Source of the DNA: Nageia nagi
Taxonomy: Eukaryota; Plantae; Pinophyta
Assembly (NCBI GenBank): GCA_050084985.1
Contig: JBITNC010000001.1
Location: forward strand, 15,624,001 to 15,688,000
Reading direction: 5' to 3'
Length of the DNA stretch: 64,000 bases
A program made the translations under genes and the position numbers. Below are positions 1 to 64,000 of this stretch, in pieces; within the stretch, counting starts at the first letter, position 1, and every line of letters starts with the position of its first letter. The notes below the pieces were generated by a model. That model had not been told where the DNA came from and made no database searches. It was given only the letters and a program-made list of their open reading frames with translations.

Positions 1-772
1 TTATTAAGTAATTTTTTTTTTATATTGCAATTAACATAAAAGGTTAAAAAAAGTATAACAACTATACATTATTATATTAAACAATTTTCTTTAAAAAATG
101 TAACTAACAAAAAAATGTTAGTATCATGTAATAATCTAAAAAAAAAGGAAACAAATGAAGGTTATATCTTTGAAGATTTTTACCTTAGAATGAAGAGTAG
201 GTTTAAGATTTTCAAGTTGAATACCTCCAAGATGTTGGAGAAGAGCTTCCACACCAAACTCTAATACTAAATTGAAGGAACTAAAACTTACATTTAATTG
301 TTAAATGCCTAGATTATATGAACGCTCACTCAATCAACAATATACTAAAGCATAAATCAATCTCATAAGGTGACTCAAGATATAAAATGGTTCCTCCGAT
401 TAAGAGTACATCCACTAACAAGATCTTACTTTATTCACAAAGATAACCCTCTTACAATACATCTAACTTCATCTCCTCATCACTATCCTAAAGCATAACT
501 TTGCTTTATAAATTGGTGAGTGATCACAAAGAGAGGGTTTTCTATTTATAGAACAAAATCCTCTTTTGGATCACCCTTTTAACCATTGTACAAAGGCATG
601 ATATGCTACTCCCTTTTACCCAAGGGGCATGCTCATGAGATGGAGTGTAGGATAAGTTACATTATCATATTCACTTAAATACTTAAGGTATCTAGTGATA
701 CCATTAAGTATTAGTGAATTTACAATGTGAAACATTACAAAACCTTACAATAATGCATTATACATTCCAATA
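1..772 (-). mobile_element. 5' LTR (273-772) plus start of internal region of a copia element, same family as 8888-17004; truncated by window edge
   Basis: Reverse complement of 273-772 aligns end to end with the LTR at 8888-9389. It is followed on the - strand by a degenerate tRNA-Met PBS (tagtattagag) and the same gtgtggaagctcttc leader. Confidence 0.9.
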
Positions 773-779
773 ATATTCA

Positions 780-2230
780 CAATCGTTACATTCATCACAT
801 CGTGTTGTTGCTCCTCTTTTTGAAGAGACTTTTAGAGATGAGATACCTTTGCCTAGAGCCATCACTCATCTTATGTAGGTTTCTCACGTGATCCACCACA
901 TTTGCATCTTAAACTCGATTCATAAGGATCCCCTGATGGTCTTTCTATTCCTCCACATGTTCCTCTTAATAATCCCTTGGTATGTATTTTGAGGTATCAT
1001 AAATCCGCACCACTTCCTTGTGTTCCCTTGGTTAGATGGTAATACTTCTTATCCAACATACCAACCAGGAGCTCAATACGATTTGCCACCATTATATGAT
1101 CACAACACCACATATGTCGTTATTCTAAACCATCCACATCACATGTCATCATCCCATGTACCACCTTCCTATGTACCCCATGAGGTTCTATCAAGAGGGT
1201 ATGTAGAGCATGGGTCATAATCACACTCGATCAATCCACCACCATAAAAAAATTATTCTTCATCTTCTCATGTGATCATCATATGCATAACAACATGATG
1301 ATCATCCTTAGGCATATGCTTATGTTTGATTCGTCGTACTGCAATATGATCATAGGTACGATTAATCTTCCCATCACATCCAAGCTCCTCCTATTGGACA
1401 ATATTGATTTTAGAATCACCACAAGCTACACAATCCTAATACTATAGGGGTTTCGATCCGAAATCATACAAATCTTGCACCTAGAGTAACTTTTACCATA
1501 AACCAACAAGATCAATCATATGGGCATAATCATGAATAATATTATAATGATCAATATAACTAGTATGATGATCAACCTATCAGTCATGTGCCTAAACAAC
1601 AAGTGGTCACTAGCACTCAACCTTCCAATGTCAACAATAAGATTTTAAAGAGATTAAAAGAAATAGAACTCAAAGTAAATGACCATGGGAAGACCAAACT
1701 ATCATACACATCGATTTGCAATGAATCGATACATCTAAATGTACCTACCGAGAGCTTACCATATAAGTTCAAGATCCCCAAGATAGATAAATTCAAGGGT
1801 GAGAAAGATCTTAGAGAGCACCTGAGATAATTTAAATACTCATGCTACATCATCATAGTGACGATGTATTAATGCTTAGGACCTTTCCCATGATGCTTAT
1901 AGGGCAAGCTTTAGACTGGTATAATAACCTTCCTCAGCACAACATATATTCTTTTGAACAATTGGTTGATAGATTTCTATATCATGTTGCAATCAACGTC
2001 CAAAAGAGGGCATCTATAACAGACTTGGGAAAATTATCACAATTCAATGATGAATCAGTATTAAACTGTGTATAGATGGAGAATAGTAGTGACATACATT
2101 CCTTACATGCTCCCTTAGAATGAGTTGGTTAAAATTTTCTCTAGAAGTTGTAACAAGCCTATTTCTCAAATACTTAGAATCCAATAACATCGTACATTTG
2201 AAGATGCATTAGCACAAGCTAAATCTATTA
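780..2230 (+). mobile_element. Degenerate Ty3/gypsy gag fragment
   Basis: ORFs 1588-1830 (FKIPKIDKFKGEKD) and 1842-2075 (LRTFPMMLIGQALDWYNNLP..IYSFEQL) match the retrotransposon gag pattern; stops and frameshifts present. Confidence 0.8.
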
Positions 2231-2699
2231 CATTCTTCTTTAGAATTGAAAAATACCATCAATAAATCTATCGAAAAAACTAAAATACTTATTTATACTA
2301 CATATCTTTATTTAAATATAGATACATCTTCTAAACATTCTAACTTATAGCTAGAAGCCACTAAATCTACAAATAAAATTATTTTTATGAAGATCATTGT
2401 TCCATTAAATCTTTTCTAATCTTAAGGACCAAAATTGTAATTACATATTTAACATTAAAAATCTTCGTATTTCAAACTTGCAAACTTTTAAATTGATTCT
2501 TTTTTTTATTTGAAACTATTTAAAATAATCTTTCAAGATGCTTTCAAAAAATAATTCCGTATTTCAATAAGAATTTGGAAGGTAAGTAATGAAAGAGAGT
2601 ATATATATGATTCGTTTAATTCATACATTTTAGAATAATAAACAAACTACATAACAAGATACAATCTTTCTCTTTCGGGAATGAATATTCTCTGCATCG

Positions 2700-3182
2700 A
2701 TCTTTATACACCACGTCAGCTTTTCAAATATAAGAGCTTGGAATACACATTAAAAAAAAAAAAACTATTAAACGTGATCGTGTAATGTCCACAGCTGCGT
2801 CTATCCAAACATTTCCAATGGTCAACGTGGCAGCTATCTTATCATGACATGCGTCATGCCGACAGCGGAATAACTATCTGCAACAGCTCAAATTTAATCT
2901 CCAGATTCCCCTCTACTATTGGCACAGCATTATCTGTGTTGACACTCCAACCGCCGCAACTCGAATCCGCGACCTTTAGCTCCCAATTTCACTGAACTAA
3001 GATTCAGAGCTCGAGGTCACGAATTTCTTCTTGAGTAGAGCTTTCAGAAAAACTTTACGGCACTGAAAACGGTGGTGTGTGGGGGAAGATAAGCTTCATT
3101 TTTCTCAGAAGTATCATACAGCCGGCGGTGGAGAATTTTATGCGGCATTTTTGTGGTGAGATATTTTAAACTGAAATAAATC
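2700..3182 (+). promoter_or_regulatory. Proximal promoter/5' UTR of PHT4;4 with ACGT-core motifs and a GATAAG (I-box-like) motif
   Basis: CCACGTCA ~2711, AACGTGGC ~2824 and GATAAG ~3088 lie in a locally CpG-retaining segment directly upstream of ATG 3183. Confidence 0.45.
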
Positions 3183-3237
3183 ATGACCGTTGGAGGAGTC
3201 CTTTCGCAGGCGCAGCTCGGTCATTTTTCTCTACGAG
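3183..3237 (+). CDS. PHT4;4: PHT4;4/ANTR2-like chloroplast anion transporter, exon 1 (MTVGGVLSQAQLGHFSLR-G)
   Basis: Resembles the recalled N-terminus of angiosperm PHT4;4 (MALGGLIS..). GT donor at 3238; the phase-1 end joins exon 2 in frame. Confidence 0.8.
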
Positions 3238-3549
3238 GTGCGCAAATTTGTTAACATTTATTTCTGAGATTTAATTATTTTAGCGTTAATATTTGTGAAA
3301 TTTGAATAATATGTTGCAATATAGTGGAAAATTGTATGCGAGAAAGGATTAGAATCGTTTTTTTGGCATCTATTTGACGAATTTCTAAAATCCTTGACTT
3401 TTGTTTAAAGATTTTCAAAACTTTTGGCATTTAATTAGTGAATATTCGCATTATTTAGGATTTTCTGTAAGGTTTCAACGCTTTTAAGCATTTATTTAAC
3501 GCTTTTCTAAGTTTTTATGAAAATTTCCAATGAAATTATGAAATTTTAT

Positions 3550-4365
3550 ACGCTGAACATCGAATCATCTGCTATTGCTCCCACTCGATCCAGACACCCA
3601 TTTGTCGAGCACCCAACAAAACACGCTTTGATACCAATTGTTAGGATTTTGCTATTATTTAATCAATATTAATCAATTCAGATTCAGCATTCTTTGCTGC
3701 TATTATGGGTCCTCAACCATAAGGAGATTTTACTTAATGATTTTACTCAATGCCAATTTGCAGAAAAAATATAAACAAAATAACCAAAACAATCACACAA
3801 AACAGATGATACAGTATGTAACAAGGTGTCGGATATTTCAGTCCTTATTAATCTTCCAAGCACCAGAGGGAATCACCAACAGCCAACAGCTATACACATC
3901 CTCCATGGTTCATGAGAATTCTCTACACATACACAGTCTCTCACAATACACTCTGATTACAATTACCAATTGCTATGGATTCTATCTTGGAATTAGACAC
4001 CAAGGGTAGATCCATCTATGACTTTCCTGGAGTGATTTTACAGTTTAGAAAGTTTTCATGCATGGAAACAACTAGTTACGAAACAAAGAGAAAATTGATT
4101 CCTAACCAAATTTAGGCTCCATTCTTATCACAGATTCCTGAAATTCTACGAGAACCAACTTTTTTCAACTGTCTTATGCAAGATTCCTCAAGAGATATGG
4201 CATATGACTTGTATCAACAGTTAATTGTTAGTACCATTCAGTCTACCAATCAGCTTAATGTGATATAATGCCTTCAGCCCTATTGTTTTCGCACACGCCT
4301 GCACTCTTCCACCTATATAACATGATCTAATAACCTCAACCACAACTACTTATTCTGCGGTTACA
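3550..4365 (-). mobile_element. LTR remnant with tRNA-Met PBS in intron 1
   Basis: gctttgatacca (~3625-3636) is the reverse complement of PBS tggtatcaaagc and abuts TGTTAGG at 3639. The right boundary is approximate. Confidence 0.6.
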
Positions 4366-4787
4366 CTTAATAATCATGTGGCTGATGGGTGATGAGTAAG
4401 AATGTGAGAAAAAAACAGAATATTAATGTTTGCAAATGACGAAAGCAGTTCAGTAGGAATGAACAAATCTGTAAGGTGTAATAGCTAGCAGTGGTATGGA
4501 CAAAAAGCAAAAACATATTTTGAACTAAAACAACAAAAGAACTTGGATACATATTTGTTCATTTTTGGTTCAACCCAGACTTCTTTGCATGTGAGATTTG
4601 GTAGAAATAGGCTTCTAGAGTCCAATCAGGATAGATTTCATATACATTTATTCAGAAATGGCCCCTAAGATATTTTATTGGAATAGATTCTACGTTACTT
4701 ATGATTCTACCATTAGCATTGCGCTTGTGTCTGTATATAAATCAGTATATAAGGATGGCATGTGCAGTTCATCTTTGTTCAATGTAG

Positions 4788-5362
4788 GGTATCAAGATAA
4801 AGAAGCTCTTCGAGTCTATAGGATGAAGCAATATGAGACCAACCAAAGGATATGTGTAATGCGTTCATCTTCACAGTCCATATATCCTAGGCGAGAAATG
4901 GCATTAAAAAGGGAGACGCATGTGAGGAACATCTTCCAAGGAAGGCCAGAGCATTCTTCTTCTTTTAAAGTTGTCAACTCCAATTTCTGTAAAACTCCCA
5001 GACATTTAAAACCTGAGAGATGGTTTTCAGGGAAATGCAAGTGCTTTCTTTATTCCGATTCAAGCCATGGCAGCTGGTCAAAGTCAAGAAACCCGGCCAA
5101 GCTCAGAATTCCTTTTACTGGACATTGGCAAGATTCCCAAAATTGTGACCAATATTCTCTCAGGTTTAAGGCACGTGCAGATTTTGAACCTGATATTGGA
5201 GCTGATGGACCAGATTCAGTTCCCTCATTCAAAGTGTTACCAGAATCTGTTCTAGTACAGAGGTTGGTAGACCAGGAATCTGTATGGTGGAAAAGGTTTC
5301 CCAAGCGCTGGGTGATTGTATTGCTTTGTTTCTTTGCCTTCCTCCTCTGCAATATGGATCGT
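4788..5362 (+). CDS. PHT4;4: PHT4;4 exon 2 (transit-peptide region to WWKRFPKRWVIVLLCFFAFLLCNMDR)
   Basis: AG acceptor 4786-4787, GTATGT donor 5363; diagnostic PHT4 (MFS/SLC17-like) TM1 motif. Confidence 0.93.
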
Positions 5363-5717
5363 GTATGTTTTCTATCTTGTTCCTACTTTCTATTTAAAAA
5401 TCTCGTAGATGCTTTTGCATTTCAATTGTTTGTTTCTTATGAAATGTTTGGTTATTATTTTAGGTTTTTGTTTTCTTTTCAGTACAGTACACCTATTTAA
5501 AGCTATATCAGACAATTCCACAATTAGATTGTACAGTTTCATTGAGAGATAAGATATGAAATAGATCATAATTAAATATTGAAGCAGGTACATTTTGTTT
5601 CAAGGAGCAGAAATATATGTTTTAGCTTATTGTATCTTTCATTCTTTACACTATACTGAGAACAGAAACATTTGTACAAGATCTGTTGCTATAGTTTTAC
5701 TTCTCAATCATTTACAG

Positions 5718-5825
5718 GTAAACATGAGCATTGCCATTCTACCTATGTCTTCAGAGTTCAACTGGAGCCCAACAACAGTTGGCTTGGTGCAGTCTTCATT
5801 CTTTTGGGGTTATCTACTTACTCAG
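5718..5825 (+). CDS. PHT4;4: PHT4;4 exon 3 (VNMSIAILPMS...SSFFWGYLLTQ)
   Basis: tttacag|GTA...CAG|gtcag; 108 nt, phase 0. Confidence 0.97.
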
Positions 5826-6633
5826 GTCAGTTATATCTATAATTATCATTTGACATTATCAACAGTCTTCAGGACAATGTTACAAAGTGTTCAAACATGT
5901 GAACTGATGGGATGCATATTTGAATTCGGCTTTACCCAATTTTGTTTTTTAATTGAAATTTTCTATTCCATCTATATCAAGAAATATTAAATTTTACACA
6001 TGCTGCATCCTTTGCTTTGGAGTTCATGTAAATACAACAAATTATTGTCATTCTTTTCTTGTACGCAACTGAATTGAAATGATCAAAGATGTTCAAACCT
6101 TACAAAATGAGGTATCAGTGCAAAACCTATGAATATGTTCTCTATAACGTCCTGTTTTTGGAGTTGTTGAAGAGTCTTTGCATTTGCACCTCACAATTGG
6201 ATAATTCTATTATAAAGTTCCATGATTCACCTAAGTTGAGGATAATTTTCAGAGAGTTTAGTCCCTTATGTTGAGTGGTCAGTAAATTTGGAAATCTGCC
6301 TCAATATAGATTTGTAGCTTGCAGTTTACAAGAAACATGTTTCTGCACAAGATGTAGCTTTCAGTCAATTTGCACTGTTCTGTGGTGCCTGTTGCAGTGG
6401 ACTACTTAGACCTCATTTGATTCTAAAATGATCATTTATTTTGGTTAATTGTATTTTTCTCTTTGCTTTAGCTATCATACACCTCCAGATATATGGATAT
6501 AGATCATTTGGAGTCCTGTAAGTTTTAGGGAAAAGCAAATTGGATTTTGGTTTTGATCTGACTCTCATAATTGTCCAATTTCTGTAAAGAATCAAAATGA
6601 TATTGTACATTTCATTCCTTGTGATTTCAGATT

Positions 6634-7871
6634 TGTGATGATCCAAAAATTAAATTCAACCACAACTATCAAATTCGGACCATTAAACCCTGATGTCAGG
6701 TCTAGCGCACCAAACACAAGCCAACACACACTTAGATAGGCAACATTAGGGTCAGGGCATTAGCATTAAACATTCAAACCCTCAAGATACCAACGTCTAA
6801 GGATAACATGCAAGATCCAATCATTAATACATCATTATGCCCACGTCTAGCAATTGCAAGCATATAACTATGAATAGCACATCAGAATGCTAACGTTTGG
6901 CTCATACATACACAATGAAGCATAAACAATTCAACGCATGCACAAGTAGGGAATACATAATACACAAATGAGATCCAATGCCCTCTAGCTATATACAAAT
7001 GATATGAATGGCAATAATACAATTACCAAGCCCTAAGGGGTAGTCATTGGCCTCCAAGGAGCCAACTAGGGCACAATATCAAGTATCTTCAATACCGGAC
7101 GAACCACGGAACCATGGGATATATCTACCCCCTCAGATCTCGAATCCTTTCCACTGAAGGAGCCCTCCTCGAACTTTAACTAACCAACTGAATGGTAGAA
7201 ATAAACCCTCAGAATGCCACCAGATGGGCAAAGGTGCTCCACCAATGCCATAGATAGATAGGATCCCTTAGCCTAACTATCCTCTAGACTCTCCGCCTAG
7301 GAATAGTTGCTTAGCACCGCTAAGACTTGTGTTTGAAGGACTGTATTAAAAGTAATAATGATCAATGTTGTCCAGTAATGAAGCTCAAGTGTCTATTTAT
7401 ACATTATCTCATGTACGGATCTCACCTAGGAGTCATCCCAGGCCCATCTAATCCAATGATGGGCTTTTGGGGGGTCCATTCACTTAAAGTGCCAATGTGG
7501 GGGTCCTATGCACTTAAAGTGCCAACGTGGGGGTTATATGCACTTAAAGTGCCAACATGGGGGTCCTGGGGCCTTCATAAGCCAACGTGGGGTGTGGGGC
7601 CCTCCCCAGTGTGGCGCTAGCATGCAGGTGCCCGTCCATAACTCAAATGCATAAATATACCTTGGAATTCCCACAATCTAGGATCTCCAATACAATAATG
7701 CCTAATCTACCACTTAGGAGGGAGACGTCCCACTTGGGGCTCACAATGGGGTCCACTGACCCATTAAGTCTCTTATCCTAAGTTACAATAATGCAAGTAC
7801 AAGTACATGAATAAAGTATAGTACAAGGGTGACCAATCTGGTCCCACTAAATGATCAAGGGGGATGTCACA
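6634..7871 (-). mobile_element. Solo LTR, gypsy-type 'family B' (1238 bp)
   Basis: TG...CA ends, near-perfect TSD agatt/aaatt, shares its core with 22976-24029, 41795-43061 and 43142-44280; internal ~30-bp repeats at 7480-7610. Confidence 0.85.
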
Positions 7872-10800
7872 AAATTACAAAACTTCTTTATTTACATAGT
7901 ATAATTTTATCTCTTAGAATGGCCATTTATTCCTACAATAACATTAACACCTAATGTGATGATCTCAAACCAACGAATCATGCTCAAGTGTGCCCTAGGA
8001 TAAGGGTGTTTGCCTTCTAACTTTGAAACTGACCAAACAAGCTCAAAATGCACAAATAAACGCAACATCTAGTTAGGAATGCCAAATATGAATTCGACCT
8101 TGCAAAAAATGCCTCCAAATCCCAACATCTAGCTATAATGAGCAAAACACAATATTTGAGCATGCAATTCTTCTAGTATTCCAACATTTCAATTTGGGAG
8201 CAATATAGTAACTTAGCAATGCATAAACCACTCCAAAACTCAACGTCCAAGCATAAGGGCATAAATAGCAAATAAAGATGGCAAAGTGTAATTGTATCTG
8301 ATATGACAAGAATTGCACAATTACAATATGTTTTTGTCTACGTAAGGATCTTGTATCAAGATTTCCTCCAATAGGTTATGTTGGATGGCTTTAGGGCCTC
8401 ACCAATTGTAGTAGTAGTGAGGTGTAGTACAAGACTCCTTTTGCAACTTCTATGATGGAACCACCAACGTTCCTCTCAAGATTGCTGGAATAAGTTGAGG
8501 TTAGCCTCCTCTCACCTCAAAACCTCAAATGCAGGTTGCCCTACAAGTGACAAAGATAGAGTTTCCACTCAATCCGAATAAAAAGGGGTATAATAACAAT
8601 AATCAACATATCTCTTAATGACCAAGATTCCTTTTATAGGCGTGGGTGATCATCTTCTAATCTTGCATTGAGATGATCTAATGGTGGAGAGATGTGATAC
8701 GTGTGCTCATGTTTGCAACGTCCAAGATGGGGAGCCTCGAGATAAATGAAATCACATCTAAGATCCAAGAATACCAACATCCAAGAGAGGGTGATGCGCC
8801 TTAGGATTAGTGCCATGGGTCCAAGTGCCAAGGAGGTGTGACATGGGGCCTTGGGATGCTCAAGTGTCCAACATCCATGCTTGGGAGTGTTGGAATGTAT
8901 AATGCATTATTGTAAAGGTTTGTATTAAATCTTCTATGTAAATTCACTAATACTTAAGGGTATCATTTGATACCTTAAGTATTTAAGTGAATATGATAAT
9001 GTAACTTGTCCTACACTCCATGTCATGAGCATGCCCCTTGGGTAAAAGAATGTGCATGTCATGCATTTGTACATTGGATAAAAGGATGATCCAAAGAGGG
9101 ATTTTGGCCTATAAATAGAAGGCTCCCTCTTTGTGATCATACACCAATTTGTGAAGTAAAGTTATGCTATAGGATAGAAGTGTAGGAGTTGAGATTAGGA
9201 GGATTGTAAGAGAGTTGTATTTGTGATTGAAGTAAAGATCTAGTTAGTGGATGTACTCCTAGTTGGAGGAACCACTTTACATCTTGAGTTACTTTTTGAG
9301 ATTGTCTTCTTGAGTTATCTTGATGTGAGTTTGAGCTTTCATGTGATCTTGGTTGATTAGGAATTATCTTGTTAGTGTTAGTTCCTTCAAATTGGTATCA
9401 GAGCATAGTGTGGAAGCTCTTCTCCTAGTGTGGAAGCTCTTCATCAACATCTTGGTGATCTTTCTTCATTCCTCATCTCACACTCCATTGGTGAGGTAAA
9501 ACTAAGAGAAGGTATAAATTACCTCCTCCTTGGTTATTTTATGGATCATTGCATTATGCTACTAACATATTAATTGCTATGTGTTAGTCTTTTTTTTTTA
9601 AAATTAGCTAACAATTTTTACTAACCCTCTATGTTACTTGCAATTTTTAATTGTTATAATGTTTAAACTAAGAGAAGGTTAGTGTATATATATAACATAA
9701 TGAAAAATTAATATTAGCAGTTCAATAAAAGTGAGGGTGGAGAACTTCATTTGGGATAAGGAATTTTCTTTTTCAAATAATGAAATCTATACACAAAAGT
9801 CAAATAGTATATATTTTTTTAATACAAATTTAAAACTTTTACAATTTCTTGTCTTTTCCTACTCCTAAATTTGGCTCCTGCGCAACTGTTTTTGGGTTAA
9901 GTTTTTTGGTGGCCTGTGTGTAGTGTGGTGGCCGGAAACCCTTCGTGCGTCGTTATGATGTTTCTCTTCCTTGGCCCTCGCCAAGCCTTCGTCGCCCTCA
10001 CTAGATGTTTCTCCTGCTTGGCCTTCGCCAAGCCTTTGTTGCCCTCACTATACCCCGTTGATAATGCCCATGCCATCTCTTGTGGTGGCCTACGTGTAGT
10101 GTGGTGGCCGAAAACCCTTTGTGCACCGCTTTGTCTCCTCTGAGGAACGTTGGGCTCACATGGCCCTTGTGGCCAATCTGCTCTCTATACATGCCCCTCC
10201 ACCTCTCTCCGGTTTGGGTCTACCCAAGCACTCTTGTGTATGTGTGACCCTCCCCTCTGCTCCACCTGCTCTCGTGGCCCTAGCGGCTCTTTGCTATCTC
10301 ATCCCCTCCTTGCCGCCTTCAAAGCCATCTCTCATGCCCTTCAAGTAACTTGCCCTTCGTCCAATCCTCCTCCTTGTTTGCAACACCACACACATTTTTT
10401 AAAATATTTTTACTCTATGGTTGCTTACAAGGAATTTTTTTTTAAACTTGCAAACAAAGTTCTAGTCAGACCATCATTTGTCACAATAAATTTAGTACTT
10501 AAAGTAAAAGTTTTTGAGTAAGCTTCAACTTCAAAAATTATATTAAATGCCATTTCTTTAAGTACACGACTTCCTTCTCCATTTAATGAAGTTTAAATGA
10601 TGATTACTTGTTTAAATGGAGAAAATTAATTTCTTTTTGAAGTAGCCTTTTTTAATGCCTATAATTACATTATTTAAGCCTTTTTAAGTGCTTATTGTTG
10701 GCATTAATGCTTAGCATTTTTTTAGTTAAAATGTTTTATCTAAGGAAAACTAATAATGCAATTTTGTTGCTAATGCTATTTTTCTCTTAAGGGATCATGA

Positions 10801-11945
10801 TTTTTAAAATAAAAATAAAAGGAAATTTTATAAATTTTTTGGATCCTTATTATTTTTTAAGTATTGAATCATTATGCAATACTTAAATTTTTTTAGATCT
10901 TTGATGCAATGTTATGAATGTCCTTATGCATTTTTACAAAGTTAATGAATTAACTTGTGCAAATTATGGAATGATGAATGCTTTTAAAGTTAAATAATGC
11001 ATGTCTATTACTTATTTTTTAATAGAATGTTGCATGCTTAGTACCTAATTCCTTAAGTTAACTTATGCAAATTTTTGGAATTAATACATACTTATGCTTA
11101 AGTGTTTATTTTGCAAAGTTAACTTGTGCAATATTAGGATTGATGTAAAGATGTCCTTTAGGGGTTGGTAAACAAAACCCATTAGACGCTTAGGTTTCAA
11201 GTTATTGAATAAATGATGTTTTACTTATGCTCTTTTATTTCATGTTTCGCACTTTGATTTATTTGCTTATGCAAACAAAACGCAAACATTGATATGAGCA
11301 ACCTCCTAAAATGAACACATCCGCACGTACATTCTGCAACATGACTTGTTTGGGGAGCCATGAGGTAAGGACAGGCAGACTGGAGCCTTTAAGTCCTACG
11401 GTTCAAGTGGTGAAAAGTTCGTACTTCTTAATTGCCCCTTAGTCCTCTATTGGTCTGAAAACAACTCTATTAGGTGAACAGGTATGTGTATAGTGATACC
11501 ACATATCCGCACGTCCATTCAAGGACTATTCTGATAACCTAAGAGGACAACTTGAAATCTAATCAAGATTAATAATTTGGCCGATCCAATAAACGTCGGA
11601 ACCTTGGAAAATAGCTAGTACTTCTCTTTGTGAGAGTATAGTGCTGCCCAAGGGGAATTAGTTGAGGATTGGTAGTACTTGGGCTCTTCTTATGTGAGCA
11701 TTCAGGTGAAGGCCTAATTTTAGACAAGAAAACAAGCCTCAACAATCACTCTACGGTTCTTGAGATGAGAAATGTATTTGGGTACATGGGTTATTATTTG
11801 AAATGTAAAACATTTGCACTTGTAAATCAAATCAAGCATTTCTTCAGTGTTAATTGTAACATGTATTATTGACTTGGTTAAAACTTAACATTTAATGTTG
11901 GTTATTGAAAACATATGCTTATTATTTCACAATTTTGTGTAGCAA

Positions 11946-14900
11946 ATGGGAGAATCCTTTTTTTTTCCAAACACATACTTGATGGTTCCAACTATGGGAT
12001 TTGGGAATCTCGGATGAGAGCCGAATTGCAGGCAAAGAAGCTATGGCAAATAGTGAATAAAAACCTTGTACTTCCTACAGATAATAAGGCATTAGAGGCT
12101 TACAACACAAAGCATGAGTTGGCAACCTCCATAATTTACCATGCAGTTTCAGATGATGTGCTCCTGATAATTTCAACCTCGATAAAGGAAGCGTGGGATA
12201 AGCTTAAGAAAATCTACCTTTGGTTCAAACTTTTTAAGAAAGTTTACCATTCTCCAAAATTTGCTTCAATCTCATCAAGGGGAAGATGAAAATATGGCTA
12301 TCTACTTGAACAAAATCATTGACCTAAGGACCCAACTTGTTGCTTGTGGGTGCAATTGGATCAATGATGAGTTCATGGTCTTCATCATTCTTCAAAGCCT
12401 ATCTTAAAAGTTTAGAAACTTTGTGACAGTTATGGAAATAAGGTTTGATGATGAAAAAAAAGTCTTCTCCCTTGAGAACCTTTCTAGGCTCCTATTGAAG
12501 CATGAGAAAATTTTTATCCATGATTCGCTCTTTTCCATCTAATTGGATTGATGATTCTGGTTGCACTAATCACCTATGCTTTGAAAAGGAAAAGTTTGAA
12601 AACTTTCACAAGTATTAGATGCGGTTGTGATAGGTGATATCTCTACCCTTGAAGTCCAAGGAATTAAGAGTGTGTTGATTCATGAGAAGGTTTTTGCTAA
12701 TGTTCTCTTTGTTCCTAAGCTTAGGATAAATCTTCTTTCTATGATCCAAGTTTCTAAAAAAAAAAGGGCGGTACTCGTTTTTGAGTTCGACTCGCAACCT
12801 TAGTGCATTAAGAAAGAACTTGCTATTTTGATTAAAGGATCTGTGAAAGATAACCTCTACATTGTGGATCAAATTCCATCAAAGATGTGTCTTGCTTCTA
12901 GTGTGTGTTCCAAAGGCAATCTTTGGCACCATCGTTTAGGGCACCTTAACCATAAAAGTATTCAAGTCATGAAAGACCAAGAACTTGTGGAAGGTTTGCC
13001 TTCAATTTCTCCTTCGATTGGTCTATGCGAGAAGTGCATTCTTGGTAAGATGCATAGACAAAAGTTTGAAAAGGATAAGACAACAAAAGCATCTCAACCT
13101 CTTCAAATTATGCATTCAAATTTGATGGATCCATTTCAGACTAAGTTGCTTGGAAGAGCAAATTACGTCTTGACCTTCATTGATGATTTTAGTAGGATGA
13201 CCTTTGGGTATCTACTTGAGCACAAGGATCAAACCTTTGAGAGTTTTAAGGTTTTTAAGGTGTTTGAAAATTAGACTAACCTTAAAAATCAAAATGTTGA
13301 GATTAGATAATGGGGGAGAATATAACAGCAATGAGTTCAATGACTATTGTGCTAAGTATGGAATCAAGAGGCAGTTTACGATTCCTTACACTCCTCAGCA
13401 GAACAGTGTTTCCGAAAGAAAAAATAGAACAATTATGGAGATGGCTAGATGCATGTTGGGTAATCTTTCTAAGTCCTTATGGGGTGAATCTGGTAGCACT
13501 GCTATTTACACCTTGAATAGGTGACCCACAAAAGCTATTCAGAATAAAACTCCTTTTGAGGCATGGTCAGGAAGAAAACCAACATTTCTCACCTTAGGGT
13601 GTTTGGTTGTGAAGCATTCTTCTACATTGTTTTTGAGAAAAGGAAGAAGTTGGAAAAAAGAGCTGAAAAATGCATCTTTGTGGGTTATTACAGTCAACAT
13701 AAAGGCTACAAGCTCTACTCTCCAACCTATAAAGCCATGTTCGTTTCAAGGGATGTAAAGTTCTATGAACTTCCTGAAGAATTTGCTTCTAATAAGAATG
13801 TTGATGATCCAAAGGACTCTTCAGTTGTTATTAGTTGGTTGGATATTGATGTAGACAAGTCATCTCAGGAACAAAATTCTCCAACACAAAGGGTAATAAG
13901 GAGCATGACCTTGAACAAATCCTTAATTGCCAAGATTGACAACAACCATGATCTCTCAACCTTCAAAGAAGCTTCTAAGCACGAGTGCTGGATGGAATCC
14001 ATGAAAGTGGAGTATGAGGCGCTTATGAAAAATAAAATTAGGGACTTGGTTCCTTATCCCAATGATAAGAATGTGATTGGCAATAAGTGGATTTACAAGG
14101 TCAAGTTCAATTCAATTGAAGATATTGAGAAATACAAAGCAAGGTTAGTAGTTAAAGGTTTTGCTCAGAAATACAGTGTAGATTATGAAGAAACCTTTGC
14201 TCCCGTAGCAAAGATGCCTACTATGAGAGTTATCCTTGCTCTTTCTGCAGCTCAAGGATGGAAAGTTTTTCAACTCGACTCAAGAGTGCATTTTTCAATC
14301 GTGACTTAGATGTGAAAATCTTCATGAATAAACCATAAGGGTTTATTGTAGAAGGCAAAAAGTCCTTTGTGTGCAAGTTAAAGAAGTCATTGTATGGACT
14401 TAAGCAAGCAACTCGAGCCTGGTACAGAAAGATTTCAGGGTACTTTGTAGACATTGGATTCTCCAAGTATTTTTCTGACTTCGATCTATATGTTCTCAAT
14501 CAAGGGAAAGAAGTGGTCTTGATTCTTTTTTATGTAGATGATCTTTTGGGAACAATGATGAAATCATTCAAGAGTGCATATCCAAACTTAAGCCAACTTT
14601 TGAAATGATTGATCTTGGTCTCTTGAACTACTATGTTGGAATGCAAGTGTATCAATACAAGGATTGTACTTACCTCAGTCAATCTAAGTATATATCAGAC
14701 ATCCTGTAGAAGTTTGGAATGGAGGAGTGTAGATATGCTGCAGTCTCTCCTGGAATCACTGTTTCTCTAAGCTCCAACTCTCATCTAGCTGATGCTACAG
14801 CTTATAGGCAATTAATTGGTAGTCTTTTATTTTTAACTATATTCAAGTCAGATATTGCTTTTGCAGTGAATCTGATGGCACGATTCATGCAAAAACCTTA

Positions 14901-15470
14901 TGTTGAGCACCTCAATGCTATTAAGCAAATTTTGAGGTATGTTGGAGGGACTAAAGATCTTGCTCTCAAGTATTCCAAGTTGCCCTCGTTTGTTCTTTTT
15001 GGATTCTCAGATTCTGACTATGGGGGAGATAAAGATGACAGGAAGTCAACCTCTGCGTATGTGTTTAGCATTGGTTCAGGTGCTATCTATTGGGCTTCCA
15101 AGAAGCAGCCTACTATTTTTCTTTCCACCACAGAAACCGAATATTGTGCCATGTCTGTTGCAGCCTAGGAAGCCATTTGGGTAAGGCATCTTTTGAAAGA
15201 AATTGGGTATGAGCAAGGTGGGTCATCTTTGATCTCGTCAGACAATCAGTCGGCTATTTCTTTGGCTAAGAATCTAGTGTTCCATCAGAGAACAAAACAT
15301 GTGGAAATCCATGCCCATTTTATCAGGTAGAAGGTTTTTGATGGCATCATACATCTGGAGTATTGTCCATCCACCTTGAACTCCGCTGATTTGTTCACCA
15401 AGCCCCTCTCGAAAGCTCAGTTCTGTAAGCTTAGGGATGCTATCGAGTTGGTGAAGTTTCCCTCAAGGGG
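11946..15470 (+). pseudogene. Copia gag-pol with stops/frameshifts (gag, PR, IN, RT, RNase H)
   Basis: LDGSNYGIW (gag), DSGCTNH (PR), LWHHRLGH and RLDNGGEY (IN), YKARLV / LYGLKQ / YVDDL (RT), SDSDYGGDKDDRKSTS (RH), in copia domain order. Confidence 0.95.
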
Positions 15471-15620
15471 AAGTGAAGTTTGAATTCTTGTGTTGAGTTC
15501 ATGTTTGTGATGACAACTTCACCCCTAGGAGGATTTTGTGCTGTATAGTGTTGATTTTGTTGTACAACTTCATGGTAAGTTCGCTTTGCATGAGGAACTT
15601 GTTGTACAAATTAGCCAATT

Positions 15621-16050
15621 TAGCACTGTTCAGTTATCCATATGTGAAGAACTCTTATGTGTCTTTTGGCACTATTCAGTTATCCATATGTGAGGAACTC
15701 GTATGTGCATACTCTATTTTTTGGCCAATCTAGCACTGTTTAGTTATCCATATGTTAGGAACTCTTATGTGTCTTTTGGCATTGTTCAGTTATGCATATG
15801 TGAGGAACTCATATGTGCATACTCTATTTTTTGGCCAATCTAGCACTGTTCAGTTATCCATGTGTGAGGAACTCTTATGTGTCTTTTGGTACTGTTCAGT
15901 TATCCATATGTGAGGAACTCGTATGTGCATGCTCTATTTTTGATCATTCTAGCACTGTTCAGCTATCCATGTGTGAGGAACTCTTATGTGTTTTTTGGCA
16001 CTGTTCAATTATCCATATGTGAGGAACTCGTATGTACTTGCTCTATTTTG
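15621..16050 (+). repeat. Tandem array, ~110-bp period x4, each unit with two related subunits
   Basis: tagcactgtt recurs at 15621, 15731, 15841 and 15950; gttatccatatgtgaggaactc occurs twice per unit. Confidence 0.95.
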
Positions 16051-17699
16051 TAATGATAATCAACACATGTTTTATATACAGCAGGTGACTAAGTTTTTTG
16101 CATGGCATCTCCGTGATGACTTATAGTGCACCATTGATCAGTTCATGATGGCATTTGTGTGATTCATCTATCCTTGTTGATATGAATATGATGCATCTAA
16201 CTGATCTTGTTATTTGATCTGCTTATGACTTGCAGGTTCCTTTGAGATTGCAGGTTACTTACCTCAGGTATGCAGGCTCTTGGACACTCTTCATGACTTC
16301 CAGTTGGATGACTACATGTACATTGAAACCGGTTGTGGTTAATGATTGTATTTGGCAAATTAATGAGTCTCAAACTAGATTTTTCTTACTTCACAAATAT
16401 GTAAAAAGTTCTCATCTCCGTTGTATCTGTTCGAAGGAGAACTCTCTTACTTTTTCTTCTTCTTCTCTCTTACTCGCTCTATCTCAATATTGCATTAAGG
16501 GGGAGTGTTGGAATGTATAATGCATTATTGTAAAGGTTTGTATTAAATCTTCTATGTAAATTCACTAATACTTAAAGGTATCATTTGATATCTTAAGTAT
16601 TTAAGTGAATATGATAATGTAACTTGTCCTACACTCCATGTCATGAGCATGCCCCTTGGCTAAAAAGATGTGCATGTCATGTATTTGTACATTGGATAAA
16701 AGGGTGATCCAAAGAGGGATTTTGGCCTATAAATAGAAGGCTCCCTCTTTGTGATCATACATCAATTTGTGTAGTAAAGTTATGCTATAGGATAGAAGTG
16801 GAGTTGAGATTAGAAAGATTGTAAGAGAGTTGTATTTGTGATTGAAGTAAAGATCTAGTTAGTGGATGTACTTCTAGTTGGAGGAACCACTTTACATCTT
16901 GAGTTACTTTTTGAGATTGTCTTCTTGAGTTATTTTGATGTGAGTTTGAGCTTTCATGTGATCTTGGTTGATTAGGAATTATCTTGTTAGTGTTAGTTCC
17001 TTCAGGGAGCCATTCACTTGCCTTGGGATGCCAAACTCTTGTTTGTAGTGCCACGTCCAACCTTGGAGCTCCTAATGATACCTCGTAGTTAGTGCAATTA
17101 TCTAGGAGATCCTCTACCTCGAAGAGGGGAGCACTAATGACTAAAGATACATTAAATGCCAATATTACAACTGTGAAGGCTAAAAATATGCAATGCCTCT
17201 TTTAGGGAGACTAATATTGCATTTACAAATATGATTGTCTTGGTATTACAAATATATCTTTATTAGCATATTAAGTACTCAACTAAATGTAGTAGATAAA
17301 TAAAAAGGCCTTTTATTCCATAATTAGAGCTTTTAACTAAGGTGAAATTTACATCATTTGGATAAATCCTACAAAAATAGACAAAATTACTCGTAAATTA
17401 ATGTTCCCATTTATCATAGGTGAAATGGGAAAAACACCTAAAAAATAGTTACGTTACACATAATTGTCATGTATTTCTGCCATTACAAGATGCTATCATA
17501 TTGATAGTAACTCCTATCCACTATAATCTTGAACCTGCCTACTGACATTACTATAAAACATTGGATGCCATGTTGAGAATATTACATTCCTATTTACATC
17601 CCCCCTTAATCTTTACAATATGGCAAAAGGGATAAAATTATCAAAATTTGAATGAAAGTAAAAACTTGAATGAAACATGATCCAAAAGGATCATATGTA

Positions 17700-18370
17700 T
17701 GAAAAATAAATATCTTGCAGTGAGGACTTTGAGTGGATTTGTCATGTAGGTGTTTCGATCACATGAAGGGAAGTTGCTAGCCCATGTCATTTCAAAATAC
17801 TGATTGGCAATTGATTTGGACCGGGTGAAAGTAATTTCGTCCTTTACCATATCTTCAAACAAGAAAGCTCTATAGCCCTTGGGACAAGTGAACTTTGTGA
17901 GAAAGTTCATACATGACTTTGTAAAAATTGTCATGTTAATGCAAGTCATGCTTAAGAGGGATACATCTTTCTTTTGGTTATCATAAGTGATTCAAGATTT
18001 TGAGCATATCAAAAGAGTAATTATAGAAGTTTTGATGTTGAAGAACCCAAACTACAATAGAGACTTCATTGTCTACGCCTACCAAGATGAGCAAGAACAC
18101 CCCATTGCATTCTCTAGCAAAACCCTTCATGATTATGAAGAGAGGTACAACTTAATTGAAGAGCAAATCCTACAATCTTGAAGGCTTTGAGAAAATTCAA
18201 ACACTTTGTTTCTGAGAGTAAAATCCTTGTCTATACAGTTCATCTGAACATCTAGAACTTTGTGCTTCAAGGAGAAATAGGCGAGGGGTGGTTTGGTTGG
18301 ATAATCAAGATTCTCATACATAATGTAGAAATTTGGTCCACCAAGTTAATTCGAGGCAAAGCTCTCCATC
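17700..18370 (+). mobile_element. Ty3/gypsy RT-RNase H fragment
   Basis: GQVNFVRKFI, LKNPNYNRDFIVY and EHPIAFSSKTLHDYEERY motifs. Confidence 0.85.
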
Positions 18371-18397
18371 TGTAATTAGCGTTAGCCGTAGAGTGGT

Positions 18398-19840
18398 TGT
18401 AATGTCCCCAATTTGGGACATCTAGTCATCGCCCCTCATGCTTATTCATTATGATCTTTAGGATTTATAATAATAGGAATTATTTATTTTTCAAATTATG
18501 TATTTATCATATCTATATTTGTGCCTTTAAGGCAAGCGCTCGAAAAGGGCAAATTATACATGAAAAAATGGCCATTGAGATGAATTATGGCCCCACGTCC
18601 AAGTTGGCCATATTAGGGATGTTTGGGGCCACTTAATAATTTATTATTCCCCTTCTCTTAGTCAATTGCCTTTTAGAGGCATATTGACAAGTTTGGAATG
18701 CTATAAAGACAATACATTTGGTCATTTGAAGACATCATCTTGTGCGTTCGATCTTGGATCATTCATAGCTTAGGGATGCTTCCCTTCTCTACCTTCTAGG
18801 GCTTAGGGCTACTCCCTAGCCTAGAAGTGGCTCATCTACACTTCTACATCTCTTGGAGAGCTTGCGCCTATCATTCTTTCCACTTGGGAGCTTGCTCCAA
18901 CTATTGGGAGACATCTTGAGACTTGCACCTAACTTGGGAACCTTCTTGGGACTTGCACCAGCCTTAAGGAGTCTAGTTTTAGCATTTTGGAGTCTTGGGC
19001 TTTGCCCTAGAACTTGTTACAGCCCTACTCTTATTCTTGGTTGATTATTGATGATATTGGCTCTCATATTGCGTCTTGAATGTGAATGAATATTCCTATA
19101 TATTTTTGCTATGCTACTATCTTCTTTGTGCATGGGAATGTATGCGAATTGAGTACTTTTGGAGCTATATTTCTGTTATGTAACATATCTGATTTGTGCA
19201 CTAGTTTTGGTCTTATTCACATGTTATAAGAGCTTTATATCAGATTTGGCTACACTGATATATTCCAGTTTTGAGTGCATGTATGGATGGTTAATGAGCA
19301 TGTTCATTGATGCCCTAATTTGTGAATGAATGCGGAATTGAATGCTAAATTGGATAAACCCTACAAAGGTACATTACAATGGTATCAAAGCTCTAAGTCC
19401 TATCAATCTGTGAGGACTTCTTACATGCCAAAGCACTAATATTACACAAGAAGAAATAAGGATTCCTTGGAGATTGAAAGTGAAAGTGAATTAGAAATGG
19501 ATAGAGCAAAGGAGGTTCATTCGACACACCAATTTGCAACCATGGTAGACTTACTATCTCAACTTGTGAAGAAGGTGGATGCTCTTGCACCAACTCCACA
19601 AGCACAAGAGGGATCAAGAATTCCATCTAGGGAAGCTACACTGGATCAAAGGAGTGAAGAATCCATCCACCCTACTCGGCCACCTCTACCCAAGCTGGCC
19701 ATGCTTATGTTCTTGCAAGAGGATGAAAACCCTAATGAAGGCCTTGATACTTCACCCAATATCAAGGTAAGAGTGTCAAATTCAAGAAAACTATTACACT
19801 TGAGAGCTTTCTTAATATTATGGGAAATAATATAGGAAAA
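18398..19840 (+). mobile_element. Gypsy-type 5' LTR (18398-19378), PBS and probable gag start; truncated
   Basis: TGTAATGT...ACATTACA inverted ends, PBS tggtatcaaagc 19380-19391, ORF 19467-19835. Confidence 0.85.
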
Positions 19841-20369
19841 GGGAATGATGTGAGGATCCAAAACTATCCTCAATGAATAACAATCAACACTAGGGTTTCT
19901 GAACCCTCAAACACCAAACGGCCACACCATGCAACCACAACCCCAATGATTGCCCTCTAGGGCACACAACAACTCCACAATACCAATGTGGGTCTTCCAA
20001 AGCCCCCACACCTCACACAACACCAAACAATGGCCACACAATGCTAACATCAGCCCTTAGGGCTTCTCCAACACCTTGCAAACCCTACGATTACTCCACA
20101 ACACAATTAAACAACACAAAAATACCAACAATGGGTATACAAAGTAATACATGACTGGAGAAGCAACAAATATCCTCAATGAGTTTCATCAAGGCTTCCT
20201 CAACGGACATTTCTCAAAATCTATGACAATGACAAGGTGTGATCATGACTGGCTTTGACCCTTGCTCTAATTCTATGACGTGCTCAAACCCCCTATGAGG
20301 TGGTAAACCCTTGGACATCTCTCCAAAAACGTTCTTGTGCTTGTCAAGGATGGTTTGGATCTCTTTTTG

Positions 20370-22740
20370 GTAGAAAAACGTGAAAATTTCCATAGGAATG
20401 AAAAATGCCTCCTATATTTTTGAGCACTCAAACTTGCTCAAATTTGAAAATTTCAAAGTTTAAAGTTGCTTAGAATTCCATTTTCCATGCAATGAAGGCA
20501 AAATTTTCGATTTTTGGGCAAACAATTATCAATCTTTTCATTCTAGGTGCTGATTTTCACTTCTATGGATTTCCAAAGGGTTGAAAAATTGCGCCAAGCA
20601 TTTTGAGGGTTTCCATGGCTCAAAATCGAAAATTTCAAGTGTTAAATGTGTTGGAAATGCCTTTTTCTATTCAATGAAGGGGTCCAAATTGATTTTTGAG
20701 TGAATTTGCACTTATTTCTCCAACTTAGGCGCTAATTTTCACTCCAATGGATTCTCCAATGGCATGAAAACCTGCACCTAGCTTCTAGAGGCCTTAAACT
20801 TTCTCAAAATCACTTTTTTGTAGACCTAAAGTGTTTTAAATGGCATTTTCCATGCTATGAAGTGCTCAAACTTGAATTTTGGACCAAATTTGTCAATTCA
20901 TGGCAACTTAGGCGCTAGATTTCACTCCTATGGATCTTCAATCAGCCCCAAATGTATGCCTAGGTATTTGAGCCTCTAAACTTGTTCAAAAATGAAAATT
21001 TGCAAGTTTAAACCTTCTCAAAATGACCTTTATGTATTAATGTCTCCAAATTTGATTTTTGATCAAAAATTATCAACTTTCCTCAACTTAGGCATTGATT
21101 TTCACTCCATTGGAATTCCATAGCCTTGAAAAGCAGCGCCTACCTTTTAGAAGGCTTAAAATTGCTCAAATTTGAAAAATTGTAGATCTAAACTTTCTCA
21201 AAATGCCTTTTTTCTTGTCCCCAAGCCTTTCAAACTTGTCTTTTGACAAAAATTTATCTTTTATCCTCATGCTAGGCACCAAAAATCACTTCATTGGATT
21301 TTCGTACAGCTGAAAACATGCGCCTAGCTTTTTGGGCCTCAAAACTTGCCCAAATTTGAAAAATTGAAGACCTAAATTTGCTTGAAATCACCATTTCCAT
21401 CAATTTATGCCTTTGGTTTGTCTTTTAATGAAAATTCATTTTTTTCCTCCAAGTTAGGCGCCAAAATGCAAGTCTATGGTTTTCCATTCACTTGAAAACT
21501 TGCGCCTAGGATTTTAGGGCACTTCCATTGGTCAAAATAAAAAATTTGTAGACCTAAAGTGCCTTGGAATGGGATTTTACATTCAATCAAACCATCTCCT
21601 TTGATTTTTGAGACAAATGACATTTTCCCCTTGGTAGCTAGGCACCAAAATACATCTCATTGGATTTCCATAGGCTTGGAAAACTGCACCTAGGCTTGGA
21701 GAGCTCAAAAACTTGGTCAAAATCAAAAATTTCAAGTTCTAATTGTGTTGGAATTAACCTTATCTCTCTGATGACGCTTTTAGACTTGATTTTCGACACC
21801 ATTTGCATTTATCTCCTAAAAAATTTTCATAATTTGCCTCTCTTGGGAGCTATTTGTCAAAACCTAGGCTCTGATATCACTAAAATACTCAAACTGTGCC
21901 CTCGGGCATACCTTGTGCATTCCTAACCCATATCCTCCATTTTTTGAGCTCGAACTTGATCAAATCTGCACTTTCCGTCATTTTCGGGCTCAAACTGTAC
22001 ATTTTCAATCATTCTCGGCATTTTTGAGCTCAAACTCTGAAAAAGAGTCATTTCCAGCATTTTCGATCAAAACTAAGCTTAAACTTTGAAAAATGATCTT
22101 TTCCGACATTTTCGACACTTTCGAGCTCAAACTCTACATTTCCAATCAAAATCGAACATTTATGTGCATTTCCAGTCAAAACTAAACTTTTCGAGCATTC
22201 TGAGCTCAACTTTGCATTTTCAACCATTTTCGAGCATTCTGAGCTCAACTTTGCATTTTCAACCATTTTCGAGCTTTTCGGGTCCAAACTGTGCAAAAAC
22301 ACACATTTTTACCATATTGACCATTTTCGAGCTCAAAATTGGCAAAAATGCACATTTTCGTCATACTCTCCATTTCGGAGCTTTTCAAGCTCAAACTTGA
22401 CCAAAATGACCATTTCTGCCACACTTGCCACTTCCGAGCTCAAAACTCTAAAAAATGACCCCATCTCCACTAACCTCACTCTAGACCCAAAAATTCATGC
22501 TTTGATACTCTCTCTCAGATCCTGACTCCTTGGCTCCAAAATCGATGATTGGATACTCAGATACTCTTCAAGGTCTTTGTCTCATGACCTCCTTGAATCG
22601 CTCCTTGACATCATGTTTGCACTCTTCAAAATGAACTATCCGTCGCCAAAAGCCAATCTTAAGGTAATAAACCTCATTGCCTTTGCAAAAATAGGGTCCC
22701 CAAAATCTTATATTTTGGGGTGTGTTGTGCAGGCACAACA
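20370..22740 (-). mobile_element. 5' part of a giant LTR-like unit (same family as 44572-48540) with ~183-bp tandem array
   Basis: Reverse-complement match to 44572-47060. Repeat motif recurs at ~20544, 20725, 20908, 21088, 21271, 21454 and 21638. Confidence 0.9.
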
Positions 22741-22854
22741 CAGGGTCTATGATCCTCATTTTGAGTGGTTCTGGTTGGGGTTTCATCATGTTGGCACAAC
22801 ACAGGGTCTACGATCCTCATTTTGAGTGATTCTGGTTGGGGTTTCATCATGTTG
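22733..22854 (+). repeat. 61-bp tandem duplication spanning an element junction
   Basis: gcacaacacagggtcta..catcatgttg at 22733 and 22794. Confidence 0.95.
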
Positions 22855-22856
22855 CA

Positions 22857-24029
22857 TTCCCCCCTTTCCACTCTTTTTAACTAAATACATCTCTCTCCTG
22901 GTGCTAGATCTGGTATAGTAATTGTGAACTGTAGGTCTCATTCATAGGTTGGCCAGATCGAAGCTCTGATACCACTATAAAATCCCCAATATAATCTGAA
23001 GTGCAAATTAGCCAAATAATTATCAATTAATATTAAAATTACACCCACGTTTGAACTAGGGCATCAAACACATGCAAAAACAAGCTAGGAATGTTAACGA
23101 TTCACTTAACAAGCAAGAATATCACTCAAAAGCCCAACGTCATGCACAATGAGACTAGATTGCACCAAATGCACACAATTATGAGACAAGAATGAGATCC
23201 AAGTATGCCACAACTTCAATTAGCTAGATAATGATGAGTCTAATACCGAATTGGCCCAAGAGGACTCAACTTTGGCCTCCAAGGAGCCAACTAGGGCATA
23301 CGAATATGCGAATATGATCATTGCTGGAACAATGGATGGAACAACTACACTCCCTCAAAATCTGAATCCTCTCCACTGCAGCAGCCCTCTCCAAATCCTG
23401 GAAACCAATTGAATGGTAGGATGGCAACCTCGGAATACCATCGAGTGGACTAAGATGCTGCACCTTAGCCGTATATTAGCAAGATCCCTTAGCCTAATAA
23501 TCCTTCTAGATGCTGCACCTAGGGGAAGATTGCTTGATGCTATGCCAAAACTTGTGTCCATTGGACGGTAGGAGAAATAATATCAAATTTAGTATATCAA
23601 TGCAATGATGCTCCAACGCCTAATATAGCTCAAGTTTGGATCTAGATTATCACCTCGGAATCATCTATGCCTCCCCTATGCAACGTTAGCCTTCTAGGGG
23701 CCCTCAAATGCCTCAAACATGTCATAAATGCTCATTCGTGGGGTTTCTAGGAGTTATACATGTGCCTAGATCCTATTTTCATGTCCATACAAGGCCTTGG
23801 GATTCCCACAATCAATTCTTGGGATCTCCAAGTACATAAAATAACATTAAATTATGCTAGCCTATGCTTGGGAGGAAGACGTCCCCCTTGGGGCTCACAG
23901 TGGGGTCCAATAGACCATTATTATTTCTATCCCAAGTACGAACAAGAAATACATAAATAAATAAATATTTACAAGAGGGAATCCTTAGGATCCCATAATT
24001 AATTATCTTTTACAAGAGGGGGTGTGACA
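22857..24029 (-). mobile_element. Family B LTR (22976-24029) + PBS + ~120-bp internal segment + PPT
   Basis: PBS tggtatcagagc (22963-22974, -); purine tract tggaaaggggggaa (22857-22870, -) followed by TG. Confidence 0.85.
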
Positions 24030-26443
24030 AAGAAGTTGCAACACACCAAAACACTATTGAACTACGATGCCATGAATACCATGCTACAATCCACCGACTC
24101 TTCTACATTGCCAAAAACTGAAATTGACCAAATCACATTGCACACAAACATTGAAACCTAAGCTACTAACTCCATTGAAGCTTTGTTGAAAACCCTAGGC
24201 AGATTTGTCTCTCAAAACTAAGGGATCAGCCTTTAGATCCGATCAAATAGCAAGGGCCATCACTTGTCTATCTGATTATGACTTCCTGAAGACACAAATC
24301 ATCACCAATCCTTGGAAAGAATGAGCAAGAATCAGCCTTGTCTCCACAAGAATCACATGGATCCTCAAATTCAATCTCCACATTGTTGACGAAGCAACAC
24401 CCCCTCTAATTTTTCAAAATTTTGGGACCCTCAGTCAAAGGATGACAATGGAACTTAGCAAGAGTGAAATCGCTTTGCAAAGCATAATGAAGACAAGCTA
24501 GCCAAATTAGCCCAAAGTGCAACTTTAAAATTCATCCAAAATACTTTCTTACAACAGATGAAGGAATACCTTCTAAGTATCCATGTAAGCGAAAACGAAG
24601 GAAATGCCAGTATCGGTTGAAGATCCAGTCATGTCTCAAAGAATGTGCAAAATCGCCCAATTTTCACATCAAAGGTGGTAATTACGTGGCTAAGGAGGAT
24701 ACATTTTTGTCCATTTTTAAGGCCGCCACCATAATTCATGCTTTCCTTCTAAAATTTCCGTCCCCTTTGATGACACTTGGCGCCTAAGAAGTTCTATAAA
24801 AGGCAAGAGGCTAAGACAAGAGCATTTGAGATTTGCCAAGGCAAAGGTGGTCACATATTTTTGAAAAGTCACCTTTCCATCTTCTAGAAAAGGTGCGACC
24901 ACCCCCTCTACACTATTTTGAGCATATAAATTGGCTGAGTATGCCCAAAGTCCACTCTCCAAGTTGGTCGCACGACTTGGAAATGCTACATTTGCATCTT
25001 TCTGGAAGGGTATGACCATGCTTTTTTGGCATTTAAGGTGCTTTCAGGGTCCCATTCGACCTCCATTTTGGCCATTTAACAGTGGACATGTGGCATGATA
25101 GACTAGTATAAAAGAAGAACAAAGTAATTTCATTTTTCTTTAGCTGGTCCAACGTGTTGCTCTAGGGTGGTCACCTGGTTGGCAAGAGTTAGAATCTCAT
25201 CTTTTTTTGAAGGTGCGACCACCCTCATTCCTGCATTTTGGTCTTCGAATTTGGCTAAGTGTTAGCCTAACACTCCTAAAAGTTGGTCGCATGGTTGGCA
25301 AAAGTTAGAGTTCCATCTTTTTTGAAGGTGTGACCACCCCTTTTGAGCACCTTTGAGTTGATTTGTTGGAAGTTGTTCATTTTGAGGCATCATCTGGCTT
25401 GGGTTGAAAGTGTTAAGTTTGCATCCCTTGGAAAGCATACGACCAGGCCCTTTTGTTTCATTCTTGACTAAGTGCTGAATTTTGGCACTCCTATCCTTGG
25501 TTGCATGGTTTGAAGGAGATACATTTGCATCTTTTGGAGAGATGCGACCACAACATGTTGCATGGAGCAGGACACTTGTTGAAAACCCTACCTTTGGCCA
25601 CCAAGGTATTGCCATTGGCAGTCAAGAAGGATATATGAGTGGGAGACTTAGTCAATTTAACATATCATATACCTTCCCAAGGCTGGTTGCATGGTTTTGT
25701 GAAACACATTCCCATCCTTTTAGGAATGTGTGACCACCTTTTTTTTTGTTTTTGCATTAAAGTCAAACAAACCCTATCCATTGGCCACCTTTTGGGTCAT
25801 TGAAATCTGCACTTCATTTTGCAACAACTACCTTAAGATTGTATGGTCACAAAGTCCCAAGAAGATAAGGATCCATCTTTTCAAAACCTTGCGCCCATTG
25901 GAATTCAAACTATAATTGAATTAGCATGGTCGCACGACCTATATGAGTCACATTTTCATCTTTGTCTTCCCATGCATTTGCATCTTTGAAGTCTCATTTT
26001 TAGGAAAGGGTCCCACAATTAGATGCTCATCCAAATTTGGTTTCATTTAGTTTAGTTATTTGTGTTTTTACATCGTCCCTTCATTTTGGTCATGTCCCAC
26101 AAGGTCAACCCCCACGTTTGGTCGCATCATCCATCCAGGTTGGAAAGCTAACATCCTTAAAGGGTGCAACCAAGCCCTTTTGTGAATTTACATGGGTCCC
26201 ATGAGTTAAAGATGTGCATACAGATTGATTGTTTAAAGCTCGTATTGTGGACGTTGCATGCAAATCAATCAACCACCTTTTTCATATGCATTAAGTTTCA
26301 AGTCTCACTTGCATAGTGCACTATCTGCTTCACCTTGAAAGGCATATAGGACTGCCAAGCATTATACCTCATACTCATACCATCCTATTGCATCTTCCAG
26401 TCTGTCCAATTCGTGCTAACTCAATTTTTTTTGTAGGATCAAC

Positions 26444-29400
26444 ATGTCAAAATCCAAATGGAGGAAGACTTGAGAACTTCAGTTAACAAGTTGACTGAAC
26501 CCACTCGGATCGAGTTCGCCAAAGAGAACTCCAAAGATCCCTTGAAAGAGGCCAAATTCAAGAATAATCTCTCCAACATTCGGGACACTTACTGGTCACA
26601 TACCGATTCTGTTCGAACCTTGCAATCCATCAGCATCCTAGAGAAGAACCAAATGCTCAACGAGGTCATTTGCACCTTTGGATTGGCCACAACCATCCTT
26701 ATTCCCTTTTCCACACCTTTTCCCAAGCTCTATTACAAAGTTGGCAGGCATGCCAATTATAAAACGTGTGCTCTTTATGACACGGATGGCAATAAGATCC
26801 TTGATTTCTCTCCGAAAGATATTGAGGAAGCTTTCAAGTGGAGCAATGAAGGGGTCATTTACATTGAAAGGGATTCCTAGGATTACTACGAGAAATCTCA
26901 ATGAGCCAGAGATCTCATCCGAGATTGGCTTGAGAATGAAAGCAAAGAATTCATTGGGAACAAATTAATCAATGCCAAGAGACAACATTTCTATCCCACG
27001 GTCTCAGTGATTATCGATATGTTGTCTCGGGTCACTGGCAAGGAGGACGACCCAAGTTCAAGAAGGAGTTCACCAGTTTCATTGTTGTGATCGAGAATAG
27101 ATAGAGGATCCGATGGAGCAAAGTAATCAGTGACTCCCTCCTCTAGCAATTGGCTCACATCGGTTCATCAAAGAGGTTCTATATGAATTCTTATCTTGTC
27201 TATCTCCTTCTCCATGGTAAGAATATAAAGTCGGCCCATGCAAATACAAAAAATTTGAAAGATCCAATGAAGCCTACATGGAAGGCTTATCCCAAATGGT
27301 GGCTAGAATCCAAGTGGGATCACTATGCCATGAGGAATGACGGATGGGAATACAAGATATACAAGGAGATAAAGGAAAGGCAAATGGTGAAAAGGATATC
27401 TGACTCTGCTGTAGAAGCCATTTAGGGGCATGCAGATTATTTCCTAGAAGACCCCTCACATACATATATTCAGGTCTACAGCTCCGATGTCAGGCCATAT
27501 CTCTTGCCTTGCAATGCCTGTAATCGGTTGATTCTCATGGAATTCTGCAAGCAATTGTTGTTTCTACATGAAAACATATGGAAAAAGAAGAATGCCACTA
27601 GAAACCTTCCCATTTCCATCGGGGAATATACCTGTTCAACTTGGCAAGAGGCTAAGGAGATGAGTACGAAATTGTCTTATTATCACTTCTCTGAGGAGCA
27701 AATAGTTCCTCATTATGATCCTGAAGGATGAATCCAGGTCTTCTACGAGAGAGCCTTCAGAAATCCAATGATTTATGAGCACAAGTCTCTGGGAGACACG
27801 GAGAGATACCGAAATAAAAGGGATGATAAGCAAATTCTGGAGATACATCAATTGCTAGCAATAGAAGGCCGGATTGATCGGAGAATATACAAATTCTGGG
27901 CCAATATGACCCCCATGTTGGCATGGTTGACTTGTTGACCCCAAAGTTGGAATAGACTTGGCTTGGGATGATATCGAGGCATGTTGGATAGACATGGGAG
28001 GCTACATATTGAGGATGGAGCTCCATGATGAGGTAGCTATTGATTATACTTCTATTACACTAAACCTGATCGGGCTTGCAAGTCTTGGTAGTGCCAAGCA
28101 TTCTTCTTAGGCAATGTCTAGAGGGATGACAAGGTTGGGAGCCTGACACTTTACGACTTAGGTGGGTCACCTAGTCCATCTGGTGGTATTCCGAGGGCGA
28201 GCTTCTACCTTCAATGGTTATCTAGGGTTCAAGGAGGCTCCTTCGCAGGAGAGGATTCAGAGTCTGAGGGAGTTGGTCTTTCCTGTGGTGTTCGACTTGT
28301 ACAAGGGTTTGGAACCCTAGATCTGGATATTGAGATCCTCATTGTATACCATTGCATATCAAAATATAATCCATCTCATTATGTCTCTCTCCATTGTGTT
28401 GTTCATTGATGTGTATGTGTTGTCTCTTGTATACTGGTGTTGTCCATTGTGTTGTGTTCATATCTATGAGGCATTCGTTGAGGTGCCAAGTGTTGCTATG
28501 TGCCCTAGAGGGTTGACATCATGGTGTAGGGGTTGCGTGGAGGCCTTGGGAGGCTCACGTCTGCATTTTGGGGTGTTAGTGTGCCCTAGGGTCCCAACGT
28601 AGGTGTTTTAGCTTCATTTGTTGAGGGGTTGAGTTGCATAGTTGGTCTATTGTACTGGAGTGATTTTAGATCTTCACAAGTCTGAAGCCGAAGCAGCCAG
28701 AGAAACTTTACCAACCGAATCAGCATCCAAGAAGCAGGTTGCTTCTTTTGAATCCACTACTCCAAGGAGGAAGAGGAGGTCATCCCCTAAGAAGGAAGCA
28801 CCCAGGGAAACTCCCGGCAAACCCTCAAAGTTGAGCAAAACTTCGATAGCAGGGAGTAGTGGAGGAGATGAGGAAGAAAAGGGTGAAGACGAAGAATAAA
28901 GGAAGAAGAGGAAGCAATTGGAACATGGAAGCCACAAACCATTGAGGATCAAAGATAGGCCGGATGAGGTTAAGAACCAACAGCTAAGAATCGAGGAGAT
29001 CCCTAGAGACTCCACTCCCACAAAAACCGATACCACTTTGTCCATTATTGAATCAAGTGCTGGTCCACAAAAGAAATATGATTTTGATATTGATGCAGTC
29101 ATCAAGGATTTGCAGATGAGCTATTGTAGTGATGATGAAGAATCTAGCTAGAGGAGGGAAAATGCTTTTGAGGAGACCCCATTGAAGAACTCAACACCTT
29201 CGTGTCTATGAAAAAAGACACGGTGACCATCAACAAGTGCTACTCGAAAAAGAAGCATCCACAAGACCTTCAAGATGTGCGGGTCCACACTGAAGAATTC
29301 AAAGTTAGGAAGATTGGATGGGCCAGGTGCAAACATGCCATTAACTATAATGTGGATGAGATGGTCAATCAAGGCATCGAAAAGGAGACTATGACGAAGA

Positions 29401-30163
29401 AGCTGAAGGAGCTCGCTGGTAAAAACAAGCTGGTGAAGGAGATAGAAATCGCCAAAATGTCTTCTGAAGACATCAAATTTCAGGCCTCCCTGAACATTAG
29501 TATCACCTCAACCAAAGAGACCTTGGTCAATGGCATAATGAGAGTGGTCAATGAACTCTCACTTTGATTGATTGCCCTCACCAATAAGTAGAAAGCAGAA
29601 GAAAACACGATTGCAACCATCTCCTAGTTACTGCAGGATTTCCAAAACCATGAGCAGACCATCTAGAATCTGAAAGTAATGTTTGCAGGGCAAAAAGGTA
29701 GGATACAATTCTACCAAGAATTTGCCTATCACCTACGTTGGCTGAGGTTTGTAGCAGCAAAATGTGACAATTTAACTCAGGCTAGGACCAATTTGTCATG
29801 TACCCTAACCTTCCAGATGAGCCAAATCAGGTTTATGAATGAAGATGGTAGTGTAAGGAGGGTTGAACTCGTGATTCAAGAAGTCCAGAATGCCATCTGA
29901 GAGCTTATCTTCACCAAGGACGTGAACCTGTTGAGATCGGGGACACATTGAGAACCAACAACATTTGGTCGTCTAGAGATTCCAGATGGAATGCACTTCT
30001 CAGTACATCTTGGATTTTCACAATAAGAAAGATAATGACTTGCCAGGAGTACTTGTTGCAGGGCTCGCCTAAGCTAGAGCCTTCTTTGATGATAGGTCTC
30101 ATAGGATTCCCAATTATGTCTTCGATGTTGCTCACAGTTTAGCTTCCGGTCCCATGGAGGGTT
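26444..30163 (+). pseudogene. Degenerate accessory ORF of unknown function (copy 1), interrupted by an LTR fragment
   Basis: ORF pieces 26458-26880, 27150-27425, 27504-27731, 29202-29567 and 29679-29900 are colinear with 37607-34154 (DFSP..IEEAF.W, GSSKRFYM.SYLV.LLLHGK, CYSK.KHPQ). Confidence 0.8.
27900..28678 (+). mobile_element. 5'-truncated family B-like LTR nested in the ORF
   Basis: Contains the family core ccatctggtggtattccgagg..ctacc and ends gatcttcaCA; the ORF resumes immediately after. Confidence 0.75.
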
Positions 30164-31350
30164 GATTGTTATATGCATATTTTTATTTTTCAGTTCAAAG
30201 ACAATTATTATTTTAACTTGCACTGTGATGGATGAGTTTTTGCTCCCACAGTCGCAAGAAGACTTGATGTGATGTGACATTGATGTGAGATTCGAGTAAT
30301 ATTGTGTAGCCGCAATTTTGCTTTGATGGTTTATGTTTTTCAAAGTAGTATTAGAGTTGTTTCGTTGTTTAGGGAAACATTGCAATTAATATTAGGGTGA
30401 CGCTTCATTTAAAGAGGTTGTTAGACATGTTATAAGAACCCTAGCTGGGTCATTTTTGAAAGAGGGAGGAGAATAGAAAGAAAGAGATATAGATGAAAGA
30501 ATCCTTCAATGTATGAAAGTTGCATGATCTTTTGGAAGGAGTCTTTTTTTGTAGTTGAAGTTTCTGCATGTATGTATGGTCTATCATTTTGGGAATCTCT
30601 GTTGTTAAATGCAAGTGCAGTTCTTCATTTCATGGAGCTATAGAGACGTGAATGACATGATGATGATGTTGTGTTGTTTATGCATTTACAAGCACTTTCT
30701 TTGAAAGTTTTGCACTTTAGGAAAAGATAGTTGAATATCTCTCTTAAATGTATGAATGACCATCTCTATGGTTTGCATAAAGTTGTGGTATTTCGAATTA
30801 CTTTACTCTTATGACATTTGGTTGGAATTTTCTATTGGGACATAGAGAATGGAACATTTCACTTCACCCTTTTTTTCCACCTTGACTACTGCCCCGTGCT
30901 CTTGCTTGGGAGTGATTCGAACCCAATTGCTTCTTTCCATGCTTGATAACCTGAGTAAAAGTTCCTAATAAATCTGAGAGATGAAAGCTTCGAACCTTGC
31001 ACAACGGTAAGACCTTGCCACTTATCCTTCTTTCAACTACCAAATCTTTCGTATCCCGTTTTATATTCCCTCTGCTTTGTGTGTTTTTCATGTGCACAAT
31101 GATTGAGATAAAGCCCTATAAGTCCGCATAATTGTGAGTAACCATCCCCGAGCACATGCCTCCCCTTGAAGCTATCTTGTCGACTGTCAATCGCCATTGC
31201 TTAGAGTGTGCTATACTAAAAAACAAAAGCCTATAATAATTTGAAAAAACCTTGGGGTTAAAGTCCTTTCAAGTGGAGGTAAGTAATGCTACTCCACTCA
31301 TCGACGGTGTCCTTTTCCGCCGGGGGAATGAAACTCATGTCAACACACAT

Positions 31351-31641
31351 ATAATATAACATAATACGAAATAAGACACAAAACCCTCTTATAGAGCCTT
31401 AGGTTCTAATTTTGTGTTGACACTTCACTAGGCATCCATCATCACTTAAGTCTTCATTTTATAAATAACATATGAAATAAACTAATATTATGTTTTCTAA
31501 CACATTACCCTTATAACCCTTTCTGTTAATTTTTATTATTTTATTTATTTCTCACCCCAAAACCATAAAATATAAAACTCCACAATACACACCACATCAC
31601 ACTTAGGTACAATGCTAAAATTAAAAAATGGGGACATTACA
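31351..31641 (-). mobile_element. LTR 5' end (TGTAATGTCCCCA type); host of the 24384-31345 insertion, probably continuing in 24030-24383
   Basis: tggggacattaca ending at 31641 is the reverse complement of the LTR start at 18398. Confidence 0.6.
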
Positions 31642-32280
31642 AACCGCATCTTGAAAAGAAACCTAAATGGCTGAATAAAGGCAAGAAGAAATCAGCCAAT
31701 GTATGTCAAGAAGATGAGGATTGTATTGGCACTATAGAGATTGAAGAGAAGTTAGCTTGTATGGCCAAGCGAGGGCTAGTTTCAGAGGAAACTAAAGAAG
31801 AGTTGTTTTGAGTGTATATCCAAATTAAGATGAGAAAGGTAGTTGCATTGTATGATTTTGGATCATAGAGAAATCTTCAGAAAAAAATAGTACAGTAGTT
31901 GCAAAACCTCATCCTCAACCTTATCCATTGGAATGTTTGCAAAAAGATGTTGAGATGCAAGTTACTGAACAATGCACCTTAAAATTTGGTATTGATGAGA
32001 AAATTAAAGATGAGGTAACTTGTGATATTGTGCTTTTGGATATATGTCAAGTTGTTTTTGGCAGCCCATATTTGTGGGAAAGAGATGCTACATTTTACAA
32101 AAGGTTGAACCAGTGGAGGTTGGTGAAAAATGGGAAAGGATTCAGAATTCATTTTATAAAGGTTAGAAAAAGTTTCAGTTGGTAATTGCTCAATAGACAA
32201 AGGGATTGGTGAATGCTAGTAAGAGGTTTGTGCTTCTCATGGTGAGAGCTGGGGGAGAGATGAAGAAGTTGCTCTAGGAA
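31642..32280 (+). mobile_element. Ty3/gypsy gag-protease fragment
   Basis: VALYDFGS*RNL (degenerate DSG), KPHPQPYPL, EVTCDIV..DICQVVFGSPYLWERDA. Confidence 0.85.
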
Positions 32281-34153
32281 TTCCTAGTTATGCATCTACA
32301 ATCAATAAACTCAAAATTGAGACCTTAAACCTTGGACCCCTAAAGAAATACAGCTTTATTGATTTTTTCAAACATCTTCTTGGGGATTGTTTTGAAATGT
32401 AGTGGAAAGCAATGACCCGCAACAAAACGAGAGGCATATGTCTTACTAAATTGTGATTTGGAAGGAAGCTTTAAATACAAGTACATTATATATAAATATT
32501 ATATAGATTTTGTCACCTTTATGGAAAAAAAGAAACTTGGAAGAGCACCTTTAGGGGCATTGAAGATTATAACTGTAATTTTACTAAAGGCCAAGTTCAA
32601 CCACTATCTAACAAGCTTGAAAAGTTGAATGTGTCCATCTAATTGGTTGTATGAAAAGCAATATAGCCATCTAAGTGAGGGAGTGAGGAGGACTATGCCA
32701 TAAAAATAAGCAATATAGCAACAAGACATGGCGTATGGTGCTACTATTTGTTGGTATGTTTTCTTTCCTTGCCCAAAACATGTGCAAGACTTGGAGGAAA
32801 AAACGCTACTTGTTTCCGCCAAAAAGAACTGGTTACCCCAAGTGCTCACATGGAATATGGTCTTTAAGGCTCAGTAGCCAGAGATGCATGTGTTAACCGT
32901 ATACAAGGGAAATACACTCCGAAGTTCCTTTCCACACCGAGGAAAGATTGCAAATGTGAACAAAAGCGAAGAAAGATCACAAATGAAGGGACAAACACAG
33001 GGATAAATGCAAGGGAACACGAGGAAAGAAAATAACTTGTGAAGGTATTACTAGGGATACAGTGTCTCGGTAGGTCATCTTCAGATTCATTAAGGTTGAA
33101 GCACCCACTATCAAGCCAGGTAACAAATAGCAAATACACTCAAATCACTACCAGACAAGAGCGAAAAGCTGTAGGGTCTTGGTGGAAGAGGTATAAATGA
33201 GGTGAAGGTGCGAGTGCAAGAACCTAACCGAATGATATAAAGATAAGCTATAAGCTTCAAAATATATCCGCTTACGTGCAAATCAAGCAAAGAAGAAACA
33301 AACCATTTCAAATGAATATTCAATATGCAGTTCAAGGAGAGAATTGTGTAGATATACATAATCCCACAGATAATGTTCGTCACAAGATGAACTTTATTGT
33401 CTCATTCCTCTAAAGAAGCACTCATATTGGCATTCAATAATAAACATGCATAGAACCCCTTATACAACGAACCTCTATGCAATGGGATGTGAGTACAATA
33501 GATGCAACGGCTCAAAATTATTACATTCATAAAAACTCATTGCTAGAATTTTAGAGATGCAAGAACCCCAATATATGATATTTACATTAAATGCAGAGTC
33601 ATACATATGCAACAATGCATAAAATCATGCTACAATGCAAATGAAAAATTATAGGTTTCCTCCTATGTGAATGTCTCATATGCAAAACTCCAATGCAAAA
33701 ATTCCTTATGTCAAAATCCCCCTCTAAATGGCCCGAATGGATTATAAATAGGCCACTAGAAGTGTTGCCCTAAAGGCATCAAATCTGATATGGTACGCAC
33801 ACATGCAACACACATACCAACACAAAGTCAGATCACCTACATGAATCGATGCAAGTGGCACTTTAAAGTCTAACAAAATATAAATGCCACATCTAACATG
33901 CATTTAATCTACCTCTAAACTACTCAGAAGTAAATTGAATATGCAATAAACGAGTTTGACACCTGAACCGACAGGAGCAAAACCTCATCCCTACACCAGT
34001 CAGAGCCATAAATGAGTCTGACTGATTTGATCTGGTGGGAGCAAAAACTCATCCATACACCAGTCAAATCAAGTGAAATAAAGTTTGACATAACAACGAA
34101 CATTAATTAAAAGACATGATATCGTAGATAAAATCCATGGGTGGATTAGACCT

Positions 34154-37100
34154 AGGCTAGATCTGATCCGATACTGGCGGAGATCCACTCCTCGTTGGTG
34201 AGACCGTATGACTCAATGGTCTCCTCCAAGAATGTCACAATCTTCCGCATGCCCCTGGAGATCATGCCAACAGTGCTGCCATTCTGCCGGAAATAATTCT
34301 CAATTTTCTTTGACGTGGCCTACATCTAGTGTCTCCAGACGATCATCCACCTCTTATGGATGATGGGATGCTTTGCCTTTAGCAAGCTGAGATCATCAAC
34401 ATCAAGATGCACTTGAATCAGATTTTGAGCCTCTGTCAATACCGCCTCCTTTCTAACGTTGTTGTGCTCTCATTGGAACTTGAGTTGATAAACATACTCA
34501 TTCATTTGTTCCTCAACCTCCTTTCTCAAGGGGATCCTGATTTTCAGGACTGCGTTGCACTTTTCAAGTGTGTGGTTCAACCAATCATGATGGTACGTGA
34601 ACTCGTGGCCGTAGACTAATTTTTCAGGATTGTCAACATAAATGTGCTGCAGATGCGAGATGTTGGGAAGGTAAGTATCCAACGTGCCAAGCTGAGATAC
34701 GTGCCTTGAGGTCTTTGATTTCAACAACTTCAGCAAGGAGCTTGTAGATTTGCGAAGACAATCTCTTGATGGCCTCCATCACTTCCTCCTTAAGTTGTTC
34801 ATCAGTTATCATCCTTCATGGAAGGATGTTTGCCTCTACAGATCTAAGGGGGTGGTGCTAATTTTCTAGAATTATTTGATGATTTTCCTGCTAGCCGTGA
34901 GTTCCTTCTTCAACCTCTTCACCTCCTTTTTGGCTTTGTAGCCTTCCTGCTTAATGACTGCAGCATTCTGCGTGACTATGTGCTTTCTGGCTATCAACCC
35001 TAGATTCACAGGCATCTTGAATATCTCAATGACATAGTCCTCCACTCTCTGAGGGTGTTTCTCCTTCGAATAACAATGACTGATGGAGATTTCTTTTCTA
35101 GAAGTGGAGACAAAAGTGTCAACCCTTCGAATCTTCTCATCGTCTAAGAGTTCTTCTTCCTCATCCTCAGAGCATAGGTCCTCATCTATATCTTCATCAT
35201 GAGCCGTGCTCATGTTGAGGGCTCTAAGGTAGGCATCCAAGTCAAGATCTGGATGCTCGGTTGTTGGCTGAGGAGAAAATCTCTGAACCAACAACCATCC
35301 TTTGTCAATTTTCTTGACCTCTTTTGCTGGAGTAGTCTGAATTATGGTGATCTCTTTACCTTGGTGCTCTTCATGCCTTCTTTTCTCCTTCTGCTCCGGA
35401 GTCTCTCCTTCATCTTCTTCATCTCCTCCATTTCCGCCTATAGATATACCCTTTTCCGCAGCTGGGGAGATCTCTCATGGCTCATCCTCTTTGTGGAAGA
35501 CTTATGTGACGTGGAAGGGGACTTCTTTCTATGCTCGGAAGGAGAGGATTTGGAGGCACCTGCTTCTTTGGCACACTTCTCTCTGATTATCTGGATGTCA
35601 TCATCATAAGTACCAACGTTCACTATCTCATCATCCGAGATAGTTTCAACTTCTGTTTCATCAGGTGCTACGGCACCTACAGCTACATCCTCCTGCTTAG
35701 GATACTAGTAGCATTATCAACATCATCATCATCTTCTTCTTCTCTTCTGCCATGGCTTTCTGATTCTTCTCCAGAATCTTCCACTCTACGACCAGGCTCT
35801 TCGTCAATCTCTTCATCAGAAGAAGTGGAATATTCAAAATTGGAACTTGAACTTGCTTGTAAACGGGGGACTTTCTCCTTGCATCCAGGAGAATGAGTAT
35901 CCGAGGGGAGAGCATGATAGCCAGCGTCTTTGAGGTCAGCCACCACCATGCTGCACTTGCTAGGACCTAGGATGGGTTCTCTCAAAGCCTCTTGCCTCTT
36001 TCTTGCAGAAAGCAAGAGTGTTTTTCCCAGTAGAGATGTAGTATGGGCAGGAGAAGGGGACTTGATTCCGAAAGAGACCTCCTTATCTAGGCTTTGTTGT
36101 TCGAAGTCTTTGGCGTGGCTTTTCTAGTTGGAGAGGATTCTTCTTCTTGCTCAAAAGAGCATCTATTCGTGCAATCTCCCCTTCATCCCGCATGTTCCTA
36201 TACCTCTCTTCATTCCCCAAAGGCTTATGCGGAAATGCAATCGGCTTGTGGAATGCAGTATCATAGAGATGTGCGATTATGCTCTTAGGATCATAATTTC
36301 TTGCAGCAGCTTCCTTGAAAAAGTTGTATTGCCGCAATTCCTCCTTCTTATTGGTTGCCTCAACCCATGTCTAGCACACATACTTGGATATGGAGATAGG
36401 CAAATTGATAGTAGCGTTCTTCTTCTTCCAGATCTTTTCCTTCAAGAACAGGAGTTTCCTGGCAAACTCCATGAGAATCAAGCTATCACTGACATATCTT
36501 GGCAGGAGTAGGGGTTGCTCCTCTGAGCCATAGAATTTGATATATGTATGGTCAACATTTTGCAGATGAAATCTGCATGTACGCTGATAGCTTGAATAGC
36601 CACATCAGAAATTTTCTTCACAACGGACTCCCCCTTGATATCCTTGTAGATATCGTATTCCCAATGATCAGTCCTCTCATAGAAACACTGGAACTTGTTT
36701 TGGTACCACCACCTCTGATAAGATCTCCACACAGGGACTTTCTTTTGCCCCAAGTACCTTTCATTAGCTAACTCCTTGGATCTGACTTTACCATGCAACA
36801 ACAGGTGCACAAGATAAGAGTCCATATAGAATCTCTTCGAGGAGCCAAAATAGGCTAACTGATGGCGTAGGGCATCACTGATTACCCCAGCCCATCGAAT
36901 AGGTTTTCTCGAGCTGATGACTGCAATGAAGCCCATGAACTCCCTCCTATACTTGACATCATTTTCCTGACCAGTCACCCTTGATAGAAGAGTGATCAAC
37001 TTTGCCACAACAGGCAGAAACTCCTCTCTCCATGCGTTGATCAAACTCGGACCTTGAAGGTTTTGATAATCCTCTAACAACCAAGGCCGAATGTAATCCC

Positions 37101-37607
37101 CAGGTCGAGTTGTGGAATTATGGAACTCCTTAGAATACGTCAATGTGTAATCGTCCCCATATCTTCTCCAGCAGAAGGCTTCTTCGATTCCAGCAGGGGA
37201 AAAATCCATGATCATGTTACCCTCTGTGTCCCACAGGACCCTTTTGTCATATTCACACTTCCTAGCTACCTCACTACATAGGTTAGGAAAAGGTACTACA
37301 AATGGCATCATAGCGGCATTGAAGAAGCCGCTTCTGTGGATGAGCTCTTTCAATAAGTCCTCTTTGCTGATGGAGGACGTGGAGGCTAACATCTGGATGG
37401 GGTCCAAGTTTCCCCAATTTGTGTCACCAACAAAAATATTCTCCCCTTGAACTTGGCTTCAGGGAGCTCTAGTCTCTCTTTCTCCTGAAATTCAATCAGG
37501 TTTTCTTTCAAAAGTCGGGTCATCTGGCCTTTAGTTACATGTCTTTCAAACAACTGGCCCTTTACCTTCCTGGCCCTCAATGGAGGTGCTCTAATGCCGG
37601 AAGCCAT
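34154..37607 (-). pseudogene. Accessory ORF copy 2, best preserved, ~1150 codons with several frameshifts/stops
   Basis: MASGIRAPPL.. start at 37607; 309-aa open segment 36478-37407; acidic/Ser-rich linker ~35100-36000; C-terminal helical-looking part. Confidence 0.82.
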
Positions 37608-38619
37608 GCAAGAATATAGAGTTAGGCTTGGAGGACACCTAACATACAATGAGAATTGCTTTCCCTTTTTATATGAGATGCATGGAGGGTGGATGCATGG
37701 TAGGGCACATGCTTGCCATTTTTCTCCTTCTCCTCTCAACTCCTAGCCTCCCACACTTGACCTGTTTCAGCTTACAATCCCGAGCGCACAGTTCTTGATG
37801 ATTGCAAAAGCATAGCTTGAAAAGCATGCAACTGGGCCTGGGGTCACTTAGTCAAATTTTGGAACATCCTTCTTCACCTCAATTCTGGGCACATGGATCT
37901 GGATAAGTGCTTGAGCATAGCCTTGAAAGCATGTGACTAGGTTTAGGGAAAAGACTGAAATGCCTTAGCCGAAAAAAGGCTACCTGGGTGCACAATGTCC
38001 CCCAAAACTTCTTCTCTTACTGGTCGCATGGTTTGGAATGAGTGCAAAAGCATGCATGGGAAATGGTGCGATTGAAAGGGGTGGTAAAATCTGAAGTGAA
38101 GTGGTTGAAATGACTAAGGGGTGAGGTGATATTTATAAATTCCTGCACTGCCACGTGTCACCTCTGGGTTGGCAAACCTAGGGTCAAATGATGGAGCAAG
38201 GACAAGGGTGCATGGTTTTTGATGGGTTCAAAAGCTCATGATGAAAAGCATGCGACTAGTCTTCCGGGTACTTAGCCAAATTCCAAGCTAATGTTGAAGT
38301 TCAACCCTTGGTCGCACCGTTCTGGAAGGGTGCTAAAGCATGCCTCTTAATCCTTGCGCCTGGGGTTTGGCATGCTTCTCAAGACCAAAATTTCCAAAAA
38401 TGGCTTGAAAAATGCAAGCTTGTTCTAGGTTGCACGTTTTGGAAGGGGCGCTTTTCTCCCTTTTTCCCATGCTCTGCTCCAGACAAGTTTGCAAACTGAA
38501 ATAATGGGGCTGACTTCCTTTTAATAGCCCTCCAGGTAGGAAAGGTGTCGCCATGTGATAGGTGCGGAAAAAGGCCCAATGCATGAGTTCCCACTTGTCA
38601 ACAAATGGGGCCTAACACT

Positions 38620-39300
38620 TAGCCAATTTTCCCTTCATGGATCTGGTTGCATGGTTTCGGATGGGTGCAAAAGGACTCATTCAAAAATGTGCGACAAGCC
38701 TTGGTTGCTTCGAAAATGGCTAAGTCCCTTTCCTTCTCGTTGCATGGGTCTGGATGGGTGCAAAAGGACCTATTCAAAAGCATGTGACTACCTTTTGTGA
38801 CTTCAAGAAAATGACTAAGTATGAAACTCATCATGGTTGCACCATTTTGAGTGAGTGCAAAAGGACTCACTCAAAAACGTGCGACAACTCTTCATAGTCC
38901 CCAAAAATGGCTAAGTATGAGCTTTTTCTTCTTCGTCGCACTGTTTTAGGTGAGTGCAAAAGGACTCACTCGAAAACATGCGACAGCCTTCCATGCAACA
39001 AAAAATGCTAAGTATGAAGGGGCATTCACCTTGGTCACATCCTTTTGAATGAGTGCAGAAAGGACTTGCCGAAAAACATGCGACAAGCTGAAAAGACCTG
39101 ATTTTTCCTTGTATTTTGACCAAAATGATACACATAAGAAATGCAAAAGAAAGGATGACGAATCCCTACAGGACAAAGACCTCCAAAGTGCCATTCTCCA
39201 ACATGAAATGCAAAGGACAATGATGAAAACGCTGAAAGGGATTGGTCGCATGGTTTGAAAGGAGTGCAAAAGCACTCACTGGAAAACATGCGACAAGCTG
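38620..39300. repeat. Array of ~50-bp imperfect palindromes, ~95-bp period
   Basis: GTCGCA..TTTT..GTGAGT-GCAAAAGG-ACTCAC..AAAA..TGCGAC, about six copies. Confidence 0.85.
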
Positions 39301-40490
39301 AAGTATGCAACTGTCTTGACTTGACCATGATAATGTAGTTAAAACATGTTTCCTAGAGTTAGACCAAACATACGCATTCCCTTTTGAATAATTTCTTCCA
39401 TGCACTTCTAGTTGTTACTATTTCGAGGGTCCTCAAAATGCAGAAATTTTGAGGGGTGTTGTGCATGCACAACAATATCTTCAACCAAAAATTCAACCAC
39501 TATCTAATTGGTTTTTACCATAGTTGGACAAATCATTTGCTTTCTAAAACTGGCCAACAATTGTCTCTTAGAGCCTCATGATAGCAATGCTAAAAATATT
39601 TGAGATGCGAATATCATGAGTTATTTGGAACAGCAGGACCTAGGCACTATGTTAAAGACCTTTTCAAAGTCTATAATGCAGAAAAATTCTATAGAAGATC
39701 ATTTCCAGGCATCCTTGATCTAGTCAACGAGTAAAATGTGATCAATAAATTTTTCTCTGTTTGCTACAGGTCTAGAAATGACCTGGTGAAATAACACATT
39801 ACGTGATAATGATGACATTGTTTGATAAGCTGAAACTATAGAACTCTTAGTAATTTTCAAGTTTCAATATAAAGCAACATTAAAGTGTTTTTTATCTTTG
39901 ACCCCTCAATCAAAATAACAGTTAAGAAAATGAGGTTCATGTAATTCTAATTTCATGTTTCTTTCCCACTAATTTTTTTTTGGAAGGGTAATGCAGTAAA
40001 ATGAAATTTATGTCCTAAATTACTGCCTTTACAATCCTAATGATTTGGTAGATGATGATTTGGAAAATTAATGTTTACAGTTTATTTATATGGTTTGCTA
40101 AGTTAATTTTAATGAATTTACACGTGTATGTGCAAATTCCATAGATGATTACTTAAAGAATTGATTTTTCTTTATATGCCTCGTTAAGTTAGTTTTTATT
40201 TATTTACGCTTATATCCTTCATCTTTGAATGAGAAAGTTTGTGTATTTTGCATAACAATCCCTTAATATTCTGTGGTGAAGGACATGCTTGTAAATGTTA
40301 AATGGCCACACTTTATGGTTCTTAGAAGAGAAAAGACATGTAGAAGCCACTTAATATTTTTTGCTACTTGTTTTCATTGAATGAATGCCACAGAAAGATG
40401 ACAATAATTTTAAGTATGAATGATTACTTTCATTTGATGTTGCTTGCCATAATATTTTCCAATGGCGTAACCTCATGAATTGTAACACAG

Positions 40491-40646
40491 ATTCTTGGAG
40501 GCATTTGGGCAGACAAAATTGGTGGAAAGCTCGTATTGGGATTGGGAGTAATATGGTGGTCAATTGCAACTGTTCTTACACCTATAGCTGCAAAGGTTGG
40601 ATTACCATTGTTGCTTTTTGTTCGTGCATTAATGGGGGTTGGTGAG
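40491..40646 (+). CDS. PHT4;4: PHT4;4 exon 4 (ILGGIWADKIGGK...RALMGVGE)
   Basis: acacag|ATT...GAG|gtgagt; 156 nt; MFS motif A-like. Not present in the ORF track. Confidence 0.97.
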
Positions 40647-41219
40647 GTGAGTGTCTTCGCTTGTTATACAACACGTGCATTTTAGATTTCATGTAATATT
40701 TTCTTTTGGCAAGTCTCAATCTCACCATGTATTTCAATTTTACATTCTTATGGAACTTTGATAAATATTAAGAACATCAAGCTAACTCTTTGTATCTTGA
40801 ACACAAAAGCACTCAAGCAAGCTTTATCATTTGCTATTCATGATTCTAGTTTTTTCCAGTTAGTGCACATAAAGCAATACATATCTTATTAGGTTAGGAA
40901 TCATAACACTAATTACATTGATTTCTTTGTACTCATCCTGTTGACACATACATGTTGATTTCTTCTTACCCTTGTTCAACTATTTGGGCTTCTTCTCTGG
41001 ATGCAATTTCCAACACTCTTCAGTTGTGTGTTCATCTACATCACAATGATTATAGTGCCTTCCATCGTTTTGCACTGTTGTAGAAGACTGCTTGGGCTGA
41101 TTTTTATTGTCAACTTTGCCTTTTTTTTCATCTTTTGTAGTACTAGGCTGATTTGAGATTTGCTAAGTTTTACTTGGTATTTTACTCTTTGTTTCCAAGT
41201 ACATTGCTTTGACACATGC

Positions 41220-41790
41220 CTCATCTATGCTTGTGACATTGAAAAGTGCCATCTCGGTTTTGAGATGATAATGTAATCCTCCCTTGTACTTTTTCAAAAT
41301 TGTTGGGTCTTGCAGATTAATATTCAACATCACTGCTTGCTTCTTGAACTCAATGGTGTAATCTTGAACATCTAGCCTTTATTTCTGCCTCAAATTTGGC
41401 ACCTCCCCTCCATCCTCTCTTGGTAGCCAACATGATAGAATTGAGCTGTAAGTGCAACAATAAATTGCGCCCATGTTTGTACAGGTGGTTGTGGATTTAG
41501 AGCCAAATCAGTAACATATGCCTCCCACCATGTGAGAGCATGGCCTCCAAACTTGGGTCTAGCAAAACTGTCTTTTTGGGGTTCTGTATAATGCTTGGTA
41601 CTGAAGTAAATCTCCAGCTGTTTCAACCTACCATTCAACTTTTCAAGGTCCAATTCTCCACAACATATGGGTATGTCCAACTTCACTTCCATTTTAAATG
41701 GGTCTACCAACAAGGGCATCGAACCAAATGTTGAAGCGCCTTTGTCTTCCTCTCCCACAAAAATCTTGAGTTCTTCATTTTTGGGTTAGG
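41220..41790 (-). mobile_element. Ty3/gypsy gag fragment
   Basis: PFKMEVKLDIP..GELD.EKL...LKQLEIYF...GHALTWWE. Confidence 0.85.
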
Positions 41791-41794
41791 ACAA

Positions 41795-43061
41795 TGTAAC
41801 ATCCCTTTTGTACTATATAAAAATAATTTAAGAGCCAAAAAGGATTTCTTAATAACATCCCTTTTGGAGTTTATTTAAAAGTGATCTTGTAGTTGTTTTG
41901 TATAACTTGGGATATGAATTAATTGGTCCATGGACCCCACTGTGAGCCCCTAGTGGGACGTATCCCTCCCAAGTTTAGAATAGGATATATTAATGTACTT
42001 GGAGATTCCAGACTTGATTGTGGGAATCCCAAGAGCTTGTATACATTAATAAATCAGGATTGAGGATTGCATGCTTGTGCCAGCCTTGGGGATTCCCCAA
42101 GACCCCACGTTGGCCCATCACAGACACCTAGGTTCCCACACATGGCACATAGACTTGTCACGCACGTGGGCATGCGTGGCACCCCTTGACCCTGCGTTGG
42201 CATTTATGGCACCCAAGAATCCCACGTTGGCATGCTTGATACCTAGGCACCTACTTTGGGCATCTTGAGCCCTCTGAAGGCTAACATTGGGGCCTTAGAG
42301 CCTAGTGATGATTCTAAGGTGAGATCTAGGACTTGGTTGAGGGTATAAGAAGACTTGGAGGCTCATTTGCTGGACACATTTGATTATTATTACTTCTACA
42401 CTTCTACATTATCTGGTGGACACAACCTTTGCAGAGCACTGAGTGTATTCCTTAGGTGGAGCACCTAAGAGGGTTGTCAAGCTGAGGGATCTTGGCAATC
42501 TACGGAATTGGTGGACCACCATTTCCCATCTGGTAGTATCCGAGGTGGAGTCTCTACCATGCGAGTGGTTATCCAGATCTGAGGAGGGTCCCTTCGGTGG
42601 GGAGGAGTCAAATTGTGAGGAGGCACTATTGTCCCTCGTCCGTCCAGTATAATTAGAAGAGTTCCTCCGGCCCAGTTCAGCTCCCAAGAGGCTGACGTCA
42701 GCCCTTTGGGCTTGCTTATGTATTGTACTTCCTTGTTCATGATAATATAAGCCATGGGCACTTTGGATCTCAGCATTGTATTCTTGGTGTGGCATCATTT
42801 GGTGCATTTGTGCATGTGTAGGCCATACGTTGGCATTGTAAATCTTCTTGTATTGTTTATTGTTGTATTTGGCCCATCATTGGCATTATGAGGTGTGTAT
42901 GTGTGTAGGAGACCCATCATTGGCATTGTGTAGAGATATTGTGCTTGTGGGAGCCCAACATTGGCATACTAGGGTTTGTGTGGTGTCAATTGGATGCCCT
43001 AGTTGGTTTTTGTTAATTGTAATTGTTGATATTTGTTGGAGATCCTATTTGGATCATTACA
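41795..43061 (+). mobile_element. Solo LTR, family B (1267 bp)
   Basis: gacaa|TGTAAC...ATTACA|gacaa, perfect TSD. Confidence 0.93.
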
Positions 43062-43141
43062 GACAATTTATTTTGTAGCATTTCCATCAGCTTGGTTAGT
43101 TGTGAAAGAGTGTCCTCCATCTTGAGAAATTTGTTAACAAT

Positions 43142-44571
43142 TGTAAGATCCCAAATACAATCTCAAGTGCAAATAAGCCAATTAATTATCAAATTCAAGC
43201 AAATATACACCCATGTATGGACTAGAGCATCAAAATCAAGCATAAACAAGCCCAAAATGCTAATGTCTCGCATATACAAGCACAAATGCACCAAAATAGC
43301 CCAACATTGCAAGTATGGAAGCATACACATCAAACACAAATACAAATATTGAGATCCAAGATGCCCACAACTGTATTAATGATGAGAAATGGAAAATAAT
43401 ACAATACCATGCCCAAAGGGCTCAACGTTGGCCTCTAAGGAGCCAACTAGGGCATACAAATATGCAAATGTGATCACTGCTGGAACAATGGATGGGACAG
43501 CCACACTCCCTCAAGCCCGGATGCTCTATTGCAGAACTCCAAAACCTGGGAACCAATGAAGGTAGGAGTGCAACCTCAAAATACCACCGGGTGGACTAAG
43601 ATGCTACACCTTAACCATAGATTAGCAAGATCCCTCAACCTACTAACCCCCCTAGATGGTGCATCTAGGGGAAGATTGCTTGACGTTGTGCCAAGACTTG
43701 TGTCCACTGGATGGTAGGAGAAATATTATCAAATCAGGTATATCCATGCAGTGATGCTCCAACGCCTAATATAGCTTAAGCTTGGATCTAGAACATCTCC
43801 TCGGAATCATCCATGCCTCTCCTATCCAACATTAGCCTCCTAGGGGCCCTCAAATGCCTCAAACATGTCATAAATGCTCATGCATGGGGTGTAGAGCCTC
43901 CCTAAGGTGTGATGTAGGCCTCCAAGGGTGATGGGATGCCTCCAAGTCCAATGTTGAGGTCCTAGAATTCTCTCCATGTCATGCGTTGGGTTTTTGGGAG
44001 TCATACATGTGCCTAGATCCTATTTTCATATCCATACAAGGCCTTGGGATTCCCACAATCAATTCTTGGGATCTCTAAGTACATAAAATAACATTAAATC
44101 ATGCTATCCTATGCTTGGGAGGAAGATGTCCCACTCAGGGCTCACAGTGGGGTACAACGGACCTTTATCATTTCTATCCCAAGTACTAACACTAATGCAT
44201 AAATAAATAATTAAATATTTACAAAAGAGGAATCCGTCGGATTCCATAATTAATTATATTTTACAAAAGAGAATGTTATAAGGCCTCCCCACTCGAATTG
44301 CTTGTCCTCAAGCAATTGTAAAATGCCACAAAATATTGTCTTCCAAGAATCCTTTGGCTTTGTTAACTGTTGAAATGGAATGCAACTTAAATAAATCTCC
44401 CCCATAATGAGGATCCTATATCAAACGTTCTAGTCCCCTTCTCATGTGTCAACGTTGTGTGCAAAAATTCTGATATGCTACTGAGATTTAATCTGCTTCT
44501 GGCAATCCACATTAAGCACAAAATGATTGCAAGTATTCTAGTGCAACGATGCTTATAATACACAAGAGTGT
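43142..44571 (-). mobile_element. Family B 3' LTR (43142-44280) with adjacent gypsy PPT region
   Basis: Closely similar to 22976-24029; the - strand reads ttgcttgaggacaagcaattcgagtggggagg just before the LTR. Confidence 0.85.
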
Positions 44572-47500
44572 TGTTGTGCCCGCACAACACACCCCAAAAT
44601 ACAAGATTTTGGGGACCCTATTTTTGCAAAGGCAATGAGGAGCATTGCCTTGAGATTGGCTTTGGGTGATGGATAGTTCATTCTGAAGAGTGCAAACGTG
44701 ATATCAAGGAGCGATTCAAGGAGATCTTGCGACAAAGGCGCTGAAGAGTATTAAAGTATCCAGTCACCAATTTTGCAGCCAAGGAGCTAGGATCTAAGAA
44801 AGAATATTAGAGTACAGATTTTTGGTCTAGAGTGCAAGAAGTGGAGATGGGGTCGTTTCTTCAGATTTTTAAGCTCACAAGTGCCGAGTGTGATGAAAAT
44901 GAGCATTTTTGCAGTGTTCAAGTCCGGGAGTAGTGGATGCAGCTAAGATGACAAAAACAAGTGTTTTTGTCAAGTATGAGTCCGAAAAGCTCAAAAATGG
45001 TCATTATCATGAAAAGACGCATTTTGGTCGATTTTGAGCCTGGAAGAGGTTAGTATAGTAAAGATGTGCTTTTTCGCACCATTTGAGCCCAGAAAGCTCG
45101 AAAATAGTCAAAAATGCAAAGTTGAGTTCAAAATGATCGTTTTTTCAGACTTAAGGCCTGAAAATGATAGACAATGACAAGTTTGAGTTTGAAAAGGCAA
45201 AAATGGTCATTTTTGCATCATTTGAAATCGGAAATCATTGAAAATACAAAGTTTGAGTTCGAAGATGCCGAAAGTGGCATTTTGGTCGAGTTTGAGCTCG
45301 AAAATGTTGGAAATGGATGAAAATGCACAGATTGAGTCCGGGATGGCCTTGAAATGCACGTTTGAGTACCCCTAGCCCTAGGTACATTTTCCCAAGGTAT
45401 TGAAGACCCAAACGAGGGGAAAATGGTGCGTGTTTTTCAAAGATAAATGCAAATGGTGTCAGAATTCAAGTCCAAGAGCTTCATTGGAGAGATAAGATGA
45501 ATTCTATCACAATTAAGACTTGAAATTTTTGATTTTGACCAAGTATAAGGCACTCAAATCCTAGGCCCAGTTTTTCCAGCCTATGGGAAAACCATAGAAA
45601 TGATTTTTGGCACCTAGATGGTGGAGGAAAAGTGGAAATGCATAGAAATTCAAATGTGAATGCATAGATGGATGGAAGAGGTGATTTTAAGGCACTTTAG
45701 GTCTTCATTTTTTCAAGTTTGAACAAGTTTAGACCCCCAAATTCCTAGGCGCAAGTTTCCAAATGATTTCAAATCCAATGGGATGAATTTCGGTGCCTAG
45801 ATTGACAAGATGAAGTGTTTTTTGCTCAAAAAAACATGTTTAGATGCTTGGGAACAAGGAAGAGACCATTCTAAGCACATTTAATACTCAAAATTTTCAA
45901 TTTTGAGCACTTTTGAGCATCCTAAAGGCTAGGCGCAGCTTTGGGGAGCTATGGAAATCCATTGAAGTGAAAAATGGCACCTAAAATGAAACATTTGACA
46001 AAATTTGGTCAAAATCAAGTTTGAGGTGTCCATTAAGTGAAATTTGGCATTTTGAACACTTTTAGGTCTTGGAAATATCAATTTTGAGCATGTTTTGAGG
46101 CCCAAAATGCTAGGCGCAGGTTTGCAAGGCTATGGAAATCCAATGGGATGAATTTTGGTGCCTACCATGAGGAAAAAAGATAAATTTTGAACAAAACTCA
46201 ATTTTGAAGGTTTGAGAGCAAGGAAAAAGGCATTCCAAGGCACCTTAGGTTTACAAAATTTCATTTTAGAACAAGGGAAATGCCCCAAAGGGTTTAAACG
46301 CATGTTTTTATGCCAATGGGATTCCAATCAAGTGAATTTTAGCGCCTAAGTCAAGGAGGGAGATCGATTTTTGATTAAAAACCAAATTTGGAGGCATAAA
46401 TGGATGAAAGACCGCATTTCAAGCATATTTAAACTTGCAAATTTTCATTTTTGAGAAAGTTTGGGGGCAAAAATATCTAGGCACAGGTTTGGGGCTCATT
46501 GAAGATTCATAGGACTGAATTTTGGCACCTAAGGTGGAAAAATTTGATAAATTTCACTCAAAAATCGAGTTGGACCCTTTCATTGCATAGAAAAGGGCAT
46601 TTCTAGCACATTTAACACTTGAAATTTTTGATTTTGGGCCATGGAAACCCTTCAAAAAAGAAGGCACAGATTTTCATGCCATTGGGAATCCATAGACTTG
46701 AAAATTGGTGCCTAACATGGGAGAATGTGAAGATTTTTTCCAAAAATCAAATTTTTTTGACATATTTGCGAGGAAAATGCCATTTTGAACATATTTAATA
46801 CTTCAAATTTTCAATTTTGAGCAACTTAAAGGAACCAAAAGCTAGGCATAGTTTTCCAAGTGTATGGAATTCCAATGAGATGAAAACTAGTGCCTAACTT
46901 GAAGAGGAACATCAAATTTTGCTCAAAATTCAAAATTTTTGCCTTCATTGCATGTAAAATGACATTCTAAGCATCTTTAAACTTTGAAAATTTTGAATTT
47001 GAGCAAGTTAAAGGGCCCAAAAATCTAGGAGGCATTTCTCATTCCTATGGAAATTTCACTTTTTATCTTTCGAAATCCATAGACATGAAAATGGAAAAAA
47101 TTGTCAAAAACTTCAAATCTTTCCCAAAACCTTCTAAAAGCCCCAAAACTTCTCAAAAATTCCCAAGTACCTTGTAATCCTATCCTCCATCCATCCATAA
47201 GCTCAAATCCACTTTTTGAAAAATTTCCAAATTTTGGACCTCCCTATCTTTTTCAAAAAATAGACCCAAAAATCCACTTTTTCGAAAAACTCTTAGAATT
47301 CCCTGAAAATTTGCCACAATGATCACCAAACAGGAAAATCCAAATTCAAAGAAAGGAGCTTAAAAGAATACCAGAAGGATCCAGAATGAAGATTTGAAGC
47401 TCCAATTTTTTACAAATTGATGCAAAATGCCTCGAAATACATGGCAGAGGGCATCAATTTTTTGTAAATATTTTATTTTTAGCATATTTTAGTGGGATAA

Positions 47501-48540
47501 GATTGTTCTTCCACTAAAATGATATGGTAATCTCAATTTAGCATTCAAATTAGCATTTTAAAGCTTTTTTAAGAATTAAGGCAACACCCTCAAATTTTGA
47601 CCTAAAAAGTTTATAAATAGACCATAGGGGGTCACATTTTGAGGTAGAATGTTGTAGTCAAAGAAATTTCTAATTTTTTCAAAATTGAAATTTTTTGCAA
47701 TTGAGGAGCAAATTGATGTACTTGTGCAAAACTCTTTTGTAAACATAATACAAATGGCTACAAGTTGATTTAAAGTGTGTTTTCATCTATGGGAGTGGTG
47801 GATTGATATTTTTAGAGCAATTTCTATAATTTGAATAGTTTTGTGCCTTGTCTTTGAAAACTCTCAAATTTTAAGAGAACTTATTGCAAAATTTTCTAAA
47901 ATGTTTGAATTGTCTTAAATTGTTGCTAATTCATCACTTGCTTGTTAAATGTTTCATATTCTGAATTGACTTTCTCTTAAGATATCTTCATAGATTTTTT
48001 GTTCAAAACTATCCACCTTCACTCACATTTAGTCCACTTGATTGCATCGATCCTATTCACAGAGTACCGACAACTAGTCTTGCTTCTCACTCATCTTTGA
48101 AATTATTGGACAATAGTTCATTTCAAAGACTTGATTGAATTGAACAAGATTTCTTAACCTATCCGAGAGAAAGAACATTTAGACAATGTTGCATTGTGAT
48201 TACCTCTTTGAAGTCTAGCCAGTATTCGACCTCATTCTCACTTTTTCTTTTCTTTAAAACATATGGCAACTTTCGAACTATTGTAAGATAAAATACCTCA
48301 GTCCCTACAAAAAATGTGAGTTAACAGTTATTACCTCTACTACACCACTCAGCTGATTTTCAAACAAGACCTACCAATTTAAAGCTCGTATTAACGACAC
48401 GAGTTTTCTGATAGAAACCTTAGGGTATCAGTCCTTACAAGCAGAGTTCAGTAACGCGTTCTCACCTACATGCTGGGTCGCTTTCCCCTCTTGATCGTAT
48501 AGGCGATCCCTGAGTAAGAGGAAAGGTTTCCTTCCCAACA
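44572..48540 (+). mobile_element. 3969-bp TSD-bounded giant solo-LTR-like unit, non-coding
   Basis: agtgt|TGTTG...CCCAACA|agtgt; TATAAAT at 47612; ~183-bp array at 45400-47060. Confidence 0.93.
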
Positions 48541-48689
48541 AGTGTATGTAGAAATGTTGATGCATTCGTCCATACTAGGCATCTAGTTGCGATAGTGATC
48601 ATGTGGAAGACTCCTAAGAGATGTACACCCGTAAAAACATCAAGAAGAGCAAGCATGAGTAAAAAACGGTGGAGCCCTTGCTCCATGGT

Positions 48690-49210
48690 TGTTGCCAAGA
48701 CTTCCCTAAGCTCAACATTGGGTGCCAAACTCCTATTTCCAATGTGGGGCTCCAATTCTTCCTTATATCTAAGGTGGGGTTCTAGACTCGTTCCAGGCCC
48801 AATGTGAGGTGTTGTGGCCCCTCCATGCTGAACTGAGAATGCCAAGATTCTTCTATTTCCATCGTTGGGTGCCCAAGTCCTTTCAGTTCCAACATGGGAT
48901 GACAAGACTCCCTCGTGCCCAACATGGGATGCCAAGGCTCCCTCATGTCCAAGGTCAGGTTCCCAATCCTCTCCAGGTCCAATGTGGGATGCCAAGACTC
49001 CTCTATGTCCATTGTTAGGTGCCCAAACCTATCCAGGACCAACGTGGGGTACCAAAACTCCTATGTGCTCAACGTTGGGTGTCCAGACCTCTTTAGGCCC
49101 AACATGGGATACCAAAATTCCTCCATGTCTAATGTTGGTTCCCTAAGCCTCTCTAGGCCCAACGTGGGGTGTAAGTGCTCCTTACTGCTCAATGTTAGGT
49201 ATCAAGGCCC
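48690..49210. repeat. ~39-bp degenerate tandem array
   Basis: ccaacgtggg(at/gt)gccaa.actc motif recurring at a ~39-bp period. Confidence 0.85.
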
Positions 49211-50762
49211 TGTAATGTTCCTTTTATTTTTATTGCTCAAGTGAATGCTCAAAACACAGAAATAAACTTGCAGCCAAGGAACAATGTCAAAACTTAGAAA
49301 AATATGCAAAATAATGGAGAGAATCAGCCAAGGAATTTTATTAAAAAAATGATGTCAAACCAATACAATAGCTGAAGTGCCACAAATGCAGATCCAAGCT
49401 CACAAAAATGCCACAAATTGGCTAGATCTGAAAATGATGCAACAAAATGAGGCTAGGCTCCCATGCAAGGCCTCCAACCCTCAAGATCTCTCCAAGAAAT
49501 CGCTACCTCCAACTCTAGATGTGCAAGCATCCCCAAGATTGAGGCCCACAACTCCTGAAGTCTCCCAAGCAATAGCTACCTTTAGCTCTAGGTGTACAAA
49601 CACCCCCAAGACTACGGCCCACAACCCTTGAGATCCAAATATGCATGAACACGTGCACACTTGGGTTGAGAAAGGAATCTCCTTCACTCAAAAATAATAA
49701 AATAGATGATCCACAAGCTTACTCAAATGGGATGCCCACTTCCCGTTTATAAGCTCATAGTCTAATTTGGAGTTGACATCTCCCAACCCTAAAATCACTT
49801 AAAGTGCCCTATTACAAAATAAAAATATAAAACATAAATAAACACAACTTAAGTTATGTCTCCTAGTCACATGAACTCCTTTTTCACTTTTATAATTAAG
49901 TGTAGGAGACATTTACAAAAAATATTTATTTTTGGTACATTACAGATGTACAAAATATTACTCAAAAGATGCTCAATTGTGGATCCAAACAAATCATCCA
50001 AGTGTTCCCTAAGGTTGGATGTCTTAATACAAGTGCAAGATCTCACTACAAATGGCCCAAAGGGCTAGATGTTTGGCTCATAGGACCAAATCTACAACTC
50101 CACAAGCTCATTATATACCAAGAAGGCTAACATCACACATCTAGGGCCTCAAACCCTTGGATCTTAGATGGTGGAATGGTAGCAACACTTCCTCAGACTT
50201 GGACACTCCACCAAAGGGCTCTTCCCATGCCTGGAACTGAAGAGAAGCGATGCCTCGGTATACCACTAGATGGGACTAAGGGTTTTCATCCTTAGACCTA
50301 GATCTAGCAAGGACCCTATTAAACCCTCCCTTGATGGGTTTTTGTCCAACAAAAGGAATAGAGACGACTCCATGCCAAACTCACAATTAGAAGATGTCAA
50401 ATATATCAAAAGATGTCTTCTCAATGTTGCGCTAGACAATTATATAGGTGACGCCTCACTTTGGATGCCTAGATCTCACGTAGGAGTCATCAAGAATTTG
50501 GCACCTTAATTCAAACACATGGATTAGCCTTGTAATCATGCCTTGGGATCTCAACTATCATATATAACATCATCTAATCATGCCTATCTATCCCTAGGAG
50601 GGAAACATCCCACATTGGGGCTCACAATTGGTCACTTAGACCCACAAGTCTCCTATCTTAGGTTACAAACATGCTTAAGAATACATTAAGTGACAATTAA
50701 ATACTCTTAACTATCAAATGACTCCTAAATTACATCAAGTCATGTTTAGATGGGAGGTGTCA
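49211..50762 (-). mobile_element. LTR related to family B (~1.55 kb)
   Basis: Starts TGTAATG on +; shares taccactagatggg and gggaaacatcccacattggggctcacaat blocks with family B. TSD unclear. Confidence 0.7.
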
Positions 50763-51197
50763 AGCCTCAAGTGGACCTCATGGGTCTTTGCAAGTAAGAA
50801 AAAGGAACGAGAATAAATTTGAAACATTACAATTCCGGACAATCAAATAAGTCAAAAGGTTCCCCTTCTATTTTGAAATCATTGAACTATTTTGAGGCAT
50901 ACTCTTTAATGGCTTCCTCCGAGTTTTCTGATTATAGATTACAAAATCCGTATGCACCAAAACCCTCTTTCCCCTCTACTTGGTTATCAAGACTTCATCC
51001 CTAGGAAATATTGAAACTCCTATAGAATATGAAGAGTAATCCACCAGATCAATCTCTTCCTCAACCATTCAAACCAAGTTTTTTCCTATCCTCTTGACTT
51101 TTAACTTCTGAAACGTTGCAACCAAATATCCAATCGTCTCTCCTGCACCACCCTTTTTATACTCCCAAAGATTTTCTCCAAACCTGCCTCATTAGCT

Positions 51198-51906
51198 AAG
51201 AGGGCTGTTGAAATTGACGGAGCTTGTTGGAAAGTAGATAAAAGCCTAGAGGAAACCAAAAAACAAAGAGAGAAGAAGCCTTTTCCAGCAAGAGAAGCCA
51301 AAAGCCCCCCACTCAACAGCAACTGGAACATAAGAAGATTAAAGATAGTCTCCCTGACCATATGCTGGCACTGGCATCAGAGAAATCTGGTCCGAAGCTT
51401 GAAGCAACTATGTTGCTTAGAAAGATTCTACAAATGGCTGGAAGTCCACTCGTTTATGAAATTTTATATGAGGGTTTTGTTAATTTCTTTGTGGATTTTC
51501 TCAGAATGGATGAATCCCATCAACTTCAGCTTGAGGCAGTCTGGGCTTTGACAATCCTTGCTTAGGAAGGATCACCGTATGCAATAAAAGTGATGGAGCA
51601 TGGAGAACCTTCTTAACATTTCCACGAAACAACAGGTTTTTGCGGCTTGGGAAGTTCATCTGTGCATTCGTTTAAATTTACAGACTTGGTGCTTTGTCAC
51701 AATGCTCTAAGGGCACTCTTGACCTAAGTAGAAAGTGATCAAAATTCCACCATGTCAAGGGGGAGAACCTCCCCGTGGGTGCTCTCTATTCTCTATAACT
51801 ATACTTACAAATGATTCAATGAAAGAATAAAAGCACTGACAGCTAGTGGAGTGTGCGCGATGCTTGTTGAGTTTCTTCCGCATTCTTCTCCGAGTGTTGT
51901 TTGGCG
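51198..51906 (+). pseudogene. Importin-alpha intron-less (processed) pseudogene fragment
   Basis: LEATMLLRKIL..SPLVYEILYEGFVNFFVDFLRMDESHQLQLEAVWALT, TDLVLCHNALRALL and ERIKALTASGVCAMLVEFLPHSSPSV parallel importin-alpha IBB/ARM segments; stops present. Confidence 0.82.
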
Positions 51907-52509
51907 ATTTAAAACATCACAAGACAGTACACGATTACAGAAGCGAATCCCAGCTTCTTGCCTAGCCCGACAGACTGTTGGTCTGCTTCAGCTCTTGGTT
52001 CTTACCCCTCGCCCTGTTTTTTCTGGCTCGGCTAAGCCCGTTCAGACCTGTCCAACCGGCCTGTTCAGCTTTTCTGTCCTCTCCGTCTCGATTGCTAGTC
52101 TGGAACCCTGGCTCCTTCCGACCATCTCTTACTATGGCTTTTTTTTTTTTTGAGAAAAGCCATCTCTTGCCCTGTTATTATTGATGTTGTTCAAATCATT
52201 TCTGGAATGGTTATCCAGCAGAATCCATGTCCTTTCAACTCCATATAGCACTGCGGTCTAGAATGTTTACCCTAGCTTGTCTGCATTATGGCTGTGGAGC
52301 TTTTCTTGACCCTGCAACAAGCTTTTCCAGAATGTTTAACCACTGCAAAACCTATTTAATGAGAGCAGATCTGACTTTCCACCCTATCACCACTGCACTG
52401 GAGCTTCTGTTTTATGCTGCAACCTTCATATTTTTGTAATGTTCAGACCTCAACTCCTGGACTCCATGTCTCTTTGCCTGTAAATGCTACAAAAGTTTTC
52501 CTCACGACA

Positions 52510-52770
52510 CACACAGCTTCAGCTTTGATCCAATACCAAAATTTTCTCATGAAGCACACACTTTCAGCTCCATTCCAACGCAAACACAAAGCTTGAGCTC
52601 TGCTCCAATATGAATACAAAGCTTCAGCTCTGCTCCAATGTGAACACACAGCTTCAGCTTCATTCCTGGTTTCAATGCCTGTGCATCTAATATTTTCTCT
52701 AGGTTTTCTGAATGCCAGCGCAGACTTTTAAATTCTGCTCCAATGCCAACACACAGCTTCAGTTCTACTA
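52510..52770. repeat. 30-bp degenerate tandem repeats
   Basis: acacagcttcagctctgctccaat units. Confidence 0.8.
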
Positions 52771-53047
52771 CTTTTCCATGATGCAAACTGTTACAGTTAC
52801 TTTGAAGGCGAAAGCCCTTGTCTCCATTCCCATTGTAACAGTACTCTGGATTCAAATCTGCAAACCAATATGTTATTTGAATCAGTTATCATATCCTAGC
52901 TGGATGAGAAATCTGTTGACATTTTTATACTTATTTTTTCAATAGCTGGTTGGGCATTTCTATTAACAAACTGATCTACCTGTTATTTGTACTGGTTGCT
53001 GAAAATACTCTCCTTTTTCCGCATCTTGACCAAGCTCTCCTCTGCAG

Positions 53048-53263
53048 GGTGTTGCTATGCCTGCTATGAATAATATACTTTCCAAGTGGATCCCTGTAAG
53101 TGAAAGGAGCAGATCACTAGCACTGGTATATAGTGGAATGTATCTTGGTTCAGTAACAGGCTTGGCCTTTTCTCCAATACTAATCCAGAGATATAGTTGG
53201 AGTTCAGTCTTCTATTCATTTGGCTTCATTGGAACCATATGGTTTGCCTTGTGGCAGCGGATT
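53048..53263 (+). CDS. PHT4;4: PHT4;4 exon 5 (GVAMPAMNNILSKWIPVSERSRSLALVYSGMYLG...WQRI)
   Basis: tctgcag|GGT...ATT|gtaagt; 216 nt. Confidence 0.97.
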
Positions 53264-53766
53264 GTAAGTCTATTAAAAGCATGCATTTATTTACTTGATT
53301 ATTTTTTTATTTCGGAAAAGATAGTTGCTGGTGATGCTTCTTGTTTGATTCGGGAGATAAAGTGTTCTTTGTTATATAAGATTGGACATACAAATTTGCA
53401 TTTCTAATAATTTTTTGATAGAATTATTTCCAATATAGGATTTTTTTAAATGACATCATTTACCATCTTTTTTAGATAAGAAGATGACCGACTAGAACTA
53501 TATTATACAATATGCCAGTGTTAGCAGTTTTTAATAAAAAAAATAGAAAATCTTTGATTCAACTGTTACGAGTATCGCCTGATCTGTACTAAATGGATTA
53601 TATCCTATTACTGATTCTGTCCATTACTTGTGAGAGGTGCCTCTTTTTGAGAGTGTTTGTATGGTGGTACATGGTTCTTAATGTTTATGTTGAATGCTTG
53701 AGGGTTGTTTTAGTGAACACAACTGGTTTCTAGATTTAGTCTTTAGACGGTTATTGTGCTTGGAAA

Positions 53767-54036
53767 CAAGGTTATTCCTAAGGATCGGCCCAAGAAAAAG
53801 CCTATAGGAAAATCTGTTTCAAAATTTGGGGGAAAATATAGCCTTCAAAGTATTATGTATAAGTAGATACATACCATATGTTGATTTTTTGGTGATTGGA
53901 TACATAAAATTAATACCTGGCTATATTTTTAGGGCGAATGGCCTCCTTTCTGGGGGTTCAAATATAAGCCAATTTGAAAATCTTAAAATCCTAATTTTCA
54001 CTTGTAAGAGCTGATTAGCCGCTAGGAAAAACACTG
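53767..54036. mobile_element. hAT-type MITE (270 bp)
   Basis: 8-bp TSD CTTGGAAA (53759-53766, 54037-54044); imperfect TIRs caaggttattccta / taggaaaaacactg. Confidence 0.75.
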
Positions 54037-54729
54037 CTTGGAAACAAGATTTTGCATTCAATAAATATACTTCAGGTAGTCATAATTATCATTTCTGGGG
54101 CAGTTGTTTACTAGATTTTAAAAGCTTTCTGTAGCATCTACTCTGTGGAATTGTATATTTACTCGAAAACTCTTAATGGCTGTCGTATGCGAGGGTGGGC
54201 CCATTTTGGTCTTGGGTGGTTGTATGATGGTTGGGTGTTTTTTTCCAGTCAAGATATCCATACTAATGTTTAGGCTATTTTTAACTACTAGTGTTGACTC
54301 TTGAGGTATGCAGAGGCAATCTCAGAAATGTTTTACAATTACAAGTTTTTGAAGTTTCTAATCATTTTAGGTTTGTTTATGTATTGTTTTGATCATCGTA
54401 GAAACTCAACTCAGGAAACTGATGGTAGAGAAGACTTACATTAGCAGTGCTGTAAACGTATGTGCCAAAATCTTGATTAACCTCTTGTATTTTTGAATTT
54501 AAACACGATAGCTAAATTGTAGTGCAGATTAGTTGGTTGGTTGGATGGACGATGAGTTATGATTTCCAGAAATGGGCACCAATGGAGAATAGGGTCAATA
54601 ATGAAGGGAAGGGGATATGGCCCCCAGAAGTTGACCCATCAAAATTGTTGAAGTTGCTGTTGTACATACTACATGCTATAAACTCATCACCAATAGTTGA
54701 AGCATGGCACCAATTTTTAGTAACATTTG

Positions 54730-55222
54730 TAGATGAACTGTATCATCTCCTAATAGCATATCTTGATTTTTCATTGTACATAATTGTTTAAAGATAGTTT
54801 TGGCCCTTGGGTTTGAAGAAACAATCTAGGACAACTTCACATCTCTTAGCAAATATCTATTTAATGTAGTTCTTAAATGAAAAAAGAACGATTCAAATAA
54901 ATATTGTTCTTTCTATATGTTGAATGAGTCTATTATAATTCGGTCTCTAGTCTTTTATTTTTATTAATTATTATAACACATTAGATGAATTGTATCATCT
55001 CCTAATAGCATAACTTCATTTTTCACTGTACATAATTGTACAAAGATAGTTTTTGATTGGAAGAAACAATCTAACACAACCTCACATTTCTTAACAAATA
55101 TTTAATGTAGTTTCCAAATGAAAAAAGAATGATTCAAATAAATATTGTTCTCTCTACATGTTGAATAGGTCCGTATTATAATTCAGTCTCTTGTCTTTTA
55201 TGTTTATTATATAACATTAGAT
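54730..55222. repeat. ~250-bp tandem duplication
   Basis: tagatgaa.tgtatcatctcctaatagcata at 54730 and 54982. Confidence 0.92.
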
Positions 55223-55955
55223 TCAATATGTTTTTTCCTATGTGGGTTGTTTCTACAGTTGAAATCAGTGGTATCAAAATGGTTCATTCTATGTTTGCAT
55301 GTCTTGAACGAGGCCTAGCTACCAAAAAGTACAATCTTGAAATATTTCCCTCCTTAGATTACCTTGTCATTTTAAAAGATCTCAGATGGTATATGGCACG
55401 AGAACTCAAAATAATTTTTGAGAAATGCTTAGTGAAGCACTTGACAAGTGGAAGAAGCAAATGTTAACTCTCAATGGTGACTGTACTTACCCATGAGGTT
55501 TGTTTCTTTGGAGGGACAACAGCCTTCAACATACAAAGAGGCACACTACAATGGCGACATGTTTGTGTACCATTAAGCATGTGCACAAAGATGATATAGG
55601 AGGTACACCACAGTCAAGTAGCAGAGCATTTATATAGGGATTTTTGATGCAGTATTTGCTTGAGGATTTTTATTTTTGATACAGGATTACGACAATTTTT
55701 TTTCTAAAAATAGAAAATGCTGTAGGTGAGTTGATTGACAGTGGTTTACTCTCTATGTAGTGTTTCTTTAAATACAGTTAGGTAATGACTAACATGTGTA
55801 ATGTGTATATCGTATTATTCTCCCATTTCCATTTTTGGTGCTTCAGAAAGGTTTTTGTATATATGAAAAGTAAAAGTTTGACTTACTAGTTACATAGACT
55901 TGATGTTTGCATTGTAAACAATATTCTGGTACCTGTCTTAAACTTTCTTCTTCAG

Positions 55956-56165
55956 GCATACAGCTCACCTGTTGAAGATCCAAGGCTTCGTTCAGAAGAG
56001 AAAGATCTGATTCTAGGGAAGAATCAACCAAAAGAACCTGTGAAATCTATTCCATGGAAATTGCTTCTGTCAAAGGCACCAGTTTGGGCACTAATAATTT
56101 GTCACTTTTGCCATAATTGGGGGACATTCATTCTTCTAACATGGATGCCAACATACTATAATCAG
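55956..56165 (+). CDS. PHT4;4: PHT4;4 exon 6 (AYSSPVEDP...HFCHNWGTFILLTWMPTYYNQ); gene continues beyond window
   Basis: ttcttcag|GCA...CAG|gtgct; 210 nt. Confidence 0.97.
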
Positions 56166-57460
56166 GTGCTTGATTGTTTCTGTTATTTAAGTATTTGAAT
56201 GAATTGTTTACAAATTCACCATATGTCATGCTTGTGTAGACAAAAATGACCATATAAATGTCATTGTATCCTTTGGCAGCATAGAAATGGTTGTAAATCG
56301 TAATGGATACAGCTGTTGCTAATTCAATCCCTGTTGTTAAAGCATACATATGTTATTACATTGAATCTACAATATATAGAAGTTGGTTTTTGTGTATTGA
56401 AAAGATATAAATAAACTAAGAGTTCACTGTAAAATACATTGTTTGGAATAACATAGGGACCATATAGACATATAACATGCAATTTTACTGCAGTATTAGC
56501 AATCAAACTATAGGAATGAATCAGATATGCTTCCTTTTCTTGCATTTCTGGGTAGTGGAAGTGTTACCACTGGTCTGATATTATTTTATTCACATGATGT
56601 AGGACAGTTTGTTGTCTAAAAGGAAAGGAGAAGAAGCTAGCAACTTCTCTTTGATGGAAATTTAGAATATCCAATATCAATAAATAACCATTCCTAACTA
56701 GAGGCGTCATTTCCTTGTGGTGGAAGATTTCTAGTTCCACTTGCACAAGTAGTCACAATTTAGCAAAACACTCAGAGCATAGATTTTGAATGCCAACTTC
56801 TAACACCTTAAATGTATGAGAAACATAAAAAAGTTTACAGGGTCAACATACGTGAATGGCTTATCACTAAGTATATGTCATATGCTGAAATCTATAATCT
56901 GTATGGTAAGATTTAAACTTTGTAAGAATATTATAGCCCATGAAGACACTAATGTTCAAATGCTTAAAAGAACATGGTCTTTGCCGACCGATTTTTAAAT
57001 GATAAGACTGATGTCTTTGATGTGATTGCACTCAGTTGTCTGAATTACTTTGGGAAGAATGATTATACCATTATCACTCCTAAGTCATCGTCAAATCGGC
57101 AATCAACTAGCCATGCAAAGTGACAAAACATCTCTTTCCATGTTGTAATTTCCAATGTGAAAAAGGAAAAGATTGCAAAAAGTGAGATTCATAGGACACA
57201 TCAAAATTAGGATGAGTTAAAATGGAACTTGGCCTTCTTTTGGATCTTGCTGTAAACAACTACATTTTCCTAGAAGTAGAAAGACTGGCTCCAAATTGCT
57301 GGTGGATAATTTATTGTGGATTGAATATGTGGGCAAATTGATGATTAACTTGCTATGCTTCCTTGTATAACTACGTCCACATGCAAGATGCAAAAGAAAA
57401 ATGTAATCAAGAAACTTAGTAGTAGAGTATACGATCATGCTATTGCCCATAGAAAGATTG

Positions 57461-58328
57461 TGTTGGGAAGGAAATCTTTCCTTTAACTAAGATTGTCAAA
57501 AAAACGATAAATGCGAAAGCAACCCAGCATTCAGGTGAGATAGTGTTACCTATCCCCTCTTGTAAGGATTGATACTCCAAGGTTTCTATATTCAAAGTTG
57601 CAAAAATGCAAGTTCAATTTTAATAGCTTAGTAACTCTTGTTTAGGAATCAACTCAATGTTGTAATAGAGGTAAAGGAAGTTAACTCACATTTTTATAGC
57701 GTATTGAGGTGCTTTTATGCAAAGACTGAAAGTTGTTTTGATCTTCTAAAGAAAGTTAAAAAGAAAGCAAGAAAAGAAAAAGTAAACAAATAAATGAGAG
57801 TGTTTCAACACAATGCTGGTTAGGTTTCAAAGTGACTACCATAATGAAGCATTGTCTAAACTTCTTTCTTTTTGTATCAATTAAGAGAGTTTCATTCAAT
57901 TCATCAAGATTGAAATAAATGACTATTATCCAAGTTATTTCAAACAAGAGTGAAGAGAGAAGCTAACTGTCGGTACTCCTTTTATAAGACCGATTGGTAA
58001 TCAAAAGAACTTAGCGAAGAATGCATGAACTGAATTGTTTCGAGTGAAACTTCTTATTAGATGGCATAGAAAGTAAGCAAATTCAAAATACATTCATTTA
58101 GCATGCAAGCCATGGAAAAAGCAACTATCTTAAGATGATTCAAACATTTTGAAATATTTTCAACAAAAATTTCCTAAAACTTGAGTTTTCAAGGAAAAGG
58201 TGCAAAAATATTCAAACCACAAAAGAAAGCTCAAAAGGTTCAATTCAACAACTTCATAGATGATAGATCAACTTTTGCTCAATATGTCACCACTTTGCAT
58301 TAGCTTGTAAAAAGAGTTGTTACAAACA
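57461..58328 (-). mobile_element. 3' (R-U5-like) part of the 44572-48540 family
   Basis: tgttgggaaggaaa is the reverse complement of the 48540 end; 58100-58320 matches 47720-47950. Confidence 0.8.
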
Positions 58329-58329
58329 A

Positions 58330-60857
58330 GGGTGAAAGGAAGCCTCCAAGGAGCCATCTCATACCTCAAAAAGTCATGAAGGTGTCTTTTTTTGGCATGC
58401 ACCAAGAGGGGAAAGCTATTTGGGACAAGTTCGAGGTCGAAGAAGTCAAGTGTTAATCACCAGGAAGTTGGCGCATGAGAAAAAAAGATAGGTTTGTGTC
58501 TTATTTTGGCATACGCTAGACCAAAAGGAGCATCAAGATGGATTTTGAGTGGTGAAGGAGCAAATTGGGCCCCTCATGGACCTAGCACATGACTCAAAAA
58601 GGCAAAGATTGTTTCTTTTTATGACATGCGCCAGCCAGCTAGAGGAGCACAACTTGAGGTCATGGCAAAATTTGGTGAAGTGAAGCACCTAGAAAGTTTG
58701 CGTTGGGGTTTTTGAGTTAGGAAGAAGACATCTTGAAGGTGGAGTTTTGGCTAAGGCACATAAAGAGAAATCAAAATTTATCCAAATTCACCCTGGCAAC
58801 CCAACGCATGCCTCAAAAAGTCATGTTTGTGACTTTTTGAACGATGCACCAAGTTGGTACACGCTTAGGAAGCTGGTGCATGAGCCCAAAAGACAAAGGG
58901 GTGACTTTTTCTGGCATATGCTAGGTCCAGAAGGAGATCCAGATGGGCTCAAAGGAAACAATTGGCCAAGTCATGAGAACTAGCCAAAAGAAGGCTACCG
59001 CATGCCTTCAAAAGATGGGAGGATGACTTTTTTTGGCATGCTCGCCAAGCATAGGAGTGGGTCTTGATGGCTTCGATGGTGAAAAATGACTAAGTCTTGA
59101 GCTCGAAGTACCAAAATCAAGCAAAATAAGGATAAGCAAGCGTGATGCATCGGAAAAAAAGATAGGATTGTGAATTTTTTTGCCATGCGCTGAAACTGGG
59201 AGGACAAACAAACCTATCACACCAGAAGTGACTTTTCCAACTTGCACTCAAACTAGGAGGACAAGTAAGTTTGTCACACTGGAAAAAAAGATAGGATTGT
59301 GACTTTTCTAGCATGCTCCAAGTTTAGCAAGACAAATCAAGTCTGTTGCATCGAAAAAAGACAAGATTGTGACTTTTTCAAGCATGCGCCAAGCTTGGAG
59401 AGGCTTCAAGAAGCATTTGAGGTGAAATCTAGAGGAGCTTGGGCCTAGGAGAAGGTGAAGTCACGGAGATCTTGAGTGAAAGAGGCATGCGCCCAAGATG
59501 ATCAGATTTTGAAGATAGGGACCTAGGTTGTCCCAATGATGCATGTAGGCTACTAGATTGCTCTTGCAGATTCCAAAAGTGATGAGGTCAAGTCAAGTGT
59601 TGCAAAAGTGAGAGGGATGGATGAATCCTAAGTCGCAGAGAAGCATAGAGGCGTGGTATTGTAGTTGCAACAATTTTATCTGATTTTATTTATTGCAATT
59701 TTATTTTGAATTTGGATTTCAAATACTTATTAAATTTGGTTCAACCTTGTGACAGATGAGGATTTACTCCCACAAGTGCTGGAATAAATCTTGTAATGCC
59801 ATGTGGCAGATTTTCATTAGACCTCTTTTAATTTTCTTGTAATTTGTATTAGGGTTAGGGTAACACTTAGGGTTGCCACGAAAAACTATTTTTACCTCTT
59901 AGATGCTCATTTTGGGGGGGATGGAATTTGTTGATTATGGACATGAATATTTGCTAATAGATGAGTAGAATAATTCTTTCAATCAAGTACTTGTCTATGG
60001 TGAATGTGGCATGATCTTTTAAGTTAAATTGCACAACTCCATTTCTTTGTTACTATTAGCTTTGGAATGTAATGCTATCATTGGTGTGTGTTACTTAGAT
60101 GCTTGGAATATTTTGCAAACCTCTTGATAGGTGGCTAAAAGAGTGGTTGATTATTCGTTCGAAGTGTTGAATGTAATGCATAGTTAATGATTGCTCATGG
60201 TATGCAACTAAACTTATATAATTTTGAAGTGTGTTGCCCTATGATGTTTAGTATGAGAACTTCATCCACTTGTTGAAGATGCCATTCGTGTCACAAGCAA
60301 CACCATCATTCCCCTTAGATGCCTGCTCCCTTCTCTAGACCATTCATGTTGTTGGCTAGTGTGAGAGGATATATCCTTCTTCTAGACCATTTGTGTTGTT
60401 GGCTAATATGAGAGGATAGGTGGATGTGTAGAACTTATAACAAACCCAGAGGAACTTGGCATTCAGACATTGTACTTGTTTATGGGGCTTGATACAAGAG
60501 GGCTGAACTCATATTCCTCAAGCCATATCCAATCTTCCTTCCTATTTTTCTTTTATTTTACACTTTTTCCATGGCTTTTGTACCCCCTTTTATTTGTTTT
60601 GTTTGAGAAACAACCCTTGTCTAGATACCGAGACAATCTGAGTCCTTGATTAACAAATTTTATTTGAGTTGGTGGTAGCTTCAAACATCCTAGCTAGTCT
60701 CCGAGTCCTATTCTTACACATCCATCCAAGATACCTTTGAAGTAACTAGTCCTCATAGCGGGAAGTGGTAATGCCCTTTCACCTAGGTGTTGGTTTCTTT
60801 GTGAGCCTTGCGAATCATTTGCTTATCAAAAAAGTAGGAAAGAAAAACTACCCAACA
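58330..60857 (+). mobile_element. 5'-truncated giant LTR-like unit of another family, with GCATG..CATGC repeat array
   Basis: Ends ggaaagaaaaactaccCAACA; degenerate repeats at 58350-59400. Confidence 0.7.
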
Positions 60858-61009
60858 TCTCCAAGTTGAACTCCTCAGGTAGACCATTTTAACCCTCCCC
60901 CTCTTCCTATTACACTCTTCAAGACAATTATTTTCTTTGGTTTCCCTAACCCTTTGAACTCTAATATCATCTATCCCATCATCAAATCTAGTAATCCGAA
61001 TGAGTCGAG

Positions 61010-62550
61010 GAAGTATCGCATTATTATGGGAGATATCCATGTATGGGTCACCATTTGCATGTATGGCAAAGGATGATGAAGCTAGGGAAATAGAAAATAG
61101 TAATGACGATATCTTGACATTGGGATGGACCTCTTTTTATTTGGATCCATAGGTATTTGGAGTGGGTATCAGTTGATAGTAATGAAATACAAGGTCAAAG
61201 GTGATCTTGAATGAGACAAGCTACATCCCCAAGTCCATTGATCCTTCCTAATTGTTGATTCTCTTGCTGAAATAAGAAAGCCAGTAGTAGGCTATAATTG
61301 TGGGGAGTTACCATTCAGGGTTCTCATGAGTTTGAATAAGAAAGACAAGGCCTTGTGATGAGATCACATCTTGAAATGTGCCTGGAGAAGACCACATTTC
61401 ACCATTACAATTCCAACAAGCAATACTAACCTTGTCTTTATTTATTGAAACTCAAGGACACCTTCATTTGGACAGCCAAGGGCATGCCCAAAGGGGAAGA
61501 ATCATGTGTCATTGCTCAACCATTTTGTATCATTGGCCATTTATTTTCTTTCCTTGTAGCCAAGATTGAAGCATAGTCTTTGTGAAGCTCATCCATTTGA
61601 AGCCTCGTTAGATCTTCATTTAAATAAATTTTCTCTAGAAGGGAAAGTACTTTCTTTTTGGCTTTCAAAGCTTGTAGAGGCTCCTTTAAAGATTGAAAAT
61701 TAAAGTGTCATCAGGAGTGGTCCAAGCTTTCTCCAAAGATAAACTTTTTAGATCCAAAACATTATGCAAAAAGTGTGACCTGCCTGTAGTGGAGTGGTGG
61801 TTCTAGGGAGGCCACGAAGTCAAAGATTGAGTTCCTTGGCATGGCATATTTTCTCCTCTTTTTACCTATGAGTTATGCTTTTCAACTTCTTGTTGAACAG
61901 ACTGCTGTTGAGCTGTTGTTTCTTGTTTATGCTGTTGCTATTATCCAATTGTCTCTGATTGTTTCTCTTGGATGTTAAATACGACATTGTGGAGTTGTTG
62001 TAGTTGTTGGTTTGATGTGTTAGCTGCTGCAGGTTTTAGGGATTGTTCAAGATTCTCAATCCAATCTTTCAATTCTGTTAGAGAGGACAGTTCTTCCTGA
62101 AGTGCTGAACATCAAGAGAGAGAAGATGAGGGAATCCTTGAATCCAAATTCTTGATATGCAAAATCTGGTTTGTCAACTGAATCTGAAGCAACAAAATGA
62201 GGGTCTGCTGAGTGGAGTTGGCGGTGAGGAGTGAGGCGACATGTTGTAGGAGAAGCTGATTCGATTTTTCAAGTTTCATAAGATGCCTACTATGTGAAAC
62301 GTATCGAATTTGGAGTTTGGCTGACCTCCTTGCATTGGCACAGTGGCAAGTTCTGGATCAATCTACCAGGCGGGTAATCCATTTCTTTGATCCTGCAGTT
62401 CTTTTGGGTTTGTAAGCAAGGGAACAATGTAGGAAGTGATACTGTTATGGAAGTGGAGATAACCACTGTAATAGATCGATGGAGAGGTGCAGTCCTCTGA
62501 ATTTCTAGACTGGAGTTTGTGTGTTGGAAGGTGGGTGTCTAGGATGATGG
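61010..62550 (-). mobile_element. LINE remnant (5' region and AP-endonuclease start)
   Basis: The - strand around 61430-61050 reads SIACWNCNG..FQDVI...LVFLIQTHE..LP.I..Y.W...GDVACLI, an APE N-terminal pattern. Confidence 0.65.
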
Positions 62551-62559
62551 AAAATCCAA

Positions 62560-64000
62560 GTGTTCAAATGCTGAAGGTAGAGAACCCATAGGGAAGAGGA
62601 GGGTCGGGCGCTTGCTTTCAGGTGCATGCTTTTGCACTTGTCCCAAAAGGTGCAACCAAGATATAGAGCTTTCAAGTATGATGGAAATTGACTAAGTCCT
62701 TTTCGTCCACCAAGGTTGATAGGCACATGCATTCCGGGACATGCTTTTCCACTCATTCAAAACCGTGCACCCATCATCCTGGCGCCACCATTTGATCTCA
62801 CTACTAGCCAACCAGAGGGTGACATGTGGCAAGCTTGGAGACTATAAATATCAAGTCACCCCTTAATCATTTTCACCACTTCATTTCAAGTTTGCATTGA
62901 GCTCCCCAGTCACACCATTTCAGGAACATGCTTGAGCTCTCATTCGAATCGGTGCGCCAGGGAGGAATAAAGGATCAAAGGCATGCATGTGCAACTAGTT
63001 AGCCATTTTTGACTAAGACATTTCACTTTTGAACATGAAAGTCTGAGGCGCTTGCTTTGTAGCACATGCTTAATCACTCATCCAAATCCATGCGCCCCTG
63101 TGTGAAGTGATGAATTGGCCTTCCAAGAAGAAATTGTGGCCTTGAAATTGACTAAGTGACCCAAGGATCTAGTCGCATGTTTTCTAAGCAGTGGAAAAGC
63201 ACACATCCAAAATTGTACGCCCTGGGGTCAGAGACTAAAATTGTTTAAGTGTGAGAAGCTAGGAGTTGAAAAGTCAAGAAGACAAGTGGCAGACATGCAT
63301 CATACCATGCATAGACCCTCCATGCATCTCCTATAAAAGAGGGCAGCCCTAATCCATTTCTGCAAGATGTTTTGCAACCCAGACCTGCACGTTTAGCCAT
63401 TTTCAACTGCACCCTTTGAAGCATCCAACTTGATACTTGGTCATTTCTGGGGCATTCCTAGCCATTTTAGTCCTTTTTTTGCAAAGTTTTTAGAATTCAA
63501 AGATGACTTCCAAAGTAAGACCGCCCCCATTAAAGGCCAAGAAAACCTAGGGGCAGCTTTTTGAAAGACATGATTGTCACCAGAGATCAGATGACAAGGC
63601 TCCTAAGGGAGAGCAAAATAGAATTTCAAGAAAGAGAAAGACCAAAGCTCCCTGAAGCCAAATTCAAGGAGATACGTCTTTGTTGGAAACACAGACTGGG
63701 GAAATGTTGACCCCATCCAGACCATAGGCTCCACTGCCTCCATCAACAAGGAAGATCTATTAGATGAACTCATCCACTCATGTGGATTGTTCAATGCCAC
63801 CATGATAGCTTTTGCAGTTTCGTTTCCTAACTTGTGCTACGAGGTAGCAAAGCGATGTAAATATGACAAGAGTCCTCCTGGACATAGAGGGAAATGTGAT
63901 CATGGACTTCTTCCCCAAAGGAATGAAGTAGCCTCTAGTTGGAAAAGATACGAGGAAGATTATACATTGGCCAATTCAGAAGAATCCCATGATTCCACTT
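62560..64000 (+). mobile_element. Third ORF-bearing unit (close relative of 32749-39474), ORF start 63503, truncated by window end
   Basis: MTSKVRPPPLKAKK..QLFERH..QMTRLL.E..IEFQE.ER..LPEAKFK..VGNTDWGNVDPIQ; upstream sequence matches the reverse complement of ~37610-38350. Confidence 0.88.

Follow-up and report, generated by a model that had tools for sequence, protein, structure and literature searches.

The window, the whole 64,000-nt stretch of Nageia nagi DNA that was analysed, holds two long units, each with integrase-type ends and a decayed gene inside it, and raises the question of whether a plant LTR can itself carry a gene.

Termini, layout and relatives

The first unit and its parts are as follows.
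24384-31345, + strand: unit 1, 6,962 nt, bounded by TG...CA, likely a solo LTR
24848-26172, + strand: motif array, 53-54-bp units with inverted half-sites at both edges (TGGTCGCA ... TGCGACCA)
26444-30072, + strand: decayed ORF with a helical N-domain, then an acidic linker, then a helical C-part
28050-28650, unstranded: foreign insert in the ORF, from an unrelated repeat family, edges approximate
30231-30460, + strand: post-ORF motifs GATGAGTTTTTGCTCCC, AGGGTGACGCTT and TATA-N-GGTCATTT, the putative main LTR promoter

Unit 1 starts with TGTTGAC, finishes with GTCAACA and is flanked by a perfect CACAT TSD (24379-24383 and 31346-31350), which confirms its description in the initial annotation; a 5/5 match arises in 0.16% of random position pairs. 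The array units are spaced about 100-275 nt apart and contain 15 half-sites, against 0.54 in shuffles, and 8 of the 9 pairings have a distance of 53-54 nt. The insert, of 0.6-0.75 kb, matches 7111-7329 and 23349-23554 and shows a depth spike in bins 27708-28909. A loose end at 31351 resembles the left flank of unit 1 (about 25/30 letters with gaps, by eye), hinting at an empty site; a search of the window itself for a homologue of such a site found none.

The second unit lies on the other strand.
32749-39474, - strand: unit 2, 6,726 nt, layout as in unit 1
37885-39296, - strand: motif array, 54-55-bp inverted half-site units
37663-37673, - strand: ORF-proximal TATA box TATAAAAAGGG, 66 nt upstream of the ATG
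34152-37607, - strand: decayed ORF, 1,152-codon span, its N-domain weakly resembling VANC21 in predicted fold
33727-34053, - strand: post-ORF motifs and putative main promoter, TATA at 33746

The inverted layout that had been proposed for unit 2 held. Its flanks CTATT/ATATC agree at only 3/5 positions, a level reached by 12% of random pairs, and the 3' end is set by homology instead. Its array contains 11 half-sites (0.48 in shuffles), 7 of the 11 pairings falling at 54-55 nt. A box like TATAAAAAGGG also precedes the ATG in the third copy, listed below, and in the copy L002, while unit 1 has no clear one. Units 1 and 2 sit in a conifer intron.

Further relatives were recognised in the window.
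62560-64000, + strand: third copy, partial, unit-2 type, with array, TATA and ORF start at 63503, continuing past the window edge
44572-48540, + strand: r44, ORF-less relative, 3,969 nt, TSD AGTGT/AGTGT, shared 5' signature and TATA position
20365-22740, - strand: r22, r44-type copy cut down to its 5' part, starting at 22740
57461-58318, - strand: r57, 3' part of an r44-type copy
59755-60857, + strand: r59, 3' part of a further relative, with the common post-ORF motifs, a unit-2-like end and no ORF upstream

The third copy, the partial one reported earlier, matches unit 2 at 68-72%; its 5' terminus is absent from the window. The array of r44 is of a different type (~183 bp). The relative r59 is new to this analysis. 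Over their first 57-59 nt, unit 1, unit 2, r44 and r22 share a mean column identity of 80% (alignment of four copies). TATA-like sites at 30431 (+), 33746 (-) and 47612 (+) stand 0.9-1.0 kb from the 3' ends, in agreement with the earlier description, which had also given r44 its TSD. Units 1 and 2 are only distantly related: their N-domains agree at 40-52% of amino acids, and outside this domain their DNA has little in common. Protein divergence among unit 1, unit 2 and L002 is 30-60%, yet layout and spacing are the same.

The terminal hairpins claimed previously were upheld in part. The 5' double hairpin was significant against shuffles in unit 2 (z -4.3) and r44 (z -4.9), not in unit 1 (z -0.3), and none of four folded 3' ends clearly beat shuffles (z +0.3 to -1.75). 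Stem 2 of this conserved structure carries a compensatory-looking change. The terminal inverted repeats measure only 5-7 bp, and Rfam gave no match in 24000-49000.

The accessory gene and its predicted fold

The gene of the units, of about 1,000-1,150 codons, was once maintained by purifying selection, but all copies seen are now broken. The spans from ATG to stop (1,152 codons in unit 2, 1,188 in L002 and 1,209, including the repeat insert, in unit 1) accord with the ~1100-codon gene first described, but not as an open frame: these are pseudogenes, in which no stretch without a stop exceeds 326 codons in unit 2 or 147 codons in unit 1. The suggestion that every solo LTR leaves a complete promoter and gene cassette stands for the layout and fails for completeness.

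Among 68 phmmer matches at E<=0.001 (longest 488 aa), none was named and none was an intact copy of ~1,100 aa; a protein search for long homologues also found none, which is weak evidence. Pfam profiles for the PMD, ATHILA ORF1 and Transposase_32 eORF families matched none of 43 members at E<=0.1. The ESM Atlas leads, to PF03078 and PF20167 clusters, reached only 0.84, and P0030 had no usable match among its named clusters. Searching the PDB by sequence profile gave nothing under E 0.8, and Foldseek no match in PDB or BFVD. Scans of viral contigs revealed no relative of the ORF, no match to the 5' terminal pattern and 20 matches to the 18-nt 3' pattern, none sharing >21 nt with the window. No relative appeared in the prokaryote genome scan; in metagenomes 2 of 220 candidates were confirmed. 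A sequencing-run search gave four runs with a small share, with no RNA run among the matches listed.

The sole full-domain match of the ORF protein in predicted structure is to a DNA-binding anti-silencing protein: the N-domain shows a weak predicted fold match to VANC21 (PDB 9lnk) at 4-8% identity. As in the VANC system, short motifs form an enriched array in non-coding DNA of the element, here a candidate target.

A VANC-like predicted fold together with a motif array would also suit a non-autonomous VANDAL-like MULE, a DNA transposon carrying a vanC gene. MULE TSDs are typically about 9 bp, whereas here both clean TSDs measure exactly 5 bp, the ends are TG...CA and the 3' end carries a putative LTR-type promoter; such an origin is highly improbable.

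Probable solo LTRs and the alternatives

The probability that the units are solo LTRs, derived from a Gypsy-type lineage of retrotransposons in cupressophyte conifers, with an unusually long U3 containing the formerly selected, now broken accessory gene, is put at about 65%. The ends and TSD fit a solo LTR (TG...CA with 4-6 bp), the TSD being perfect at 5 bp in unit 1 and r44 and 3/5 in unit 2. The units share a TATA-GGTCATTT motif with an LTR that is PBS-linked (5 against 0.9 expected, post hoc), the control LTR being poorly placed in a multiple alignment of this region. A sense gene in U3, as originally suggested, is most likely and partly supported, by indirect evidence: the ends and TSD are of integrase type, the putative LTR-type promoter is correctly placed and oriented, the ORF was selected, and the layout recurs in divergent copies.

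A reversed orientation, with a U3 of 1 kb and an antisense ORF in U5, was prompted by the TATAAATA reading on the other strand of unit 2. We rejected it on the direction of TATA-GGTCATTT, which is the same in all three units and the PBS-linked LTR.

As the initial annotation had stated, no gag, pol, PBS or LTR pair was detected inside a unit, nor a PPT, using crude probes and PBS motifs. In each unit the opening and closing 1.5 kb share no direct repeat, tblastn against the window's own gag/pol pieces gave nothing below E 0.05 (crude probes), and no copy was found joined to PBS, PPT or gag-pol. With none of 10 termini touching a PBS or PPT, the units may instead be single-unit mobile elements of 4-7 kb that lack a partner LTR and are copied or moved whole in trans by an integrase of the Gypsy type or some unknown DDE enzyme. 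The conserved double hairpin, and a gene and array carried aboard as in VANDAL, speak for this, as does the lack of a PBS among the rows listed for the loose ends at 32749; that last point is uninformative, since contigs break at repeat ends and the rows were few. The short terminal inverted repeats and the promoter motif shared with a PBS-linked LTR speak against it, related conifers have been reported with high solo ratios, and no priming route is known by which a lone LTR could be reverse transcribed without PBS and PPT. The single-unit alternative is rated unlikely.

The units might also have arisen by deletion or recombination from ordinary Tat elements with an internal extra ORF (TatII 5'F/3'F, TatIII antisense PMD). 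The available text of PMC6317226 reports sense eORFs in gymnosperm TatII (23% 5'F, 26% 3'F), and that of PMC4408406 a similar architecture, a PMD with or without coiled coil, in TatIII and Ogre eORFs. In such products the ORF should be followed by a second LTR start and a PPT, or preceded by an LTR end and a PBS; neither was found with the crude probes, and the constant layout of unit 1, unit 2 and L002 also tells against an origin that we consider improbable. Chance deletion with unreproduced termini, named at the outset as the contrary case, is further opposed by the 3' end, which recurs in L002 and two further window copies, and by the lack of an internal LTR start or PBS.

Proposed mechanism and known systems

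On the solo-LTR reading, a full element (LTR-PBS-gag-pol-PPT-LTR) would have integrated, and its 6-7-kb LTRs would have recombined to leave a single LTR inside the original TSD. As its main promoter the element would use the TATA about 1 kb from the 3' end; the one just upstream of the ATG would express the accessory gene, whether in either LTR of a full element or in a solo LTR. Given this reading, we tentatively suggest that the protein was a PMD/VANC-fold DNA-binding factor which, probably as a dimer, would bind its own U3 half-sites 54 bp apart and shield the adjacent promoter from host silencing, as VANC does in VANDAL DNA transposons. More doubtful is the complete model, in which a conifer LTR would hold an entire predicted anti-silencing system (VANC-fold gene, own promoter, binding array) and loss of gag-pol by recombination would leave a cassette de-silencing cognate copies in trans.

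Slightly short of even odds overall, and contained in the probability of the solo-LTR reading, is a gene with another role, such as a transcription activator or a helper of integration or nuclear import, the array being an ordinary U3 enhancer for host factors. The fold score is weak, a common fold is no proof of function, the array of r44 comes with no gene, and plant eORFs have no known function according to the available text of PMC7264820; against this stand the sole full-domain match, to an anti-silencing protein, and the fixed-spacing inverted array directly upstream of the gene. That array is a candidate target of the encoded protein.

LTRs are usually regarded as non-coding and solo-LTR formation as host clean-up. 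Were the mechanism true, solo-LTR formation would leave giant conifer genomes with active genes that favour transposons, a VANC-like system would exist in a retrotransposon, and structure would link retrotransposon eORFs to VANC. The VANC-like predicted fold beside a fixed-spacing array offers a directly testable pair of protein and DNA target for the role of plant retrotransposon extra ORFs, a long-standing question in the available part of PMC7264820. Since the main plant survey, in its accessible text, limits LTRs to 6,000 bp (PMC6317226), a lineage with gene-bearing LTRs of 6.5-7 kb would escape it. No precedent for an ORF within a plant LTR was found in the open-licence literature, Repbase lying outside the search.

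The closest known elements are the Ogre/Tat (OTA) Ty3/gypsy elements with PMD-coiled-coil eORFs, which, in the available portions of PMC6317226, PMC4408406 and PMC6431247, share the 5-bp TSD, repeat arrays and very long LTRs (1.9-6.5 kb in Ogre). Their accessory ORF likewise combines a conserved N-domain with a helical C-part. It lies up- or downstream of gag-pol, in the internal region according to the accessible part of the aORF review, whereas here it lies inside a terminus-to-terminus unit, and the Nageia ORF has no Pfam PMD, Tr28 or ATHILA match. The antisense aORFs Grande gene23 and Retand TRP28 resemble it, in the available text of PMC7264820 and PMC11963269, in having their own promoter, adjoining tandem arrays and a proposed nuclear DNA-binding role, but are located between pol and a short 3' LTR (315-1,194 bp in Retand). 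VANC, the VANDAL protein that lifts host silencing (PMC5735166; PDB 9lnk), is also encoded beside a short-motif array in its own element; here the carrier looks like an LTR rather than a MULE, and the array consists of inverted half-sites at fixed spacing.

Coding sequence in a retroviral U3 is known from MMTV sag and lentiviral nef. There, as proposed here, the gene lies within the LTR and recurs in each LTR copy; in Nageia the probable carrier is a plant retrotransposon, and the gene is several times longer, with its own TATA and an unrelated protein.

Boundaries and layout of the units

A bounded unit with a selected gene, a motif array and two TATA-like sites is found in this window, where the host gene is a conifer chloroplast ascorbate/anion transporter. 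The named relatives nearest to this gene come from Araucaria (67%), Taxus (60%) and Picea (52%), which suggests that the host is a cupressophyte and not a member of the pine family. The third intron of the gene (34.6 kb) houses units 1 and 2.

Features of the window
3183, 4787-5365, 5697-5828, 40479-40646, 53045-53260, 55953-56171: transporter exons
8883-17004: near-complete Copia in the same intron as units 1 and 2; its LTRs agree at 96.8%, with a Met PBS at 9393, a PPT before 16501 and a decayed pol
15611-16049: tandem array in the 3' region of the Copia element (110 bp x 4)
18398-19832: LTR of ~980 bp (18398-19378) with Met PBS and gag-like frame
24384-31345, plus strand: unit 1; ends TGTTGAC/GTCAACA, perfect CACAT duplication
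32749-39474, minus strand: unit 2; flank duplication agreeing at 3/5 positions only
44572-48540, plus strand: r44, an ORF-less relative; perfect AGTGT duplication
48739-49218: tandem array (30/60-bp units) directly after r44

An intronic fragment at 51105-51562, an importin-alpha-like piece, has a weak Armadillo match (E 0.015).

The termini and target site duplication (TSD) that the initial annotation had described for unit 1 were reproduced. Unit 2 had been called the same layout inverted; its orientation and 3' boundary held, while its duplication was imperfect (by chance, random pairs agree at 5/5 positions in 0.16% of cases and at 3/5 or more in 12%). Its 3' end is a family boundary, since contig depth at 32749 drops from 843-3,127 to 1.7-11 in all four runs (summed depth, not copy number) and homology to L002, a metagenome contig with a related copy, stops there, with unrelated sequence beyond. 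The start of this contig (L002:7-76) matches ORF segment 36390-36459 in opposite orientation, which suggests either a further copy lying head-to-head or sequences joined in assembly. Four 5' ends have a common signature, and the 3' end recurs in L002 and in two further copies of the window. Six 3' parts were compared; in all five that include it, a post-ORF motif lies 0.95-1.02 kb from the end, although several pairs have no alignable DNA. Across the 5' junction of r22 (20365-22740, minus strand, a truncated r44-type copy) there is a 61-bp tandem duplication (22732-22854); a purine tract nearby belongs to another LTR.

The gene and its motif array

The claimed gene of ~1100 codons stands as ATG-to-stop spans of 1,152 (unit 2), 1,188 (L002) and 1,209 codons (unit 1, counting a foreign insert of 0.6-0.75 kb), but as an intact frame it does not, being broken in every copy seen. 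In the protein, a conserved N-domain of ~480 residues is followed by an acidic linker and then by a helical C-part. Purifying selection acted on it, with dN/dS at 0.08-0.14 in the N-domain, 0.08-0.21 in the C-part and 0.31-0.48 in the linker versus 0.68-0.80 in identically handled non-coding segments; one comparison giving 0.60 is too short to inform. Phmmer returned 68 relatives, all unnamed and the longest of 488 aa; Pfam assigned PMD, ATHILA or Transposase_32 to none of 43 aligned members, and ESM Atlas leads to ATHILA and Transposase_32 at 0.84 only.

Upstream of the gene, both complete units carry the motif array noted initially, with fixed-length units between inverted half-sites (TGGTCGCA ... 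TGCGACCA). Half-sites number 15 in unit 1 and 11 in unit 2 versus ~0.5 in shuffles, and pair at 53-54 nt (8/9) and 54-55 nt (7/11), respectively. Outside the arrays no half-site enrichment was found; copy 3 (62560-64000, plus strand, partial, unit-2 type) and r44 have one strict half-site each.

Another half-site-like array (58340-59560), nearest to that of unit 1 if read on the minus strand, has no ORF and sits between two truncated, oppositely oriented relatives. In the ORF-less r44 family, the terminal scaffold is the same but holds another kind of array, degenerate and of ~183 bp (45400-47100 and 20365-21820), on which a gene product provided in trans might act.

Probable promoters and the LTR reading

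As first reported, a TATA lies near the 3' end: TATA-N8-16-GG(T/C)CATTT is directed towards that end in all three complete units and recurs, in the same sense, in the PBS-linked LTR at 18398-19378 (5 matches versus 0.9, post hoc). Besides the TATA-GGTCATTT motif, this LTR has a weak 54-nt match (E 0.001) to the 3' part of unit 2. Unit 2, copy 3 and L002 each show a clear upstream TATA-like site; that of unit 1 is unclear.

Integrase-type ends, the TSD, ORF-less relatives on the same scaffold and the TATA motif shared with the PBS-linked LTR argue for LTRs, and the units appear to work like solo LTRs. We give a probability of roughly 0.65 to an order of U3 (array and gene), main promoter and ~1 kb R-U5, with recombination leaving the LTR as a solo copy. 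Counted against this are the lack of a PBS at six 3' ends and of a PPT at four 5' ends. Solo:complete ratios are reported as 0.18 in Picea (PMC5751070) and 4.3-5.5 in Torreya and Taxus (PMC10006428, PMC9364684), at which our own arithmetic, taking unit 2 as solo, puts the absence of PBS and PPT at ~5e-5 and ~0.2, respectively. Chance deletion from an element with an internal eORF is an unlikely source of the units: it predicts a second LTR start or PBS inside them, both absent, and leaves the same layout in divergent copies unexplained. As had been stated for unit 1, repeat pair, PBS and gag/pol traces were found inside none of them. Given the LTR reading, a tentative prediction is that the protein binds paired half-sites and would counter silencing of the neighbouring promoter.

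Comparison with known systems

U3-coded genes include MMTV sag and nef. Searches of the open-licence literature for plant LTRs that contain an ORF gave nothing relevant; the giant gene-bearing LTR-like units are a real variant, undescribed as far as searched. Ogre LTRs measure 1.9-6.5 kb (PMC6431247), the products of Tat eORFs combine PMD or Tr28 with a coiled coil (PMC4408406), and gymnosperm TatII has sense eORFs (PMC6317226). The LTR length limit in the REXdb search was 6,000 bp. The aORFs are placed in the internal region by a review (PMC7264820; Retand, PMC11963269), whereas the gene here lies inside a terminus-to-terminus unit. VANC proteins are described as binding arrays of short motifs within the element that encodes them and as causing hypomethylation of that element (PMC5735166; PMC12844716). 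The units likewise have a half-site array, upstream of a gene that may work like VANC, and the variant brings a testable VANC-like hypothesis.
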